Source: Elusimicrobiota bacterium (lineage in GTDB: Bacteria > Elusimicrobiota > Elusimicrobia > UBA1565 > UBA9628). From it: a stretch of 64,000 nt of DNA. The stretch is taken from NCBI GenBank assembly GCA_030696455.1, contig JAUYSH010000121.1, positions 10,078-74,077 on the forward strand, written 5' to 3'. Positions 1 through 64,000 of the stretch are shown here, piece after piece (the first letter of the stretch is position 1; each line of letters starts with the position of its first letter). Both the position numbers and the translations under genes were made by a program. The notes below the pieces were generated by a model, which had not been told where the DNA came from, made no database searches, and worked only from the letters and a program-made list of their open reading frames with translations.

Positions 1-716
1 ACGCCAAGGCCTCCGGGGCCTACGCCGACAACGGCATCGTGCAGAACGCGGTGAAGGCGATCAAGGACAAGCACCCGAACCTGCTGATGATCGCCGACCT
101 GTGCTTCTGCGAGTACATGGACCACGGCCACTGCGGCATCGTCAGGGGCGGCAAGGTCCTCAACGACCCGACCTTGGCGCTCGCGGCCAAGACCGCCGCC
201 TCGCAGGCGAAGGCCGGCTTCGACGTGATAGCACCCTCGGGCATGATGGACGGCCAGGTCGCCGCCATCCGCAAATCGCTCGATGCTCACGGCTTCGGCG
301 ACACGCCCATACTCGCCTACGCCGCCAAGTACGCGAGCGCCTATTACGGCCCCTTCCGCGAGGCCGCGGAGTCCCCGCCCAGCTTCGGCGACCGCTCCGG
401 CTATCAGATGGACCCGGCCAACTTCGACGAGGCGATGCGCGAGGTGGCGCTCGACGTGGAGGAGGGGGCCGACATGCTGATGGTCAAGCCCGCCTTGCCC
501 TACCTCGACGTGCTCAAGGCGGTCAAGACCCGCTTCGGCCTGCCCACCTCGGCGTATCAGGTATCGGGCGAGTTCGCGATGATCAAGGCCGCGGCCGCCA
601 ACGGCTGGATCGACGAGCGCAAGATGGCGCTCGAGTCCCTGACGTGCATCAAGCGCGCCGGCGCCGACTTCATTTTGACCTACTACGCCCTGGAGGCCGC
701 ACGATGGCTCGCCTGA
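1..716 (+). CDS. hemB: Porphobilinogen synthase (delta-aminolevulinate dehydratase), C-terminal part; 5' end lies outside the window
   Basis: The frame is open from the window edge to TGA at 714-716. The translation (..[25 protein letters not shown].., ..[13 protein letters not shown].., ..[11 protein letters not shown].., ..ADFILTYYA..) is typical ALAD/HemB. Confidence 0.9.
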
Positions 717-2008
717 AGAAGAATCCCCAGCAGACCGACATGAAGAAGATCTTCGCCCGCGCGCGCCGGTCGCTCGTCGGCGGCGTCAACTCGCCGGTGC
801 GCGCCTTCAAATCGGTCGGCGGCACGCCCCTGTTCGTGCACGGCGGCTCCGGCGCGTACCTTCACGCCGACGACGGACGCTCCTACGTGGACTTCTGCCT
901 GTCCTGGGGGCCGCTGATGTTCGGCCATGCCCGGCGCGAGCTCGTCCGCGCGGCGCAGGACGCGATCTCGCACGGCTCCACGTTCGGCGCGGCGACGCAG
1001 GCCGAGGTGAACCTGGCCGAGCGCATTAAAAAGGCCCTGCCGTCGATCGAGCTGCTGCGCATGACCAGCTCGGGGACCGAGGCGGGCATGAGTGCCGCGC
1101 GCGCGGCGCGCGCGTTCACCGGGCGCGATCTGATCATCAAGTTCGCGGGATGTTATCACGGTCACTTCGACAGCCTTCTGGTCGCCGCCGGCTCGGGCGC
1201 CACGACCTTGGGCGTCCCCGACTCGGCGGGCGTGCCGAAGAGCTTCGCGGCAACCACCATCGTTTTGCCGTTTAATGATTTAACGGCGGTCGAGAACGCG
1301 TTTAAGAAAAACAAAGGCAAAATCGCGGCGATCTTCGTCGAGCCCATTCCGGCGAACATGGGAGTCGTTTTCCCGGCCAAAGGCTTTCTGGAAGGACTGC
1401 GAAGGATTACGAAGAGAGAAAAGGCATTACTTATTTTCGACGAAGTCATCACGGGATTTCGTGTCTGCTACGGCGGCGCGCAGACCCTCTACAAGATCAA
1501 GCCCGACCTCACCATCCTCGGCAAGATCATCGGCGGCGGCATGCCGATGGGCGCCTACGGCGGGCGGCGCGACGTCATGTCGGTGATCTCCCCCGAGGGC
1601 CCGGCCTATCAGGCGGGCACGCTCTCGGGCAACCCGGTCGCGGTCGCGGCCGGCAGGGCGATGCTCGACCTGCTGGCGTCCGAGGCGCCGTACAAGCGCA
1701 TGGCCCAGCTCGCCGACTACATGTGCGAGGGCCTGCGGCGCGTGTCCCTGCGCGCGGGGGTGCCCCTGCGCATACAGTCGGTCGGCTCGATGTTCACGCC
1801 CTTCTTCCTCGAGGGCGAGGTCACCGATTACGACTCGGCGATGAAGGCCGACAAGGCCGCCTACGGCCGCTACTTCCACGGCATGCTCAAGCGCGGCGTC
1901 TACCTGCCGCCGGCGCAGTGGGAGGCGGCTTTCGTCTCCTACGCGCACACGGATAAAGAGCTCAACATCGCCATCGGCGCCGCCTCCGAAGCGTTTAAGG
2001 AGATCTAG
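704..2008 (+). CDS. hemL: Glutamate-1-semialdehyde 2,1-aminomutase
   Basis: ATG at 704 lies inside the long ORF 101..2008; the upstream part of that ORF is an Arg-rich shadow of hem[25 protein letters not shown].., class-III aminotransferase motifs and ..[11 protein letters not shown].. (PLP Lys) are present. It overlaps the hemB stop by 13 nt. Confidence 0.92.
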
Positions 2009-2018
2009 CGCCCAAACC

Positions 2019-2060
2019 GCGAAGGACTATCCTTAAGGATAGTCCTTCGCTATTTATATT
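2019..2060 (+). terminator. Intrinsic terminator after hemL
   Basis: Perfect 14-bp stem GCGAAGGACTATCC (2019-2032), TTAA loop, GGATAGTCCTTCGC (2037-2050), followed by the T-rich tract TATTTATATT. Confidence 0.75.
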
Positions 2061-2066
2061 CAGGCG

Positions 2067-2114
2067 TTGACAAGGTTGCGCCCTTCCTCAATACTATGGC
2101 GTCCCGGACGCCAT
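2067..2114 (+). promoter_or_regulatory. Sigma70-like promoter plus leader hairpin for the 2116-7884 cluster
   Basis: Perfect -35 TTGACA at 2067-2072. The -10 candidates are AATACT (2090-2095, 17-bp spacer) or TACTAT (2092-2097, 19-bp spacer). An 8-bp hairpin ATGGCGTC-CCG-GACGCCAT (2096-2114) ends 1 nt before the ATG at 2116. No Shine-Dalgarno sequence is visible. Confidence 0.5.
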
Positions 2115-2115
2115 T

Positions 2116-2982
2116 ATGAGCGAACAGCCCTCCCCAGAGCCGCAAAAGTCCAAAGCCGAAGCCGCGCCCAAGGCGGCGTCCTCGCCTCACGGGGCCGACC
2201 CCTCCCGCGCGCAGGCCTATGTCCCTCTTCCGGGCCAGCCCAAGCCGGGGGGGCGGGGGGTTTTGGTTCTCGCCGCTTTGATCGCGGCCGGAGCGCTGGC
2301 CGGCACGGCCCTGCATTTCCGGGAGCCCCCGCCGCCGCCCACGGTTGTCGTCGCCGCCGCCGAGGAGAAGGTCCTCACGGTCACCGACGCCGATCTCAGC
2401 CTCGCCGCCACGGAGCGCGTGCGAAATTCCGCCGCCCCCGCGCCGGGAGGCGCCCCGGCCACGATGGGCACCGGCGGCCCGGCCGGATCGATGGGCTCCG
2501 GCGACGCGTCGCCCGCGCCGCCGGCTCCCGCCGCGCAGGCCCCGGCCCCCGCCCCGGCCTCTCCCGCGGCGGCGCCTGCGGCGGAGAACCGGGCATCCTC
2601 GCCGCTTCCGGTCGCGCCGCCCGAGCTGATCTCGCCGGCGGCCACGGCGCCGCAGTCCGCGCTGACCGCCCGCGGGCAGGAGGCGGTGCGCTCCGATGGG
2701 TACTCGATCTTCTCCATGCGGCTCATCGACGACGTCGCCCAGGACGGCGACGTGGTGCAGATCTCCATCGACGGCGTGCCCATGTCGTTTCTGTCCTTGA
2801 CCCACGCCGGCGCCACGCTCGAGATACCGCTCAAGAAAGGCGAGTCCCACCGGATCACGGTCACGGCCGTGCGCGACGGCACCGGCGGCGTCACTTTGGG
2901 CCTGCAGACCTCGGCGGGGATGATCCTCTCGCGCAACATGGCCGTCGGCGAAAGCGACAGCTGGACCATCGACTACAAGTGA
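2116..2982 (+). CDS. Bitopic membrane protein of unknown function: N-terminal cytoplasmic tail, one TM helix, long Pro/Ala-rich linker, about 95-aa beta-rich C-terminal domain
   Basis: The 288-aa ORF has a TM segment VLVLAALIAAGALAGTAL and a low-complexity run PAPPAPAAQAPAPAPASPAAAPAA. The C-terminal part (YSIFSMRLIDDVAQDGDVVQISIDGVPMSF..ITVTAVRDGTGGVTLGLQT..) has ordinary composition. I recognise no family. Confidence 0.7.
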   Translation: MSEQPSPEPQKSKAEAAPKAASSPHGADPSRAQAYVPLPGQPKPGGRGVLVLAALIAAGALAGTALHFREPPPPPTVVVAAAEEKVLTVTDADLSLAATERVRNSAAPAPGGAPATMGTGGPAGSMGSGDASPAPPAPAAQAPAPAPASPAAAPAAENRASSPLPVAPPELISPAATAPQSALTARGQEAVRSDGYSIFSMRLIDDVAQDGDVVQISIDGVPMSFLSLTHAGATLEIPLKKGESHRITVTAVRDGTGGVTLGLQTSAGMILSRNMAVGESDSWTIDYK

Positions 2983-4091
2983 AATCAAGCCAGCCGCACC
3001 CGTTGTTCATCCTGATGGCGGTGGTGGCCGTCGGAGGCGCGCTGATCGCGGTCAAGCAGCGCGCGCCCGAGGTCCTGCCCTGGATCTTCGCGCTGGCCGG
3101 GGTCGGGATGCTCTACCGCTTCTGGGCGATCCAGAAGGAGGACGCGGCCGCGCGCGGCGAGGGGCTCGTCGACCACGAGGTCCTGCGCAAGATGCGCCTG
3201 CGCGACTACGGCTCGTGGATCAAGGAGAACGTGCGCGGCCAGGATCCCGCGGTGGACCTGATCGTGCACAGCGTGCAGCGCGGCCTCGAGCTCGCGCGTC
3301 CCGGGCGCAGCCTCGGCTCGTTTTTGCTCGTCGGCCCGACCGGCACGGGCAAGACCTTCCTGGCACAGATGACCGCGATGGCGCTGTGGCCCGAGAAGGA
3401 GCCGGTCGTCCTGCGCATGAACCAGTTCAAGGACCCCCACGATCTCCAGGGTCTGCTCGGGGCGGCCGGCGGCGCTGAAACGGGCTCGCTGACGGGGGCG
3501 CTGCTCGAGGACCCTTACCGCGTCGTGCTTCTCGATGAGATCGACAAGTGCCACCCCGACGTGCTCCACGGCCTCTTCGAGGCGCTCGACGGCGGGCGCG
3601 TGCGCGACCGCTCCAGCTCGAAGATGGTGGACTTCAGCGGCTGCGTGTTCTTCGCGACCTGCAACGCGGGTGCGGAGCGCCTGCGCGCGCTCAAGGCCGA
3701 CGACGCCGCCGCCTTCGCGGCGCGCGCGCGCGACGCCCTGATGAAGGAGGCCGCCTTCGAGAAGGCCTTCCTCGCCCGCTTCAGCGAGATCATCCTGATG
3801 GACGCGCTGGCGCCCCTGCACATCGCCGAGATCGCCTGCCTGCAGATCGCCAAGCAGTGGCGCGAGCAGGGCATCGTGGTGAGCTACCTCTCGCCGGAGC
3901 TGCTCGCGCGCGCGGTCGCGCTCAACGCCGAGTTCGGGGAGTACGGCGTGCGCCAGCTCACCCGCTGCCTGCGCCGCCTCATGGACCCGCTGCTCGAGGA
4001 GGCCCGCAGGGGCGGTCGCAGCGCCGTGTCGCTGGGCCTCGACCCGGCCACCGGCGGCGCGGTCCTGGGGCTCGCCAAGGAGCGGCCGTGA
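2979..4091 (+). CDS. Membrane-anchored single-domain AAA+ ATPase, ClpA/ClpB D2-like (AAA_2 plus D2-small-like)
   Basis: The GTG at 2979 overlaps the upstream TGA (GTGA); an alternative ATG lies at 3015. Two N-terminal hydrophobic helices are present (LFILMAVVAVGGALIAV, VLPWIFALAGVGMLYRFWAI). Walker A is GPTGTGKT (3333-3356), Walker B VVLLDEIDK, sensor FFATCN, and the C-terminal region has EYGVRQLTRCL. Confidence 0.85.
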   Translation: MKSSQPHPLFILMAVVAVGGALIAVKQRAPEVLPWIFALAGVGMLYRFWAIQKEDAAARGEGLVDHEVLRKMRLRDYGSWIKENVRGQDPAVDLIVHSVQRGLELARPGRSLGSFLLVGPTGTGKTFLAQMTAMALWPEKEPVVLRMNQFKDPHDLQGLLGAAGGAETGSLTGALLEDPYRVVLLDEIDKCHPDVLHGLFEALDGGRVRDRSSSKMVDFSGCVFFATCNAGAERLRALKADDAAAFAARARDALMKEAAFEKAFLARFSEIILMDALAPLHIAEIACLQIAKQWREQGIVVSYLSPELLARAVALNAEFGEYGVRQLTRCLRRLMDPLLEEARRGGRSAVSLGLDPATGGAVLGLAKERP

Positions 4092-5383
4092 AGAAAAGGC
4101 TCCTCAAGGACGGCTGGTTTCAAATGTTCGCCGCCGTCGGGGGCGTCGCCTGCGTCGTTTCGATTCTGGGCGGAGTTTCGACGCGCCACGCCCCGCCGAG
4201 CCCGGCCCCCGCCGTCGCCGCGCCGAGCGCGCCCTCGATGGGGGCCAAGGCCACCGCCCTTCCCGAGCCGGCCGCGGCGGTCGCCGCCGCGGAAGGGGAG
4301 ATCACCCCGCCGGCGCCGTCTTCTTCGGATCTGGCCACTTACAGCGGCGTGAACGCCGCCTCCCGCTCCCCCGGGGCGCTGATCGCGCCTCCGGCCGCGT
4401 CTCCTCCTCCTCCTCCGCAACCCGCTCCGCAGATCACCTTGACGGGCACGGGCGTGGGCAACACCGCGGGCATCGTCGGCGCTCCTCCAGGCGGCGGAAC
4501 GTTGAGCGGGCTGCTCAGCGGCCTGATGGGGTCGTCGGCGCGGGCGCCGCTCGCGGCGGCGCTGCCGGCCCTCCCGCCGCTCTTTCGCGTCGCCCCGTCG
4601 CGCCCCGGAATCTTCACGGTCGGCCCGGCCGGGACGCCGGGAGCGGACACCTCGAGCCTGCGCGACGCGGTGTACAGCGCGTCGAACGGCGACCTCATTC
4701 TCATCAAGCCGGGAACCTACGAGGGGCCGGTCGAGGTCCTGAACAAATCGGTGCGCATCCGCGGCACGGGGGGCTATTCCGCCGCCGTCGTCGTCCGGTG
4801 GACCGGCCCCGGCGCCACGATCAGCGTGCGCAACGGGACGCTCGATCTGGAGAAGATCCGCCTCGAGCGGGGCGCCTACCAGGAATATCAGAAAGCCGAG
4901 CCGGGCGGGGCCCTCTACGCCGTCGCCTCGACCTTGTCTTTTCGCGGGGTGGAGCTCGACAGCGGCGATATCGCGGCGCCGCCGCTGATCGTCGAGCAGG
5001 GCGACAATCCCGCGCGCGTCGAGGCGGAGGACTCCCGGATCAGCACCATCGGGGCCGGCGTGCTCATCCGCGGGCCGGTGAAGGCGAGCTTCACGCGCAT
5101 GACCTTTCACGCCACCAGCCGGCCGCTCGCGGCCTGGATCGACGCGGCCGTTTCCCTGCGGGACTGCGTCTTCCTCGATACCGGTTCCCCGTCGGTGATC
5201 CACGCCTACGAGGGAGCGCGCGTGGCCGTGACCGGCAAGCAGAAGCCCTATGTCAGCGGGGTCCGCGGCGCCGAGGCGACCGGGTTCGAGGACAGCTTCG
5301 GGGGAGCGCGGACCGCGGCCGCGGGCGGCGGCTTCGCGCGCGATATTTTTAGACGCGGGCGCAAGCCGGGAAGCTTTCCATGA
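4088..5383 (+). CDS. Bitopic membrane protein with Pro/Ala-rich linker and a putative right-handed beta-helix ectodomain
   Basis: The GTG at 4088 overlaps the upstream TGA (GTGA). The TM segment is WFQMFAAVGGVACVVSILGGV, followed by a P/A/S-rich linker. The segment ..SLRDAVYSASNGDLILIKPGTYEGPVEVLNKSVRIRGTGG.. resembles the start of NosD/pectin-lyase-type beta-helix proteins. Confidence 0.75.
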   Translation: MKKRLLKDGWFQMFAAVGGVACVVSILGGVSTRHAPPSPAPAVAAPSAPSMGAKATALPEPAAAVAAAEGEITPPAPSSSDLATYSGVNAASRSPGALIAPPAASPPPPPQPAPQITLTGTGVGNTAGIVGAPPGGGTLSGLLSGLMGSSARAPLAAALPALPPLFRVAPSRPGIFTVGPAGTPGADTSSLRDAVYSASNGDLILIKPGTYEGPVEVLNKSVRIRGTGGYSAAVVVRWTGPGATISVRNGTLDLEKIRLERGAYQEYQKAEPGGALYAVASTLSFRGVELDSGDIAAPPLIVEQGDNPARVEAEDSRISTIGAGVLIRGPVKASFTRMTFHATSRPLAAWIDAAVSLRDCVFLDTGSPSVIHAYEGARVAVTGKQKPYVSGVRGAEATGFEDSFGGARTAAAGGGFARDIFRRGRKPGSFP

Positions 5384-5393
5384 GGAGAAAACG

Positions 5394-6395
5394 GTGAGCG
5401 ATCTTTCCAAGATGACGGACTGGGACAAGCTTCAGGGCATGCTCAAGGCCTCGGCCTCGGAGAGCCAGCGCTTCACGATCGACGAGGCCAAGCTCGTCGC
5501 GCACCTGCGCTCGCGCGTGAAAGGGCAGGACGAGATCATCGACGACGTCGCCCGCCTCATCCGTCTGAGCTGGATGAAGGACAAGCGCACCCGGCCGGTG
5601 TGCAACCTGCTCTTTCTCGGTCCCACGGGCACGGGCAAGACCGAGCTCGCCAAGGCGATCTGCGAGCACCTCTTCGGCGACGAGCAGGCCCTCCTGCGCT
5701 TCGACTGCTCCGAGCTCGCCAGCCCCGAGATGGGCAAGACCCGCCTGACCGGCTCCTCCTCGGGCTACGTCGGCTCCGAGCAGGGCGGCCAGCTCACGCG
5801 ACCGATGTTCGCCAACCCCAAGCGCGTCGTGCTCTTCGACGAGATCGAGAAGGCCCATCCGGTCATCTTCGACCTTCTCCTGCAGGTCATGGGGGAAGGG
5901 CGCCTGACCGAGCAGGGCAGCGGCAAGACCGCGGACTTCACGCAGGCGGTCATCATCATGACGAGCAACTCGCTCGCCGACTCGATGGGCAAGGCCGTGC
6001 AGGGCCTCACCGACTATCCCCGCATCATGAACGCGATCAAGACCTTGCTGGCCGAGAGCGGGACCTTCCGTCCCGAGATTTTGGGCCGCGTGGACAAGGT
6101 CTATCTCTTCAAGCCCCTGTCGGGCATGCAGGTCGCGGAGATCTCCCTGCTCAAGATCTCCAAGCTCGGCCAGGAGTACGGCGTCGAGACGCATTTCGTC
6201 GCGCCCGAGCTTATCATTCAAGCCCTCGAGGCGAACATCCGCGTCAGCAAGTTCGGCATCCGCGAGCTCGAGCGGATCCTGTTCGACCGCTACGCGTCCT
6301 ACTTCGTCGAGGCCCGCGCCGCCAACGCCAAGTCCGTCTCCTTCGAGGTCGCCGACGACGGAACCATCGTCTGCAAGCGCGACCCGGCCCCTTAG
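5394..6395 (+). CDS. Soluble single-domain AAA+ ATPase, ClpA/ClpB D2-type
   Basis: GTG at 5394 lies 5 nt after GAGGAG (5383-5388). Walker A is GPTGTGKT (5619-5642), the pore-loop motif is SGYVGSEQGG, Walker B VVLFDEIEKAH, with LLQVMGEGRLT, sensor IIMTSN and the D2-small-like FGIRELERIL. Confidence 0.88.
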   Translation: MSDLSKMTDWDKLQGMLKASASESQRFTIDEAKLVAHLRSRVKGQDEIIDDVARLIRLSWMKDKRTRPVCNLLFLGPTGTGKTELAKAICEHLFGDEQALLRFDCSELASPEMGKTRLTGSSSGYVGSEQGGQLTRPMFANPKRVVLFDEIEKAHPVIFDLLLQVMGEGRLTEQGSGKTADFTQAVIIMTSNSLADSMGKAVQGLTDYPRIMNAIKTLLAESGTFRPEILGRVDKVYLFKPLSGMQVAEISLLKISKLGQEYGVETHFVAPELIIQALEANIRVSKFGIRELERILFDRYASYFVEARAANAKSVSFEVADDGTIVCKRDPAP

Positions 6396-6447
6396 GCCGT
6401 GTTCGGATGCGTATGGACGATGGCGGCCGTCTTCGGCGGGTCTGTCC

Positions 6448-6477
6448 TTGGCGGGACGGCTCGTGGAGTCGTATAAT
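6448..6477 (+). promoter_or_regulatory. Candidate promoter with leaderless geometry for the C14 lipoprotein gene
   Basis: -35 TTGGCG (6448-6453), 18-bp spacer, perfect -10 TATAAT (6472-6477), then 6 nt to the ATG at 6484. No SD is present. Confidence 0.45.
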
Positions 6478-6483
6478 CATCGC

Positions 6484-7884
6484 ATGAAGATATTTTCGGC
6501 GCTCGGACTTGTTTCGCTCGTCCTGCTTGCCGCCGGATGCATGCCCTCTGTTCCCAAACGCACCGACGCCCTGAGCATGCTGACCGGCCCGGGCATGAGC
6601 AAGAACCGCGAGGTTAAAAGGCTGAGGCTGGCGATGATGTTTTCAGAGAATTCGCGGAACGCCGCCGCCTATCTCCAAAAGGCGACCGGTTCGGTGACCG
6701 GGCAATACGGAGGCGTCAACGACGTCTCTTTTTTCAAGTCCATCATCGACTCGCTTGAGAAGGTTTTCGCGTCCGTGGTCACGGTCGAAAGTCTTGAGCA
6801 GGCGAAGTCCGAAGGCGCTCATTTGGCCGCGGTCGTGGATATCTACGCGAAAGTCGGAACGACTTCTTTTGTGATGACGACGGCGGATATCGCCGCCGCC
6901 TTCCAGTCTCTGGATGGGGCGCCGATCTCCGTGGTGCGCGGGAGGGGGGCTTTCCGCGTTCCTTACCCTAATTTCACTTTGCGGTGGACCGAGGCGAGCG
7001 CGGCGGCGGTGGACAGCTTCACGCTCGCGCTCTCGACCAACGCCGAACTGGCCTCTTTTGCGGCTGCGGCGGCGCCCGTCGCGGCCGGCCCCGCTCCGGC
7101 AGCGCCTATTGCTCCGGTTAAAACCTATCAGTCTGACGTGGAGGTTCCCGCCTTCCGCCTGCCCGAGGATACGTCCAAGTTCGCCCTTGTCGTCGGCATA
7201 GAGAGGTACGCCTCCCTGCCTTCCGCCGAGCACGCGGTTCGGGACGCCAGGGCGATGAAGACCCACCTGCTCGCGGCGGGATATCCTGAGCGCAATATCG
7301 TGTTGTTGACGGATCAACAGGCGGGCAAGTCGGGGCTCGAGAAGTATCTCGACGCCTGGCTTCCCAAGAACACCGATGAAAAGTCCTCGGTGCTTGTCTA
7401 CTTCTCCGGGCATGGCGCCCCGAACCCCGATGACGATCAGGCCTATCTCGTTCCTTGGGACGGAGACCCGAAGTTCTTGGCGAACACGGGTTATCCCGTC
7501 AAGCGCCTATATGAGCGCCTCAACGCTCTCAAGGCCAAGCGCGTACTTGTCGCGATCGACGCCTGCTTCTCGGGTACGGGCGGACGCTCGGTCCTCGCCA
7601 AGGGCACGCGACCTTTGATCGCCAAAGTGGACGTAGGCGCGGGCGCCGTCGGCCGCGTGCAGGCCCTCACCGCTTCGGCCTCGGATGAGATTACCGGCAC
7701 CGATGAGGAGTCCGGTCACGGCCTCTTTACCTATCAGTTGCTGAAAGGCCTCTCCGTGAAAAAAGGGAAGGCGACGTTTAAGGAGCTCTACAACTACCTG
7801 ACGCCCAAGGTCCGTGACGCGGCCAGGCGCGACAACCGCGACCAGACGCCCCAGTTGATCGGGGATGGAGACGCTTCTCTGTAA
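6484..7884 (+). CDS. Exported lipoprotein with a C-terminal caspase-fold (peptidase C14, metacaspase/orthocaspase-like) domain
   Basis: Signal peptide plus lipobox MKIFSALGLVSLVLLAAGC. The C14 core has FALVVGIERY.., VLVYFSGHGA (His codon 7411-7413) and VLVAIDACFSG (Cys codon 7564-7566). An N-terminal region of about 200 aa is unassigned, and an Ala/Pro linker precedes the C14 domain. Confidence 0.88.
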   Translation: MKIFSALGLVSLVLLAAGCMPSVPKRTDALSMLTGPGMSKNREVKRLRLAMMFSENSRNAAAYLQKATGSVTGQYGGVNDVSFFKSIIDSLEKVFASVVTVESLEQAKSEGAHLAAVVDIYAKVGTTSFVMTTADIAAAFQSLDGAPISVVRGRGAFRVPYPNFTLRWTEASAAAVDSFTLALSTNAELASFAAAAAPVAAGPAPAAPIAPVKTYQSDVEVPAFRLPEDTSKFALVVGIERYASLPSAEHAVRDARAMKTHLLAAGYPERNIVLLTDQQAGKSGLEKYLDAWLPKNTDEKSSVLVYFSGHGAPNPDDDQAYLVPWDGDPKFLANTGYPVKRLYERLNALKAKRVLVAIDACFSGTGGRSVLAKGTRPLIAKVDVGAGAVGRVQALTASASDEITGTDEESGHGLFTYQLLKGLSVKKGKATFKELYNYLTPKVRDAARRDNRDQTPQLIGDGDASL

Positions 7885-7918
7885 TGCAATAACGTCGCTT
7901 CGCGGGAGTGGCGCCGGT

Positions 7919-8617
7919 TTAGCGCCGGCGGCCGGTCGCGCGCAGCAGGCTCATGAACAGGTTGATGAAGTCGAGGTACAAGGTCAGCGCGCCGCGGATC
8001 GCCTCCTTCGTGTCCTCGTCGGTGCCCGCGTTGCCGATGACGTTCATCTTCTTGATCTTCTGCGTGTCGTAGGCGGTGAGGCCGACGAAGATCAGGATGC
8101 CGAGGTAGGAGACCGCCATTTCGACGGCGGAGCTGCGCACCCACCAGTTGACGACGGAGGCGAGGATGATGCCGATCAGGCCCATCATGCAGAAGTTGCC
8201 GATCGAGGTGAGGTCGGTCTTCGTCGTGTAGCCGTAGAGGCTCATCGCGCCGAACATGCCGCCGGTGAGGAAGAAGGTCGTCGCGATCGAGGCGTTCGTG
8301 TAGATGAGGAAGATCACCGAGATCGTGACGCCGGTCAGGGCCGAGTAGAAGAGGAAGGCGAAGCGCGCGGTGCCGACCTCCATCGTCTTGATCCAGCCGG
8401 CCAGGGCGACGACCAGGCCGAGCTGGGCGATCAGCAGGCCGTAGAAGAGCATCTTGTTCTGCACGAGGGCCATGATCATGCGCGGATCGGAGGCCATGTA
8501 CAGCGCGCAGGAGCCGGTGACCGCGAGGCCGACGCTCATCCAGGCGTAGACCTTCTGGATGAACTCGCGCGACTCGGTCTCGGCGGCGGACATCAGGCCC
8601 GGAGGGGAATAGCTCAT
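7919..8617 (-). CDS. Bax inhibitor-1/YccA family inner-membrane protein
   Basis: Seven hydrophobic segments and the family-typical ..REFIQKVYAWMSVGL.., ..FLTGGMFGAMSLYGYTTKTDL.., ..GLTAYDTQKIK.., ..GALTLYLDFINLF... I prefer the ATG at 8617 (MSYSPP..) over the GTG at 8674 because of the promoter geometry described in the next feature. Confidence 0.88.
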   Translation of the reverse strand: MSYSPPGLMSAAETESREFIQKVYAWMSVGLAVTGSCALYMASDPRMIMALVQNKMLFYGLLIAQLGLVVALAGWIKTMEVGTARFAFLFYSALTGVTISVIFLIYTNASIATTFFLTGGMFGAMSLYGYTTKTDLTSIGNFCMMGLIGIILASVVNWWVRSSAVEMAVSYLGILIFVGLTAYDTQKIKKMNVIGNAGTDEDTKEAIRGALTLYLDFINLFMSLLRATGRRR

Positions 8618-8623
8618 GGGGAC

Positions 8624-8652
8624 AGTGTAGGACCCCGCGCCCGCTTCGTCAA
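8624..8652 (-). promoter_or_regulatory. Promoter (leaderless geometry) of the BI-1 family gene
   Basis: On the minus strand: -35 TTGACG (8652-8647), exactly 17-bp spacer, -10 TACACT (8629-8624), then 6 nt to the ATG at 8617. Confidence 0.5.
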
Positions 8653-8684
8653 TGGTTCCCCAATCCAAGTTCACGGAGTTTGGG

Positions 8685-8704
8685 GACTCGCACCGGTGCG
8701 AGTC
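8685..8704. repeat. Perfect 20-bp palindrome GACTCGCACCGGTGCGAGTC in a divergent intergenic region
   Basis: Read directly; the sequence is exactly self-complementary. It lies 33 bp upstream of the -35 of the BI-1 promoter and about 115 bp upstream of the -35 of the S8 protease promoter. Confidence 0.85.
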
Positions 8705-8817
8705 ATTCGACTGTTCCCGGAAGCAGCGGCGGCGGGCGCCATGTCCCCGTTCGTTTATCTTGTGATAATCCTGCCTCCCGGCGTCCCCCAGCCCCGTGGA
8801 CTTGGAGTACGCCTCCC

Positions 8818-8846
8818 TTGACAGGCCCAGGAGGCGGGGTTACACT
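8818..8846 (+). promoter_or_regulatory. Sigma70-like promoter of the S8 protease gene
   Basis: Perfect -35 TTGACA (8818-8823), 17-bp spacer, -10 TACACT (8841-8846). The leader carries SD GGAGGA (8859-8864) 6 nt before the ATG at 8871. Confidence 0.55.
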
Positions 8847-8870
8847 GGCAGGGACGCGGAGGACCCCTCT

Positions 8871-10892
8871 ATGTTCGCCCCTCGCTTCCTGCTGATGCTG
8901 TCCCTCGTCGCGTTCCCGCTCGGCGCCCGCGCCGGGACGGAGACTGCGCCGATCCTGGACCTTCCTATCGTCAAGGTCCCGGGCCCGCCCTTGGGCCCGG
9001 ACGTCGAGCCTTCGGTCGTCGTCACGCCGGCCACGGCCGGGGCGCTGGAGAAGGCCGGCTGGAAGCTGCGGGCCGACGGCGGACTCGAGCGCGTGGAGGG
9101 CGAGGACAAAGGCCTGATCCCCCCGAGCTACCTGGAGATGGCCGGGTTCGAATGGCGGGACGGCGTTCTGGCGTACGGCGAGTCGCCCGAGGCGGTGCCG
9201 CACGACAAGTTCTTCCCGATCCTCAAGGGGCTGTCCTCGTTCACCACGGCCGCGCGCGTCGAGCCCGCGAAGGCCGGCGCGGCGTTGGCCGCCTGGGGCC
9301 TTCCCCCGAGCGTGGACGGCCGGCGGTTGTACAATCCGAACGGCGACGCGACCTACTTCGGGATCATGCTTCACTACCTGCTCGCGCCGAAGCCGGACCA
9401 GGCCGCGAAGCTCGGCGTGGAGCGGAGCATCGACGTCCTCAACCGCCTGACCCGCGCCCACGAGCAGGCGTTTCGCAAGCAGGCGCCCGACATCGCCCAG
9501 GTCCAGATCGACACAGCGCGGCTGACCTTGTTCTCGCCGCCCCGAGGCGGGGAGACCCCCCTGGGCTCGCCGGCGCTCAAGGCGCGCCCCGATCCGGCGG
9601 CGATGCTCAAGGGCTATAAGGCGCAGCTCGAGGCCGACGCCGCCTCGGCGCTGAAGGACGGGGACGAGCTCCGGCGCAAAGACAGCGTCGAGGCCCTGGC
9701 GGTGCTCAATAATCTGGAGCGACAGCGCCCGCACGGGCGGCTCGACCTCGGAGCGGTTCCGGAGCCCGGCAAGGAAAAGCCCGCCGAGCCCGCCCCCGCC
9801 GGGCCCGCGCCGCCCGGGAAGCCGAAGCTCGAGCCTTACGCGCCCCTCGCCTCGGGATTGCCCGGCCTGCTGCGCGTGCTTGATCGCGTCAACGGGACCC
9901 CTCTGACCCCCGACCAGCAGGAGAACCTGATCAAGTCGTTCCCGATGGGCGATCTGGTCTGGCGCATGGGCGCGCAGGACCTGTGGCGCCAGGGCCTGAC
10001 CGGCAAGGGCGTGAAGGTCGCGGTCATCGACGAAGGCATCGCCCGGCACCCGGAGCTGGAGGGCGCGGTGAAGGAGCGGGTCAACCTGACCGCCCAGCGC
10101 GGCAAGGGCGCCGTCGGCTCGCACGGCACGCACGTCGCCGGCATCATCCACGCGCTGGCCCCCGACGCCGAGCTGCGCGGCTACGCCGTGTTCGCCGGCG
10201 ACGACGGCAACAGCGCTCTGCGGGAGAACCCGGAGCAGCCGATCATCGACGCGATCCACCGCGCCGTCAAGGACGGCAACCAGATCATCAACATGAGCCT
10301 CGGCTCCGGGGACGGCCCCGCGTCCCAGCTCGCGCGCGTCGTCGAGGAGTACGCGAGCAAGGGAGTGATCTTCCTGGTCGCGGCCGGCAATTCCCGTCAC
10401 TACAGCGGCGGCATCGACGCCCCCTCCTCGGCGCCGTCGGCGATCACGGTGGGCTCGCTCAACTCCGCGGGGCGCATGTCCGACTTCTCCAGCTACGGCA
10501 AGCGCTTCAACGCCCGCGAGCTGACCGAGGTGGTCAAGGACGTGTTCATGGCCCCCGGCACGAACATCGTGTCGGCGATGCCGTCCCAGGCGTACTACGC
10601 CGGCAAGAAGCCCGATCCGGAGTACGAGGCGATGAGCGGCACCTCGATGGCGACCCCGGTCATGTCCGGGGTCAGCGCCCTGCTCGTCCAGGACATGGGC
10701 CGCATGACCCTCGTTCCGAGCCCTCTCGAGATGGCCCAGCGGCTGAAGTCCGCGCTCACGGTGAGCTCGACCCAGCTGGACTTCAACACTTTGCCGGAGG
10801 GGGGGACCTTCCTGCAGCCGTTCTTCGTCGTGCGCCCGGTTCAGGCGCTCGAGGCGCTGCGGACCTCGGCCGTGCCGGTCGCGGGGAAGTAG
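8871..10892 (+). CDS. Secreted subtilisin-like serine protease (peptidase S8) with a long unassigned N-terminal region
   Basis: Signal peptide MFAPRFLLMLSLVAFPLGARAG. Catalytic motifs are VAVIDEGI (Asp), GSHGTHVAGII (His) and SGTSMATPVMSG (Ser). About 370 aa precede the catalytic Asp with no motif I recognise. Confidence 0.9.
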   Translation: MFAPRFLLMLSLVAFPLGARAGTETAPILDLPIVKVPGPPLGPDVEPSVVVTPATAGALEKAGWKLRADGGLERVEGEDKGLIPPSYLEMAGFEWRDGVLAYGESPEAVPHDKFFPILKGLSSFTTAARVEPAKAGAALAAWGLPPSVDGRRLYNPNGDATYFGIMLHYLLAPKPDQAAKLGVERSIDVLNRLTRAHEQAFRKQAPDIAQVQIDTARLTLFSPPRGGETPLGSPALKARPDPAAMLKGYKAQLEADAASALKDGDELRRKDSVEALAVLNNLERQRPHGRLDLGAVPEPGKEKPAEPAPAGPAPPGKPKLEPYAPLASGLPGLLRVLDRVNGTPLTPDQQENLIKSFPMGDLVWRMGAQDLWRQGLTGKGVKVAVIDEGIARHPELEGAVKERVNLTAQRGKGAVGSHGTHVAGIIHALAPDAELRGYAVFAGDDGNSALRENPEQPIIDAIHRAVKDGNQIINMSLGSGDGPASQLARVVEEYASKGVIFLVAAGNSRHYSGGIDAPSSAPSAITVGSLNSAGRMSDFSSYGKRFNARELTEVVKDVFMAPGTNIVSAMPSQAYYAGKKPDPEYEAMSGTSMATPVMSGVSALLVQDMGRMTLVPSPLEMAQRLKSALTVSSTQLDFNTLPEGGTFLQPFFVVRPVQALEALRTSAVPVAGK

Positions 10893-11290
10893 TGGCCTAC
10901 CGGATCAAGCGCATAGACCCGTTCTGGCACAAGAACCCCGCGGTGCCCGCCGTCGCGGCCGTGGCCGCGGTCGTCGCGCTGGCCGCCGCGCAGTCCGGCC
11001 GGGGGGCGGTCGCCGCGGCGGCCGGGCTCGCCTTCGGCGCGGCGGTGTTCCTGGCGACGAAGCCCGCCCTGTCCGGCGTGTTCGCGGTGTTCGGCCTCCT
11101 GGCGGGCGTGGTGACCTTCCTCGCGGGGCCGAGCGCGGGGCTCACGCCGGCGATGCGCGCGCTCGCGACCGCCGCCTTCAGCCTCTTCTACATGGTACTC
11201 ATGGACGGCGTCGTGCTCGCCGTCGCCGCGATCTATAATCAGTTCACCCGCGCGGGCCTGCGCGGGCTCAGCCTGCGCCTCGAGGAGTAG
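10892..11290 (+). CDS. Small Ala/Gly-rich polytopic membrane protein, hypothetical
   Basis: The GTG at 10892 overlaps the TAG of the S8 gene by 1 nt. Three to four hydrophobic segments are visible (AVAAVAAVVALAAA, LAFGAAVFLA, VFAVFGLLAGVVTFLAG, ALATAAFSLFYMVLMDGVVLAVAAIY). The start codon is uncertain. Confidence 0.55.
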   Translation: MAYRIKRIDPFWHKNPAVPAVAAVAAVVALAAAQSGRGAVAAAAGLAFGAAVFLATKPALSGVFAVFGLLAGVVTFLAGPSAGLTPAMRALATAAFSLFYMVLMDGVVLAVAAIYNQFTRAGLRGLSLRLEE

Positions 11291-11322
11291 CGCGTCCGTT
11301 GTAACAGTTCGGTGACTGGGCC

Positions 11323-11351
11323 TTGCCCGGCGCGCGACGCACGGCTAAGCT
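11323..11351 (+). promoter_or_regulatory. Weak candidate promoter with leaderless geometry
   Basis: -35 TTGCCC (11323-11328), 17-bp spacer, -10 TAAGCT (11346-11351), then 6 nt to the ATG at 11358. No SD is present. Confidence 0.3.
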
Positions 11352-11357
11352 TAAGGT

Positions 11358-11759
11358 ATGCGAAAACACGATCTTTCGGTCAAGCCCCGGATACTCGTCG
11401 CCGACGAGACGCGCGACCTCACCGACGTCTACGGCTACCTGTTCACTTCGGCCGGCTACCGCGTCCTGCGGGCCTACGACGGCCTCACCGCGGCGGCGCT
11501 CGCGAAGGTGGTCAAGCCGGAGATCGCGGTCCTGAGCCAGCATCTGCCGGGCCTGACGGGGCTCGGCCTGCTGCGCGAGCTGCGCGAGGCGGGCGCGCGC
11601 ACGAAGGTCATCATCACCAGCGGCATGGACGGCTTCTCCGCGCTGGCCGAGCGCGCGCTGGGGGAAGGCGCGAAATACTGCGTTCGCCAGCCCTGCCCCG
11701 CCGAGCGTCTCCTGCGGATGGCGTCGGCGCTGCGCGCTACATCTGCTCCGGGGCGCTGA
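11358..11759 (+). CDS. Stand-alone receiver (REC)-like domain protein with a non-canonical phospho-acceptor position
   Basis: CheY-like layout: ILVADETRD.., ..PEIAVLSQHLPGLTG.., ..KVIITSG... Ser (codon 11535-11537) sits where Asp is expected, and the conserved Lys-Pro reads VRQP. Confidence 0.8.
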   Translation: MRKHDLSVKPRILVADETRDLTDVYGYLFTSAGYRVLRAYDGLTAAALAKVVKPEIAVLSQHLPGLTGLGLLRELREAGARTKVIITSGMDGFSALAERALGEGAKYCVRQPCPAERLLRMASALRATSAPGR

Positions 11760-13389
11760 CGCCCAGGAGCTCGAGGCCCTCGCGGATGGCGTCGCGCACG
11801 CCCGCGATGAGCAGCAGGCGCGCCCGGCCCTGCTCCGGGTCCTCGGCGGAGACGACGGGGCACTTCTCGTAGAAAGGGTGGAACAGGCCGGCCAGCTCCA
11901 TGAGGTAGTTGGCGAGCGGATGCGGCGAGAGCAGGCGCTCGCTGTCGAGCAGCACCTCGGGGAACCACGCGAGCTTGTTGAGCAGCGCCTTCTCCTCGGG
12001 CGCCGTCAGCCACTTCGCGTTCGGCATCGGCAGCTGCGCGCCGGCCGGATGCAGTCCCGTCTCCGCGGCCTTGCGGAAGATCGAGCAGATGCGGGCGTGC
12101 ACGTACTGCACGTAGAACACCGGGTTCTCGCTCGACTGCTTCTTGGCCAGCTCGAGGTCGAAGTTCAGGTGGCTGTCGGGCGTGCGCAGGGCGAAGAAGA
12201 AGCGGCAGGCGTCCTTGCCGACTTCATCAAGGATTTCCCGAAGGGAAATGAAGGTGCCGGCGCGCTTGGACATCTTCACCGCTTCGCTGCCGCGGAAGAG
12301 GTGGATGAGCTGGTGGACGATCGCGTGATAGCTCTCGGCGGGCTTGCCCAGCGCCGCGATCGCGGCCCGCATGCGCGGCACGTAGCCGTGATGGTCGGCG
12401 CCGAAGATGTCGATGACCCGCTCGAAGCCCCGGTCGTACTTGTCCTTGTGGTAAGCGATGTCGGGCAGGAAATAGGTCGGCTTGCCGGTGCTCTTGACGA
12501 GCACGCGGTCCTTGTCGTCGGTGGAGCCCTCGGCGGACTGCGTGCCGAGCCACACGGCTCCGTCCTTCTCGAAGACCATGCCGCGACCCTTGAGGAACTC
12601 GAGCGTCCTGGGCACGGCCCCGGAGGCGAACAGTTCGCTCTCCAGGTACCAGCGGTCGAAATGAGCGTCGAACACCTTCATGTCGTCCTTGTGGGAGGCG
12701 AGCAAGGTGTCCATCGCGTAGCGTCCCCACTGCGCCGCGTCCCACTTTTCCTTCTCCGCGGGAGCCAGGGCGGCGAGGTCGACGAGGTACTCGCCTTGAT
12801 AGCCTTTCTCCGGGACCTTGGCGTCCTCGCCCTTCGACTGCCGGTAGCGCGCCATGATCGATTCGCCGAGCAGTATGACGCGGTCCCCGCCGTCGTTGAC
12901 GTAGTACTCGGCCTTGGCATCGCGGCCGAGGCGCTTCATGATGCGGACCAGGCTGTCTCCGAGGGTCGCGCCGCGTCCCGACGCCATGTGAAGAGGGCCG
13001 GTGGGATTGGCGGACACGAACTCCACCAATACTTTCGTTTTAGGCCCGCCTTCGTCCTCCCCGTAGATTTTCGGCGCCAAGGTGATGGCCTTGAGATTGG
13101 CGCACAGCGCGGTCTGCTTGAGCACGATGTTGACGAAGCCGGGCGGCGCCGGCGCGGCGCTCTCGACCTCCGGGACCCGGGCCAGGTGCTCGGCCAGGGA
13201 CTTGGCCAATTCGACCGGATTTTTCTTGGCGGCTTTGGCGGCGGCGAGCGGCCACGGCAGGGAGAGGTCGGCCTTCACGTGGGCGGGCGGCGCGTTGACC
13301 GGCAGGTTCTCGGGCACCGGCACGCCCGCGGCGCCCGCCCATTTGCGGGCCTCGTGGGCCAGCTTTTTGCGTATCGCGGCGATGATCAT
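11737..13389 (-). CDS. argS: Arginine--tRNA ligase
   Basis: 550 aa with ..FVSANPTGPLHMASGRG.. (HIGH-type), ..AVKMSKRAGT.. (KMSK), and a C-terminal anticodon-binding region ending ..GVSAPEQM. Confidence 0.93.
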   Translation of the reverse strand: MIIAAIRKKLAHEARKWAGAAGVPVPENLPVNAPPAHVKADLSLPWPLAAAKAAKKNPVELAKSLAEHLARVPEVESAAPAPPGFVNIVLKQTALCANLKAITLAPKIYGEDEGGPKTKVLVEFVSANPTGPLHMASGRGATLGDSLVRIMKRLGRDAKAEYYVNDGGDRVILLGESIMARYRQSKGEDAKVPEKGYQGEYLVDLAALAPAEKEKWDAAQWGRYAMDTLLASHKDDMKVFDAHFDRWYLESELFASGAVPRTLEFLKGRGMVFEKDGAVWLGTQSAEGSTDDKDRVLVKSTGKPTYFLPDIAYHKDKYDRGFERVIDIFGADHHGYVPRMRAAIAALGKPAESYHAIVHQLIHLFRGSEAVKMSKRAGTFISLREILDEVGKDACRFFFALRTPDSHLNFDLELAKKQSSENPVFYVQYVHARICSIFRKAAETGLHPAGAQLPMPNAKWLTAPEEKALLNKLAWFPEVLLDSERLLSPHPLANYLMELAGLFHPFYEKCPVVSAEDPEQGRARLLLIAGVRDAIREGLELLGVSAPEQM

Positions 13390-14474
13390 GAGGCCTCTTG
13401 GCTCGCGACGACGGGCATGCCCATCAGGCGCTTGACCGTGTCCGGGTCGTGCGCCGCGCCGAGCGCCTCGTCGAGCTCGAGCAGGTTCTGCTTGAGCAGG
13501 AACGCCAGGTACTGGTCCATCGTGATCATGCCGTGCTTGGCGCCGGCCTCGATGGCTCCGTAGATCTGGTGGGTCTTTGCCTGGCGTATGAGATTAGCGA
13601 TCCCGGATGTGATCTTCATGAACTCGCGCGCGCAGACCTGCCCGCCGCCGCCCTTGCGCGGCAGGAGCTGCTGGCAGACGACGCCCTGCAGGACCGTCGA
13701 GAGCTGCACGCGCACCTGCTGCTGCTGGTGGGCGGGGAACACGTCGATGATGCGGTCGACGGTGGTGGCGGCGTCGTGGGTGTGGAGGGTGGCGAAGCAC
13801 AGGTGGCCGGTCTCCGCGGCGGAGATCGCGAGCTGGATCGTTTCCAAGTCACGCAACTCGCCTATTAAGATCACATCGGGGTCCTGGCGCAGCGCGTGGC
13901 GCAGGGCGTCGGAGAAGGACTTGGTCGTCGAGCCGACCTCGCGCTGGAGGATGACGGACTGCTTGTCGTCGTAGACGAACTCGATCGGATCCTCGATCGT
14001 GAGCACCTTCTTGGGATGCTTGATGTTGATCTGCTCGATGAGGCAGGCGAGCGTCGTGGACTTGCCCGAGCCCGTGGGGCCGGTGACGAGCACGAGGCCG
14101 CGCGGCAGGTCGATCAGATTCGCGATCGAGGGCATGAGGCCGATCTCGACGGGCGTGGGGATCTTCGCCGAGATCACGCGGAAGACGGCGGCGATGCCGT
14201 TCTTCTGGCGGGACACGTTGAGCCGGAAGCGGGCGACACCGGGCAGCGAGACGGAGCCGTCGAGCTCCCAGGCGTCCTCGAATTTCGCGCGCTGGGCCTC
14301 GGTCAGCACCGAGTAGACCATGCGCTCGCACTCCTCGGCCTTGACCTCGGACAGGCCGGGGAGCGGCTCGATGATCCCCTGGCGCCGCACCATCGGGGGC
14401 TTGCCGACGACGAGATGCAGGTCGCTGGCCCCGAGGCGGGCCGTCTGCGCGAGGACCTCGGTCAGTTCCGCCAT
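13386..14474 (-). CDS. pilT: Type IV pilus retraction ATPase, PilT/PilU family (paralogue 2)
   Basis: Starts at MAELTEVLAQTARLGASDLHLVVGKPPMVR. Walker A GPTGSGKST is present, with ..LRQDPDVILIGELRD.. and ..GHLCFATLHT... The upstream part of the ORF is Arg-rich and was rejected. ATGA overlap with the argS start. Confidence 0.9.
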   Translation of the reverse strand: MAELTEVLAQTARLGASDLHLVVGKPPMVRRQGIIEPLPGLSEVKAEECERMVYSVLTEAQRAKFEDAWELDGSVSLPGVARFRLNVSRQKNGIAAVFRVISAKIPTPVEIGLMPSIANLIDLPRGLVLVTGPTGSGKSTTLACLIEQINIKHPKKVLTIEDPIEFVYDDKQSVILQREVGSTTKSFSDALRHALRQDPDVILIGELRDLETIQLAISAAETGHLCFATLHTHDAATTVDRIIDVFPAHQQQQVRVQLSTVLQGVVCQQLLPRKGGGGQVCAREFMKITSGIANLIRQAKTHQIYGAIEAGAKHGMITMDQYLAFLLKQNLLELDEALGAAHDPDTVKRLMGMPVVASQEAS

Positions 14475-14812
14475 GCCAGCTCCTTGGCGCCGTCGTGCAG
14501 CCGCTCGAGCGCGTACAGCTCGCGCGCCTCCTCGACCATCAGGTGGACGATGAGGCCGCCGAAATCGAGCACGCGCCACAGGTCGCTCTGCGGCCGGTTG
14601 CGGTGATGGACCCGCAGGCCCGCCTTTTCAAGATGTTCGGCAAGCTTGTCTTCGAGCGATTCTAAGTGCGGCCGTGACAGCGCGGTCGCGATGATCAGGT
14701 AGTCGGACAGCGGGCTCGTCTTGCGGACGTCGAGCAGGAGGATGTCCGCGGCCTTGTTCTCGTTCATGGCGCGGGCGGCGGCGACGGCGACCGTCTTAAA
14801 GGCTTTGGGCAT
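14462..14812 (-). CDS. rsfS: Ribosomal silencing factor RsfS (iojap family)
   Basis: 116 aa with ..KAADILLLDVRKTSPLSDYLIIATALS..HLESL.. and ..WRVLDFGGLIVHLM..ARELYALERL.., typical RsfS. Confidence 0.88.
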   Translation of the reverse strand: MPKAFKTVAVAAARAMNENKAADILLLDVRKTSPLSDYLIIATALSRPHLESLEDKLAEHLEKAGLRVHHRNRPQSDLWRVLDFGGLIVHLMVEEARELYALERLHDGAKELAWRN

Positions 14813-15698
14813 TAGACCTCGTTTGAAGACGGCGGCGTAGCGCCTCGTCGGCGCGGAAATCCAGGTTCTCGAGGGCCGAGGCGAGCAGGCGCGCGACGGC
14901 GGACAGCGTGCGGGCGGTCTCGGCGCGCCGTCCCTCGTCGGGGACGACGGCGGCCCGGACGCGCAAGGTCGCCAGCAGCTTTTCCGGCGAGCGCAGGACC
15001 AGGACCAAGGTGCGGTCGTCCGTCCAGGCCTGCGCGGGCGCGGCCTTCGGCGGCAGCGCGGCGGCCTCGGGGCCGAAGGCCTCGGGCCCGGCGGCGCCCG
15101 CGGGGTCCATCTCCTCGTTGTAGGGGTTGTACGCGTAGGCGCAGGCCGACCAGTCCCCGTCGAGGTGGGGCAGGAAGCGGCCCAGGGCTCGCTCGAGCAA
15201 GGAGGCCGGGCTCGCGGCGGGCTCGATGAGGAGGATCGACAGGTCGTACATCAGGGCCAGCTCCGCGGAGGTGCGGCGCAGGCGGCGCGACTGGACCTGG
15301 ACGAGCTCGGAGAAGAACTGCATCGCGTCCTGTGGGTTGGCCGACAGCCACGCCTTGAGGTCGTCGCGCTTGAGGCGGAGCAGCTTCGCTGCTCCGACTG
15401 AGTATGCTCCGGCCGACCGAGGGACCGCGTCGAGCAGGGCCATCTCGCCGAAGCAGTCGCCCGCGCCGAGGGAGGCCAGGTCCTTCTGGCCGCCGCCGGA
15501 GAGGCGCTTGGTCACGCGCACGCGGCCGGACAGGACGAAGTAGAGCCCGTCGCCGATCGTGCTCTCCGCGAAGACCTCCCCGCCGTCGGGGAACGTCAGG
15601 GGCTCCAGGTAGGCCGACAGCGCGCGCAGGCGTTCCTCGGGATATTGATCGAAGAGCTCCAGGGAACGAAGCAGCGCGACGCGGTCGGTGTCGGCCAT
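14796..15698 (-). CDS. Cyclic-nucleotide-binding (CNB/Crp-type) domain protein with an unassigned, possibly GAF-like C-terminal half
   Basis: ATG at 15698 (MADTDRVALLRSLELFDQYPEE..). Canonical phosphate-binding cassette GDCFGEMALLDAVPRSAGA. The C-terminal 150 aa or so are unassigned. The upstream part of ORF 14796..16115 is a shadow of pilT. Confidence 0.8.
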   Translation of the reverse strand: MADTDRVALLRSLELFDQYPEERLRALSAYLEPLTFPDGGEVFAESTIGDGLYFVLSGRVRVTKRLSGGGQKDLASLGAGDCFGEMALLDAVPRSAGAYSVGAAKLLRLKRDDLKAWLSANPQDAMQFFSELVQVQSRRLRRTSAELALMYDLSILLIEPAASPASLLERALGRFLPHLDGDWSACAYAYNPYNEEMDPAGAAGPEAFGPEAAALPPKAAPAQAWTDDRTLVLVLRSPEKLLATLRVRAAVVPDEGRRAETARTLSAVARLLASALENLDFRADEALRRRLQTRSNAQSL

Positions 15699-15700
15699 GC

Positions 15701-16786
15701 TTACATCAAAGACGCGCCGGAGCGGCCCGTGATGCCGGCGAGCTGCTTGAATGTTTCCTGGTTGTTGGCGCGCTGAAGGGCCTCGTCGGGTGCGACCAGG
15801 CCGGTGCGCACGAGCTCGGCCAGGGACTTGTCCATCGGGATCATGCCGTGCTTGGCGCCGGTGTCGAGCGCGCCGTAGATCATGTGCGTCTTGCCCTCGC
15901 GGATCATGTTCGAGATCGCGGGGGTCATGATCATGATCTCGCGCGCGGCCACGCGGCCCTCGCCGTCCTTCTTGGTCACGAGCTGCTGGCAGACGACCGC
16001 CGAGAGCACGACCGCGAGCTGGACGCGGATCTGGGCCTGCTGGTGCGGGGGAAACACGTCGATGATGCGGTCGATCGTCGACGGCGCGTCCTGCGTGTGC
16101 AAGGTGCCGAAGCACAGGTGGCCCGTCTCGGCGGCGGTGATCGCGAGCTGCATCGTCTCGAGGTCGCGCAGCTCGCCGATGAGGATGACGTCGGGGTCCT
16201 GACGCAGCGCGGACTTCAGCGCGGCTCCGAAGGACTTGGTGTTCTGGCCGATCTCGCGCTGGCGGAACACGGACTTTTTCGACTCATAAACGAACTCGAT
16301 GGGGTCCTCGACGGTCAGGATGTTGTCCGCGTATTTATTGTTGATCAGCTCCATGATCACGGCGAGCGTCGTGGACTTGCCCGAGCCCGTGGGGCCGGTG
16401 ACGAGCACGAGGCCACGCGGCAGGTCGGCGAGGTCGGTGATGGACTTGGGCAGGCGCAGCTGCTCGGCCGTGGGGATCTTGGAGGTGATGACGCGCATGA
16501 CGGCCTCGACGCCGTTCTTCTGCAAGAAAACGTTGACGCGGAACCGGGAGAGGCCCGTGACCGCGAACGAGCAGTCGAGCTCCCAGGTCTCCTCGAACTT
16601 GGCGCGCTGTTCCTCGTACAAAATAGAGTAAATGAGGCGCTTGGACTCGTCGGCCGTGATCTTGGCGAAGCCGGGAATCTCGGCCATCTCGCCGTTGACG
16701 CGCATCAAAGGCGGCTTGCCGATCACGAGGTGGATGTCGCTCGAGCCGGCCTGCACGGCGGTTTTCAGCACTTCGACGAGTTCCAT
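15701..16786 (-). CDS. pilT: Type IV pilus retraction ATPase PilT (paralogue 1)
   Basis: 361 aa starting MELVEVLKTAVQAGSSDIHLVIGKPPLMRVNGEM. Walker A GPTGSGKST is present, with ..LRQDPDVILIGELRDLETM.. and ..GHLCFGTLHT.. Confidence 0.92.
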   Translation of the reverse strand: MELVEVLKTAVQAGSSDIHLVIGKPPLMRVNGEMAEIPGFAKITADESKRLIYSILYEEQRAKFEETWELDCSFAVTGLSRFRVNVFLQKNGVEAVMRVITSKIPTAEQLRLPKSITDLADLPRGLVLVTGPTGSGKSTTLAVIMELINNKYADNILTVEDPIEFVYESKKSVFRQREIGQNTKSFGAALKSALRQDPDVILIGELRDLETMQLAITAAETGHLCFGTLHTQDAPSTIDRIIDVFPPHQQAQIRVQLAVVLSAVVCQQLVTKKDGEGRVAAREIMIMTPAISNMIREGKTHMIYGALDTGAKHGMIPMDKSLAELVRTGLVAPDEALQRANNQETFKQLAGITGRSGASLM

Positions 16787-16794
16787 GATCTCTC

Positions 16795-17763
16795 CTAGTC
16801 GCTACAGTCGTCGCCGAGCTCGACGCTGACATCGACGCCGCGCAGGGCGTCGATGCGGGTCGCCGCGATCGCCGTCGGACAGCCGAGCGCCGCGCGGACC
16901 CGCGCGGCGCTTTCGAATTCACCGATCCTGTCGTACACCGTCGTTTGCGAACGCGGCTGGGCCTTCCCGAGCGCCATGACGTCCACGCCGTTCAATCTTA
17001 GAACTTTAGCCGCCTGAGCCGCCAGACCCGGCGAGGTCGTGCCGTTGAGCACCTCCGCGACGATCGCTTTGTCGCCGCCGCGCGGCTCGACCTGAGGGGC
17101 GAAGGCGCGCGCGAGGAAGGCGGATGAGGCGGCGTCGTCGGGCAGCAGGGCGGGCTGCAGGCGGTCAAACGGGACGCGGCGCAGTTCGAGGGTCAGGAGC
17201 AGGGCGTCTCCGGCGGAGCGGTCTCCGGCCAGAAAGCCGGCGGCCGCCGCGCGCACCAGGCGCCACAGGGCGCGCGGCGAGCGCCCCCGGGCCTTGAGGG
17301 CGGCCGCGGCGGCGGCGGCGGGCTCGTCGGGCTCCTCGAAGGTCTCGAGTTCCAGTCTCAGGCGGCCGGCGCCGTCCCACCGGATGGGCTCGAGGGAAAG
17401 CTCGGTAAACCGGATCTGCGCGAGGTCCTCCACCGCGCGCGAGGCCGAGGGCGCGTCGCCAGACGCGCGCAGGGCGTCGCGGTAGGCGCCGTCCGCGGTG
17501 ACCTTTCCCCGCAGCCTGGCCGTCCCGGGCACGCGGATCAGCACGAGGACGCGGCGCAGGGGGTGGTAGACGCCGAGGTGGAAGCCCGGCGCGGCGGCGG
17601 AGCCGGGCTCGCGGACCTCCAGCCAGAAGGGCCAGGGCTCCGCGGCCCTCAGGCGCGCGGCGAACGGCGAGGCGCGCTCGGCGGCGGCGGCGCCGAGGAC
17701 CGCGGTAAGCATGGCGAGGGCCAGCCCGCGCTGGACGTTCAGCGCGGCGCGAGGGAATTCCAT
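16795..17763 (-). CDS. Secreted or membrane-anchored protein with a C-terminal LytR_C-like domain
   Basis: Starts at MEFPRAALNVQRGLALAMLTAVLGAAAA (signal/anchor). The C-terminus ..VAEVLNGTTSPGLAAQAAKVLRLNGVDVMALGKA..TTVYDR.. resembles LytR_C. The start is uncertain; the gene overlaps the nadD stop by 25 nt. Confidence 0.65.
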   Translation of the reverse strand: MEFPRAALNVQRGLALAMLTAVLGAAAAERASPFAARLRAAEPWPFWLEVREPGSAAAPGFHLGVYHPLRRVLVLIRVPGTARLRGKVTADGAYRDALRASGDAPSASRAVEDLAQIRFTELSLEPIRWDGAGRLRLELETFEEPDEPAAAAAAALKARGRSPRALWRLVRAAAAGFLAGDRSAGDALLLTLELRRVPFDRLQPALLPDDAASSAFLARAFAPQVEPRGGDKAIVAEVLNGTTSPGLAAQAAKVLRLNGVDVMALGKAQPRSQTTVYDRIGEFESAARVRAALGCPTAIAATRIDALRGVDVSVELGDDCSD

Positions 17764-18860
17764 AGGTGGACGGTGAGCGGGTGGAGCCATGCTTCGCGCG
17801 AGACGGCGTGGATCAGTTTGTCCGAAACGCAGCGCTTGAGGGCCGCGTCGAGGTCGACGAAGGCCAGGTCGCGCGTGGCGGCCGAGGTCTCGTGCGAGCG
17901 GTCGAGAGCGCATGCGTCGGCTACGTACAAGATCTTGTCGAGAAGGCTCATGCGGCGGTCGCCAAGGGTGTGGCGGCGGATGGCATTCAAAACCTCGGGG
18001 TCGCGCACGCCGAATTCGCGCCGCGCAATGTCGGCGGAGGCATAAGCGTGAAGAAGCATCGGATCTAGATCGAGAATAATGGCCCGTTCCGGGACCGCCA
18101 ACCGCCGTCGGCGCGCGTAGCGCGCCAATTCATGCGGACGAAAGCGCCGTCCGGCGTCATGCAGAAGTCCCGCGAGCAGCGCCTTGGCGGGATCCGCCCC
18201 CCAGCGCCGCGCGAGGGCCTCGGCCAAGGAGGCCACGTTGAGCGTGTGGGCGTAGCGACTTGCAGAGAGGGTCGTGCTGAGTCGAGTCACCATCCTTTTG
18301 CCGTACAAGCGATGTTGATCTATGTAGGCCGCGACGTCCGGGTGCAAATCGTTGGTGCAGTCGCGGCCGAGGGCCAGGTCCGAACGGAGTTTCGACGAGG
18401 AGATGGCGGGGAACCGTCCCGGGATGCGGCGGAAATGAGCGGGGGGGAGGGCGCTCGCGCCGGGACGGGCGCCGTACCACCAGGTAGCGAGCTTCTTCAG
18501 GCGGGAAGGATTTCTCCACTGAGGAAAGGAAACGGCGGAGTCCTGGCCGCACAGGAAATGCAGTTCGCCTTGGAGCGTGCCGAGGGTCTCCACTGTAAAG
18601 ACCCGGCGGCGAGCGCGCGCTTCGCGTGCGTCGATACGACAGGGTTTTCGGTATTTCAACGGCAACGGATCGAGAATACCCAGACGGGCCATGGTGAGAC
18701 GATCCTTGGAGCTTGCCTGCGGCGCGTCCTTCAAAGGAGCCCTGTAGGCAGGAACGATCAACACCTTGTCGGGACGGATCTTGCTTATCGCGGCCTGAAG
18801 CAACAACGCGTGGCCGCGATGGGGTGGATCGAATGTGCCGCCGTAGACGAGGACGCGCAT
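17739..18860 (-). CDS. nadD: Nicotinate-nucleotide adenylyltransferase fused to an HD-domain (YqeK-like) hydrolase
   Basis: Starts at MRVLVYGGTFDPPHRGHALLL (HxGH nucleotidyltransferase motif). The C-terminal half has ..RYAHTLNVASLAEALARRWG..ALLAGLLHDAGR.. (HD motif). Confidence 0.88.
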   Translation of the reverse strand: MRVLVYGGTFDPPHRGHALLLQAAISKIRPDKVLIVPAYRAPLKDAPQASSKDRLTMARLGILDPLPLKYRKPCRIDAREARARRRVFTVETLGTLQGELHFLCGQDSAVSFPQWRNPSRLKKLATWWYGARPGASALPPAHFRRIPGRFPAISSSKLRSDLALGRDCTNDLHPDVAAYIDQHRLYGKRMVTRLSTTLSASRYAHTLNVASLAEALARRWGADPAKALLAGLLHDAGRRFRPHELARYARRRRLAVPERAIILDLDPMLLHAYASADIARREFGVRDPEVLNAIRRHTLGDRRMSLLDKILYVADACALDRSHETSAATRDLAFVDLDAALKRCVSDKLIHAVSREAWLHPLTVHLWNSLAPR

Positions 18861-18892
18861 GGGAACTTCCATTCTACCGTCCTCGGAGCGGC

Positions 18893-18922
18893 TTGACAAT
18901 GAGAGCCTGTAAACGGGATGAT
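18893..18922 (+). promoter_or_regulatory. Candidate promoter of the DUF1015 gene
   Basis: Perfect -35 TTGACA (18893-18898) and a weak -10 GATGAT (18917-18922, 18-bp spacer), then 5 nt to the ATG at 18928. No SD is present. Confidence 0.3.
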
Positions 18923-18927
18923 GATTT

Positions 18928-20091
18928 ATGGCTGATGTCCGACCTTTTCGGGGGGTTCGTTATACCGTCCCTTCCCTGAGCTCCGCGCTGTGTCCTCCTT
19001 ATGATGTGATAGGGCCGGAGCTCGCCGCCGCGTTGCGGCGGCGGACCGTCAATGCGATCCATTTGGAACTGCCTCAGGGGGAGCCGCCCGCGAAATACGG
19101 AAGAGCGGCGGCTTTGTGGCGTAAATGGACCGTGGACGGGACTCTCTCTCGGGACCCGAAGGCCGCGTTCTATGCTATCGAAGAGCGCTATGTTTTGAAC
19201 GGCAAAAAATTTACTCGTCGCGGAATCCTCTCCGCCCTCGGCGCGACCCCCAAGGCCGCTCAGTCTATTATTCCCCACGAACGAACCTTGGCTAAACCCA
19301 AGGTGGATCGCCTGAAGATGCTCGACGCCGTCGGCGTCAACATCTCCCCGATCTTCGGCGTCTTCGCGGATCCGTCCGGCGCGGCCCGTAAAGCGATCCG
19401 GGCCGGGATGAAAGGGCGCCCGGACGCGGCGGGGAAGTCGCACGCCGCCGTTGATTATAAGGTCTGGGTCGTCGACGAACCAAAACTTGTCGCCGCGATC
19501 CGCAAGGCGCTCTCCCCCCGTTCTATTTTGATCGCCGACGGCCACCATCGCTACTCGGTGAGCCGCGACCATCACGCCAAGACGAAGGGGCCGGGCACCG
19601 ACGCCGTCCTCACCTACCTCGTTCCCGACGAGGACTCCGGGCTCGTCGTGCTTCCCACGCATCGCATCGCCCAGAAAAGCCTGCTCAAGCGCGCGGCCGG
19701 ATTCGCTTCTCTTAAGAAGGCGCGGGGTCTGGCCGAGCTGCTCAAGCTCGTTGAGCGCTCCCGGAACCCTTACGCGTTCGGCCTCATCGAGAGCGGCTTT
19801 TACTTCGGCGAGCCCAAGCCTAACGGCTGCCGCAGCGGCCTCGCCGTCGAATGGCTGGGCGCGAACCTGCTCTCGCAGATCCGTCCCGACGAGATGAGCT
19901 ACACGCCCGACGCCGCGCTCGCCGCGAGGAAGGCGAAGGCCTCGCGCGGAGCGGCCGTGCTCGTCAAGCCCTTCTCGGTCGCGCAGGTGCGGCGCGCGGC
20001 CAAGGCCGTCGGACTGCTTCCCCAGAAATCCACCTACTTCTTCCCCAAGATCGCGACCGGGCTGGCCTTCCGCCCGCTGGACGCCCAGTGA
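18928..20091 (+). CDS. DUF1015 family protein
   Basis: The N-terminus MADVRPFRGVRYTVP....LCPPYDVIG.. and ..ILIADGHHRY.. match my memory of the DUF1015 family signature. Confidence 0.75.
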   Translation: MADVRPFRGVRYTVPSLSSALCPPYDVIGPELAAALRRRTVNAIHLELPQGEPPAKYGRAAALWRKWTVDGTLSRDPKAAFYAIEERYVLNGKKFTRRGILSALGATPKAAQSIIPHERTLAKPKVDRLKMLDAVGVNISPIFGVFADPSGAARKAIRAGMKGRPDAAGKSHAAVDYKVWVVDEPKLVAAIRKALSPRSILIADGHHRYSVSRDHHAKTKGPGTDAVLTYLVPDEDSGLVVLPTHRIAQKSLLKRAAGFASLKKARGLAELLKLVERSRNPYAFGLIESGFYFGEPKPNGCRSGLAVEWLGANLLSQIRPDEMSYTPDAALAARKAKASRGAAVLVKPFSVAQVRRAAKAVGLLPQKSTYFFPKIATGLAFRPLDAQ

Positions 20092-20777
20092 AGTTCTCCG
20101 TCATCATCGCGGCGTACAATGAGGGGCCGCAGATCGGCTCCTCGCTCAAGCGCCTGCGGCAGATCTCCCACACGAGCCCCATGGAGGTGATCGTCGTCGA
20201 CGGCGGCTCCGACGACGGCACGGTCGAGGCCGCGCGGGAATGGGCCGACGAGGTGCTGGAGCAGGGCAAGCCCAACCGCGGGGCGCAGTGGCACGCGGGC
20301 GCGGAGAAGGCGACAGGTGACCTGCTCTTCTTCCTGCGCGCCGACGCCCAGCCGCCGGGGAATTGGCAACAAGCCCTCGAGCATTTCTGGCTCGCCACGC
20401 CGACGGGGGGCCTTGCCGCCACCGCCTTTTCGGTTTCCTACGGCGCGGGCGCGGGGCTCTCCTTGCTGTCGATGTGGTCCAACGCGCGCGTGCGCTCGGG
20501 CCTTGCCTCCTCCGATCACGGGCTGTGCACGACGCCGGAGATCTACAAGGCCGTCGGCGGCTTCCCCGCGTTCCCCGTCCTCGAAGACCTGGAGTTCTCC
20601 CGCCGCCTGGCCGCGCGCGGACGCATCGCGCTGCTGCCCGAGCGCATCCGCCCCGCCGCCCGCCACGTCCATTCGATCGGCCCGCTCGCCTACATCGCCC
20701 GCCGCGTCTGGCTCGAGACCCGCTATAAGGCGGGCGTCACCCCCGAAAAGCTCTTCGCCGCCGCCCCGAACTTGTAG
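20088..20777 (+). CDS. Family 2 glycosyltransferase
   Basis: The GTG at 20088 overlaps the upstream TGA (GTGA). VKFSVIIAAYNEGPQIGSSL..EVIVVDGGSDDGT.. and ..ATGDLLFFLRADAQ.. (DxD-like) are present. Confidence 0.8.
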   Translation: MKFSVIIAAYNEGPQIGSSLKRLRQISHTSPMEVIVVDGGSDDGTVEAAREWADEVLEQGKPNRGAQWHAGAEKATGDLLFFLRADAQPPGNWQQALEHFWLATPTGGLAATAFSVSYGAGAGLSLLSMWSNARVRSGLASSDHGLCTTPEIYKAVGGFPAFPVLEDLEFSRRLAARGRIALLPERIRPAARHVHSIGPLAYIARRVWLETRYKAGVTPEKLFAAAPNL

Positions 20778-20820
20778 CCGGGGTCAGACCTCCCGTTGTT
20801 GCGTTGTCGGGGGCAGGCCC

Positions 20821-21840
20821 CTATTCGGCGAGCAGGATCGGCACGGATGGCGGCGGGGCGTCGGCGGGGAGGGCGTCGAAGAACTCCGAGATCAGGCGGG
20901 CGATCTCGTCGCAGTCCATCGTCGAGCAGACGCCGACGCGCATGATCTTGTTGTGGGGAAGGCCCTGGGTGTACCAGACGGTGATGCGGCGCATGTTCAG
21001 CGCGGCTTGGCGGTCGCCGAGGAGCCGGCGCTCGAGGGAGAGATGCTTGAGCAAGGTCGCCTTCCGCTCCGGCACCGTGGGGACGTAGGCCGCGTCGCGG
21101 CGGCCGTTCATCGCATCGTCGAGGTTCTTGTAGATCCAGGGATTGCCCAGGCCGCCCCGGCCGATCATGATGCCGTCGCAGCCGGAGACCTCGAGCAGGC
21201 GCCGGGCGTCGTCGGGGGTCAGCACGTCGCCGTTGCCGATGACGGGGATGTTCACCGCCCTCTTCACCTTGCCGATGGCCTCCCAGTCCGACTTGCCGGC
21301 GTAGCCCTGCGCCTGGGTGCGGCCGTGGATCGTGACGGCGCACAGCCCGGCGCCCTCGGCGCGCTTGGCGAGCTCGACGGCCTCGTCGCCCGACGGGTCC
21401 TTAAAGCCCTTGCGGGTCTTCATCGTGACCGGGATCTTCACCGCCGCGCGGACCGCGCGGAAGACCTTTTCGGCGACCGCGGGATTCGTCAGCAGCGCCG
21501 AGCCCTCGCCGTTGCCGACGACCTTCTTGACCGGGCAGCCGAGGTTCATGTCGATGAGGTCGAAGCCCATCTCCTCGAGGATGCGCGCCGCCTCGGCCAT
21601 CATGCCGGGGTCGCAGCCGAGCAACTGCGCGCCCAGCGGCTTGTCCTCGGGCGAGGTGTTGAGCATGCGGCGGGTCTTGGCGTTCTCGCGCGTCAGCGAC
21701 TGCGCGGAGATCATCTCCAGGTAGCAGAACCCGAGCCCCTTCTCGCGCCCGATCAGCCGGAAAGGCAGGTCGGAGCAGGCGGCGAGGGGGGACTGGATGA
21801 TCTTCGACGGAAGAAGGAGGTCTCCGATCCGGAGTGTCAC
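20821..21840 (-). CDS. dus: tRNA-dihydrouridine synthase
   Basis: 339 aa with ..SPLAACSDLPFRLI.., ..IDMNLGCPVKKV.. and ..VTIHGRT..Y.G.SDWEAI.., typical Dus/DusB family. Confidence 0.88.
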   Translation of the reverse strand: MTLRIGDLLLPSKIIQSPLAACSDLPFRLIGREKGLGFCYLEMISAQSLTRENAKTRRMLNTSPEDKPLGAQLLGCDPGMMAEAARILEEMGFDLIDMNLGCPVKKVVGNGEGSALLTNPAVAEKVFRAVRAAVKIPVTMKTRKGFKDPSGDEAVELAKRAEGAGLCAVTIHGRTQAQGYAGKSDWEAIGKVKRAVNIPVIGNGDVLTPDDARRLLEVSGCDGIMIGRGGLGNPWIYKNLDDAMNGRRDAAYVPTVPERKATLLKHLSLERRLLGDRQAALNMRRITVWYTQGLPHNKIMRVGVCSTMDCDEIARLISEFFDALPADAPPPSVPILLAE

Positions 21841-21859
21841 AAGACGATTTTAGCACTTC

Positions 21860-21868
21860 TGCTATAAT
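21860..21868 (+). promoter_or_regulatory. Extended -10 promoter element (leaderless geometry)
   Basis: TGCTATAAT (21860-21868; TGn plus perfect TATAAT), then 7 nt to the ATG at 21876. No SD and no convincing -35. Confidence 0.5.
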
Positions 21869-21875
21869 CGGCGGC

Positions 21876-22853
21876 ATGAGCAAGCCTAAGGTCCTCGTCA
21901 CGCGCCGCGTCCCCCAGGAGTGCCTCGACCTTCTGAAGAAGCATTTCGAGCTCGAGCACTACGACAAGGGGACCGCGATCCCGCGCAAGCGGCTGCTCAA
22001 GAGCGTCAAGGACAAGGACGGCCTCCTGTGCCTGCTCACCGACAGGATCGACTCCGAGCTGCTCGCCGCCGGGCCGGGGCTGAAGGCGGTCTCGACTTTC
22101 TCCGTCGGCTACGACCATATCGACGTGCCCGCGTGCAAAGCGCGCGGCGTGTCCGTCACCAACACCCCCGGCGTGCTGACCGAGTCCACCGCGGACTTCA
22201 CCTGGGCCCTGCTGATGGCGGCGGCGCGCCGCGTCGTCGAGGGCGACGCGTACATGCGCGGCGGCCGGTACAAGGGCTGGGACCCGCTGATGCTGCTCGG
22301 CACCGACGTGTTCGGCCAGACGCTCGGGATCATCGGCTTCGGTCGCATCGGCCAGGCCGTGGCCAAGCGCGCGGGGGGCTTCTCCATGAGGGTGCTCTAC
22401 TACGACACGCGCCGGGCGGCGCCCGAGGCCGAGACGGCGCTGAACGCGAAGTTCGTGCCGCTCGACGAGCTCCTGCGCGAGTCCGACTACGTCTCGGTCC
22501 ACACCGTGCTCGACGAGGGCACGCGCCACCTGCTCGACGACCGCGCCTTCGGCCTGATGAAGAGGTCTGCGTGCCTGATCAACGCGGCCCGCGGCCCGAT
22601 CGTCGACGAGAAGGCGCTGGTGCGCGCGCTCAAGTCGGACCGGATCCGGGGCGCGGGCCTGGACGTGTACGAATGGGAGCCGAAGATGGCGCCCGGGCTC
22701 GCTTCCTGCAAGAACGCCGTCCTGGCGCCTCACCTGGCCTCGGCCACCCTCGAGACGCGCAGGAAGATGGGCATGATGGCGGCGTCGGGCCTCGTCGACG
22801 CCCTGATCTGCGGCGCCCGCTCGCCCTACGCGGTCGACGAGCAGCCGGCCTAG
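21876..22853 (+). CDS. D-isomer-specific 2-hydroxyacid dehydrogenase (glyoxylate/hydroxypyruvate reductase-like)
   Basis: Starts at MSKPKVLVTRRVP. NAD-binding motif GIIGFGRIGQAVAKRA is present, with ..LINAARGPIVDE.. and ..GAGLDVYE.EP... Confidence 0.85.
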   Translation: MSKPKVLVTRRVPQECLDLLKKHFELEHYDKGTAIPRKRLLKSVKDKDGLLCLLTDRIDSELLAAGPGLKAVSTFSVGYDHIDVPACKARGVSVTNTPGVLTESTADFTWALLMAAARRVVEGDAYMRGGRYKGWDPLMLLGTDVFGQTLGIIGFGRIGQAVAKRAGGFSMRVLYYDTRRAAPEAETALNAKFVPLDELLRESDYVSVHTVLDEGTRHLLDDRAFGLMKRSACLINAARGPIVDEKALVRALKSDRIRGAGLDVYEWEPKMAPGLASCKNAVLAPHLASATLETRRKMGMMAASGLVDALICGARSPYAVDEQPA

Positions 22854-23497
22854 GCGTTCAGGAAACGCAGAAGGGCCGCGACCGCGGCCTCGACGCGGGT
22901 GAGGACGAACAGGGTGATCTCCTCGCGCATGCCCGTCTCGCTCCGGGTCACGGTCATGAACTCCGCGAAGTTTCGCCGCGCGCGGCGCACGATGTAGGCG
23001 CGACGGCGTTCGTTCCGGGGGGCGCGGTCGAGCATGGCCTTGAGGCGGTCGAGTTCCAGGCGGCCCGCGGCGTCGGCGACCATGGTCTGCCAGGGCTTGC
23101 CCCGGCGCTCGGGCGGCAGCGTCTCGGTGTCGAAGAGGGTCTTGACCTTTCCGCCGGTGAGGAGGTCCTTGACGGCCTCGCGCCGCGCCGCCGGATCGCC
23201 GCCCGGGTCGAGGTGGAAGGACAGGTCGGCGAACACGTCCGGGGTGAGGAGCTTCTCGAAGGTTTCCTTGTGATCCATCAGCGCGCCGGGCTTGAGGAAG
23301 GGCTCCCGGAGATCCTCGAGCAGGCGGGCGGCGGCCTGTTCGTACAGGGAGCGCTTGTAGTCGCGCAGGGGCCCCCCGCAGTCGTCCAGCTTGCGGCGCA
23401 TGTAGCTCCACGGATCGGTCTCGTAGCCGCGTACGCCGGCCGGGTAGCTGGCCGCCTCGCCGAGGCGGGCGAGAAGCGGGAGTGCGGTCGCGCTCAC
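22850..23497 (-). CDS. Hypothetical protein (no signal peptide seen)
   Basis: The GTG at 23497 overlaps the stop of the upstream gene (GTGA). Composition is ordinary (..YMRRKLDDCGGPLRDYKRSLYEQAAARLLEDL..). No family recognised. The part of ORF 22850..23776 upstream of 23497 lies antisense to the neighbouring gene. Confidence 0.55.
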   Translation of the reverse strand: MSATALPLLARLGEAASYPAGVRGYETDPWSYMRRKLDDCGGPLRDYKRSLYEQAAARLLEDLREPFLKPGALMDHKETFEKLLTPDVFADLSFHLDPGGDPAARREAVKDLLTGGKVKTLFDTETLPPERRGKPWQTMVADAAGRLELDRLKAMLDRAPRNERRRAYIVRRARRNFAEFMTVTRSETGMREEITLFVLTRVEAAVAALLRFLNA

Positions 23498-24198
23498 GGG
23501 GCTTTCCCGACCCGGTCCGGCAGGCCGTGGATAAGGTACACGGCCGGGAAGCGGCCGCCGGGGGTGGACTCGTCCCAGGACCGGTAGGCATAGACGTTGG
23601 GGCGGCCGTCCTCCCAGGGGTCGAAGGCCAGGCACACCGTGGGCGATTCCGCCGGGGAGCAGGCGACGGCGGCGGTGTGGTAGGGCCTCGTCGCCCGGCG
23701 CTCGTCGCGCGCGCCCCAGTGCTCGAGCTCCATGGCCGTGAATTCCGACCATATCAGGTCCGACCAGTCCCGGCACAGCCCTTTCTCGCGCCTGTTCATC
23801 GAGATCAAGGTGTCGAGCGCCTCGCGCTTGGCCGCCAGAGCGGCGTTCAGCCGCTTTTCCATGCGGTAATCGCCTTCTTTTCGCGCGTTGAGGGATTCCT
23901 GGAGCTCGGCGATCTCCTTTTTCCGCAGATCGATCATGCCCTCGACGAGCCGCGCAGGCTGAAAGGGCTCGTCGACATCCTCGATGACGGCCTCGCTGAG
24001 CACTCGCGGGCGCCAGCCGCCCTCGAGCTTGCGCGCGACCGCGTCCCTGTAGCGGCGGAACATCTTCTTGAGCTCGACGCGCGCCTCCACCGGCAGGGCC
24101 TCGATCTGCTCCCGGGCCTGTTGGGCGGCCAGGCCGGCCTCCTCCTCCTGGGCGGAAGCGGGAACGGCAAGAATCACGGCCAAGGCGAGGGCGCGCAC
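23494..24198 (-). CDS. Hypothetical secreted protein
   Basis: Signal peptide MRALALAVILAVPASAQ, a charged helical N-terminal half, and a Trp/Cys-containing C-terminal half. No family recognised. Confidence 0.6.
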   Translation of the reverse strand: MRALALAVILAVPASAQEEEAGLAAQQAREQIEALPVEARVELKKMFRRYRDAVARKLEGGWRPRVLSEAVIEDVDEPFQPARLVEGMIDLRKKEIAELQESLNARKEGDYRMEKRLNAALAAKREALDTLISMNRREKGLCRDWSDLIWSEFTAMELEHWGARDERRATRPYHTAAVACSPAESPTVCLAFDPWEDGRPNVYAYRSWDESTPGGRFPAVYLIHGLPDRVGKAP

Positions 24199-24239
24199 GA
24201 CGACAGGATAGTCCTCCCCGCCCCCGCCGTCAAGGCCCC

Positions 24240-24268
24240 TTGGACGCCCTATCCATAATAGGTAGAAT
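24240..24268 (+). promoter_or_regulatory. Promoter (leaderless geometry) of glgP
   Basis: -35 TTGGAC (24240-24245), 17-bp spacer, -10 TAGAAT (24263-24268), then 7 nt to the ATG at 24276. No SD is present. Confidence 0.5.
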
Positions 24269-24275
24269 CACTCTT

Positions 24276-26420
24276 ATGGTAATCACCGACTCGTATAACG
24301 ACTGGCAGCTCCCGCCTCGCCTCGCCCGCCTCAAGGATCTGGCGTACAACCTCTGGTGGAGCTGGCACCCCGAAGCCCGCGCCCTCTTCAAGGAGATCGA
24401 CCTCACCTTGTGGGCCGAGACGCACCATAACCCCGTTTCCCTGATGCGCAACGTCCCTCCGGGCCGCCTAGAGCACCTGGCGGCCGATCCCGCGTTCCTT
24501 TCCCGCCTCGACGCGGTCATCGCCGCCTTCGATCTCTACATGACGACGGACCAGACCTGGTTCGCCAAGAACCACCCCGACATGAAGGGCAAGAACATCG
24601 GCTACTTCTCCGCCGAGTTCGGCGTCCACAACTCGCTCAAGATCTACTCCGGCGGCCTCGGCATCCTCGCCGGCGATCACTGCAAGTCCGCCTCGGACCT
24701 GGGCGTGCCCCTCGTCGGCGTCGGCTTCATGTACCCCGAGGGCTACGTCGTCCAGAAGATATCCTCCGACGGCTGGCAGCAGAACGTCTACGAGTCCGTC
24801 AATTGGGACGTCTCCCCGGTCCGGCCCGTGTTCGGCCCCTCGGGCGGCCGCATGCTGCTCGATATTCCCCTTGGCCGCGGAACCATCAAGGTCGCCGTGT
24901 GGAAGGTGCAGGTCGGCCGCGTGCCCCTGTTCCTGATGGACACCAACGTCGACGGCAACTCGCCGCTCGACCGCGAGATCTCCGGACGCCTGTACGGCGG
25001 CGACCGGACCATGCGCCTGCGCCAGGAGATCATCCTCGGCATCGGCGGCGTGCGCGTGCTGCGCGCGCTCGGCGTGCACCCCGCGGTGTTCCACGCCAAC
25101 GAGGGCCACTCGTCCTTCTTGTTCCTCGAGCTCGCGCGAGAGAAGGTCGCCGGCGGAACGCCGCTTGATGCGGCGCTTAATAGTGTCGGGGAGAACGCCG
25201 TGTTCACGACCCACACCCCCGTCGAGGCCGGCCACGACGTGTTCGCCGAGGAGATGATCGCGGAGTACTTCTCGTCCTATTGGCCTCAGCTCGGCGTGGA
25301 CCGCGAGCGCTTCATGGATTTCGCGCGCGTGCCCGGCCACACCGGCTGGAACATGACGGCGCTGTCGCTGAAGATCGCCTCCCGCCGCAACGCGGTCAGC
25401 CGCCGCCACGGCCAGGTCTCCCGCGAGATGTGGAAGTGCCTGTGGCCCTCCTTGCCCGAGAACGAGATCCCGATCGCTCACGTCACCAACGGAGTCCACC
25501 TGCCGACCTGGGTCAACCAGGAGCTCGGCGAGGTGTACGACCGCTACCTCGGGGCCGACTGGCGCGTGCGCCAGGACGATCAAGCGGTGTGGTCCAAGGT
25601 CGCGTCGATCCCCGACGAGGTCCTCTGGCTCCAGCACAACCGCAACAAGAGCGCGCTCCTGCAGCTGGCGCGCGCCCGCGCCCGCGCCCGCTGGATGAAG
25701 GAGAAGCACGACCCGGCCCAGGTCCTGGCCAGCGGCGCGCTGCTCGACCATCCCGCGCTCGTCATCGGCTTCGCCCGGCGCTTCGCGAGCTATAAGCGCG
25801 CGACCTTGATCCTCAGCGACCTGCCGCGCCTCAAGAAGATGCTGTTCGACCCGTGGCGCCCCGTCCAGCTCGTGTTCGCGGGCAAGGCCCACCCCGCAGA
25901 CGACGGCGGCAAGGCCTTGATCCAGCAGGTCTATCAGCTGGCCAAGAACCCCGAGTTCGGCGGCCGCATCGCCTTCATCGAGGACTATGACATGCACGTC
26001 GCCCGCTACCTGGTGCAGGGCGTCGACATGTGGCTCAACAACCCGTTGGCGCCCCTCGAGGCCTGCGGCACCTCCGGCGAGAAGGCCGGCGCCAACGGCG
26101 TGCCCAACTTCTCCGTGCTCGACGGCTGGTGGGAGGAAGGCTTCAACGGCGGCAACGGCTGGCCCATCGGCCAGGCCGGCGGCCGCGGAGCCGGGCCCGA
26201 GGCCGACAAGGCCGACGCCGACGACATCTACCGCACGCTCGAGGAGAAGATCGTGCCCCTGTACTACGACCGCGACGAGCACGGCATCCCCCGCGGCTGG
26301 GTCAAGGTCATGAAGGAGTCTATCCGCTCCGTCGCCTCGGAGTACGGCGCCGATCGCATGGTCAAGGACTACTGCAACCTGCTGTACGCCCCGAAGCGGG
26401 AGGCCGTCGGCTCGCGCTGA
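24276..26420 (+). CDS. glgP: Alpha-glucan phosphorylase (GT35, GlgP-type)
   Basis: Starts at MVITDSYNDW..LAYNLWWSWHPEA... Also has ..YFSAEFG.., ..GGLGILAGDH.. and ..EACGTSGEKAGANG.. (PLP-Lys region). Confidence 0.9.
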   Translation: MVITDSYNDWQLPPRLARLKDLAYNLWWSWHPEARALFKEIDLTLWAETHHNPVSLMRNVPPGRLEHLAADPAFLSRLDAVIAAFDLYMTTDQTWFAKNHPDMKGKNIGYFSAEFGVHNSLKIYSGGLGILAGDHCKSASDLGVPLVGVGFMYPEGYVVQKISSDGWQQNVYESVNWDVSPVRPVFGPSGGRMLLDIPLGRGTIKVAVWKVQVGRVPLFLMDTNVDGNSPLDREISGRLYGGDRTMRLRQEIILGIGGVRVLRALGVHPAVFHANEGHSSFLFLELAREKVAGGTPLDAALNSVGENAVFTTHTPVEAGHDVFAEEMIAEYFSSYWPQLGVDRERFMDFARVPGHTGWNMTALSLKIASRRNAVSRRHGQVSREMWKCLWPSLPENEIPIAHVTNGVHLPTWVNQELGEVYDRYLGADWRVRQDDQAVWSKVASIPDEVLWLQHNRNKSALLQLARARARARWMKEKHDPAQVLASGALLDHPALVIGFARRFASYKRATLILSDLPRLKKMLFDPWRPVQLVFAGKAHPADDGGKALIQQVYQLAKNPEFGGRIAFIEDYDMHVARYLVQGVDMWLNNPLAPLEACGTSGEKAGANGVPNFSVLDGWWEEGFNGGNGWPIGQAGGRGAGPEADKADADDIYRTLEEKIVPLYYDRDEHGIPRGWVKVMKESIRSVASEYGADRMVKDYCNLLYAPKREAVGSR

Positions 26421-26425
26421 CCCTC

Positions 26426-28597
26426 ATGGGCGTCGATCTCGAAAAGCTGAACCCCGAGCAACGGGCCGGGGCGACGCACCTGGACGGCGCCTTGCTCGTG
26501 CTCGCCGGCGCGGGCACGGGCAAGACCCGGGTCATCACCTACCGCATCGCGCGCCTCATCGAGACGGGCGTAGCCCCAGATCGCATACTCGCCGTGACCT
26601 TCACGAACAAGGCGGCCGGCGAGATGCGCAAGCGTCTCGAGGAGCTCGCACCCGGCAAGGGCGCCCTCGTCTGGGCCTTCACCTTCCACTCCTTCTGCGC
26701 CAAGCTCGTGCGCATGCATCATCAGGAGCTGGGCCTGCCGCGCCACTTCACGATCTACGATCAGAGCGACCAGAAGAAGCTCGTCAACGAGGCGATGAAG
26801 GAGCTCGGTATCGACGACCAGAAGTCCAAGGCCGGCCTGTTCGTCAACATCATCTCGCGCGCCAAGGACGACCTGCTCGACGCGGGGTCGTATGAGATCC
26901 ACGCGATGGCGTCGATCGATCAAAGCCGGCAGACGGCGGCGAAGATCTACAAGGTCTATGAGAACAAGCTGAACAAGGCGGGGGCGCTCGACTTCGGAGA
27001 CCTGCTTTTGAAGACCTGCCAGCTCTTGCGGGACCATCCGAAGGTCAGGGAAAAGTGGCAGGAGCACTTCACGCACCTCCTCGTCGACGAGTACCAGGAC
27101 ACGAACCACGCCCAATACATCCTCACGAAAACCCTCGCGGCGAAGCATAAGAACGTCTGCGTCGTCGGCGACGACGACCAGTCGATCTACTCCTGGCGCG
27201 GCGCCAACATCCGCAACATCCTCGAGTTCGAGCGCGATTTCCCCAACACCATGGTCGTGACCTTGGAGCAGAACTACCGGTCGACGGCGCGTATCCTCGA
27301 CGCCGCGGCCTTGGTGATCCACCACAACAAGACGCGCAAGTCCAAGAAGCTCTGGACGCAGGCGCCTCCCGGCGACGAGGTCCGCGTGCAGGAGCTGCCC
27401 AACGAGTACGAGGAGGCGACCTGGGTCGTGCGCCGCATCCAGGACGAGGTGCAGGCGGGCCGCTCCCTGAAAGACGCGGCGGTGTTCTACCGCACGAACG
27501 CCCAGTCCCGCTCCTTCGAGGAGGCCATGCGCCGCGCGCGCATGCCCTACAAGATCGTCGGCGCCATGCGCTTCTACGAGCGCAAGGAGATCAAGGACGC
27601 GATGGCCTACGCGCGCATCGTCGTTAACAAGCGCGACTCGGTGTCCCTCGACCGCGTCATCAACTGCCCGCCGCGCGGCCTTGGCGCCAAGAGCCTCGAG
27701 CTCGCCGAGAACTACGCGGCCGCGCACAACCTCTCCCTGTGGGACGCCTTCTGGGCGCATGGCCAGATCGACGGGCTCGGCTCCAAGGCCCATTCCGCCT
27801 TCAGCGACTTCACCCAGACGCTCGACAAGCTGCGCGAGACCACCGAGACCTTGCCCGCCGGCGGCGCCATGGCCCTCATCTTCGAGCAGACCGGCTACTG
27901 GGCCTGGATCGAGTCCGAGATGGAGCATGACCCCGAGGCCGCGGGGCGCCTGGCCAACCTTCAGGAGCTGCTCAACGCCGTCAAGGAGTACGACGACAAG
28001 GAGAAGCAGGCCGGGCGCGTGAGCAGCCTGGCGACCTACCTCGAGGAGGTCGCCCTGCAGACCGGCCTCGACGACTACGACGAGAACACCCCCGCGGTGA
28101 CCTTGATGACGATCCATCTCGCCAAGGGCCTCGAGTACCCCGTCGTGTTCCTGACCGGCCTCGAGGAGGGCCTGTTCCCGATAGGCGGCGGCAACGCGAC
28201 CCCGGAGGACCTCGAGGAAGAGCGGCGGCTGTGCTACGTCGGCATCACCCGCGCCCGCGAGCGGCTGTACATGACCTACGCCGCCACGCGCCGCCTCTTC
28301 GGCCAGGTCTACGCGAGCCTGCCCTCCCGCTTCATCATCGAGGCGAAATTGTTCGGCTCGGCCGCTCGCGAGTCCTCGCCCGGCGCGGCGCCCGCCTTCG
28401 TCCGCCCGGCGGGAGCGGCGCCGTCCGCCCGCGCGACCGGCTTCAAGAACGGCCAGCGCGTGAAGCATCCGCAGTTCGGCCGCGGGATCGTCGCCGAGAT
28501 CTCCGGCGCCGGCGACACGATGAAGGTGACCGTGCGATTTGATGATGGGCGAGTCGCGAAGCTCCTCACACGCTACGCGCCCCTGGAGCCCGCCTGA
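26426..28597 (+). CDS. ATP-dependent DNA helicase, UvrD/PcrA family
   Basis: MGVDLEKLNPEQRAGATH..LVLAGAGTGKT (motif I), ..LLVDEYQDTN.. (motif II), ..VTLMTIHLAKGLEYPVVF.., ..RRLCYVGITRAR.. Confidence 0.92.
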   Translation: MGVDLEKLNPEQRAGATHLDGALLVLAGAGTGKTRVITYRIARLIETGVAPDRILAVTFTNKAAGEMRKRLEELAPGKGALVWAFTFHSFCAKLVRMHHQELGLPRHFTIYDQSDQKKLVNEAMKELGIDDQKSKAGLFVNIISRAKDDLLDAGSYEIHAMASIDQSRQTAAKIYKVYENKLNKAGALDFGDLLLKTCQLLRDHPKVREKWQEHFTHLLVDEYQDTNHAQYILTKTLAAKHKNVCVVGDDDQSIYSWRGANIRNILEFERDFPNTMVVTLEQNYRSTARILDAAALVIHHNKTRKSKKLWTQAPPGDEVRVQELPNEYEEATWVVRRIQDEVQAGRSLKDAAVFYRTNAQSRSFEEAMRRARMPYKIVGAMRFYERKEIKDAMAYARIVVNKRDSVSLDRVINCPPRGLGAKSLELAENYAAAHNLSLWDAFWAHGQIDGLGSKAHSAFSDFTQTLDKLRETTETLPAGGAMALIFEQTGYWAWIESEMEHDPEAAGRLANLQELLNAVKEYDDKEKQAGRVSSLATYLEEVALQTGLDDYDENTPAVTLMTIHLAKGLEYPVVFLTGLEEGLFPIGGGNATPEDLEEERRLCYVGITRARERLYMTYAATRRLFGQVYASLPSRFIIEAKLFGSAARESSPGAAPAFVRPAGAAPSARATGFKNGQRVKHPQFGRGIVAEISGAGDTMKVTVRFDDGRVAKLLTRYAPLEPA

Positions 28598-28598
28598 G

Positions 28599-28886
28599 AT
28601 GAGCGTCTCGCTTGATGAGGTGAAGAAGATCGCCAAGCTCGCGCGCCTGCGCCTGACCGAGGCCGAGGCCGAGCTGTACGGCGGTCAGTTGACGAAGATC
28701 GTCGATTCGATGTCCGAGCTCGCCGCCGTCGACACGAGCGAGGTCGCGCCCACGACCTCGGTCCTCGGCGCCGTGAACGTGATGCGCGACGACTCGCTGA
28801 TGCCGTTTGAGGACACCGAAGCTTTTCTCGCGAACGCGCCCGAGCGCGACGGCCCCTATTTCAAGGTGAAGAGGGTGATAGAGTGA
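28599..28886 (+). CDS. gatC: Asp/Glu-tRNA(Asn/Gln) amidotransferase subunit C
   Basis: 95 aa: MSVSLDEVKKIAKLARLRLTEAE..L..I...M..L..VDTS.V.PT, typical GatC. Confidence 0.9.
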   Translation: MSVSLDEVKKIAKLARLRLTEAEAELYGGQLTKIVDSMSELAAVDTSEVAPTTSVLGAVNVMRDDSLMPFEDTEAFLANAPERDGPYFKVKRVIE

Positions 28887-30136
28887 TCAAGAATTTTCCG
28901 TTGGCGCTGTCGATTGCGCTGTCTGTCTGCGCCCCGTCCGTTGGCCGCGCTGCGGCCGCCCCCGGAGCGCAGGCCAAGCGCGACCTCGCGGCGGCGAACC
29001 GGCTTTATCACAAGCTCGATCTCGCCGCGGCCTCCGCGGGCTTCGACGCGGCGCTCGAGGAGTTCCCGGGGTGGAAGACGGCGTCGGGCTTTCGCGCCTC
29101 CTGCCGTTGGACGCTGGGCGACCTGGCCGGGGCCGCCGAGGACGCCAAGGTCGCGGCCAAGCTCAGGCCCAACGACGCGTTTTCCTTCGCCGCCCGCGGC
29201 AAGGCCCGGCTCGTGCTCAAGGATTACGACGGCGCGCTGGCCGACTTCCGCGCGTCTTCCGCGGAGGACGCCCGCTCGATCGAGGGCCCGCTCGGCGAGG
29301 GCAGCACGCTCTCCGCTCTCGGCAAGCCGCGCGAGGCGATCGCGGCGCTCAATACGGCGCTCAAGCGAGATCCGGGCTCGGCGGCGGCTTTGCTCATGCG
29401 CGGCTCGGCCAAGGAGCGGCTGCGCGACTATCGCGGGGCGGCCGAGGACTTCGGCTCCATCCTCGAGCTCAATCCGAAGTTCGCGTGGGCGCGCTACTAC
29501 CGCGGCAAGGCCCTGCGCGAGCTCAAGGACTATCGCGGCGCGGAGGGGGAATTCACCGCGTTCGTCGAGGCCAACGAGGATCACGAGGACTCGTTCTACC
29601 TGCGCTCCAACGTGCGCTTCCTCCTCGGCGACTACCGCGGCGCCATCGCCGATCTGACCAAGGTGATCGCGCTGAACCCGCGCAAGGGCCTCGCCTACTC
29701 CAACCGGGGCCAGGCGCGCGCGCTCGTGGGCGACAAGGCCGGAGCCGTCGCGGATTTAAGAAAGGCGCTCGAGCTCGACCCCCAGCGCCGCGCCAAGATC
29801 ACCGCGGCCATCAGCGCCATCGAGGCCGATGGGGAGCCGGAGGCCGAGGCGGCCGAGGAGCCGGAGGCTCGCGCTCCCGAGGCGGCGTCCCCGCCGCGCC
29901 GGGCGCCCGCGCGCGACCGCGACGCGCCGTCGTTCGGCGACGACGGGCCCGGCGTGAGCGTCGAGAAGGAGGGGAAGGACGCCCCTCCTCGCCGGGTGCG
30001 GGCCCCCGAGGCCGATCTCGACGACCTTCCGGCCAAGCCGGAGTCCAAGGACGCGGCGCCGGCGCGGCGCCCGCGCCGGGAGCCGCCGGAACTCCGTCAC
30101 AGCGGCGAGGAAGAGCCTCTCTTCATCGACCGATAA
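28883..30136 (+). CDS. Secreted TPR-repeat protein with a highly charged Pro/Arg/Glu-rich tail
   Basis: The GTG at 28883 overlaps the gatC TGA (GTGA). A signal peptide is followed by repeated ..Y.GA..DF..AL.L.P.. TPR-like units. The C-terminal 110 aa or so are low complexity. Confidence 0.8.
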   Translation: MIKNFPLALSIALSVCAPSVGRAAAAPGAQAKRDLAAANRLYHKLDLAAASAGFDAALEEFPGWKTASGFRASCRWTLGDLAGAAEDAKVAAKLRPNDAFSFAARGKARLVLKDYDGALADFRASSAEDARSIEGPLGEGSTLSALGKPREAIAALNTALKRDPGSAAALLMRGSAKERLRDYRGAAEDFGSILELNPKFAWARYYRGKALRELKDYRGAEGEFTAFVEANEDHEDSFYLRSNVRFLLGDYRGAIADLTKVIALNPRKGLAYSNRGQARALVGDKAGAVADLRKALELDPQRRAKITAAISAIEADGEPEAEAAEEPEARAPEAASPPRRAPARDRDAPSFGDDGPGVSVEKEGKDAPPRRVRAPEADLDDLPAKPESKDAAPARRPRREPPELRHSGEEEPLFIDR

Positions 30137-31588
30137 ATGGATATCACTGAAAAGACCGCCGCCCAGATCGCCGACGCCGTTCGCGGCGGGGAGGTCACGG
30201 CCGAGGCCGTCGCTTCCGCGCATTTCGAGCGCATCGCCAAGCTCGACGGCACGATCAAGGCGTTTCTCGCGGTGACGAAGGACCGCGCGCTCGAGCGGGC
30301 GCGTGCCCTTGATCTAAAACGACAGAAGGGAGGGGCCTTAGGGGCCCTGGCCGGCGTGCCGGTGGCCCTGAAAGACAACATTCAGCTCAAGGGTGTGGAG
30401 ACCACCTGTGGCTCCAAAATCCTGAAGGGGCACATCGCGGCGTACGACGCGACGGTGACCGAACGCCTGGAGCGGGCCGATGCGCTGATCATCGGCAAGA
30501 CAAATCTCGACGAGTTCGCGATGGGCTCCTCGACGGAGAACTCCGCGTTCCAGAAGACGACGAACCCCTGGGACCCGGCGCGCGTGCCCGGCGGCTCCTC
30601 GGGCGGCTCGGCGGCGGCGGCGGCGGCGCGCATGTGCGCGTTCTCGCTCGGCTCCGACACCGGCGGCTCGATCCGTCAGCCCGCCGCGTTCTGCGGCGTC
30701 GTCGGCCTCAAGCCGACCTACGGCCTGGTCTCGCGCTACGGCCTCGTGGCCTTCGCCTCCTCGCTCGACCAGATCGGGCCGTTCACGCGCACGGTCGGGG
30801 ACGCGGAGCTCGCGCTGTCCGTCATCGGGGGGCACGACCCGAAGGACAGCACCTCGTCGACGAATCCTCCGGGGTCGCCGTCGGCCGCCCCTCAAGACCT
30901 CAAGGGCCTGCGCATCGGCTTGCCCAGGGAATACTTCATCGAAGGGCTCGATCCCGAGATCGAGAGATCCGTGCGCGACGCGGTCGCGGCGCTTCAGTCC
31001 CTCGGCGCGGAGATCAAGCCGGTGAGCCTTCCGCACACGAAGTACGCGGTCGCGGCCTACTACATCATCGCCCCGTCCGAGGCCTCCTCGAACCTGGCCC
31101 GCTTCGACGGCATCCGCTACGGCTTCGTCGACAAGGGGGCCTCGAGCCTCACCGAGGTCTATGAGATGACGCGCGGCGCCGGCTTCGGCGCCGAGGTCAA
31201 GCGCCGCATCATGCTCGGCACCTACGCGCTGTCGTCGGGCTACTACGACGCCTATTACGCCAAGGCCCAGCGCGTGCGCACGCTGATGGCCAATGATTTC
31301 AAGGAGGCGTTCAAGCAGGTGGACCTCATCGCCGCGCCCACCACGCCCGCCCCGCCCTTCCGCTTCGGCGAGAAGACGAGCGACCCGATCGCGATGTACC
31401 TGTCGGACGTGTTCACCATCCCCTCCAACATGGCGGGGAACGCGAGCGTCTCGATCCCCTGCGGGCTATCGAAGTCCGGTCTCCCTATAGGCCTTCAGCT
31501 CATCAGCGACGCTTTCCAGGAAAAGAAGCTTCTCTCCGCGGCGAAGGCGTACGAGGCCCTCAAGCCGTTCGCGGCGCTCAAGGGATGA
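30137..31588 (+). CDS. gatA: Glutamyl-tRNA(Gln) amidotransferase subunit A
   Basis: 483 aa with the amidase signature ..GGSSGGSAAAAAA...FSLGSDTGGSIRQPA.. Confidence 0.93.
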   Translation: MDITEKTAAQIADAVRGGEVTAEAVASAHFERIAKLDGTIKAFLAVTKDRALERARALDLKRQKGGALGALAGVPVALKDNIQLKGVETTCGSKILKGHIAAYDATVTERLERADALIIGKTNLDEFAMGSSTENSAFQKTTNPWDPARVPGGSSGGSAAAAAARMCAFSLGSDTGGSIRQPAAFCGVVGLKPTYGLVSRYGLVAFASSLDQIGPFTRTVGDAELALSVIGGHDPKDSTSSTNPPGSPSAAPQDLKGLRIGLPREYFIEGLDPEIERSVRDAVAALQSLGAEIKPVSLPHTKYAVAAYYIIAPSEASSNLARFDGIRYGFVDKGASSLTEVYEMTRGAGFGAEVKRRIMLGTYALSSGYYDAYYAKAQRVRTLMANDFKEAFKQVDLIAAPTTPAPPFRFGEKTSDPIAMYLSDVFTIPSNMAGNASVSIPCGLSKSGLPIGLQLISDAFQEKKLLSAAKAYEALKPFAALKG

Positions 31589-31995
31589 AGGAAGCCAAGG
31601 AATACGCCGCGGGCGGGATCGTCGAGAAGAACGGCAAGGTGCTTCTCGTCAAGGTGACCAACCTCCAAGGCGCGGTCGTCTGGACCTTCCCGAAAGGCCA
31701 TTTGGAAAAAAACGAGACGCCTCTCGCGGCGGCCTTGCGGGAAGTCGAGGAGGAGACGGGCTGGCGCTGCCGCAAGACCGGCCCGCTCGCCTTGGTCCGT
31801 TACCGGTTCAACCGCAACGGACGGCCGGTGGCCAAGAAGGTGCGCTGGTACCGGATGGAGCCGGTGGAGCGCACCGGCAAGCCGGACGCGGTCGAGATCA
31901 TGAAGACGAAGTGGGTGCTTCGCCGCTCCGCGGCGAGATTTCTTTCATATCCGAGCGACCTCAGGCTCATCGCCCGCTATTTGAGGAAGGCGTGA
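31585..31995 (+). CDS. NUDIX hydrolase
   Basis: Nudix box ..FPKGHLEKNETPLAAALREVEEETGW... ATGA overlap with the gatA stop. Confidence 0.85.
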   Translation: MKEAKEYAAGGIVEKNGKVLLVKVTNLQGAVVWTFPKGHLEKNETPLAAALREVEEETGWRCRKTGPLALVRYRFNRNGRPVAKKVRWYRMEPVERTGKPDAVEIMKTKWVLRRSAARFLSYPSDLRLIARYLRKA

Positions 31996-32065
31996 CCATA
32001 GTCCCAGGCCTCGCGGCCGATTCGGGCTGGCGAATTCGCTTTATTTCAATCACAATGGACAACGC

Positions 32066-33517
32066 GTGAAACAATACGAGCTGATCATCGGCCTGGAGGT
32101 CCACTGCCAGCTGGCCACCAGGACCAAGCTTTTCTGCGGCTGCGGCACCGACGGCTTCGGCCAAGCGCCGAACAGCCGCGTCTGCCCGCTGTGCACGGCC
32201 CAGCCCGGCGTGCTTCCGGTGCTCAACCGGCGCGCCGTCGAGCTGGCGTTCCAGGCCGCTATGGCCCTCGAGTGCGAGCTCGCGCCTCGCTCGATGTTCG
32301 CCCGAAAGAACTACTTCTATCCCGACCTGCCCAAGGCCTACCAGATATCCCAATACGACCAGCCCTTCTCCCAGCACGGCAAGCTGCTGATCAAGGCCGA
32401 CGGCAAGGAGAAGTCGATCGGCATCACGCGCATCCACATGGAGGAGGACGCCGGGAAGCTCGTGCACGAGCTCGCCGGGTCCAAGCTCGACGGCTCTCTC
32501 GTGGACCTCAACCGCGCGGGCGTGCCCCTCATCGAGATCGTCAGCGAGCCCGACCTGCGCACCTCCGAGGAGGCCTACGCCTACCTCACCGCGCTCAAGG
32601 AGGTGATCCAGTTCACCGGGGCCTCCCGCTGCGATATGGAGAAGGGGGAGATGCGCTGCGACGCGAACGTCTCGGTTCGGCCCGTCGGCCAGAAGGAATT
32701 CGGGACCCGGACGGAAACGAAGAATCTCAACTCGTTCAAGAACGTCAAGGACGCCATCGAGGCGGAGCGCGACCGGCAGATCGCGGTCCTCGAAAACGGC
32801 GGCAAGATCGTCCAGGAGACGCGCCTGTGGGACGCGGCCCTGCAGGCGGGGCGCTCGATGCGCACGAAGGAGGACGCGCACGACTACCGCTATTTCCCCG
32901 ATCCCGACCTCGTGCCCCTCGTCGCGGACCCGGCATGGGTCGCCAAGCTCCGGGCCGAATTGCCGGAGCTTCCGGCGAAAAAAAGGGCTCGACTTACGTC
33001 GGAATTGGGGCTATCCTCCTACGACGCCGAGGTTCTGACGGGCGATAAGGCTCTCTCCGAGTATTTCGAGGAAGCCGTCGCGGCCGCTCCTCCCGGGTCC
33101 GCCAAAACCGTGTCCAATCTTTTGACCACTGAAATGCTGGGACGCCTCAACGCCGAGGGCAAGTCCGCCGCGGAGTCGCCCGTCGCCGCCGCGCACCTGG
33201 GAGAACTCGCCGGACTCATCGCCGGAGGGACCCTCTCCTCCAAAGGAGCCAAGGACGTTTTCGCCAAGATGTGGGAGACCGGCAAGGGGCCGAAGGCGCT
33301 CGTCGACGACCTCGGATTGACGCAGGTCTCCGACGACAAGCAGATCATGGAGTGGGTCAAGCAGGCGCTCGCGGCCAATCCCAAGGCCGCCGCCGATTTG
33401 AAGGGAGGCAAGGACGCCGCCATCGGCTCGATCGTCGGCGGCGTCATGAAGCTCTCCAAGGGCAAGGCGAACCCCGCCCTCGTCAACAAGCTCATTAAGG
33501 AGGCCGTGAAAGCATGA
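32066..33517 (+). CDS. gatB: Asp/Glu-tRNA(Asn/Gln) amidotransferase subunit B
   Basis: 483 aa: MKQYELIIGLEVHCQL.T.TKLFC.C.., ..NYFYPDLPK.YQISQ.., with a C-terminal GatB/YqeY domain. Confidence 0.93.
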   Translation: MKQYELIIGLEVHCQLATRTKLFCGCGTDGFGQAPNSRVCPLCTAQPGVLPVLNRRAVELAFQAAMALECELAPRSMFARKNYFYPDLPKAYQISQYDQPFSQHGKLLIKADGKEKSIGITRIHMEEDAGKLVHELAGSKLDGSLVDLNRAGVPLIEIVSEPDLRTSEEAYAYLTALKEVIQFTGASRCDMEKGEMRCDANVSVRPVGQKEFGTRTETKNLNSFKNVKDAIEAERDRQIAVLENGGKIVQETRLWDAALQAGRSMRTKEDAHDYRYFPDPDLVPLVADPAWVAKLRAELPELPAKKRARLTSELGLSSYDAEVLTGDKALSEYFEEAVAAAPPGSAKTVSNLLTTEMLGRLNAEGKSAAESPVAAAHLGELAGLIAGGTLSSKGAKDVFAKMWETGKGPKALVDDLGLTQVSDDKQIMEWVKQALAANPKAAADLKGGKDAAIGSIVGGVMKLSKGKANPALVNKLIKEAVKA

Positions 33518-36500
33518 ACCGCATGAAGCTCCTCCCCCTCGCGCTGCTGCTGGCCGTTCCCAGTCGGGCCTACGACACGATCCGCTTCCTCGAGCCCATC
33601 AGGGGAGACGAGATGGTTCGGCCCGTCGCCGCCGCCGCCTCCGCGGATCGCCTCTACGTCGTTGACGAGAAGAAGAACTCCCTTTTCCTGTACGACGCGG
33701 CCGGCAAGCTCATCAAATCCGTCGGCCGCTCGGGCAATCAGCCCGGGGCGTTCAGCGCGCCTCGCGGCGTCGCCGTCGGCCCCAACGGCAAGGTGTACGT
33801 CGCCGACACCGGCAACAGCCGCGTCGAGATCTTCGACCGCGACGGGAACTTCGTCTACGCCTTTGGAGAAAAAGGGTCCGAGCCGGGCAAGCTCAAGAAT
33901 CCCGAGTCCGTCGCCGTCGGCGCCGACGGACGCATCTATGTCTCCGACACCGGCAACAACCGCATCCAGGTCTTCACCGAGGAGGGCATCCTTCTCTTCT
34001 CCTTCGGGCGCTACGGCAAGGAGCCGGGCCTGCTGAGCCATCCGACCCGCATCGCGGTCGATCAGTCCGACAACGTCTTCATCCTCGACCGCAACAACGA
34101 GCGCATGCAGAAGTTCGACTCCGCCGCCAAGTTCGTCAAGGAGTACGCGTTGCTCGGCAACGACTTCACGGCGGACCAGTACGGCTTCCTGTACATCCTC
34201 GACGGCAAGAACGGCAAGGTCATCGAGCAGTCCGGCGAGGGCTTCATCATGGGCCGCTTCGGCTCTCTGGGCACGGGCGTCGGCCAGATGCGCAAGGCCG
34301 AGGGCATCGCGATCACGCCCGACGGCGTGCTCGTCGTCCTCGATACGGGCAACAACCGCATCCATCGCGTCGAGCTCACCAACAAGCTGAAGGTCAAGCC
34401 GCTGCCGCTGAACCTGCGCACGAAGATGTCGGTGTCCGGCCCTTCCCGGGCGTGGCCCTACGCGGCCTCGGTCCTCGCGCCGCACGGGGACGACCTGTTC
34501 GCCTGGCTGCCCAAGGAGATGCAGTTCGTGCTCATCGACGAGAAGGGCAAGGAGAAGAAGCGCTTCGGTTCGGCGAAGGGCAAGGGCGGCGAGGTCACGC
34601 GCGGCGTCGGCGGCATGGCCGCGATGAAGTCGGCGAAGGTCGAGGGCCTGTACGTGACCGATCTCCCCAACCACCGCCTCCAGCAGTTCGCCCTCGACGG
34701 CAAATGGAAGTCCAACGTGGGGGAAGCCCAAGGCTTCTTCGATTCCAAGAAGCGTGAGGGGCGCATGAAGAATCCCCACGGCGTCGCGATCAACGGCGAG
34801 GGCGTGGTCTACGTGGCCGACACCGGCAACCAGCGCATCGACGCGTTCAGCCCCGAGGGCGTGTTCCTCTTCGGCTTCGGGCCCAAGGTGGGCTCCTACA
34901 TGCTCCTCGAGCCCGTCGCGGTCGCCTGGGACAACGCCGGCTTCGTCTACTTCGTCGACAAGGGCCTCAAGCGCGTGTTCAAGTGCGAGCCCTCCGGCGC
35001 CTACATCGCCTCGTGGGGCGCCGACGGCGACGGCCCGGGAGAGTTCAAGTCGCCCGTCTCCATCGCCTTCGACGGCCAGAACTACCTCTACACCCTCGAC
35101 TCCGAGCTGCGCCGCGTCAGCGTGCACACCAAGGACGGCCAATGGCTCGCGGACTTCTTCGCGGGCGGCAAGCAGGAGCGCGAGCTGCTCGAGCCGATCG
35201 CCGTCTCCGTCCAGGGCGACAAGCTCGTGATCGCCGACAAAGGCAAGAGCCGCCTCGTCAGCTACGACCTTCACCCGATGCTCACCTCGCCGGCCGCGGT
35301 CTCCAGCTCGACGAAGGACGGGATCGTCACGCTCGCGTGGGAGCCCGTCGCCGATCCGTGGACCGGCGGCTACGTCGTTTCGCGCGCGACCGGCCCTTAC
35401 GGGCCCTGGGCGAAGGCGGGGGAGACGAAGAAGGAGACGTTCGACGACTCCGACGTCGTCCCCTACGAGAAATACTGGTACCGCGTCGCCACCAAGGCGA
35501 AGACGTCGGACGTGGGGCCCGCGGGCCGGCCGATCGACGTGTTCGTCGCCGGCTCCTTCAACCGCTCGCCCGTCGAGATCTCGACGATCACGCTCGGCGA
35601 TATCTTCGCCGCGAACTACAAGTGGTACCTGCGCAACCCCATGGGCACGGCCGTGCTGACCAACAACGTCAACGTGGCCTTTCAGAACGTGAAGCTGACC
35701 TTCAAGCTCAAGGACTACATGGACTTCGGGTTCGACACCGAGGTCAAGCGGCTCGACCCCAAGCAGACCGTCGAGATCCCTCTGATCGCCACGCTCAACA
35801 ACAAGGTGCTCGAGGTCAGCGAGGACACGCCGATCCAGGCCGAGTTCACGATGACCTACTTCGAGAGCGGCAAGCAGCAGACGGTGTCGATCACCAAGCC
35901 CTTGCGGCTGTATTCCCGCAACGCGATCACCTGGCAGGACCCGCAGCGCATCGCGAACTTCGTGACGCGCAAGGACCCGCCGGTGCGCGACTTCGTGCGC
36001 TCCGTCTCGACGCTCGAGTTCAAGAACCGAAAGGCCGTCGCGCTCAACGAGCCGGCCGTCAAGGCGATGCGCATCTGGAACGCTCTCTCCGAGTACGGCA
36101 TCAAGTTCGTCGCCAACCCGGCCAATCCGTTCGAGGCCGCGCACGACGACCCCAACTTCCCGGTCGACTATACGCAGTTCCCGCGGGAGACGCTGCGCAG
36201 CAAGGCCGGGCAGTGCTCCGACCTGACCTCCCTGTACGCGTCGATGCTCAAGGACAGCGAGGTGCGCGTGGCCATCCTCGACTACCCCGGCCACATGACG
36301 ATGATGTTCGACACCGAGGCGGAGGACGCGTCCGAGGCGGGCATGCCCGCCGACCTGCTGGTGGAGCACGAGGGCACGATGTGGGTCCCGATCGAGGTCA
36401 CCTTCATCGGCAAGCCTTTCATCGACGCGGTGTCGAAGGCCGCGTACGCGTACAAGACCGAGGCCGAGAAGGGGCGCGTGAAGGTGTATTCGCTGCACAA

Positions 36501-37017
36501 GGCCTGGAGCACCTACGAGCCGGTCACGATGCCGCCGACCGACTTCAGCCCCAAGTTCCCCGAGACCGCCGCCCTCGAGCGCCGCTATGACGACCAGGTC
36601 AACGTGCTCGCCAAGGACCGCTACCAGTTCCTCAAAAAGGAGTATCAGGCCGACATCAAGCGCAACGGCAAGGACGTCGACGCCCAGCTTCAGCTCGGGA
36701 TCATCGAGTATCAGTTCGGCAACCGCGAGGCGGCGCTGACCGAGTTCAACAAGGTACTCTCCCTCGACCCGGCGAACGCGTCGGCGCTCAATAACCTCGG
36801 AAGCGTGGCCTTCCTGGAGGGGGACAACGCCGAAGCGGAGCGGCGCTTCACCCAGGCCGCGGATGCGGAGCCCAACGACCCGACCATCTGGCTGAACCTC
36901 GTCAAGACCTCGTTGCGCCTCAATAAGACGGACAAGGCGAAGGCGATGGGGGAGAAGGCGGTGGCGCTCGCCCCGGGATTCAAGCCGGCCGTCGACAGCC
37001 TCATCAAGGGAAGCTGA
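33514..37017 (+). CDS. Large secreted multidomain protein: NHL-repeat beta-propellers, Fn3-like module, transglutaminase-like Cys-protease-fold core, C-terminal TPR
   Basis: A signal peptide is followed by at least 10 NHL-type units (..P.GVAV..NGKVYVADTGN.R..F..). An Fn3-like segment reads ..VTLAWEPV....GY.V.R......W... A transglutaminase-like segment reads ..KAGQCSDLTSLYASML..(Cys) ..YPGHMTMMFD..(His). The TPR tail reads ..LNNLGSVAFLEGDNAEAERRFTQA... ATGA overlap with gatB. Confidence 0.85.
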   Translation: MNRMKLLPLALLLAVPSRAYDTIRFLEPIRGDEMVRPVAAAASADRLYVVDEKKNSLFLYDAAGKLIKSVGRSGNQPGAFSAPRGVAVGPNGKVYVADTGNSRVEIFDRDGNFVYAFGEKGSEPGKLKNPESVAVGADGRIYVSDTGNNRIQVFTEEGILLFSFGRYGKEPGLLSHPTRIAVDQSDNVFILDRNNERMQKFDSAAKFVKEYALLGNDFTADQYGFLYILDGKNGKVIEQSGEGFIMGRFGSLGTGVGQMRKAEGIAITPDGVLVVLDTGNNRIHRVELTNKLKVKPLPLNLRTKMSVSGPSRAWPYAASVLAPHGDDLFAWLPKEMQFVLIDEKGKEKKRFGSAKGKGGEVTRGVGGMAAMKSAKVEGLYVTDLPNHRLQQFALDGKWKSNVGEAQGFFDSKKREGRMKNPHGVAINGEGVVYVADTGNQRIDAFSPEGVFLFGFGPKVGSYMLLEPVAVAWDNAGFVYFVDKGLKRVFKCEPSGAYIASWGADGDGPGEFKSPVSIAFDGQNYLYTLDSELRRVSVHTKDGQWLADFFAGGKQERELLEPIAVSVQGDKLVIADKGKSRLVSYDLHPMLTSPAAVSSSTKDGIVTLAWEPVADPWTGGYVVSRATGPYGPWAKAGETKKETFDDSDVVPYEKYWYRVATKAKTSDVGPAGRPIDVFVAGSFNRSPVEISTITLGDIFAANYKWYLRNPMGTAVLTNNVNVAFQNVKLTFKLKDYMDFGFDTEVKRLDPKQTVEIPLIATLNNKVLEVSEDTPIQAEFTMTYFESGKQQTVSITKPLRLYSRNAITWQDPQRIANFVTRKDPPVRDFVRSVSTLEFKNRKAVALNEPAVKAMRIWNALSEYGIKFVANPANPFEAAHDDPNFPVDYTQFPRETLRSKAGQCSDLTSLYASMLKDSEVRVAILDYPGHMTMMFDTEAEDASEAGMPADLLVEHEGTMWVPIEVTFIGKPFIDAVSKAAYAYKTEAEKGRVKVYSLHKAWSTYEPVTMPPTDFSPKFPETAALERRYDDQVNVLAKDRYQFLKKEYQADIKRNGKDVDAQLQLGIIEYQFGNREAALTEFNKVLSLDPANASALNNLGSVAFLEGDNAEAERRFTQAADAEPNDPTIWLNLVKTSLRLNKTDKAKAMGEKAVALAPGFKPAVDSLIKGS

Positions 37018-37034
37018 TCTAGGAGGAGGAAAAC

Positions 37035-37517
37035 ATGAAGCTGACTCTCATCGCCGTTCTCGCCGCGATGCTCTCCATGCCCGCGCGCGCGGAGGAGAAG
37101 CCCGCGGCGGCCCCGGCCAAATCAAGCTGGGGCGACTTCTTGAAAAACTTCAAGAACTCCCTGGCCCAATCGGCCGTCGGCGGGCAGCGCAAAAAAGCCC
37201 GGACCGCCCAAGGCGTGGCGGCCGTGCGCGGCTCGGAGCAGGGCAAGAAGAACATCGCCGACCCCAATGAGCCCGGGCTGATGGGCGATTTCCGCAGCGC
37301 CCGCGTCAAGCGGGAGATGGGCTATGACCTCGAGCTGGAGGCCGCCGTCGATCTGCTCGCCAAGGGCCAGGCCGAGGAGGGCCTCAAGGCCCTCGAGAAG
37401 TTCAAGGAGGCGCATCCCAAGCACCGGGGCTCCGACGTGGATAAGGCCATCGAGGGGGCGAAGGCCTTGCTCGCCGAGAAGGGCGGCGAGCCGGTCGCGG
37501 AAGCCGCCAAGCCTTAG
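37035..37517 (+). CDS. Small secreted hypothetical protein
   Basis: Signal peptide MKLTLIAVLAAMLSMPARA; SD-like GGAGGAGGA 6-14 nt upstream; charged helical body. Confidence 0.6.
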   Translation: MKLTLIAVLAAMLSMPARAEEKPAAAPAKSSWGDFLKNFKNSLAQSAVGGQRKKARTAQGVAAVRGSEQGKKNIADPNEPGLMGDFRSARVKREMGYDLELEAAVDLLAKGQAEEGLKALEKFKEAHPKHRGSDVDKAIEGAKALLAEKGGEPVAEAAKP

Positions 37518-37535
37518 GTGCGACGCTCAGCGAAA

Positions 37536-37566
37536 GGGCCCTCGCCGAAAGGCGGGGGCCTTTTTC
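37536..37566 (+). terminator. Intrinsic terminator
   Basis: GGGCCCTCGCC (37536-37546), GAAA loop, GGCGGGGGCC (37551-37560; one G-U pair), then TTTTT (37561-37565). Confidence 0.7.
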
Positions 37567-37630
37567 TTGGGGATCACCGGAAGCTCCGGCGTGGAAAGTT
37601 ATTCGCGTTTTCCGTAAGCCGGCCGTCTAA

Positions 37631-37650
37631 AACTGTTGTCAACAACAGTT
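37631..37650. repeat. 20-bp palindrome AACTGTTGTCAACAACAGTT (copy 1 of 2)
   Basis: 9-bp arms around the central CA. The form is CTGT-N8-ACAG. It lies in the gap between convergent genes and is followed by TTA on the minus strand reading (..ACAACAGTTTTAG). Confidence 0.85.
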
Positions 37651-37680
37651 ATTGACTCGAGCTTATCCCCGCGAGGTGCC

Positions 37681-37704
37681 CCGACTGTTGTTGACAACAG
37701 TCGG
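37681..37704. repeat. 24-bp palindrome CCGACTGTTGTTGACAACAGTCGG (copy 2 of 2)
   Basis: 11-bp arms around the central TG. The 18-nt core 37684-37701 is the exact reverse complement of 37632-37649. The centres of the two copies are 52 bp apart. Confidence 0.85.
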
Positions 37705-37746
37705 CGCCGGTCCGGGGGATTAAGCAGGCTCAGTTCTGAGTCGCGC

Positions 37747-38220
37747 CTAGCGCTTGCCTTGAAGCCGCTTGATCAGGCCCGTCGTCGAGTAGCCCTTCTT
37801 GAGCGCCACGATGACGACCTTGCCGGCGTGCTTGGCCTCGGGCAGGTCCGAGGGCCTGTAGTCGCCGCCTTTAACCTGGACGTCGGGCTTGAGGCGCGCC
37901 ATGAGCTTCTCGGGGGTCGGCTCGTCGAACTTGACCACGGCGTCGACGCAGCCGAGCGCGGCGATGACCTCGGCGCGGTCGCGCCACTGATTGACCGGCC
38001 GCCCGGGAGCTTTGTCGAGGGCGCGCGCGGAGCGGTCGGAGTTGATGCCGACGATCAGCAGGTCGCCCTGCGCCTTGGCCTTCTCCAGCACCTTCACGTG
38101 GCCGGCGTGCAGGATGTCGAAGACGCCGTTGGTGAAGACGACCGCCCGGCCTTCCCAGCGCCACAGCTCGCGCATGGTGGCCAGCTTCTTGAGCGGCAGG
38201 ATCTTGGTCGTGGAGGGCAT
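37747..38220 (-). CDS. hldC: D-glycero-beta-D-manno-heptose 1-phosphate adenylyltransferase (RfaE domain II type)
   Basis: Starts at MPSTTKILPL. ..VVFTNGVFDILHAGHVKVLEKAK..GD.LIVGINSD.S.. is the cytidylyltransferase HxGH signature as in the HldE C-terminal domain. 1-nt TGATG overlap with gmhA. Confidence 0.85.
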   Translation of the reverse strand: MPSTTKILPLKKLATMRELWRWEGRAVVFTNGVFDILHAGHVKVLEKAKAQGDLLIVGINSDRSARALDKAPGRPVNQWRDRAEVIAALGCVDAVVKFDEPTPEKLMARLKPDVQVKGGDYRPSDLPEAKHAGKVVIVALKKGYSTTGLIKRLQGKR

Positions 38221-38819
38221 CAGCCGTGGGCCAGGGGCGCGTTCGGAAAAAGCTCGTCCTCGAGTATGCCGCACCAGATCTGGATGACCGCGATGTGCGC
38301 TTCCTGGATGCGCGCCGTGGAGTCGGAGGGCACCCGCACGCAGTGGTCGCAGAGATCCTTGAGCTTGCCCCCGGAGCGGCCGGTGAGCCCGATGACCGTC
38401 AGGCCGAGCTCACGCGCGGCGGCGGCGGCCCGAAGCACGTTCTTGGAGTTGCCCGAGGTCGAGATGGCGACGGCGACGTCGCCGGGCCGGCCGAGCGCCC
38501 GCAGGGGGCGCTCGAAGACGAACTCGAAGCCGAAATCATTGGCGATCGAGGTCAGGTCGCTCTGGTTGGCCGAGAGGGCGATCGCGGGCAGGCCGGGGCG
38601 GTTGCGGCGGTAGCGCCCGGTCAGCTCGTCGGCGAAATTGATCGCGTCGCACGAGGAGCCTCCGTTGCCGAAACTCAGAAGCTTGCCGCCGTTTCGGTAG
38701 CAGAGCAGGAGGTCCCGGGCGGCCGCGTCGATGGCGGGGGAGAGCTTGGCCACGGCGGTGAGCACCTTGGCGGAGTCCTTGAGCTGCGCGGCGATGGTCT
38801 TGCGGAAGTGGCTAGGCAT
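38220..38819 (-). CDS. gmhA: Phosphoheptose isomerase (SIS domain)
   Basis: 199 aa with ..GGKLLSFGNGGSSCDAINFADEL.. and ..GDVAVAISTSGNSKNVL..A...G..VIGLTG..GG.L.. Confidence 0.9.
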   Translation of the reverse strand: MPSHFRKTIAAQLKDSAKVLTAVAKLSPAIDAAARDLLLCYRNGGKLLSFGNGGSSCDAINFADELTGRYRRNRPGLPAIALSANQSDLTSIANDFGFEFVFERPLRALGRPGDVAVAISTSGNSKNVLRAAAAARELGLTVIGLTGRSGGKLKDLCDHCVRVPSDSTARIQEAHIAVIQIWCGILEDELFPNAPLAHG

Positions 38820-40173
38820 TGGCGGGCTCCTTCTTGTCGAGCAGGCCGGTCTTCTCGATGAAATGGGTGTCGAAGTCTCCGCTCATGAAGACGGGATGGG
38901 CGACGACCTTCGCGTGCATCCCGGCGGTCGTCTTGACGCCGGTGATCTTGAGCTCGCCGAGCGCGCGCAAGGAGCGCCGCAGGGCGGCGGGACGGTCGCT
39001 CGCCGAGATGATGAGCTTGGCGATCATGCTGTCGTAATAGCTGGGGATCGTGTAGCCCGCGTAGACGTGGGTGTCGACCCGCACGCCGGCGCCGCCGGGG
39101 AGCTCGATCGACTCGATCTTCCCCGGGCAGGGCATGAAGTTGTTGTCGGGGTCCTCGGCATTGATGCGATGCTCGATGGCGTGGCAGCGGATTTCGCTGG
39201 CGCGCTCCTGCCCGAAAGGAAGATTTTCGCCGGCGGCGACGCGGATCATCAGCTCCATCAGGTCGACGCCCGCGACCGCCTCGGTCACCGGGTGTTCGAC
39301 CTGCAGGCGCGCGTTCACTTCGATGAAGTAAAACTTCCCGTCCTGAAAAAGAAACTCGACGGTGCCGACGTTCTGATAGCCCGCGGCCTTGGCCAGACGG
39401 ATGGCGGCCGCCTGCATGTCACGGCGGCTCTCGGGGGTCAAGGCGGGAGACGGGGACTCCTCGACGAGCTTTTGGTGACGGCGCTGGACCGTGCAGTCGC
39501 GTTCGGGAAAGGCGACGACGTTCCCATAGTTGTCGGCGATAATCTGGATCTCGACGTGTCGAGGGCGCTCCAGCAACTTTTCGATGAAGACCGAGCCGTC
39601 GCCGAAGGCGGCCTTCGCCTCGGTGGCGGCGGCTTCGAGCTGGGGCTTGAGCTCCTCCGGGGTCCGCACGATCCGCATGCCCTTGCCGCCGCCGCCGGCG
39701 GAGGCCTTGATGAGCACGGGGTAGCCGATCTCGGCGACCTCCTTGGAGACGTCGGTCGTGATGTCTCCCTTGGTGCCCGGGACGACGGGGACATTCGCGG
39801 CGAGCGCGACGGCCTTGCCGGCGCTCTTGAAGCCCAGCTTGCGGCTCGCGGAGGGGGGCGGGCCGATAAAGGTGATGCCGCGCTTGGCGCACAGCTCGGA
39901 GAAATCGGCGTTTTCGGAAAGGAATCCGTAGCCGGGATGAATGGCGTCGGCGCCGGTGTTTTTAGCCGCCGACAGCACGGCCTCCTGATCGAGGTAGGAG
40001 AGCTTGGAGGGTCCGGGCCCGATGCAGACGGCCTCGTCGGCCATGGCGATGTGGCGCGACTCCCGGTCGGCGTCGGAATAGACGGCGACCGTCTTGACGC
40101 CGAGCTCGCGCGCGGCGCGGATCACGCGTACGGCGATCTCGGAGCGGTTGGCGATCAGGATCTTCTTGAACAT
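38812..40173 (-). CDS. accC: Acetyl-CoA carboxylase, biotin carboxylase subunit
   Basis: 453 aa starting MFKKILIANRSEIAVRVIRAARELG.., with an ATP-grasp region ..YPVLIKASAGGGGKGMRIV.. and ..FIEVNARLQVEHPVTE.. Confidence 0.93.
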   Translation of the reverse strand: MFKKILIANRSEIAVRVIRAARELGVKTVAVYSDADRESRHIAMADEAVCIGPGPSKLSYLDQEAVLSAAKNTGADAIHPGYGFLSENADFSELCAKRGITFIGPPPSASRKLGFKSAGKAVALAANVPVVPGTKGDITTDVSKEVAEIGYPVLIKASAGGGGKGMRIVRTPEELKPQLEAAATEAKAAFGDGSVFIEKLLERPRHVEIQIIADNYGNVVAFPERDCTVQRRHQKLVEESPSPALTPESRRDMQAAAIRLAKAAGYQNVGTVEFLFQDGKFYFIEVNARLQVEHPVTEAVAGVDLMELMIRVAAGENLPFGQERASEIRCHAIEHRINAEDPDNNFMPCPGKIESIELPGGAGVRVDTHVYAGYTIPSYYDSMIAKLIISASDRPAALRRSLRALGELKITGVKTTAGMHAKVVAHPVFMSGDFDTHFIEKTGLLDKKEPANA

Positions 40174-40183
40174 GGCATCATCC

Positions 40184-41572
40184 TCATTGGTGGGGCGCGT
40201 TGAGCTTGCGGCGGATATCCTCGATGTAGGAGAGGTCCTGGGGGCGGACGCACAGCTGCCCGGCGCGGTCCGCGTCGGCGAGGGCCTCCCCCGGCCGGCT
40301 GAGGGCGAGGTACGCCTCGGAGCGAGCGAGCAGGATCTCGCACTGATCGGCGGGCGAGATGCTCGGGAAGGCCAGCATCTGGGCGAACTGGTCGAGGGCC
40401 AGCTCAGGCTTCATCAGGGAGTTCTTGTAAGTGTCGGCGAGGATCGCGTGCAGGTGATAGAGGCTCTTCAGCGAAAGGTTCGAGGGATAGACGCGGGAGA
40501 GCTCGATCGCGGTCAGGCACTGCCGCTCGGTGTCGAGCGGGGATTTGCGGTAATAGGCGGCCTCGCAGAGGTAGCCTCGGGCCATTGGATCGCGGGGATT
40601 GACGGTCGCCGCGGCCTGGGCGAGCACCAGGCCCATATCCGCGTTGTTCTTTTCGAAGGCCTCCTCGACCTTGCGCATCAGCACCCAGCTGTAAGGGCGG
40701 ACCCATCTCCGGTCCTCTTCGACGAACAGGACGCGGTCGACACGCGGGGCCTGGCCCTCGACGTTGAGGCTGTAGGAAAAGAGCACGGCGCCCGGCTCGA
40801 GGTGCTCGAGGCGCAGGTCGGACCAGGTCCACGTCGAGGTGTCGCGGGAAGCCGTGAATTCCTCGAGCGTGCAGTATTTCCGGGCGATCTCGGAAAACTG
40901 GGAGTACGCCTCGGCGTAGTCTCGCGCCCGAAGATCCTCGAGGTAGCGGACCGCGGCCCGATGGGCGGCGTTCTCCGGCTTATTGTTCTCAGTCCAGTGC
41001 CAGACCGCGACCAGCGCTCCTAGGACGGCGAAGGTGGCGAAGGCGACGGTGACGGCGCGGCGCGCTCTCCCGATCCAGGGGGAGGGCCTCGCGATGAACG
41101 CGGCTTGCGGGGGAGCGACGGGGGCCCAGGGATCGTTGGAGGCGGAGGAGGCGGCGAACGGATCGACGGCCTGGCGGCCCGCGAAGGGCAACGGCCCGCC
41201 CGGCGGGGGCGTGTTCGCCAGGGGGGCGCTCGGGGCGCCGGGCTCGAACGCCTTCTGCTTCGCCGGCGGCAGGACGGCGGGGGGCGGCGTGGACTTCTTT
41301 TCGGCCGGCTCCTTGGAGAGGCGCTTGACGACCGTGGCCGGTATCGCGTCCTTCGGCGCATCCGGGGCGGACGTCGGGGGCGGGGGCGCCACGACGGCCC
41401 GGATCTCCGAGATCGGGTTTCCGCACTTGTCGCAATAGTTCTTGGCGAGCGAGTTTTGGAACCCGCAGCCGCCGCACACGCGGGTGTTCCTGCCGCCGCA
41501 CTTCGCGCACTGAGCGAGCGCCGTCGCCGAGGAGGCGCCGCACTGCGTGCATAAGATCGCAGCGTTCGACAT
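40184..41572 (-). CDS. Membrane protein with N-terminal double zinc ribbon, Pro-rich linker, one TM helix and a TPR-like C-terminal region
   Basis: CTQCG..x..CAKCG...VCGGCG......YCDKCG pattern. TM segment AVTVAFATFAVLGALVAVW. Helical repeat-like C-terminus. Lies between the accB-like gene and accC. Confidence 0.7.
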   Translation of the reverse strand: MSNAAILCTQCGASSATALAQCAKCGGRNTRVCGGCGFQNSLAKNYCDKCGNPISEIRAVVAPPPPTSAPDAPKDAIPATVVKRLSKEPAEKKSTPPPAVLPPAKQKAFEPGAPSAPLANTPPPGGPLPFAGRQAVDPFAASSASNDPWAPVAPPQAAFIARPSPWIGRARRAVTVAFATFAVLGALVAVWHWTENNKPENAAHRAAVRYLEDLRARDYAEAYSQFSEIARKYCTLEEFTASRDTSTWTWSDLRLEHLEPGAVLFSYSLNVEGQAPRVDRVLFVEEDRRWVRPYSWVLMRKVEEAFEKNNADMGLVLAQAAATVNPRDPMARGYLCEAAYYRKSPLDTERQCLTAIELSRVYPSNLSLKSLYHLHAILADTYKNSLMKPELALDQFAQMLAFPSISPADQCEILLARSEAYLALSRPGEALADADRAGQLCVRPQDLSYIEDIRRKLNAPHQ

Positions 41573-41627
41573 TAGGCCTCCCCCACCCTTCGGGGGGCGC
41601 GCAGAGGACGCGAAGGAAATCCTTTTA

Positions 41628-42029
41628 TCATCTAGTCTCGAGCAGGAGCAGCGGCTGGCCGTACTCCACGGCCTGCCCGGCGTCGATGAAGATCTTCGCG
41701 ACGCGCCCGGCGTGGGCGGAGATGACGGGCTTGGACGCGCCAGATCCGGTCACGATCACCCCGACGACGTCCCCGGCGGAGATCTCGACGCCCTCCTCGG
41801 TCTTGCGCGCCTTGCCCGGCTCGCTCCACTGGAAGACGCCGACTCCGTCGCTCGCCACGGACGCGAAGCGGCCGGCGGGCATCGGCGGGGCGGAGAGCGT
41901 CGGATGGTCGCCCGTTCCAAGGGCGGTCAGGGAGAATCCCGTGCCGCCTTTGCGGTAGACGACCTCGGCGAGGTCGGCGGTTTTCATCCAGTCAGCGACT
42001 ACTTTAATGAGAGAAGCGTCCATGGTCAT
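41628..42029 (-). CDS. Biotin carboxyl carrier protein (AccB)-like protein lacking the canonical (A/V)MKM biotinylation motif
   Basis: The AccB-like N-terminus (..LIKVVADWMKTADLAEVVYRKGG.GFSL..) and biotinyl/lipoyl hammerhead C-terminus (..GRVAKIFIDAGQAVEYGQPLLLLE) are present. The position expected to read EAMKM reads VTGSGASKP. Confidence 0.7.
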   Translation of the reverse strand: MTMDASLIKVVADWMKTADLAEVVYRKGGTGFSLTALGTGDHPTLSAPPMPAGRFASVASDGVGVFQWSEPGKARKTEEGVEISAGDVVGVIVTGSGASKPVISAHAGRVAKIFIDAGQAVEYGQPLLLLETR

Positions 42030-42508
42030 TTCCTCTTCTTGGTTTTCGCGGTCTTCCGCCGCAGCAGGTTCCGCGGGTTCTTGGGCAGCAGGCCGGAGGC
42101 AAGCGGGTCGAAGGCCAGGGGCAGGAGCTTATAGACCGTCGTCTTGAGCACGCTGCGGCGCCCGGTGGTCGGGTTCAGGTCGACGAGATAGATGTCGGTG
42201 TCCTTGTCGCTGAACTCGTGCATGACCTGGCGGCACGCCCCGCAGGGCTTGGCCGCGGCGCCGACGACGGCGACGGCCTTGATCGAGTCGAAGCCGCCGG
42301 CGACCGCGTGGTAGATCGCGGCGCGCTCGGCGCACATCGCAAGGCCGTAGCTCGCGTTCTCCACGTTGCAGCCGGGGAAGACCCGTCCGCTCGCGGTGAG
42401 CACGGCCGCGCCGACGGGATAGCGCGAGTACGGGCAGTAGGCGCGCTTCTGCGCCTGCACGGCGGTCTCGATGAGGCGGTCGATGGAGCGCTTCGAGTTC
42501 TTGGCCAT
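42026..42508 (-). CDS. cdd: Cytidine deaminase with a basic C-terminal tail
   Basis: Starts at MAKNSKRSIDRLI. Zinc motifs ..GLAMCAERAAI.. (CAE) and ..PCGACRQVM.. (PCxxC) are present. The tail ends ..RRKTAKTKKRK. The upstream part of ORF 42026..43153 is a shadow of mtnP. Confidence 0.88.
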   Translation of the reverse strand: MAKNSKRSIDRLIETAVQAQKRAYCPYSRYPVGAAVLTASGRVFPGCNVENASYGLAMCAERAAIYHAVAGGFDSIKAVAVVGAAAKPCGACRQVMHEFSDKDTDIYLVDLNPTTGRRSVLKTTVYKLLPLAFDPLASGLLPKNPRNLLRRKTAKTKKRK

Positions 42509-43374
42509 CAGAGGTACCTCCTCACGAGCAGATCGAGCTTCTTGAGCGTCGCCTTGCTGCGCGCCTCGGGGGCGGTGAACAGGGCGCCTTTGAGGGCTTC
42601 GGAGAAGGCCGGTTCGAGCGGAGCCGCGGCCATGCGCGGCACGGCCAGTCGCATGAGCTTCTGCGCGTTGGCCGAGTTGGCGTGCAGGTTGGCCACGACC
42701 ATCTCCGTGTGGACCTCCTCGCCCTCCTTCCAACAGTCGTAGTCCGTGACCATCGCGACCTGCGAATAGACAAACTCGGCCTCGCGGGCGAGCTTGGCCT
42801 CGGTGGCGGCGGTCATGCCGATCAAGGACCAGCCGAAGGAGCGGTGCATCTCGCTCTCGGCCTTGGTCGAGAAGGCCGGGCCTTCCATGCAGCAGTAGGT
42901 GCCGCCGAACACGGACTTGATGCCGAGCTCCTGGGCGCAATCGAAGACGAGGCGGTTCTGCTCCGGCGCGAAGGGGGGATTCAGCGCGATGTGGGCGACC
43001 AGGCCGTTCCCGAAGAAGGTCTGGATGCGGTCCTTGGTCCGGTCCACCAGCTGGTCGGGGAACACGAAGGTGCGGGGAGGAAGCTCCTCCTTCAGCGAGC
43101 CGACCGCGCTGAAGGCCAGCACGCGCTCCACGCCGAGGGACTTCAGGGCCCACATGTTGGCGCGCTGATTGATCTCGGTCGGAGTGACGACATGGCCCTT
43201 GCCGTGGCGGGGGAGAAACGCGCAGGGAATCCCCTCGAGGGAGCCCAGGACGATAGGGCCCGAATGGGCGCCGAAAGGCGTCTTGAGGCGCAGCTCCCGG
43301 GGATTCTTGATCGCCTCGGAGGAGTACAGGCCGCTTCCGCCGATGACGCCGACCTTTGCGAAGTTCTTGTTCAT
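42508..43374 (-). CDS. mtnP: S-methyl-5'-thioadenosine phosphorylase
   Basis: ATG at 43374 (MNKNFAKVGVIGGSGLY..); a TTG lies at 43386. Also ..LPRHGKGH...P.EIN.RAN.WALK.LGV.. and ..MT...E..LAREAE..Y....VTDYD... Confidence 0.88.
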   Translation of the reverse strand: MNKNFAKVGVIGGSGLYSSEAIKNPRELRLKTPFGAHSGPIVLGSLEGIPCAFLPRHGKGHVVTPTEINQRANMWALKSLGVERVLAFSAVGSLKEELPPRTFVFPDQLVDRTKDRIQTFFGNGLVAHIALNPPFAPEQNRLVFDCAQELGIKSVFGGTYCCMEGPAFSTKAESEMHRSFGWSLIGMTAATEAKLAREAEFVYSQVAMVTDYDCWKEGEEVHTEMVVANLHANSANAQKLMRLAVPRMAAAPLEPAFSEALKGALFTAPEARSKATLKKLDLLVRRYL

Positions 43375-43376
43375 CT

Positions 43377-43760
43377 TCACGGGCAATACCCTCCCAGGGG
43401 CAGGAGCTCCTTGATGAGCTCGTAGAGCGATTGCAGGTCCACGGGCTTCTGTACGAATCGGGTCTTCGGGTCCTTGGGCAGAAGCTTCTCGAGCTTGGCG
43501 AACGGGTGCGCCGACATGAAGATCACGGGGATGTGCTTCGTGGCCTCGTCCTTCTGAAGGACCTGGTAGGCCGACGAGCCGTAGGCGCCCGGCATCTGGA
43601 TGTCGGTGAGGATCAGGTGCGGCCGGTGCTCGCCGGCCTTCTGGGCGAGCTGATAGCCGTCGCTGACGACGATCACGCGGTTGCCCTTGGCCGACAGGTA
43701 GTCGCTCAGGAGCCCGGTGATGTCCGGGTTGTCGTCTGCGATCAGTATTTGCGCGATCAT
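43377..43760 (-). CDS. Stand-alone response-regulator receiver domain (canonical)
   Basis: [14 protein letters not shown].. (acidic pair), ..[15 protein letters not shown].. (phospho-acceptor Asp), ..VIFMSAH.., ..FVQKP... ATGA overlap with the glyA stop. Confidence 0.85.
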
Positions 43761-45025
43761 TTGGCTGTGAGCAGCTTCTCCATGATCGACGGATATATCG
43801 GGAAGCGCCGGCAAAGGGCGGTGACGCCCTGCTTGACCCGGCTCAGGGCCGCGTCGTCGGTCCGGACCTTAAGCGCGTCGTCGATGAGGGAGGCGACCTC
43901 GTCCATCTCCCTCTCGCCCATGCCCCGCGTCGTGAGCGCGGGCGTGCCGATGCGCACGCCGGAGGCGATGAACGGCTTTTGCGGATCATAGGGGATGGCG
44001 TTCTTGTTGACGGTGATGCCCGCCTTGTCGAGCGCCTCCTCGGCTTCCTTGCCCGTCGCGTTCTTCGGGCGCAGGTCCACCGAGAACAGGTGGCAGTCGG
44101 TGCCGCCGGCGACGATGCGGAAGCCCCGGTCGGAAAGGGATTTGGAGAGGCGCCGTGCATTGGCGATCACCTGGGTCTGGTACTGCTTGAACTCGGGCCT
44201 GAGCGCCTCGGCGAAGCAGACCGCCTTCGCCGCGATGACGTGCATCAGCGGCCCGCCCTGCTCGCCGGGGAACACGCTCGAGTCCAGCGCCTTGGCGTGG
44301 GCCGACTTGCACATCACCATGCCTCCGCGCGGGCCCCGCAAGGTCTTGTGCGTGGTGGTGGTCGTGAAGTCGGCCAGGGCCACGGGCGACGGGTAGACGC
44401 CCGCCGCGATGAGGCCCGCGTAGTGTGCGATATCGGCGGCGAAGAGCGCTCCGTTCTCGTCGGCGATCTTCTTGAGGCGAGCCCAGTCGATGACCCGCGA
44501 GTAGTTCGAGGCGCCGACGAAGAGGATGCGGGGCTTGTTCTCACGCGCGTCCTTCTCCGCCTTCTCGTAATCGATCAATTCATCGTCCTTGCGGACATCG
44601 ATGGGGATGATCTTGTAGTACTTGCCGGAGAAGTTCATCGGATGGCCGTGCGACAGGTGTCCGCCGTGCGCGAGGTTGAGTCCCATCACCCCGTCGCCGG
44701 GCTTGAGCACGGAGAGGTACATCGCCATGTTGGCCTGCGAGCCGGAGTGCGGCTGGACGTTGACGTGCTCGGCCCCGAAGAGCTTCTTGGCGCGTTCGAT
44801 GGCGAGCGACTCGGCCTGGTCGACGAACTCGCAGCCGCCGTAATAGCGCTTCCCGGGATAGCCTTCGGCGTACTTGTTGGTCAGCAGGGAGCCTTGGGCT
44901 TCCATCACGGCCTCGGAGGTATAGTTCTCCGAGGCGATGAGCTCGAGGTTGTCGGACTGGCGGCGCGCTTCGCGCGCGATCGCGGCGTACAGCTCGGGAT
45001 CCAGGTCAGCGAGGGTTTTGGGCAT
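43757..45025 (-). CDS. glyA: Serine hydroxymethyltransferase
   Basis: 422 aa with ..[37 protein letters not shown].. and ..[14 protein letters not shown].. (PLP Lys). Confidence 0.95.
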
Positions 45026-45479
45026 AAGATTGACTCTCCCTACGAATGATGATGTTGAGGGCCTCCTCGATCGAGGCGGCGCAAGCGCGGTACTCCGCCG
45101 CGTCGGCTCCCACGGGGTCTTCTACGTCGACGGGCGCGAGACCGGCGGCCTCGCGCAGGACGAAGATCTTGGCTTCGGCGTCCGGGAATTTCACGAGAAG
45201 CTCGTCGCGGTGCGCGCGCTCCAGGCAGTACACGGCGTCCGCGGCGTCGAGGATCGCCTTGTCCACGCGGCGGGCGCGGTGGTCGGCTGGCCCGATGCCC
45301 CTCTCGGCGAAGACGGCGGCGGCGCCGCGCGACAGCGGCATGCCGTAGGCCGCCTGCGTGCCGGCGGAGGCGGCGGTCGCGGTCAGTCCGGCCTCGCGGG
45401 ACAGCCCGAGGAAGAACCGTTCGGCCATCGGTGAGCGGCAGGTGTTCCCTGTGCAGACGAACAAAACGGATTTCATCAT
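45006..45479 (-). CDS. Low-molecular-weight protein phosphatase (LMW-PTP / YwlE-like)
   Basis: Starts at [20 protein letters not shown] (CX5R(S/T) P-loop). ..DVEDPVG.. provides the Asp loop. Overlaps the glyA start by 20 nt. Confidence 0.85.
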
Positions 45480-46105
45480 GCCGCCGCCGCCTCTTGGATC
45501 GCCTCGGCGGGGATGAGGCCGGCCTTGGTCACGCGGGGCCGGTCCCCCGTCGCATCCACGATCGTCTCCGAGCCTTGCGGAGCGGCGCCGCCGTCGAGGA
45601 TGAAGTCGAGGCCGGGGCCGAGTTCGGCGAGGACGGAGGCGGCGTCGAGCTGGGCGGGGCGGCCGGATTTGTTGGCGCTGGTGTAGACCCAGGGAACGGC
45701 CGAGGCCTCGATCATCGCGCGGACGGCGGGGTGCGCGGGGACGCGGATAGCGAGCGTCGGGTATTCCGGGAACGTCAGAAGACGGCCCTGGGGCGTGGGT
45801 TTGAGCAGAAGCAAAAGCGGGCCGGGCCAGAACTTCGCCGCGAGGACCTCGGCGAGCGGGGTCCATTCCACCCACTGCTTGGCGGCTTCGGTCGAGTGGG
45901 TCATGACGGCGAGGGGCTTCAGGGTCGAGCGTTCCTTGACCTGGAGGAGGCGGCGGGTGGCGGCCTTGATCAAGCCGGTCGAGCCGACGGCGTAGGACGA
46001 TTCCGTGGGGAAGGCGACGAGCTTGCAGGACTTGCCGACGGCGCCGGCGCGGGAGGCCTGGTCGGGGGAGAGGGTGCCGTTCGAGAGGGGGAGGGACTCA
46101 GGCAT
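45476..46105 (-). CDS. tsaC: L-threonylcarbamoyladenylate synthase (YrdC/TsaC type)
   Basis: ATG at 46105. Motifs ..VAFPTESSYAVG.., ..LKERS..KPLAVM.., ..FWPGPLLLLLK.., ..IRVP.HP.., ..TSANKSG.. are present. Confidence 0.85.
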   Translation of the reverse strand: MPESLPLSNGTLSPDQASRAGAVGKSCKLVAFPTESSYAVGSTGLIKAATRRLLQVKERSTLKPLAVMTHSTEAAKQWVEWTPLAEVLAAKFWPGPLLLLLKPTPQGRLLTFPEYPTLAIRVPAHPAVRAMIEASAVPWVYTSANKSGRPAQLDAASVLAELGPGLDFILDGGAAPQGSETIVDATGDRPRVTKAGLIPAEAIQEAAAA

Positions 46106-46781
46106 GCGAGGGCTCGGGGTCGGGGTGTACGACGACGACGAACTCGCCGAGGATCTCGGGCTTCGCGGCGAGGGCGTCCCGAACGGAAACGGCGGTTCCG
46201 CGGATCCACTCCTCGTGGACCTTGGACAGTTCGCGAACGGCAACGACTTGGGCGCTCGCTCCGACGGACATTATGACGTCCTCGAGGAGTTCAAGAACCC
46301 TGAACGGGGATTCATAGAGAACGATCGTGCGGTTTAAGGGGATCGAAGCTTCAAGCGCCTTGCGGCGCTTGGACGGAGTGCGTGGTAGAAATCCCAAAAA
46401 TATAAAAGAATCGCCGGGCAATCCCGAACCGGCCACCGCCGTCGCGACGGCGCACGGACCCGGCAGCGCGGTCACGGGAAGGCCCTCGCGGCGCGCTGCC
46501 GCCACCGCCTTACGGCCGGGATCCGACACGCCGGGCAATCCGCCGTCTGAAACCAACGAGACCGCGTCGCCTCGGCGGACCCGCTCTAAGAGCTTGTCGA
46601 CGGAACGGGGGTCGTTCTCATCGTAACGCTCGAGGGGGACGCTTAATCCAAAATGGCTCATCAAATTACGCGTGCGCCGCGTATCTTCACAGAAAACGAT
46701 CTTCGATTCCTTCAATGTGCGCAACGCCCGCGCGGTCATGTCTTCCAGATTGCCTAGCGGCGTGGGAACCACATAGAGCAT
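46098..46781 (-). CDS. rsmI: 16S rRNA (cytidine1402-2'-O)-methyltransferase
   Basis: ATG at 46781: MLYVVPTPLGNLEDMT.RALRTLKE..IVFCEDTR.T..L. Also ..VSLVSDGGLPGVSDPG.. and ..LPGP.A...A...SGL....F.F.GFLP.. Confidence 0.88.
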   Translation of the reverse strand: MLYVVPTPLGNLEDMTARALRTLKESKIVFCEDTRRTRNLMSHFGLSVPLERYDENDPRSVDKLLERVRRGDAVSLVSDGGLPGVSDPGRKAVAAARREGLPVTALPGPCAVATAVAGSGLPGDSFIFLGFLPRTPSKRRKALEASIPLNRTIVLYESPFRVLELLEDVIMSVGASAQVVAVRELSKVHEEWIRGTAVSVRDALAAKPEILGEFVVVVHPDPEPSHA

Positions 46782-48019
46782 CAATGCGCCGCCGGCTCGC
46801 GAGACCACTCGGAGAGCTCCAAACGCATGAAGGTCTCCACCACCTTCGGATCGAATTGCGTCCCTGCGCCTTTTTTCAGCTCGGCCAACGCGATGTCGCG
46901 GCCGAGGGCCTTGCGGTAGGGGCGGTCGCTCATCATCGCGTCCCAGGCGTCGAGGCACGCGACGATCCTCGCGCCGAGAGGGATCTGTTCGCCCCTGAGC
47001 CCTTCGGGATACCCTCTACCGTCGAACCACTCCTGGTGATAGAGGACCATCTGGGCGACGGGTCCGAGGTATTTGACGGGGGCGAGGATCTGGTGACCGA
47101 TGATGGGGTGCTTCTTCATCTCCTCGTACTCTTCCGGGGTGAGCTTGCCGGGCTTGAGCAGGATGGCCTCGTCGATGCCGATCTTGCCGATGTCGTGCAG
47201 GAGTGCCGCGTACTCGACGTGGCGCACCATCGGATCGGGCAGGCCCATCTCCTGGGCGACGCGGCGAGCCTTCACGCGGGCGCGGTCGGAGTGCTCGGCG
47301 GTGTAGGCGTCCTTGGAGTCCACGGCGCGGGCCAAGGTCTGAACCATCTCGAGGTAGAAGATCTGGAGGTTGTCGAACATGTCCATGTTGTGGAGCATGA
47401 CCGCGGCCTCGCCGGAGAGGATGCTGAGGAACTTGACGTTGTAGTCGCTGAAGGGCTCGGCGCCGACCTTCGCGTGCAGGTTGAGCACGCCGATGGGCTT
47501 GCCCTTGACCAGCAGGGGAATGGAGACGAAGGGCTCGACGTCGCCGGAGGCCGGAGCGAGGTAGCGCGGGTCGTTGGCCGGGTCGGCGACGAAGATGGGC
47601 TGGCCGGAGGCGAAGGCCTTGCCGGCGACGCCCTCTCCGGGGCGGAGGAAGAGCTTCTGGGAGTCCTGGGTCAGCAGGCTGCGGGCGGCGACGATCTTGA
47701 GGCAGCCTTCCTTCTCATCCCAGTTCATGACCGAGCCGCGGTCGCACTTCATGAGCTGGCAGGCGCAGTCGAGGACCGCCCGGCCGAACTCCTCGCGGGA
47801 GATGGCGCCCGAGTGGGAGACCCCGTTCTCCTGGAGCGCGAGGAGCATGTTCAGGAGTTCGTCGAGCTTGCTCCAGCCTTCGGGGGCGCGAGCGGACGCG
47901 GGCGCGGGGACGCTGACGGGGCGGTCGGCCTCTAAGGAATAGAGACGGCGGAGGGTGAGGGCGAGGGCCGCGAGGAGGAGGACGCACAGGCCGGCGGCCC
48001 ACCAGAATAAGCCTTCCAT
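46781..48019 (-). CDS. Membrane-anchored GAF plus HD-GYP domain protein (probable c-di-GMP phosphodiesterase)
   Basis: N-terminal TM segment LFWWAAGLCVLLLAALALTL, a GAF-like middle region, ..LLHDIGKIGI.. (HD) and ..HHQEWFDGRGYPEGL.. (GYP). Confidence 0.85.
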   Translation of the reverse strand: MEGLFWWAAGLCVLLLAALALTLRRLYSLEADRPVSVPAPASARAPEGWSKLDELLNMLLALQENGVSHSGAISREEFGRAVLDCACQLMKCDRGSVMNWDEKEGCLKIVAARSLLTQDSQKLFLRPGEGVAGKAFASGQPIFVADPANDPRYLAPASGDVEPFVSIPLLVKGKPIGVLNLHAKVGAEPFSDYNVKFLSILSGEAAVMLHNMDMFDNLQIFYLEMVQTLARAVDSKDAYTAEHSDRARVKARRVAQEMGLPDPMVRHVEYAALLHDIGKIGIDEAILLKPGKLTPEEYEEMKKHPIIGHQILAPVKYLGPVAQMVLYHQEWFDGRGYPEGLRGEQIPLGARIVACLDAWDAMMSDRPYRKALGRDIALAELKKGAGTQFDPKVVETFMRLELSEWSREPAAH

Positions 48020-48028
48020 AAGGCTTAT
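48007..48028. repeat. 9-bp-arm palindrome centred on the HD-GYP gene start codon
   Basis: ATAAGCCTT (48007-48015), CCAT, AAGGCTTAT (48020-28). The loop CCAT is the reverse complement of the start codon region (ATG at 48019-48017). One arm overlaps a minus-strand -10-like TAAAAT (48032-48027), which lies 7 nt upstream of the ATG. Confidence 0.7.
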
Positions 48029-48059
48029 TTTACTTCATTTTTTCAGGCTCTAGGAAACT

Positions 48060-48138
48060 GGTGCCAGGCCTCCCATTATCCCATTACTCGATGAGGGGAC
48101 TCTTCACCGAGTAATGGGATAATGGGAGGCCTGGCACC
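48060..48138. repeat. Perfect inverted repeat: 31-bp arms, 17-nt spacer (79-nt hairpin or cruciform)
   Basis: GGTGCCAGGCCTCCCATTATCCCATTACTCG (48060-48090) and its exact reverse complement (48108-48138), with spacer ATGAGGGGACTCTTCAC. It starts 3 nt beyond the stop (48142-48144) of the upstream minus-strand gene. It is flanked by the most A+T-rich stretch in the window (48020-48059). Confidence 0.9.
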
Positions 48139-48141
48139 TTC

Positions 48142-49176
48142 TTATTTGGCGTCGATGAGCTTTCGGGCCTCGGCGTCCCCTACCATGTCGATGAGCTGGG
48201 CGGTCGCGCCCTTGCGCATCAAGGGGTCCGCCGCCTGCCGGGCGTAGCGCACGAGCAGGGGGATGACCTTGGGGCTGCGCGAGCTGAAGGCCGCGGTGAC
48301 CCAATACAGCCGCTCGGACTCATCCTTGACGGTGTCGTGCTCGGCGACGAGCGCCTCGGCCTCCTCGTCGGTCGAGGAGACGCCGATCTTGAGCGCCAGC
48401 AGCCGGCGAATCTCCTGATCGAGCTTGGGGTCGCGGAGCAGCCTCAGCATCAACTCCCGGGTGTCCCGGGCTTCGGCGAGGTCGATCGGCGCGGCGGCCG
48501 CCAAGGAGGCACGCTCGCTGTCGATCAGGCCGCCCGATTGGCTCCACCCCTTCAGCTTGGGCAAGGTCTTTTTCCAGTAATAGCGGCCGAGCAAGGCGCC
48601 GACCTTGGCGCTCTCCTGGCCTTTCTTCTCGAGGAGCGGGTAGGATTTCTCCGGCTCCCACTGCGCGAGCACCGACAGCGCCTCGTACTGCGTCCACCAG
48701 GAGTTGCGCTCCGTCATCATGTTGTTTTCGGTCACGCTGCTCGCGCCGAACTTGCGAGCGGCGATGTCCCGGATCATGGGGAGGGCGACCCGGGAGCGCA
48801 GGCGAAAGGCGCCGTTGACTCCGAACAGCTGCGCCTCGGGCTCGGGCTGGCGCAGGTAGGTCATGAACAGCGGCTCGAGCTGGGGATTTCCGGGCTCGAG
48901 CCGGGCAAGCGAGGCCATCACCGAGTCGCGCGTGTACGTGTCCGTGAACCGCGAGAAGAGGTCGAACAAGTGCGCCACGTCCTGGCCCGAGCGAGGCGGC
49001 GTCCGGGCGATCTGGTCGAGTATCCTGGTGCGCTCGGCTCCGTTGACGGCTTCGATGAAGCGGTCTTTTAAAACGGTCACGCTCGGCGCGGCGACGGGGC
49101 CTCCCTCGACGGGCGCCGCCGAACGAGCGAGCAGGGAACCGTTGAGCAGCAGGGCGGCGAAGAGGACGTTGATCAT
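48142..49176 (-). CDS. Secreted alpha-helical repeat (HEAT/ARM-like) hypothetical protein
   Basis: ATG at 49176; signal peptide MINVLFAALLLNGSLLARSAAP; helical repeat-like composition; no family recognised. ATGA overlap with nagZ. Confidence 0.6.
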   Translation of the reverse strand: MINVLFAALLLNGSLLARSAAPVEGGPVAAPSVTVLKDRFIEAVNGAERTRILDQIARTPPRSGQDVAHLFDLFSRFTDTYTRDSVMASLARLEPGNPQLEPLFMTYLRQPEPEAQLFGVNGAFRLRSRVALPMIRDIAARKFGASSVTENNMMTERNSWWTQYEALSVLAQWEPEKSYPLLEKKGQESAKVGALLGRYYWKKTLPKLKGWSQSGGLIDSERASLAAAAPIDLAEARDTRELMLRLLRDPKLDQEIRRLLALKIGVSSTDEEAEALVAEHDTVKDESERLYWVTAAFSSRSPKVIPLLVRYARQAADPLMRKGATAQLIDMVGDAEARKLIDAK

Positions 49177-50639
49177 GGTTTTCTCCGGGACAGGGTTCGC
49201 GACAGCGCCGCCTCGAGGCTCACGAGACGGTAGCCGGCGGCGTCCACGACGGTCATCGTCTTGGGGCATAGGTCGAGATCCCAGGAAGAACGGATCAGGA
49301 CGGCGGCGGTTTTGGCCGCGGCCGTGCCGGCGAGCAGGCGCAGGGCGGCGGCCTGGCCCGGGAAGCGCCGGGCCTCGAAGCAGAGGAACACGACGCGTTC
49401 GGCGCGGCGCGCGAGCTCGGGCAGGCGTCCCAGGTCCGTGGCCGCGATCGGCGCTCGCGTGAACGTGCAGCCGGGGGCCAGGCGGCGGGCGAGGGCCTCG
49501 GGACCGCCGGGGCCGCCCTCGAAGGTGAAGCGCTCGCGCACCTCATTGAAATCGGGGACCACGACGAGCGTGTCGCGGGACAGGGGCACCGGAAGGGCGG
49601 TTTCGCCCCGGCGAACGACGACGACGGCCTTGGCGGCGATCCGGGCGGACAGCTCGGCGCCGTCGGAGAGCTTGGCGGCGGGCGCCTTGCGGCGATGGAG
49701 CAGGCGGGTGATGCGGGCGTCGGCGGCGGCGAGTTGCTCCTCGGGCGCCCCGGCCTGGCGCAGGAGCTCGACGGCGTCGGTCATGCCCTGCAGGTCGTGG
49801 GCGATCATCAGCACGTCGTGGCCCGCGTCGAGGCACTTCAGCGTGGCCTCGGCGACCGGCCAGCGCTTGGTGATGGCACCCATGCACAGGTCGTCGCTGA
49901 CGACCAGTCCGTCGTAGGCAAGCTCGCCGCGCAGGACGTCCCGGACGATCTTCGTCGAGAAGGTCGCCACCTCCTTGTCGAAGGCGGGGAAGCGGACGTG
50001 CGAGGTCATGACCGCGTCCACGCCCGCCGCGCAGGCCGCGCGGAAGGGAGCCAGGTGGACGCGCCCGAACGGCGCGCGCGGCAGTTTGATCGTCGGCAGA
50101 TCGACGTGGGCGTCGACGGTCGCCGCGCCCTTGCCGGGGAAATGCTTCGCGCAGGCGGACATCCCGTTATCCTGCATGCCGCGGATGACGGCGGCTCCCA
50201 GGCGGGAGGCGAGCGCGTGATCGTCTCCGAAGGACCGGATCCCGATGCCCGGGTTGTAGACCTTCGTCGCCACGTCGAGCACCGGCGCCAGGTTCATGCG
50301 GATGCCCAGCGGGGTGAGCTCGCGCGCCATCTGCCGTCCCACCGCGTAGGCGAGCCTGGAATCGCGGGCGCGGCCCAAGGCGGCGTTCCCCGGGAAGGGC
50401 GTGACGCCGCTCTTGAAGCGAAGCACCCAGCCGCCCTCGTGGTCGATGGCGACGAGCAGCGGTCGGCCGAGGCGCTGCTCGAGCTCGGTCACGAAGGCCT
50501 TGGTCTGCGCGGGCGTCTCGATGTTGCGCGCGAGCAGCAGCAGGCCGGTGGCCCCCGTCGACTTGAACAGGGACACGGCCTGGCGCGACGGCTTGAGGCC
50601 GTAGGCCCCGAACATGAACAAACGCCCCGGATCGATCAC
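49173..50639 (-). CDS. nagZ: Glycoside hydrolase family 3 beta-N-acetylhexosaminidase (NagZ-like) with an extra C-terminal domain
   Basis: ..LLVAIDHEGGWV.R.., ..GI.MNLAPVLDV.., ..KHFPGKG....D.H..LP.. and ..VMTSHV.. are present. Confidence 0.85.
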   Translation of the reverse strand: MIDPGRLFMFGAYGLKPSRQAVSLFKSTGATGLLLLARNIETPAQTKAFVTELEQRLGRPLLVAIDHEGGWVLRFKSGVTPFPGNAALGRARDSRLAYAVGRQMARELTPLGIRMNLAPVLDVATKVYNPGIGIRSFGDDHALASRLGAAVIRGMQDNGMSACAKHFPGKGAATVDAHVDLPTIKLPRAPFGRVHLAPFRAACAAGVDAVMTSHVRFPAFDKEVATFSTKIVRDVLRGELAYDGLVVSDDLCMGAITKRWPVAEATLKCLDAGHDVLMIAHDLQGMTDAVELLRQAGAPEEQLAAADARITRLLHRRKAPAAKLSDGAELSARIAAKAVVVVRRGETALPVPLSRDTLVVVPDFNEVRERFTFEGGPGGPEALARRLAPGCTFTRAPIAATDLGRLPELARRAERVVFLCFEARRFPGQAAALRLLAGTAAAKTAAVLIRSSWDLDLCPKTMTVVDAAGYRLVSLEAALSRTLSRRKP

Positions 50640-50680
50640 CCCCTAAGTCTAACAAAGGCACGCGTCGGTTTTGTTAAGGT

Positions 50681-51100
50681 ATGGGGATGGACGCACTGAC
50701 CTTTCTGCGCGAGCGGGTGGATTTTTTCGCCGGCGTCTCAGAGGAGCACCTGACGGCCCTGGCCACGGTGTCGACCCTCAGCGCGTACAAGAGCGGCCAG
50801 ACCATCATGTTCAAGGGTGCCACCGTCGACGGGCTTCATGTCATGGCCGTGGGCAAGGCCGGGGTCTTCATCAAGCCTCCCACTCAGCCGGTGGCCCAGG
50901 TCGCCGAGCTCGCCAGCGGCGACGTGTTCGGGGAGACCTCGATCATCGAGAACGGCACCGCCGGAGCGACGATCAAATGCCTCGAGGACGGCACCTTCGT
51001 CCTGAACATCCCCCAGGACGCCTTTCGCGTCCTGCTCCGCGAGAACCCGGATTTCGTGCTCCGGGTGAAGGCCCTGATCGCCTCGCGCAAGGCGCCGTAA
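50681..51100 (+). CDS. Stand-alone cyclic-nucleotide-binding-like domain protein (paralogue A), non-canonical phosphate-binding cassette
   Basis: The CNB fold pattern is ..FAGVSEEHL..L......Y..GQTIMFKG...DGLHVM..G...V.. The cassette reads GDVFGETSIIENGTAGATIKC instead of ..FGE.AL....PR(S/A)AT... The start may be the second ATG at 50687 (MDALTF.., matching paralogue B). Confidence 0.8.
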   Translation: MGMDALTFLRERVDFFAGVSEEHLTALATVSTLSAYKSGQTIMFKGATVDGLHVMAVGKAGVFIKPPTQPVAQVAELASGDVFGETSIIENGTAGATIKCLEDGTFVLNIPQDAFRVLLRENPDFVLRVKALIASRKAP

Positions 51101-51164
51101 GGGCCCAAATCCATGGGGCCAAAGGGCCCTGTGCGGCGGCGCCGGCCCGCGCTATCATGGAACC

Positions 51165-51596
51165 ATGGATGCCCTGACCTTTCTGCGCGACCGCGTCGCG
51201 CTGTTCGCCGGCGTGGACGAGGAGAACCTGACCGCGTTGGCGCGGGCCTCGGAGTTGCTCTCGTTCCGGCCCGGCCAGACCATCCTCTTCAAGGGCGCGA
51301 CCGTCGACGGCCTGCACGTCGTCGTCTCCGGAGGGGCGGAGGTCTTCGTGAAAGCCTCGTCGAAGACCATGGTCCGCGTCGCCGAGCTCGGCGCGGGCGA
51401 GGTGTTCGGCGAGATGTCCATCGTCGAGATGGGCACGGCGGGGGCGACGATCAAGGCCTCCGCGGCCGGCGCCGAGGTCCTCATGATCCCCCAGGAGTCC
51501 TTCCGGCACGTCCTCCAGCAGGACGAGGGCTTCGCCGTGCGCGTCAACATGATGATCGTCTCGCGCCGCTCCGCTCCCGTCTCCATCCCCGCGTAA
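51165..51596 (+). CDS. Stand-alone cyclic-nucleotide-binding-like domain protein (paralogue B), non-canonical phosphate-binding cassette
   Basis: MDALTFLRDRVALFAGVDEENL.. is clearly paralogous to 50681..51100. The cassette reads GEVFGEMSIVEMGTAGATIKA. A -10-like TATCAT (51153-51158) lies 6 nt before the ATG. Confidence 0.8.
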   Translation: MDALTFLRDRVALFAGVDEENLTALARASELLSFRPGQTILFKGATVDGLHVVVSGGAEVFVKASSKTMVRVAELGAGEVFGEMSIVEMGTAGATIKASAAGAEVLMIPQESFRHVLQQDEGFAVRVNMMIVSRRSAPVSIPA

Positions 51597-52010
51597 GCTG
51601 CTCGCTGAACGCGACCTCGACGTCCCGCGCGCGGAGCCCAGAACAGGGTCCTGCCCGCGAGGGCCCGGCCGACCAGGGCCCCGTCGGTGAACCAGAACAG
51701 CTCGCGCGCGTCGGCGCCGGCGACCCGCTTCAGCGCGGGATCCCGCGGGTCCACCTGGAATTCGGAGGAGGCGAGCGCCGCGGCGAAGGGCGCCGTGACG
51801 AAGCGCCCCTCCAGGTTCTCGAGCCGGACGTGCCCCAGGAAGAAGGCCTTGTCGAAGCGGACCGTGTAGGTCCGGCTCGCGGGCCAATCCTCATCGGGCG
51901 TGAAGACCAGCTGCGAGCCGCTCGACCAGGCACGAGGCCGACCGGAGAGGGCCGCCCGGTCCTTGAAACCAGCGGCGCAGCGCTCCGTTCGTGTCCATTC
52001 GGCGTTCCCC
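51597..52010 (-). pseudogene. Possible gene remnant (open frame without a start codon; tail reminiscent of the PBP1C C-terminal domain)
   Basis: The minus-strand frame opens right after a TAA at about 52012. It reads ..LVFTPDEDWPASRTYTVRFDKAFFLGHVRLENLEGRFVTAPF..RELFWFTDGALVGRALAGRTLFWAPRAG.. There is no ATG/GTG/TTG before 51754 and no in-frame stop before it runs antisense into the CNB gene. Confidence 0.25.
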
Positions 52011-52048
52011 CATCCGGATTACTCCGGGAGGACGCCGGAACTTACTTT

Positions 52049-52091
52049 AAAAAAAGATCCCCGATATTCCACCGGTGGAATATCGGGGATC
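52049..52091 (-). terminator. Intrinsic terminator of ssb
   Basis: Perfect 36-bp palindrome GATCCCCGATATTCCACCGGTGGAATATCGGGGATC (52056-52091), followed on the minus strand by seven U (A-run 52049-52055). It begins 20 nt after the ssb stop. Confidence 0.8.
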
Positions 52092-52111
52092 GCGGACGGC
52101 TCGGGTCCTCG

Positions 52112-52549
52112 TTAAAACGGGACTTCTTCGATCGAGTCGTCGCTCGCGGCGGGCTTGGAGGAGCCGCCCGAGGAGCGGCTCATGCCGGCGCCGCCTTCCC
52201 GCTTCTCGAGGAACTGGAAGTCGTCGACGTAGACGACCATCTTCGACATCTTCTTGCCGTCTTCCTTGCCGGTCCACTCCTCGAGCACGAGGTGGCCTTC
52301 GACGTAGATCTGCTGTCCCTTCTTAAGGGAGGACTCGATGAGATCCGCCGTCTTGCGTCCGGTCTCGCGGTTGAACGCCTTGAGGTCGACCCAGACGGGG
52401 ACGTCCTCCCATTGCCCGGTGTCCTTGTTCTTCTTGCGGTTGTTGACGGCGAAGCCGACGTTGGCGACCTTGCCGCCGTTGCCGAAGGTCTTGATTTCGG
52501 GGTCGCGGGTGAGACGGCCGATCAGCATGACTTTGTTCAGGTTCGCCAT
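52112..52549 (-). CDS. ssb: Single-stranded DNA-binding protein
   Basis: MANLNKVMLIGRLTRDPE.. forms the OB fold. A Gly/Ser-rich linker is followed by the acidic tip ..DDSIEEVPF. SD GGAG lies 6 nt upstream. Confidence 0.93.
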   Translation of the reverse strand: MANLNKVMLIGRLTRDPEIKTFGNGGKVANVGFAVNNRKKNKDTGQWEDVPVWVDLKAFNRETGRKTADLIESSLKKGQQIYVEGHLVLEEWTGKEDGKKMSKMVVYVDDFQFLEKREGGAGMSRSSGGSSKPAASDDSIEEVPF

Positions 52550-52600
52550 CGTGAGCTCCGTTGCGCCTTTGATTAATCCTTCATGAATAGAGTAGCAGAC

Positions 52601-53683
52601 TCAGCGGGCCGGCGCGATTCGTCCCAGGCGCCCGTCGTCGGTGCTGAAGTAGAGCAGGCCGTCCGGCCCCTGGCGCACGTTGCGGAAGCGCCAGCCCCGG
52701 TCGTCGAGCAGGACCTCCTGCTCGCCCGGCGCGTCGCCGTCGAGGGCCACGCGGCGCAGGTGCTCGCCGCTCAGGCAGGCGAGGAAAACCGAGCCGCGCC
52801 ACCCCGGGAAGGCGTCGCCGTCGTAGAAGGCCAGCGCCGAGGGGGAGATGGACGGGACCCAATGAGCTGCCGGGGGCTGCATGCCTTCCTTTAATGGGGC
52901 GCCGATCTTGGGCCCGTGATACTCTCGCCCATGGGTGGCGACCGGCCAGCCGTAATTGGCGCCGCGCGTGACGAGGTTGAGCTCGTCGCCGCCGCGCGGG
53001 CCCATCTCCGCGGACCAGAGCTGCTTGGCGCCGGGTCGGACGGCCAGGCCCTGCGGGTTGCGGTGGCCCCAGCTCCAGATCTCCGGCAGCGCTCCGGGCA
53101 GCTTCGCGCCGTCGGGCTTGCCGTCGTGCGTCAGGCGCAGGATCTTTCCGTGGTGGCTCTTGAGGTCCTGCGCGCGGTCGCGCTGGCCGCGCTCGCCGAC
53201 GCTCATATACAGGTGGGGGCCGTCGAACACTATGCGCGAACCGAAGTGCACCCCGCCTCCGGCGGAGGCGTTCGTCACGAAAAGGGTCTCGAAGCCCTCG
53301 AGCTTGCCGCCCTCGAGGCGCCCTCGTCCGAGGGCCGTCACGGCGCCGCGCTCGCCCGGATGGGACCAGGTCAGGTAGATCCAGCGGTTCTTGGCGAAGC
53401 CGGGGTGGGCGCGCACGTCGAGCAGGCCGCCCTGGCCGCTGGCCCAGACCGCGGGCGCGCCGCCGACCTCGGCGGCCTTGCCGGTCTTGGGATCGTAGAC
53501 TCCCAGGCGTCCTCTCCGCTCGGTGAAGATGATCCTGCCGTCGGCGAGAAAGTCGAAGCCCCAGACGACATCGGAGCGGCGGATCAAGGTCTGGACGTCG
53601 AGGCCGGGCGCCGGCGCGGCGGCGGCCGGGCTCGAGGCGGCGAGGGCGGCGGCGAACGCGAGGGAGAGGCGATAGTATGACAT
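52601..53683 (-). CDS. Secreted PQQ-dependent sugar dehydrogenase (soluble aldose/sorbosone dehydrogenase, YliI-like beta-propeller)
   Basis: A signal peptide is followed by ..PWGFDFL.DGR...TER.G.L.., ..GGLLDV..HP.F..N.W.YL.., ..HFGSRIVF..DG.LY...GERG....AQD..S..GKILRL..DG..P.. and ..WS.GHRNPQGLA.. Confidence 0.85.
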   Translation of the reverse strand: MSYYRLSLAFAAALAASSPAAAAPAPGLDVQTLIRRSDVVWGFDFLADGRIIFTERRGRLGVYDPKTGKAAEVGGAPAVWASGQGGLLDVRAHPGFAKNRWIYLTWSHPGERGAVTALGRGRLEGGKLEGFETLFVTNASAGGGVHFGSRIVFDGPHLYMSVGERGQRDRAQDLKSHHGKILRLTHDGKPDGAKLPGALPEIWSWGHRNPQGLAVRPGAKQLWSAEMGPRGGDELNLVTRGANYGWPVATHGREYHGPKIGAPLKEGMQPPAAHWVPSISPSALAFYDGDAFPGWRGSVFLACLSGEHLRRVALDGDAPGEQEVLLDDRGWRFRNVRQGPDGLLYFSTDDGRLGRIAPAR

Positions 53684-53692
53684 GGAGTCGTA

Positions 53693-56350
53693 ATGTTATC
53701 ATTGTTGCGTGAAAAGCGAATCATGCGGCTGAGGGCGAAGGCGGCGCTGGCTTTTCTGCCGATGGCGGCCGTGTTCGTGCTCGTCGTCACCGTGGCCTCT
53801 CGCCGGGGCATCGAAGGGATCGTCCTCGAGGAGGCGGTCAGCCGCGTCCAGCCTCACGCGGTCGAGCTGGCTTCGGGGCTGGCTCCGCTGTTCGGGCGGC
53901 GCGAGTCGGATATCCTGCCGCATCTGCAGGCGGTGCAGGCGCAGACGGGAGCCGACCACGTCGCGCTGTATGACGCCTCGGGGCGGGCGGTCGCGCACAC
54001 CAACGTCCTGGAGACCGGCAAGCATGCGCCGGGCTCCCGCCACGAGATCGCGACGGCTCCTTCGTGGGAGCGTCTCGATTTCGGCGGCAAGCAGCTGCTC
54101 GTCCTGTCCGTTCCCGTCATGGAGCCGGCGGCGGATTTCCTGCTCTCCTCCCCGTCGGGGAAGCGGCGCCTGGGCGAGCTGCACGTCGCCCTGCCGCTCG
54201 AGCGTTCGCTCGGGTCGGCGCGCCGCATCGCGGACTTCGTCGCCGCGCTCGTCGCGGTCTTCTGCCTGATCGCGCTGGCGGTGACCATGGGCCTGCTGCA
54301 GTGGCTGCTGGGGCCGGTGCGCCAGCTCTCGGCGGCGACCGCCCGCATCATGGCCGGCGACTACGGCAGCAAGGTCCCCGTCGTGACGAAGGACGAGGTC
54401 GGCGACCTGGCCGATTCCTTCAACCGGATGAGCGACACCCTCTCGCGCACGACCGTCTCGCGCGACGAACTCGCCAAGGCTCTCGTCATCGCCCGGGGGA
54501 CCGTCGAGGCCGCCTCCGAGGGCATCCTGGTCTACGACCTGGCGCAGGCGACTTTGACCTACAACCAGCGCTTCCTCGAGATGTGGGACATATCCCCCGA
54601 CCTCGCCGCTCGCGGCCGCGCGGCCATGATGGAGCGGGTCCGGCAAAGCGTCGAGGACCCGGAGGAGTTCCAGCGCCGCGCGGACGAAGCCATCAGCGAT
54701 TCCTCTCAGGACCACGTCGACGAGCTCCGCCTCAAGAACGGCCGCGTTTACCGGAGGACGGTGCGGGCCCTGCGCGTCGAGGGCGTCGTGTTCGGCCGGG
54801 TGCTCACCTTTCAGGACATGACGATGCTCAAAGAGAGCGCCCAGGCCCTGGAGCGGGCGCGCGACGCGGCCGTGCAGACCGCCCGTCTGAAATCCGAGTT
54901 CCTGGCGAACATGAGCCACGAGCTGCGCACTCCGCTGAACGCGCTCGTCGGCTCCGCCGAGCTGCTGCGCGCCGGCGCGCTCGAACCCGCGCAGCGGGTG
55001 CTGGTGGAGGGCATCGACAAGGCCGCGGCCGCGCTGCTGGGCCTGGTCAACGGCGTGCTCGATTTCTCCAAGATGGAAGCGGGGCGCATGACCGCGGAGA
55101 GCATCCCTTTCCGCCTGGGCGACGTCCTCGAGGATTCACTGTCGATCGCTCAGCCGCGCGCGGCCGAGAAGGGCCTCGACCTGGTCTGCGACTCCGGCGA
55201 CGCGTGCCGCGAGGTGCTCGTCGGGGATCCGACCCGCCTGCGCCAGATCCTGCTGAACCTGCTCGACAACGCGGTGAAGTTCACGCCGGAAGGCCAGGTG
55301 CGCCTGTGCTGCGCGCTCACGCCGGGCGGCGGTCAGGCCGTGACCTTGGAGCTGTCCGTGCGGGACAGCGGCATCGGAATCGATCCGGCGGTCCTGCCCG
55401 CGGTCTTCGGCGCCTTCACGCAGGCCGACAGCTCGACGACGCGCCGCTACGGCGGCACGGGGCTCGGCCTCTCCATCTCCAAGGGCCTCGTCGAGCTTCT
55501 CGGCGGGACGATCGGCGCCGACAGCGAGCCCGGCAAGGGCTCGACCTTCTGGGTCCGCCTGCCGTTCGAGCGGGCGGTGCTGGCTCCCGGCGAGGCCGTG
55601 CCCGGCGACCGCCGGCAGCCGCGCTCCTCGCCGGAGCATCGCCGCGACCGTCAGCGCGTGCTGATCGTCGAGGACAACGCGATCAACCGGCGACTTCTGC
55701 TGATGCAGATCGAGAAGCTGGGCCGGCAGGCCGACGTCGCCGCCGACGGCGAGGCCGCCGTCGAGGCGGCCGCCCGCGGCGATTACGGCCTGATCCTGAT
55801 GGACTGCCAGATGCCGGGCATCGACGGCTACGAGGCCACGCGCCTGCTGCGCGAGGCGGAAGGCGAGAAGCGGAGGGTGCCGGTCGTGGCGCTGACCGCC
55901 AATGCCGGCGAGACCGATCGCGCGCGCTGCCTCGCCGCGGGCATGGACGAGTATCTGGCCAAGCCGGCGACGCTCGACGACCTGTCCCGCGTCCTGGACC
56001 GTTGGGACCTGCCCTTCGACGCCGCCGCGGTGAAGGCCTACGCCGCGCTGGCCGCTCCGGACGAGGCGGCCTTCCGCGGGCTCGTCGACGATTTCATCGC
56101 GGATTCGGCCCTGCGCCTCGGGCGCGCGCGCGCGGACCTGCGCGCCGGCGATCGTTCCGGGATGGCCGCGGAGGTGCACGCGGTCAAGGGCGCGGCCGCG
56201 GCCCTGGGCGCGCGCGGCCTGCGCGAGCTGTGCCGGCGCGTCGAAGCCGCGGAGAAGGAGGGGCTCCTCGAGGAGGCGGCGCAGCTGCTCGCCCAGGCCG
56301 ACGAGGAGCTCGCGCGCGTGCGCGATGCCGGGAACGCTTTGCATGTTTAG
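53693..56350 (+). CDS. Hybrid sensor histidine kinase: 2 TM plus periplasmic region, HAMP, PAS, HisKA, HATPase_c, REC, Hpt
   Basis: HAMP region ..MAGDYGSKVPVVTKDEVGDLADSFNRM... H-box FLANMSHELRTPLNAL. N and G boxes ..LLNLLDNAVKFT.., ..DSGIGI.., ..GGTGLGLSISK... REC region VLIVEDNAINR..LILMDCQMPGIDG... Hpt region ..HAVKGAAAALGA... An alternative start ATG lies at 53723. Confidence 0.9.
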   Translation: MLSLLREKRIMRLRAKAALAFLPMAAVFVLVVTVASRRGIEGIVLEEAVSRVQPHAVELASGLAPLFGRRESDILPHLQAVQAQTGADHVALYDASGRAVAHTNVLETGKHAPGSRHEIATAPSWERLDFGGKQLLVLSVPVMEPAADFLLSSPSGKRRLGELHVALPLERSLGSARRIADFVAALVAVFCLIALAVTMGLLQWLLGPVRQLSAATARIMAGDYGSKVPVVTKDEVGDLADSFNRMSDTLSRTTVSRDELAKALVIARGTVEAASEGILVYDLAQATLTYNQRFLEMWDISPDLAARGRAAMMERVRQSVEDPEEFQRRADEAISDSSQDHVDELRLKNGRVYRRTVRALRVEGVVFGRVLTFQDMTMLKESAQALERARDAAVQTARLKSEFLANMSHELRTPLNALVGSAELLRAGALEPAQRVLVEGIDKAAAALLGLVNGVLDFSKMEAGRMTAESIPFRLGDVLEDSLSIAQPRAAEKGLDLVCDSGDACREVLVGDPTRLRQILLNLLDNAVKFTPEGQVRLCCALTPGGGQAVTLELSVRDSGIGIDPAVLPAVFGAFTQADSSTTRRYGGTGLGLSISKGLVELLGGTIGADSEPGKGSTFWVRLPFERAVLAPGEAVPGDRRQPRSSPEHRRDRQRVLIVEDNAINRRLLLMQIEKLGRQADVAADGEAAVEAAARGDYGLILMDCQMPGIDGYEATRLLREAEGEKRRVPVVALTANAGETDRARCLAAGMDEYLAKPATLDDLSRVLDRWDLPFDAAAVKAYAALAAPDEAAFRGLVDDFIADSALRLGRARADLRAGDRSGMAAEVHAVKGAAAALGARGLRELCRRVEAAEKEGLLEEAAQLLAQADEELARVRDAGNALHV

Positions 56351-58253
56351 GCTCGCGGCCCTCCTGGCCCTCTCGGCCGCCCCGGCGTCGGCGCAGACCA
56401 AGCCGACGGACGAAGCCTTCCGCTTCTTCGCCGAGGAAGGCCGCGCGTCTACGCCGCTCAAGCGCGTCGCGCCCACGCAGGGCTCTCCGGTGCCCGTCGA
56501 TGTGGTCACTGCCGAGGAGATCGCCGCCTCGGGCGCGGTCAACCTGTGGGACCTGCTGCGCTTTCGCGTCGGCCTCGACGTGGTCGAGGGCCGCTCGAGC
56601 GCGGGCAGCAACCGGACCGTGGTGTCGGTGCGAGGCATTCCCCGGGACGGAATCCACGAGCTGCTCGTTCTGCTCGACGGGCGCAGCGTCTACGATCCCC
56701 TCGGCGGCACGATCTTGTGGGAGCGCATTCCGGTCCAAATCCAAGATATCGAGCGCATCGAGATCGCGCGCGGCCCCAACGCCGCCCTGTACGGCTCCAA
56801 CGCGGGCCTCGGCGTCATCAACATCATCACGCGCGTTCCCGCGGCTCCAGCCGCGGGCCAGGCGACGGTCAAGGGCGGCACCCAGCGCCTGGGCGAATTG
56901 TCCGCCGCCGGCGAGGCGGCCGGCGAGCGCGGCGGCCTGCGCCTGAGCGCCACGTCGCGCGACCAGGGCGGCGCGCCGACCGCGGCCGATCCCGTCGTCG
57001 AGGGCCACGACTTCCTTCAAAAGCACACGGGCAACGTCCGCGGCTGGACGCCCGTCGCCGGCGGCCGTCTCGAGCTCCTGGCGGGGATGTCCCAGCTCAG
57101 GCACGGAAAGACGATCACCAACCACCCGCAGCAGCAGGACCTGTCGCATTTCCAGACCTTGAGTCTCAACGCCCCGACCGGGGACGACTCGAGCGTCGAG
57201 CTGCGCGTGTCGCGCAACGAGTCCCTCGCCCGCGAGTTCGCCGCCAGGACCGGCCTCGACACGAGCACTCGCTTCTGGCAGTACGACACCGAGGGCTTCC
57301 ATACCGTCGCGTGGGGCGGCGGGCGCCTGCACACCACCTACGGCGCGGGCTGGCGCTACGCGGCCTCGCGGTCGAGCTACCTCTACGGCGCGACCCCGAT
57401 GCAGGCCAACCGCACCGTGCGCGGCTTCCTGCACCAGTCGATCCAGGTCCTGCCGACCGTCAGCGTCATGGGCGGCATGAACCACGAGACGGCCACCGCC
57501 GGGGGCTACCACAAGGATTTCCAGGGCGCCGTGCTCTGGGGCCCCGTCGAGGAGCACTCCTTCCGGGCCGCGTACGCTCGCGCGAACACCAAGCCCCAGA
57601 TCCTTCATCGCTACGCCGATTTCTTCGCCAACAGCGGAGCCGTGCACATCGCGGGCAACCGGAATCTCACGCCCTCGCCGCTGACGAACTACGAGCTCGG
57701 CTGGCGCGGATTGCTCCTGGAGCGGGCCTTGACTTTGGAGCTGACCGGCTTCTACACCGAGATTCGCGACCACATCAACCTCGACGCGGCGAACGGACCT
57801 GGTTTTTTCCGCAACTACACCTACGACAACACCAACACGGTGATCCTGCGCGGCCTCGAGGCCGCCGTGCGCTGGCGCGTCGGCCCGGGCCGGTCGCTTT
57901 ATTCCAACTACACGCAGGAGACGGTCGCCGACCAGGACGCCCACGACGTCTACGTCAAGACCACGCCCCGCCACAAGGTCAACCTCGGCTTCGACTGGGC
58001 GCTTCCGTTGAACCTGCGGGCCTCGATGAACGCGGGCTGGAAGGACGCGTACCTGGCGGACTCGACCTCGGGCCCCGCGCAGAACCACGTGCACGCCTTT
58101 TGGCGCGTGGACGCGCGCCTGGGATGGTCGCCGTCCTCCTGGCTCGAGCTGTTCATGGCGGGGCAGAACCTCGAGCGGCCCTACCGCCGCGAGTACGTCG
58201 ACGGGCTGCTCGTCCCGCGGCGCATCCAGGGCGGCGCCACGGTGAGGTTCTGA
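56343..58253 (+). CDS. TonB-dependent outer-membrane receptor-like protein
   Basis: Signal peptide MFRLAALLALSAAPASAQ. Plug motifs are ..PVDVVTAEEI...GA.NLWDLLR...G.DV.. and ..SVRG......LVLLDGRSVYDP... The beta-barrel body ends in ..GGATVRF (C-terminal Phe). Overlaps the kinase stop by 8 nt. Confidence 0.85.
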   Translation: MFRLAALLALSAAPASAQTKPTDEAFRFFAEEGRASTPLKRVAPTQGSPVPVDVVTAEEIAASGAVNLWDLLRFRVGLDVVEGRSSAGSNRTVVSVRGIPRDGIHELLVLLDGRSVYDPLGGTILWERIPVQIQDIERIEIARGPNAALYGSNAGLGVINIITRVPAAPAAGQATVKGGTQRLGELSAAGEAAGERGGLRLSATSRDQGGAPTAADPVVEGHDFLQKHTGNVRGWTPVAGGRLELLAGMSQLRHGKTITNHPQQQDLSHFQTLSLNAPTGDDSSVELRVSRNESLAREFAARTGLDTSTRFWQYDTEGFHTVAWGGGRLHTTYGAGWRYAASRSSYLYGATPMQANRTVRGFLHQSIQVLPTVSVMGGMNHETATAGGYHKDFQGAVLWGPVEEHSFRAAYARANTKPQILHRYADFFANSGAVHIAGNRNLTPSPLTNYELGWRGLLLERALTLELTGFYTEIRDHINLDAANGPGFFRNYTYDNTNTVILRGLEAAVRWRVGPGRSLYSNYTQETVADQDAHDVYVKTTPRHKVNLGFDWALPLNLRASMNAGWKDAYLADSTSGPAQNHVHAFWRVDARLGWSPSSWLELFMAGQNLERPYRREYVDGLLVPRRIQGGATVRF

Positions 58254-59062
58254 TGCGCGCGGCACTCCTCGCCCTCCTGCTCCTCTCGCCCTCCGCGGCC
58301 TTCGCCGCGAAGGCGCTGGTCGTGCTGAGCGAGCCGCTTTCCCCGTCCTTCCGGGAGGCCTACGACGGGTTCCTCGCCGAGTGGGGGGAGCCCGTCGACA
58401 CCGCGCGCGCCGATATGCCGCTGCCGGAAGGTCCGCACGAGGTGGTTCTGGCTCTCGGCGGGCGCGCCGCGGCGCGTGCGCGCGCCCAAGAGAGGCCGCT
58501 GGTCGTGGCCTTGGCGCCCGCCTACCGGGGCGTAGGCCGGGACGCGCCGACGGTCCGCGTCGCGATGACGCCCTCGCCGGAGCGGTTCATCGCCGCGCTG
58601 GCGGCGGCGGGCGTCAAGCGCCTCCTCGCGGTGCGCGCGGCGCCGGCGGAGCCGGAGTTCCTGCGGCGCGCGGAGGCGGCCGCGCAAGAGGCCGGCGTCG
58701 CGATCGACGACCGGATAGTGACGGGGCCCGAGGCCATGCCCCGGCTCCTGCGCCGGGACGGGGTGCTCGCCGACGGGATCTGGCTGGCGCCGGATCCCGC
58801 GTCGGTGACGCCGGAGACGTTCGGCGCGGCGCGGGAGTTCTCTCGCGCGCGGGCGGTGCCGTTTTTCGCGCCCGCGGCGGGGCTCGTCGCCGGCGAAGTG
58901 CGCGGGGACCTGACGGTCTCCTTCGCCGAGTGCGGACGCGAGGCGGCGCGCGCGGCCCGGGAGCTGCTGGCGGGGCGCGATACGGCGAAGGTCGTGTATC
59001 CGGGCTCTCTCCCCGCGGCCTTGGCGGCCCCGCCGTCGACCGCCCCCGCCTCGACGAAGTAG
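58253..59062 (+). CDS. Periplasmic protein resembling ABC-transporter substrate-binding (ABC_sub_bind-type) proteins
   Basis: The ATG at 58253 overlaps the upstream TGA (TGATG). Signal peptide MRAALLALLLLSPSAAFA. An alternating beta-alpha pattern is present (..ALVVLSE.., ..VVLALGG.., ..LLAVRAA.., ..DGIWLAPD..). The family call is tentative. Confidence 0.6.
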   Translation: MRAALLALLLLSPSAAFAAKALVVLSEPLSPSFREAYDGFLAEWGEPVDTARADMPLPEGPHEVVLALGGRAAARARAQERPLVVALAPAYRGVGRDAPTVRVAMTPSPERFIAALAAAGVKRLLAVRAAPAEPEFLRRAEAAAQEAGVAIDDRIVTGPEAMPRLLRRDGVLADGIWLAPDPASVTPETFGAAREFSRARAVPFFAPAAGLVAGEVRGDLTVSFAECGREAARAARELLAGRDTAKVVYPGSLPAALAAPPSTAPASTK

Positions 59063-59066
59063 GCCC

Positions 59067-59711
59067 TCAGCGGCAGCGCATCGCCAGCTCGTAGCCGGCG
59101 TTGTAGACCGAGAACACCGCGTCCTGCACGCGCACGATGCTGCGCATGAGCTCCTCGGTCTTGTTGCTGAAGTGGCGGTCGTTAGCCCAGTTGTTCTCCA
59201 CGACAACGCCGCGCACGGCGGTCATGTCGACATACAGCGCGTTCAGGGTCAGCTGAAGCTGCTGCACCTGCCCGAGAATGAGCAGGCCGGTCTGGTACAT
59301 CTCAGGGTCGGGCAGGGCCTGGGACTGGGCGAGGCGCTGGCGCGCGGTCAGGTAGTACAGGTTCTGGCGCACCTGGTCGCAGCCCGTCGTCAGGGTCTCG
59401 AAGTTGTTGATGATGGTGTCGAGGCTTGCCTGGGGATCGGGCTGGGCGTAGGCGTAGCGAAGGTTGTCGCCCTGGGCGCGCACGTACTGGTGGATCTGGG
59501 CCAGGTTGGCCACCTGCTGGGCGACCTGGCCGGCGATGGCCTTCATCACCGGGATCATCATCGGGTCGCTTTGCTGGCGCGCCAGGCGGTCGCGCGCGGT
59601 GAGCAGGGCGTCCCAGAAGAAGCGCTCCTGCCAAAGCGTCGGGGCCTGGTCCGCGGCCCGCGCGGGCAAGGCGGACGCGATGAAGAAGAGGGCGAAGATC
59701 ATCCGGCGCAT
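59067..59711 (-). CDS. Secreted Gln-rich alpha-helical hypothetical protein
   Basis: ATG at 59711; signal peptide MRRMIFALFFIASALPARA; helical, Q/L/A-rich; no family recognised. Confidence 0.6.
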   Translation of the reverse strand: MRRMIFALFFIASALPARAADQAPTLWQERFFWDALLTARDRLARQQSDPMMIPVMKAIAGQVAQQVANLAQIHQYVRAQGDNLRYAYAQPDPQASLDTIINNFETLTTGCDQVRQNLYYLTARQRLAQSQALPDPEMYQTGLLILGQVQQLQLTLNALYVDMTAVRGVVVENNWANDRHFSNKTEELMRSIVRVQDAVFSVYNAGYELAMRCR

Positions 59712-59847
59712 CGGGCTTAGTATAGCGGAAAAGCCCGGGAGTGTCAGGCCCACAGCCTCCCAAGCAATCCGACGGTTTCCGGAAACAGTCGCGGCGGACG
59801 CCATCCTTCGGTTGACGCCCCCTCAGGGCAAGTCGTACCATGACGGG

Positions 59848-60228
59848 ATGGACACCGACGATGTGCTGGCGCTCGTGGGACGTTTGTTCGCGTCCATCAT
59901 CTTCCTCGCGTCGGCCTTCGGTAAAATCACCAATTTCGACGGGACTTTGCAGTACATGGAGGCCCACGGGATGCCGGCCGTCGCCCTCCTGTGCGTCGCG
60001 GCGATCGCCGTCGAGGCGCTCGGCGCGATCTCCGTCATCCTCGGCTACAAGACCCGCTGGGGCGCGGCCGGCCTCGCCGTGTTCCTCGTCGCGGCGACCT
60101 GGGTGTTCCACACCGGCCCCGACCAACGCATCCATCTCCTTAAAAACATCGCGATCCTGGGAGCGCTGCTCAACCTGATCGCCCGCGGCCCGGGCGACAT
60201 CAGCCTCGAGGGCGGAGGCAAGGCGTGA
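59848..60228 (+). CDS. DoxX family membrane protein
   Basis: ATG at 59848. Four hydrophobic segments and ..GRLFASIIFLASAFGKI.NFDGT..YM...G.P......VAAIAVEALGAISVILGY.TRWGA..LA.F... The upstream part of ORF 59464..60228 is antisense shadow. Confidence 0.8.
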   Translation: MDTDDVLALVGRLFASIIFLASAFGKITNFDGTLQYMEAHGMPAVALLCVAAIAVEALGAISVILGYKTRWGAAGLAVFLVAATWVFHTGPDQRIHLLKNIAILGALLNLIARGPGDISLEGGGKA

Positions 60229-61889
60229 GCAAGGAAAAAGCGGCCCACCAGGTCTTCGCCCGCAAGTACCGGCCGCAGGGCTTCGATGAGCTCATCGGCC
60301 AGCCCTCCGTCTCCCAGACCTTGGCCAACGCGCTGACGACCAAGCGCGTGCATCACGCCTACCTGTTCACCGGCCCGCGCGGCTGCGGCAAGACGACGAC
60401 TGCACGCATCCTCGCCAAGGCGCTCAACTGCGAGAAGGGCCCGACGCCGACGCCCTGCGACGAGTGCTCGTCCTGCCGCGAGATCGCGCTGTCCTCCAGC
60501 CTCGACGTGCTCGAGATGGACGCCGCTTCTCATACCGGCGTCGACGACGTCCGCGAGGTGATCATCGAGACCGTCGCGCTCGCCCCGACGCGCGACCGCT
60601 ACAAGGTCTTCATCATCGACGAGACGCACATGCTCTCGAACTCGGCGTTCAACGCCCTGCTCAAGACCATCGAGGAGCCCCCGCCTCACGTCGTGTTCAT
60701 CCTCGCCACGACCGAGGTGCACAAGGTCCCCGCGACGATCGCCTCCCGCTGCCAGCGCTTCAAATTCCGCCCCGTCGGGCCGGAGCCGCTGGCCGAGTAC
60801 CTGGCCGGCATCGCCAAGAAGGAGAAAATTTCCGTGGAGCCGGAGGCCCTCGACCTGCTGGCGCGCGCCGCGGAAGGATCCCTTCGGGACGCGATCAGCC
60901 TGCTCGACCAGTGCCGCTCGGCCGGCGAGGGGAAGGTCACCGTCGAGTCGGTCCGCGAGATGTTCGGCTTCGTGCCTCAGGACCTGCTCATCGGCGTGGC
61001 GTCGGCCTTGCTCGCGCGCGACGCCAAGGCCCTCGCCGGCTGTCTCAAGCAGATATACGCCGAAGGCGTAGAGCCCGCGCAGCTGCTCAAGGATCTGCGC
61101 GCGGCGATCGAGGGCGTCTACCTCGTCAAGCTCGGCGCGGGCGAGCCCGTCGACGCGCCGTGGATGAAGGCGCTCGAGGGCGCCTCCGCCGACGGCCTGG
61201 GCTTTCTGCTGCGCCGCCTCAACCGCGCGCTCGAGGAGCTCCGCTACGGCGATTCCCCGCGGCTGGCGCTCGAGCTCGGCCTGTTCTCCGCGCTCGAGGC
61301 CGCGCACGACCTCGGCGCCTGGGTCGCGCGCCTCGAGGCGCTCGAGAAGCGCCTCGCCGCCGGCGGCGGCGGCAGCGGGCTGTCGCCCGCGCCGGCCCTG
61401 ACGCCGCGCGCGGCCCCCGCGGCTATCCTTGAGGATAGCCGGGGAACGACGCCCGCCGCTCCGGCCGCCATGGGAGCCATCGCCTGGCCCGCGCTCATCG
61501 AGGCGGTGTCGAAGACGAAGATCACCTTGGGCTCCGCCCTCGAGCGCGCCAAGGGCGAGGCCGCCGGCGACGGCTACCGCATCACCTTCCCCAAGGCCTT
61601 CGACCTCGACATGGCGAAGCGCTCCGCCTCGATTCTGGAAGCGGCATTGCGGAGCCTGGCCGGACGTCCCGTGGCGCTCGAGCTGGTCCTCGGCTCGTCC
61701 GACGCTCCCCCGGTCAGCGACATCGTCGACCGCGGCATGCCCGAGCCGGCGACCGGAGTGGACGCCCCTCCCGGCACGCGCTGGAAGGACATCGGCGAGG
61801 GCGCGCCCGGCGCCGGGACCGGCGGCCTCAAGAACGCCGAGGGCGTGTTCGGCGGCAAGGCCAGGATCATCAAGAAGCCCCAGCCATGA
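60225..61889 (+). CDS. dnaX: DNA polymerase III subunits gamma/tau
   Basis: The GTG at 60225 overlaps the DoxX TGA (GTGA). ..ARKYRPQGFDELIGQ.., ..HAYLFTGPRGCGKTTTARILAK.LNC.., the zinc module C..C..C and ..KVFIIDETHMLS..AFNALLKT.EEPP.HVVFILATTE..K.P.TI.SRCQ.F are present. Confidence 0.92.
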   Translation: MSKEKAAHQVFARKYRPQGFDELIGQPSVSQTLANALTTKRVHHAYLFTGPRGCGKTTTARILAKALNCEKGPTPTPCDECSSCREIALSSSLDVLEMDAASHTGVDDVREVIIETVALAPTRDRYKVFIIDETHMLSNSAFNALLKTIEEPPPHVVFILATTEVHKVPATIASRCQRFKFRPVGPEPLAEYLAGIAKKEKISVEPEALDLLARAAEGSLRDAISLLDQCRSAGEGKVTVESVREMFGFVPQDLLIGVASALLARDAKALAGCLKQIYAEGVEPAQLLKDLRAAIEGVYLVKLGAGEPVDAPWMKALEGASADGLGFLLRRLNRALEELRYGDSPRLALELGLFSALEAAHDLGAWVARLEALEKRLAAGGGGSGLSPAPALTPRAAPAAILEDSRGTTPAAPAAMGAIAWPALIEAVSKTKITLGSALERAKGEAAGDGYRITFPKAFDLDMAKRSASILEAALRSLAGRPVALELVLGSSDAPPVSDIVDRGMPEPATGVDAPPGTRWKDIGEGAPGAGTGGLKNAEGVFGGKARIIKKPQP

Positions 61890-62473
61890 AAGCTTTCGAG
61901 CGCTTGATCGGGGCGCTCAAGCGCCTTCCCGGCGTGGGGCCCAAGCAGGCCGAGCGCTTCGCGATCCACCTGCTGCGCGCGCCGCGCACCGAGGTCGAGG
62001 GCCTCGTCGACGCGCTGCGCGAGGCGAAGGCGTCGATGCGCCTGTGCGCGCGCTGCCTCGACTTCACCGACCGGGAGGTCTGCCGCATATGCGCGGATCC
62101 GGCGCGCGACGCCGGGGCCATCTGCGTCGTCGAGGAAACGCAGGACCTGGCCGCGCTCGAGCGCTCGCGCGCCTTCAACGGCCTCTACCACGTCCTCCAC
62201 GGCTCGCTGTCCCCGCTCGACGGAATCGGCCCCGACCGCATCAAGGCCAAGGAACTCGTCGAGCGCGTGCGCGCCGGCGGCGTGCGCGAGATCGTGCTCG
62301 CCACGGACCCCGACACCGAGGGCGAGGCGACCGCCCTGTATCTCGCCCAGATCTTAAAGCCCTTCCCGGTCAAGGTCACGCGCATCGCTCACGGCGTGCC
62401 GCTGGGGGGCGACCTCGACTACCTCGACGAGCGCACCTTGTCCTACGCTCTGTCGGGACGCCGGGAAGTCTAG
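61886..62473 (+). CDS. recR: Recombination protein RecR
   Basis: ATGA overlap with dnaX. ..L..LPGVGPK.AER.A.HLL.. (HhH), the zinc finger C.RC...T....C.IC, and Toprim ..ICVVEE..DL.A.E.S..F.G.YHVL.G.LSPLDGIGP.. are present. Confidence 0.93.
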   Translation: MKAFERLIGALKRLPGVGPKQAERFAIHLLRAPRTEVEGLVDALREAKASMRLCARCLDFTDREVCRICADPARDAGAICVVEETQDLAALERSRAFNGLYHVLHGSLSPLDGIGPDRIKAKELVERVRAGGVREIVLATDPDTEGEATALYLAQILKPFPVKVTRIAHGVPLGGDLDYLDERTLSYALSGRREV

Positions 62474-62487
62474 CTCAGGAGCCCATC

Positions 62488-63872
<1,385 letters not shown>

Positions 63873-63873
<1 letters not shown>

Positions 63874-64000
63874 TGAAGACGATCCTAGCGTCGCTGCTGC
63901 TCTGCGCGATTCCCGCGTTCGCTCAGGAGGAGGCGCCGAAGGAGATTCTCGTCGCGCCGGCGACCGAGGTCCAGGAAGCGGTGAAAACGCCCGCCGACGA
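63873..64000 (+). CDS. N-terminal fragment of a secreted protein (continues beyond the window)
   Basis: The ATG at 63873 overlaps the upstream TGA (TGATG). MKTILASLLLCAIPAFAQEE.. is a signal peptide. Only about 42 codons are visible. Confidence 0.5.

Follow-up and report, generated by a model that had tools for sequence, protein, structure and literature searches.

Closest described systems

FtsH, Msp1/ATAD1 and Bcs1 are membrane-anchored AAA+ dislocases/translocases that reach membrane-protein targets via exposed tails; FtsH and Msp1 pull membrane proteins via unstructured cytoplasmic tails. In human CLPB/Skd3, a lone NBD2-type ring is able to act as an unfoldase, and in ClpB the M-domain is the DnaK-coupling element. 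We have analysed a 64,000-nucleotide stretch of Elusimicrobiota DNA (the window) in which two ClpB-like AAA+ ATPases, g2 and g4, are encoded with two bitopic proteins, g1 and g3.

The best sequence match of g4 is to NBD2 of ClpB/Hsp104 (E. coli ClpB residues 561-856, PDB 6oax; 2e-51), which is also among the top matches of g2 (2e-34), and for both proteins the alignment is confined to the second of the ClpB ATPase modules (~558-825 of the model). ClpB NBD2, g2 and g4 have in common the AAA_2 fold, Walker A and B motifs, sensor-1, an Arg finger, sensor-2 and a C-terminal small domain; of the two window proteins, only g4 shares the GYVG pore loop of ClpB. Unlike ClpB, g2 and g4 are single-module proteins (333-370 aa) without an N-domain, NBD1 or M-domain, g2 is membrane-anchored, and genes for dedicated bitopic partners accompany those of the pair.

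Human CLPB/Skd3, a mitochondrial intermembrane-space disaggregase which matches both g2 and g4 in a PDB sequence search, resembles them in having a lone NBD2-type AAA+ module that functions without NBD1. An N-terminal hydrophobic segment is present in Skd3 (PMC7343390). It differs in being eukaryotic, in having an ankyrin-repeat substrate-binding domain, and in having neither a paired paralogue nor operon partners. FtsH, Msp1/ATAD1 and Bcs1 are like g2 in that one or more N-terminal TM anchors precede an AAA+ ring that lies in the cytoplasm, at the surface of the membrane; by contrast with g2 and g4, they belong to the classical AAA clade, not the Clp D2 type, and none has a soluble paralogue as a partner. 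The M41 protease domain of FtsH is absent from the module proteins in a Pfam search.

The layout of g1 and g3 is that of TonB and TolA, i.e. an N-terminal TM helix, a Pro-rich linker that spans the periplasm and a globular domain at the C-terminus, and TonB-ExbBD and TolA-TolQR are, like the module, encoded beside an inner-membrane energy-converting partner. However, there is no sequence similarity between TonB/TolA and g1/g3, the TonB and Tol systems use a proton-driven stator rather than an ATP-driven AAA+ pair, and no OmpA-type or TonB-box partners for the module were identified.

Organization of the locus

The features of the locus, all on the + strand, are as follows.

2019..2050, + strand: terminator-like hairpin, with a 14-bp stem (8 GC pairs), a 4-nt loop and then a T-rich tail
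2067..2095, + strand: sigma-70-type promoter-like site, TTGACA-17-AATACT, 10/12 matches
2116..2982, + strand: g1, bitopic protein of 288 aa (from ORF, hydropathy and motif positions)
2979..4091, + strand: g2, membrane-anchored single-module AAA+ protein of ClpB/ClpC D2 type, 370 aa
4088..5383, + strand: g3, bitopic protein of 431 aa
5394..6395, + strand: g4, soluble single-module AAA+ protein of ClpB D2 type, 333 aa
6448..6477, + strand: promoter-like site, TTGGCG-18-TATAAT, within the g4-g5 gap
6484..7884, + strand: g5, predicted exported Peptidase C14 caspase-fold lipoprotein, 466 aa

The hairpin closes the upstream hemL and forms the upstream boundary of the module; the first promoter-like site ends 20 nt 5' of the g1 ATG. 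Four promoter-like sites were observed in 7 kb, compared with 0.6 expected from shuffles. GTGA start/stop overlaps link g1 to g2 (2979-2982) and g2 to g3 (4088-4091), and a 10-nt spacer separates the g3 stop (5381-5383) from the g4 GTG (5394), with a GAGGAG SD at 5383-5388. The g4 stop (6393-6395) is followed by an 88-nt gap before the g5 ATG (6484). An earlier note on this DNA had described the hemL terminator, the TTGACA promoter at 2067, the GTGA coupling of g1, g2 and g3, the spacing and SD of g4 and the length of the g4-g5 gap, all of which are borne out; it had missed the promoter-like site within that gap, which ends 6 nt 5' of the g5 ATG in a leaderless-looking geometry and is assigned to g5, not to the module.

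Conservation of the g1-g4 module

What is conserved across 82 related loci is the unit g1-g2-g3-g4, and independent gene calls with Pfam annotation recover the same four genes. Wherever 3.5 kb or more of sequence is available upstream of g4 (31 loci), g2 is near g4 without exception, the gene order being g2-g3-g4 (27 loci), g4-g1-g2 (three) or g2-g4 (one); the g1 gene lies 5' of g2 in most loci. Both 4-nt overlaps, i.e. g1/g2 and g2/g3, recur in the related locus L001, and that of g2/g3 also in L002, a distant locus. The module was recovered from Elusimicrobiota, Verrucomicrobiota (Chthoniobacterales, Ca. Udaeobacter) and Gemmatimonadota, with identities to the window proteins of 56-94% for g4, 42-93% for g2, 24-73% for g1 and 21-63% for g3, a gradient that would fit a motor under constraint whose outward-facing partners evolve fast. 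In the window clade it lies within stable housekeeping synteny (hemB-hemL…BI-1…argS), and the comparisons indicate that it is conserved and mostly vertically inherited.

The earlier note had proposed that the linkage of its genes be sought across genomes; the two ATPases and the two Pro/Ala bitopic proteins do co-occur, whereas the C14 lipoprotein is absent. Its statement that the genes match no characterised system also holds, in that the g1-g4 combination has no description in the profile libraries or literature searched. Judged from sequence, g1-g2-g3-g4 is a conserved, uncharacterised four-gene operon or module in three phyla.

These data also bear on a possible role in anti-phage defence or biological conflict, in which a standalone ClpB-like ATPase, as in Dodola (DolB) or the PADLOC candidate PDC-M37, would act with fast-evolving surface proteins as sensors. 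DolB and PDC-M37B are, like g4, standalone AAA_2-only proteins, and their PADLOC models match g4 (1e-16 and 7e-25, respectively); moreover, the extracytoplasmic partners evolve fast and a variable cargo slot adjoins the module. The matches are, however, limited to the generic AAA core, neither DolA nor any other PADLOC partner model matches g1 or g3, DolA and other partner genes are absent, as is a nuclease or toxin effector, the module is mostly vertically inherited in a housekeeping context, and the high identity of g4 across three phyla is unlike patchy, fast-turnover defence genes. A defence role is thus regarded as quite improbable.

The downstream caspase-fold gene

The identification of g5 as a lipoprotein with a C14 His/Cys dyad stands; it matches Pfam Peptidase_C14 (7e-15), with the dyad in YFSGHG and DACFSG, and has a lipobox (LLAAGC) and an unassigned N-terminal domain of ~210 aa. 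Its best NCBIfam model is 'caspase, EACC1-associated type' (1.5e-22), the EACC1-caspase pair being a two-gene system (Kaur et al. 2020, PMC7159879). Unlike EACC1 caspases, g5 scores 80, which is under the 140-bit cut-off, it is a lipoprotein carrying the unassigned domain, and it is not preceded on its 5' side by an EACC1 single-TM gene.

The earlier note had treated all five genes as one unit, an envelope or cell-fate machine in which the g5 protease would be fed or activated by the ATPases and bitopic proteins. In this organism g5 follows g4 on the same strand after 88 nt, without a predicted terminator between them, so read-through co-transcription is possible, and in L002 a periplasmic Peptidase_MA_2 gene follows g4, its start overlapping the g4 stop. 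Against this, a g5 homologue was found in none of the 82 related loci, including none of the 49 that are testable in having at least 1.5 kb 3' of g4, and no protease-family gene is a recurrent neighbour of the module among the related loci. It is missing in five close relatives, four of which (L083-L086) have the same hemB-hemL…BI-1…argS synteny, and in close syntenic relatives other cargo occupies its slot. Furthermore, g5 has its own promoter-like site, a GC3 of 0.76 compared with 0.87-0.96 for all its neighbours, and a lipoprotein signal peptide with neither of the N-terminal motifs of g1 and g3 (see below). By these sequence comparisons g5 is an unrelated lineage-specific gene, apparently inserted later into a variable downstream slot, and outside the conserved module. 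The five-gene machine is accordingly scarcely credible and, with g5 outside the module, the basis for a machine feeding an extracytoplasmic protease is gone.

The two AAA+ ATPases

The full ClpB-D2 motif set previously attributed to g4 (AAA_2, PF07724, 2.1e-39 in a Pfam search) can be located, i.e. Walker A (aa 76-83), a GYVG pore loop (aa 124-127), Walker B (aa 145-153), sensor-1 N192, Arg finger R232 and sensor-2 R290, in addition to an invariant N-terminal MTDW (aa 7-10). A ClpP-docking loop, N-domain and M-domain are all absent from its sequence. The pore-loop aromatic corresponding to ClpB Tyr653 is retained in 70/70 g4 orthologues, and g4 is best explained as a predicted soluble, single-ring, ClpB-NBD2-type unfoldase with a canonical translocating pore.

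In g2 (AAA_2, 3.9e-27 in the same search) Walker A (aa 119-126), Walker B (aa 182-190), sensor-1 N229, Arg finger R267 and sensor-2 R325 are likewise present, but the pore loop (GAAGGAETGS, aa 161-170) is shortened and without the aromatic. This deletion is confined to the window clade; the loop is variable overall and degenerate in most lineages, the aromatic being kept in 13 of 41 g2 orthologues. Every g2 orthologue with a readable region has intact Walker A and B motifs. Hydropathy analysis gives two hydrophobic helices, aa 7-25 and aa 33-49, the second weaker than the first; g2 may span the membrane either twice, as a hairpin, or once, with an interfacial helix in addition. The AAA+ domain originally proposed is borne out. 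The best explanation of g2 is that it is a paralogue of g4, tethered to the inner membrane via an N-terminal hydrophobic hairpin and with its ATP site intact. Hydropathy and the positive-inside rule predict, as had been suggested, that both ATPases are cytoplasmic and that the domains of the bitopic partners are outside.

The bitopic partners

The cytoplasmic tail of g1 carries an AYVPLP motif (aa 34-39, nt 2215-2232) and is followed by the only strong hydrophobic helix, an N-terminal TM helix (aa 48-66), a conserved juxtamembrane motif, VLTVTDADL..ATE (aa 86-102), a Pro/Ala linker and a C-terminal all-beta domain (~aa 195-288), the AlphaFold2 model of which is of low confidence (pLDDT 65). 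The TM helix, P/A-rich linker and beta-rich ectodomain are as described earlier, except that the linker is of ~125 aa, not 150. There is no match to g1 in Pfam, NCBIfam or PADLOC profiles, and its family comprises 337 clusters at 50% identity.

The architecture proposed for g3, i.e. a TM helix, a Pro/Ala linker and a beta-helix-like ectodomain, is supported by hydropathy, composition and AlphaFold2. Its cytoplasmic stub is only ~10 aa, with a KDGWFQMF motif continuing into the TM helix (aa 7-31), which is its single strong hydrophobic helix and is N-terminal. The linker, in which, as in that of g1, Pro and Ala together make up 44-48% of residues, holds a conserved TLTGTGVGN motif (aa 117-131). 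The ectodomain (~aa 165-405) is confidently modelled as a right-handed parallel beta-helix (block-mean pLDDT mostly >90, range 88-99), Pfam Beta_helix is recorded in g3 orthologues, and the protein ends in a basic tail, DIFRRGRKPGSFP.

The best Foldseek matches of the g3 model are carbohydrate esterases, lyases and epimerases (YbhC/pectin methylesterases, PL6 lyases, AlgE4), and there is a weak match to the NosD N-terminal region. It may be considered that g3 is an active esterase, lyase or epimerase in periplasmic glycan processing, with the ATPases merely chaperoning its assembly. However, the TM-scores are low and the fold generic, g3 alignments that include L002 reveal no obvious conserved catalytic triad or acid pair, their invariant columns being mostly Gly/Pro/Ala or in the N-terminal cap, and in some lineages the same N-terminal motif precedes Sel1 repeats or another ectodomain in place of the beta-helix. 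Such an enzymatic role appears improbable.

Two conserved cytoplasmic motifs lie directly before the TM helix, the g1-type 'AY(T/V)xxP' and the g3-type '(D/N)xW(F/V)Q', the latter conserved across phyla. The g1-type motif is enriched in this position (41/84, compared with 9.2 in shuffles), and in most loci the gene directly 5' of g2 encodes it with a TM helix. Mini-g1 proteins (~100-118 aa as stop-to-stop ORF length) have the motif and TM helix only, with ~60 residues between the motif and the C-terminus. The g1-type motif also occurs on Sel1-repeat proteins encoded after g4 and, in close relatives, on further bitopic proteins whose genes occupy the variable slot, some of them on the opposite strand; the g3-type motif also occurs on non-beta-helix proteins encoded after g2 (L120, L154, L149). 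Within the window, g1 and g3 are the sole carriers of the two motifs.

Discussion

An energy-coupled envelope module is, broadly, plausible. More specifically, g1-g4 may be an Hsp100-type unfoldase, bound to the membrane, with bitopic envelope proteins dedicated to it whose cytoplasmic tails it engages; this is our preferred reading, a tentative one, with somewhat less than an even chance of being right. FtsH, Msp1 and Skd3 offer precedents for it. Gene content, conservation, motifs, folds and the state of the catalytic motifs are observed; we infer the physical interactions of the module, tail threading and its physiological role, and the steps set out here rest on gene linkage and motif conservation. 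g1 and g3 would be signal-anchored envelope proteins in an N-in/C-out orientation, and g2, together with their TM helices, would nucleate a complex at the membrane; the start/stop overlaps of 4 nt, being conserved, favour joint assembly of g1, g2 and g3 in fixed proportions.

A structural subunit or an adaptor would account for the translational coupling and the mini-g1 proteins no less well than a substrate would. It may be that g1, g2 and g3 form a stable, static complex of the FtsEX/MacB type, in which ATP-driven AAA+ shape changes, transmitted via the TM helices, would switch the periplasmic domains without threading; beta-helix or Sel1 switching could then turn on or set free a partner that acts on the cell wall or on glycans. 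Fixed subunit proportions, the minimal form of the mini-g1 proteins, the degenerate pore loop of g2 in most lineages and ectodomains that are solenoid binding scaffolds are all consistent with such mechanotransmission, as is the g3 stub, which is below threadable length. By contrast, the invariably kept pore-loop aromatic and complete ClpB-D2 set of g4 would be needless for a pure conformational switch, and the exchangeable ectodomains, some encoded opposite-strand in the variable slot, resemble a family of clients more than fixed subunits. Mechanotransmission is therefore considered unlikely, but a real possibility.

In the preferred unfoldase reading, the g4 ring would be recruited by, and engage, g1-type proteins at their cytoplasmic tail, which is long and unstructured and carries 'AY(T/V)xxP'; since the ~10-aa stub of g3 would not extend as far as an AAA+ pore, threading is possible at most for g1-type proteins. 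No partner protease or recipient for extracted proteins is encoded near the module. An ATP-driven pull on the g1-type tail would remodel, tension or extract the bitopic partner, and would thereby couple ATP hydrolysis in the cytoplasm to binding domains of solenoid or beta-sandwich type in the periplasm (beta-helix, Sel1).

Organization of the Locus

The AAA+ locus downstream of hemL is a real envelope-associated module, of four genes rather than the five proposed in the earlier note, i.e. g1 and g3, encoding bitopic proteins with Pro/Ala-rich linkers, g2, encoding a membrane-anchored AAA+ ATPase, and g4, encoding a soluble AAA+ ATPase. The observation behind that proposal is confirmed: the terminator, promoter, overlaps, Shine-Dalgarno sequence and gaps from which it was built are all found, as follows (all genes are on the plus strand).

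2019-2050, terminator-like hairpin (14-bp, GC-rich, with a T-rich tail), 3' of hemL
2067-2095, promoter-like site TTGACA-17-AATACT
2979-2982, GTGA start/stop overlap of g1 and g2
4088-4091, GTGA start/stop overlap of g2 and g3
5381-5383, g3 stop codon, followed by GAGGAG and then by the g4 GTG start at 5394
6395 (g4 stop) and 6484 (ATG of g5, encoding a caspase-fold lipoprotein), separated by an 88-nt gap
6448-6477, promoter-like site TTGGCG-18-TATAAT within the 88-nt gap, ending 6 nt before the g5 ATG

The last of these is one feature that had been missed. An Rfam scan of 1800-9000 found no RNA family. The window has a GC content of 67.8%, and the nearest relatives of its proteins are in Elusimicrobiota metagenome-assembled genomes. 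The haem-synthesis genes hemB and hemL (39-2008 in the window) precede the module in the window clade.

Conservation and Distribution of the Module

Related loci were gathered in two ways, i.e. by exact-protein lookup of g4 homologues and by a metagenome scan with an alignment of the C-terminal region of g4, chosen to avoid the Walker motifs; the scan yielded 80 loci, in which this region is 49-98% identical. A scan of a genome collection with a full-length g4 alignment, keyed on the Walker A/B peptides, returned 80 loci, all ordinary ClpB/ClpC and none with the module; an exact-sequence lookup of g4 returned no record. The five window proteins were used in iterative HMM searches against all stop-to-stop ORFs of the related loci.

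For 31 loci the sequence extends 3.5 kb or more upstream of g4; the order g2-g3-g4 is present in 27 of these, g2-g4 in one and an alternative order, g4-g1-g2, in three; these three orders account for 31/31 loci, and the two ATPase genes are therefore linked throughout. The linkage expected of all five genes holds for both ATPases, but not for the C14 gene, g5, which has no homologue in any of the 82 related loci. Directly upstream of g2 in most loci is a g1 homologue or a shorter protein that keeps the N-terminal motif and transmembrane (TM) helix. Independent gene calls with precomputed Pfam assignments give a protein with no Pfam match, AAA_2, Beta_helix and AAA_2, in otherwise unrelated surroundings. 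The 4-nt overlaps of g1/g2 and g2/g3 also occur in a relative with 85% g4 identity (L001), and that of g2/g3 in a relative with ~61% g4 identity. Cluster look-ups place the more distant g4 orthologues in two further phyla; the gene order is the standard one in the Verrucomicrobiota (Chthoniobacterales, Ca. Udaeobacter) and g4-g1-g2 in the Gemmatimonadota.

The working definition of the module is a four-part pattern, all of which is present in the window and which recurs in other loci: a g4-type ATPase gene linked to one for a TM-anchored g2-type ATPase, with a gene for a bitopic protein carrying AY(T/V)xxP before g2 and one for a bitopic protein carrying [DN]xW[FV]Q after it. Compared with the window proteins, the homologues are 56-94% (g4), 42-93% (g2), 24-73% (g1) and 21-63% (g3) identical; the periplasmic domains of the g1/g3-type proteins evolve fast and are exchangeable, whereas their cytoplasmic N-terminal motifs are conserved.

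Some loci depart from the pattern. At L088 7804-10414, in the window's wider clade, g3 is missing from between g2 and g4 (leaving a gap of ~370 nt), g1 is cut down to the motif and TM helix, and the g2 pore loop is degenerate (GSADGNGG). In L001 (CP096137.1, a complete genome) both g1 and g3 are frame-split (6715-7670 and 8236-9990), reflecting either assembly indel errors or pseudogenisation of both bitopic partners with the ATPases intact. In L002 a type IV pilin-like protein (7042-7572; N_methyl motif GFTLIE) occupies the place expected for g1, and a periplasmic Peptidase_MA_2 gene (11191-12063) begins at the g4 stop codon.

The Two ATPases

The earlier assignment of g2 and g4 as ClpB-D2-type AAA+ proteins, and of g5 as a C14 lipoprotein with a His/Cys dyad, is borne out by profile searches. 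Both ATPases are members of AAA_2 (PF07724), the Clp/Hsp100 D2, ClpX and HslU type AAA+ module, with 95.8 bits for g2 and 135.7 bits for g4 against a gathering threshold of 27, and with coverage of profile positions 2-166 and 1-165, respectively, of 166. Of ClpB, ClpA and ClpC, only the second ATPase module is matched. The two proteins are paralogues (29% identical), and in each of them Walker A and B, sensor-1, the Arg finger and sensor-2 are retained.

The paralogues differ in the pore loop. That of g4, GYVG (residues 124-127), is equivalent to the region of Tyr653 in Escherichia coli ClpB, and its aromatic residue is kept in 70/70 orthologues; the pore-loop aromatic of g2 is present in 13/41 orthologues only, and in the window clade the loop of g2 is shortened by four residues and contains no aromatic (GAAGGAETGS in the window). 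The translocating tyrosine of ClpB NBD2 is thus shared by g4, but not by the window g2. There is no ClpP-docking loop, N-domain or M-domain in g4. Public annotations of the module ATPases read "ATP-dependent Clp protease ATP-binding subunit ClpA/B/C", "AAA family ATPase" or "hypothetical protein"; the ClpA/B/C protease-subunit labels are misleading.

The Bitopic Proteins and Their N-terminal Motifs

As had been predicted, g1 and g3 each have a single strong N-terminal hydrophobic helix and a Pro/Ala-rich linker (44-48% Pro+Ala). Neither has a Pfam or PADLOC match, and in NCBIfam g3 has a weak, sub-threshold match to the NosD N-terminal family only. The "beta-helix-like" ectodomain suggested for g3 is modelled by AlphaFold2 (34-sequence alignment) as a right-handed beta-helix of regular short strands over residues ~165-405, with block-mean pLDDT mostly >90 (range 88-99). 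Foldseek matches this model with probability 1.0 to YbhC, pectin methylesterases and PL6 lyases, and also places it with AlgE4, these being fold-level likenesses only; Pfam Beta_helix (PF13229) is recorded on g3 orthologues. The fold of the g3 ectodomain is that of a right-handed parallel beta-helix (pectin-lyase-like), an assignment that does not extend to an enzyme family. The idea that this beta-helix acts as an enzyme lacks support, in that no catalytic residues are conserved and in some lineages the beta-helix is swapped for Sel1 repeats. The basic C-terminal tail of g3 was considered as a universal sorting signal and rejected, since it is confined to Elusimicrobiota clades.

The g1 ectodomain, which had been described as beta-rich, is predicted to be all-beta, in a model of low confidence because the alignment was only two sequences deep, a homologue search with this C-terminal domain having returned one protein; Foldseek with the model gave nothing significant. 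An exhaustive representative search indicates that the domain family is large.

The N-terminal motifs are the more constrained part of these proteins. The g1-type motif, AY(T/V/I)x(P/L/M)P, lies ~12-22 residues N-terminal to the TM helix and recurs from locus to locus in the gene that precedes g2; of the 84 g1-domain members with an N-terminal tail, 41 have it, compared with 9.2 ± 2.8 in shuffled tails. The g3-type motif, [DNS]xW[FVLM][QIL], runs into the TM helix and is conserved from Elusimicrobiota to Verrucomicrobiota. Within the 64-kb window the motifs occur in g1 and g3 only. Elsewhere, they are found on other ectodomains: Sel1-repeat bitopic proteins encoded 3' of g4 in one Elusimicrobiota clade carry the g1-type motif, and other ectodomains encoded 3' of g2, in Gemmatimonadota-type loci and L149, carry the g3-type motif. 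Several loci encode a "mini-g1" of roughly 100-118 residues (stop-to-stop ORF length), consisting of the motif and TM helix only.

Some remote g1-domain members (P0311, P0355, P0357, P0364, P0380 and P0385) do not have AYxxxP, their tails instead carrying DDIELPP or DDIDLPP, which hints at a second motif class, possibly for another partner system.

The Caspase-fold Lipoprotein and the Variable Slot

In one hypothesis of the earlier note, the ATPases feed an extracytoplasmic protease, g5. The product of g5 is a clear Peptidase_C14 member (55.8 bits, cut-off 21.4) with the catalytic motifs YFSGHG (residues 306-311) and DACFSG (residues 359-364) and a lipobox; a PDB sequence search with it gave no match. 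However, no g5 homologue was found by phmmer (E <= 10) in any of the 82 related loci, 49 of which extend 1.5 kb or more beyond g4. The protease link is spurious. Four close relatives (g4 92-94% identical) share the arrangement hemB-hemL-g1-g2-g3-g4-[slot]-BI-1(-)…response regulator-argS, in one case with hemB off the contig end, where the slot is the variable position that holds g5 in the window. None of the four has a caspase in the slot, the cargo of which differs in each.

The GC3 of g5 is 0.76, compared with 0.87-0.96 in all ten neighbouring genes. Given its absence from relatives, its own promoter-like site and its deviant GC3, g5 is a lineage-specific insertion that lies outside the module, and was probably acquired horizontally. 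The proximity of the TATAAT element to the ATG, with no Shine-Dalgarno sequence between them, suggests that the g5 transcript may be leaderless; read-through from g4 to g5 is possible, as there is no predicted terminator separating these genes.

In three of the four close relatives (L083, L084 and L086) the slot encodes bitopic proteins of 390-510 residues, all on the minus strand.

L083 4602-5798 (-), slot bitopic protein
L084 6706-7905 (-), slot bitopic protein
L086 10422-11963 (-), slot bitopic protein
L086 11970-13142 (-), slot bitopic protein

They start with the g1-type motif, in the form …GAYTAPP… (L083, L084) or MAYTSPP… and …SDAYISLP… (L086), in each case followed by a TM helix, and they may be extra clients of the module; they gave no convincing Pfam match. 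They have a Pro/Ala-rich linker and a conserved C-terminal region with DxDxDG-like stretches. A secreted slot protein of 172-178 residues is also encoded at L083 5810-6325 (-) and L085 10486-11019 (-); it has no Pfam match, and its conserved stretch, VAIVHTHPD…PGPGDY, is reminiscent of a metal-binding HxH motif.

Comparison with Known Systems

The module ATPases belong to the AAA_2 family, but are not ClpB, ClpA, ClpV, DolB with DolA, IetA or FtsH. ClpB/Hsp104 proteins have two tandem AAA+ domains (NBD1 and NBD2), a coiled-coil M-domain and an N-domain, whereas g4 and g2 have 333 and 370 residues, respectively; against the ClpB/Hsp104 equivalog TIGR03346 they score 203.7 (g4) and 134.5 bits (g2), with a cut-off of 1232, and align to model positions ~558-825 only. 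The IGL/IGF loop of the ClpP partners ClpA and ClpX is absent, the equivalent region of g4 reading KAVQGLTDY, which is ClpB-like; consistent with the earlier statement that a ClpP-like peptidase is lacking, there is no ClpP-like ORF among the Pfam-scanned neighbours. FtsH combines a classical-clade AAA domain with an M41 peptidase; g2 has no Peptidase_M41 domain, and its best family is AAA_2 rather than AAA (PF00004). With TonB and TolA, g1 and g3 have only the layout in common.

The view that the locus is neither a T6SS ClpV locus nor IetAS is upheld by both profile scores and neighbouring genes. Against ClpV/TssH (TIGR03345) the module ATPases score 149.7 and 124.2 bits (cut-off 885), and in place of T6SS core genes the neighbours are hemB, hemL, BI-1, an S8 peptidase, a response regulator and argS. 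IetA matches g4 with an E-value of 5e-4 over only ~35 residues, and while IetA adjoins the S8 protease IetS, here g5 and the opposite-strand BI-1 gene separate the S8 gene from g4; the NCBIfam IteS model gives a score of 20.7 (cut-off 900). The S8 subtilase (8796-10892) was rejected as an IetS-like partner, its profiles being weak and its gene being separated from g4 and missing in three of the four close relatives (only L084 has it). Its mechanical ORF start is a GTG at 8796, but the sequence from Met26 (nt 8871) resembles a signal peptide and 8818-8846 is promoter-like, which suggests that the real start is 8871.

A defence function has as its sole support the match of the generic AAA core to PADLOC models, among them partial DolB matches (1e-16 for g4 and 3.6e-12 for g2). 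Dodola is defined by the DolB ATPase with a DolA (DUF6414) partner, which is lacking here, and no PADLOC model fits g1 or g3; a defence role also conflicts with the synteny of the module, which is stable and of housekeeping type, and with its strong conservation between phyla. Of the known caspase types, the EACC1-associated one comes closest to the g5 domain, at 80.2 bits against NF047832 (cut-off 140), i.e. sub-threshold, and without the partner: the EACC1 system is defined by such a caspase with a 5' single-TM EACC1 gene (PMC7159879), whereas the gene 5' of g5 is the ATPase g4.

Clusters for an aa3-type cytochrome oxidase and a bc complex adjoin the module at L002 12903-18641 (Elusimicrobiota) and L163 10469-16546 (probably verrucomicrobial). 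A link to respiratory complexes was considered and rejected; among the 28 loci of at least 12 kb, no more than two lineages have oxidase clusters beside the module, so that the association is probably due to chance. A literature search found no description of the module, although its coverage is incomplete and such absence is not proof.

Proposed Mechanism and Implications

The combined results establish a strongly constrained Hsp100-type motor, g4, with a membrane-tethered paralogue, g2, and two signal-anchored envelope proteins. It may be that g2 seeds a complex at the membrane together with the g1 and g3 TM helices, that the g4 ring docks on, or engages, the long unstructured g1-type tail, and that an ATP-driven pull on this tail would remodel, tension or extract the bitopic partner. 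FtsH and Msp1 act on membrane proteins in this manner, and Skd3 is an example of substrate unfolding by a single NBD2-type ring. As the chief alternative, the module could be an FtsEX-like static complex for mechanotransmission, which would accord with the translational coupling, the mini-g1 proteins and the very short cytoplasmic stub of g3; the perfect conservation of the translocating pore of g4 speaks against it.

In its most specific form, the proposal of a pulling motor is that the module is the first bacterial Hsp100-type membrane dislocase or force transducer, with the AAA+ pair gripping a shared AY(T/V)xxP "handle" on signal-anchored periplasmic proteins; in this form we consider it rather unlikely. 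If it is correct, extraction would amount to ERAD/Msp1-like quality control or turnover of periplasmic beta-helix and Sel1 proteins, and pulling would transmit force across the periplasm, as an ATP-powered analogue of TonB/TolA. The presence of cytoplasmic motifs on proteins with exchangeable ectodomains makes an Hsp100-type extraction or pulling mechanism directly testable.

To our knowledge, few lone, working single-ring ATPases of the ClpB-NBD2 type are known, e.g. human Skd3, and a bacterial one that is anchored in the membrane and accompanied by a soluble paralogue and by dedicated envelope partners is apparently undescribed. We rate the module among the membrane-associated AAA+ unfoldases; its notable features are its conservation across phyla, an unusual Hsp100-type ATPase tethered to the membrane, and the N-terminal motifs. 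Ca. Udaeobacter, the Chthoniobacterales and the Gemmatimonadota are very abundant soil lineages. Given its conservation in three phyla, including these, the module probably has a basic function at the cell envelope of bacteria that do not lend themselves easily to study.
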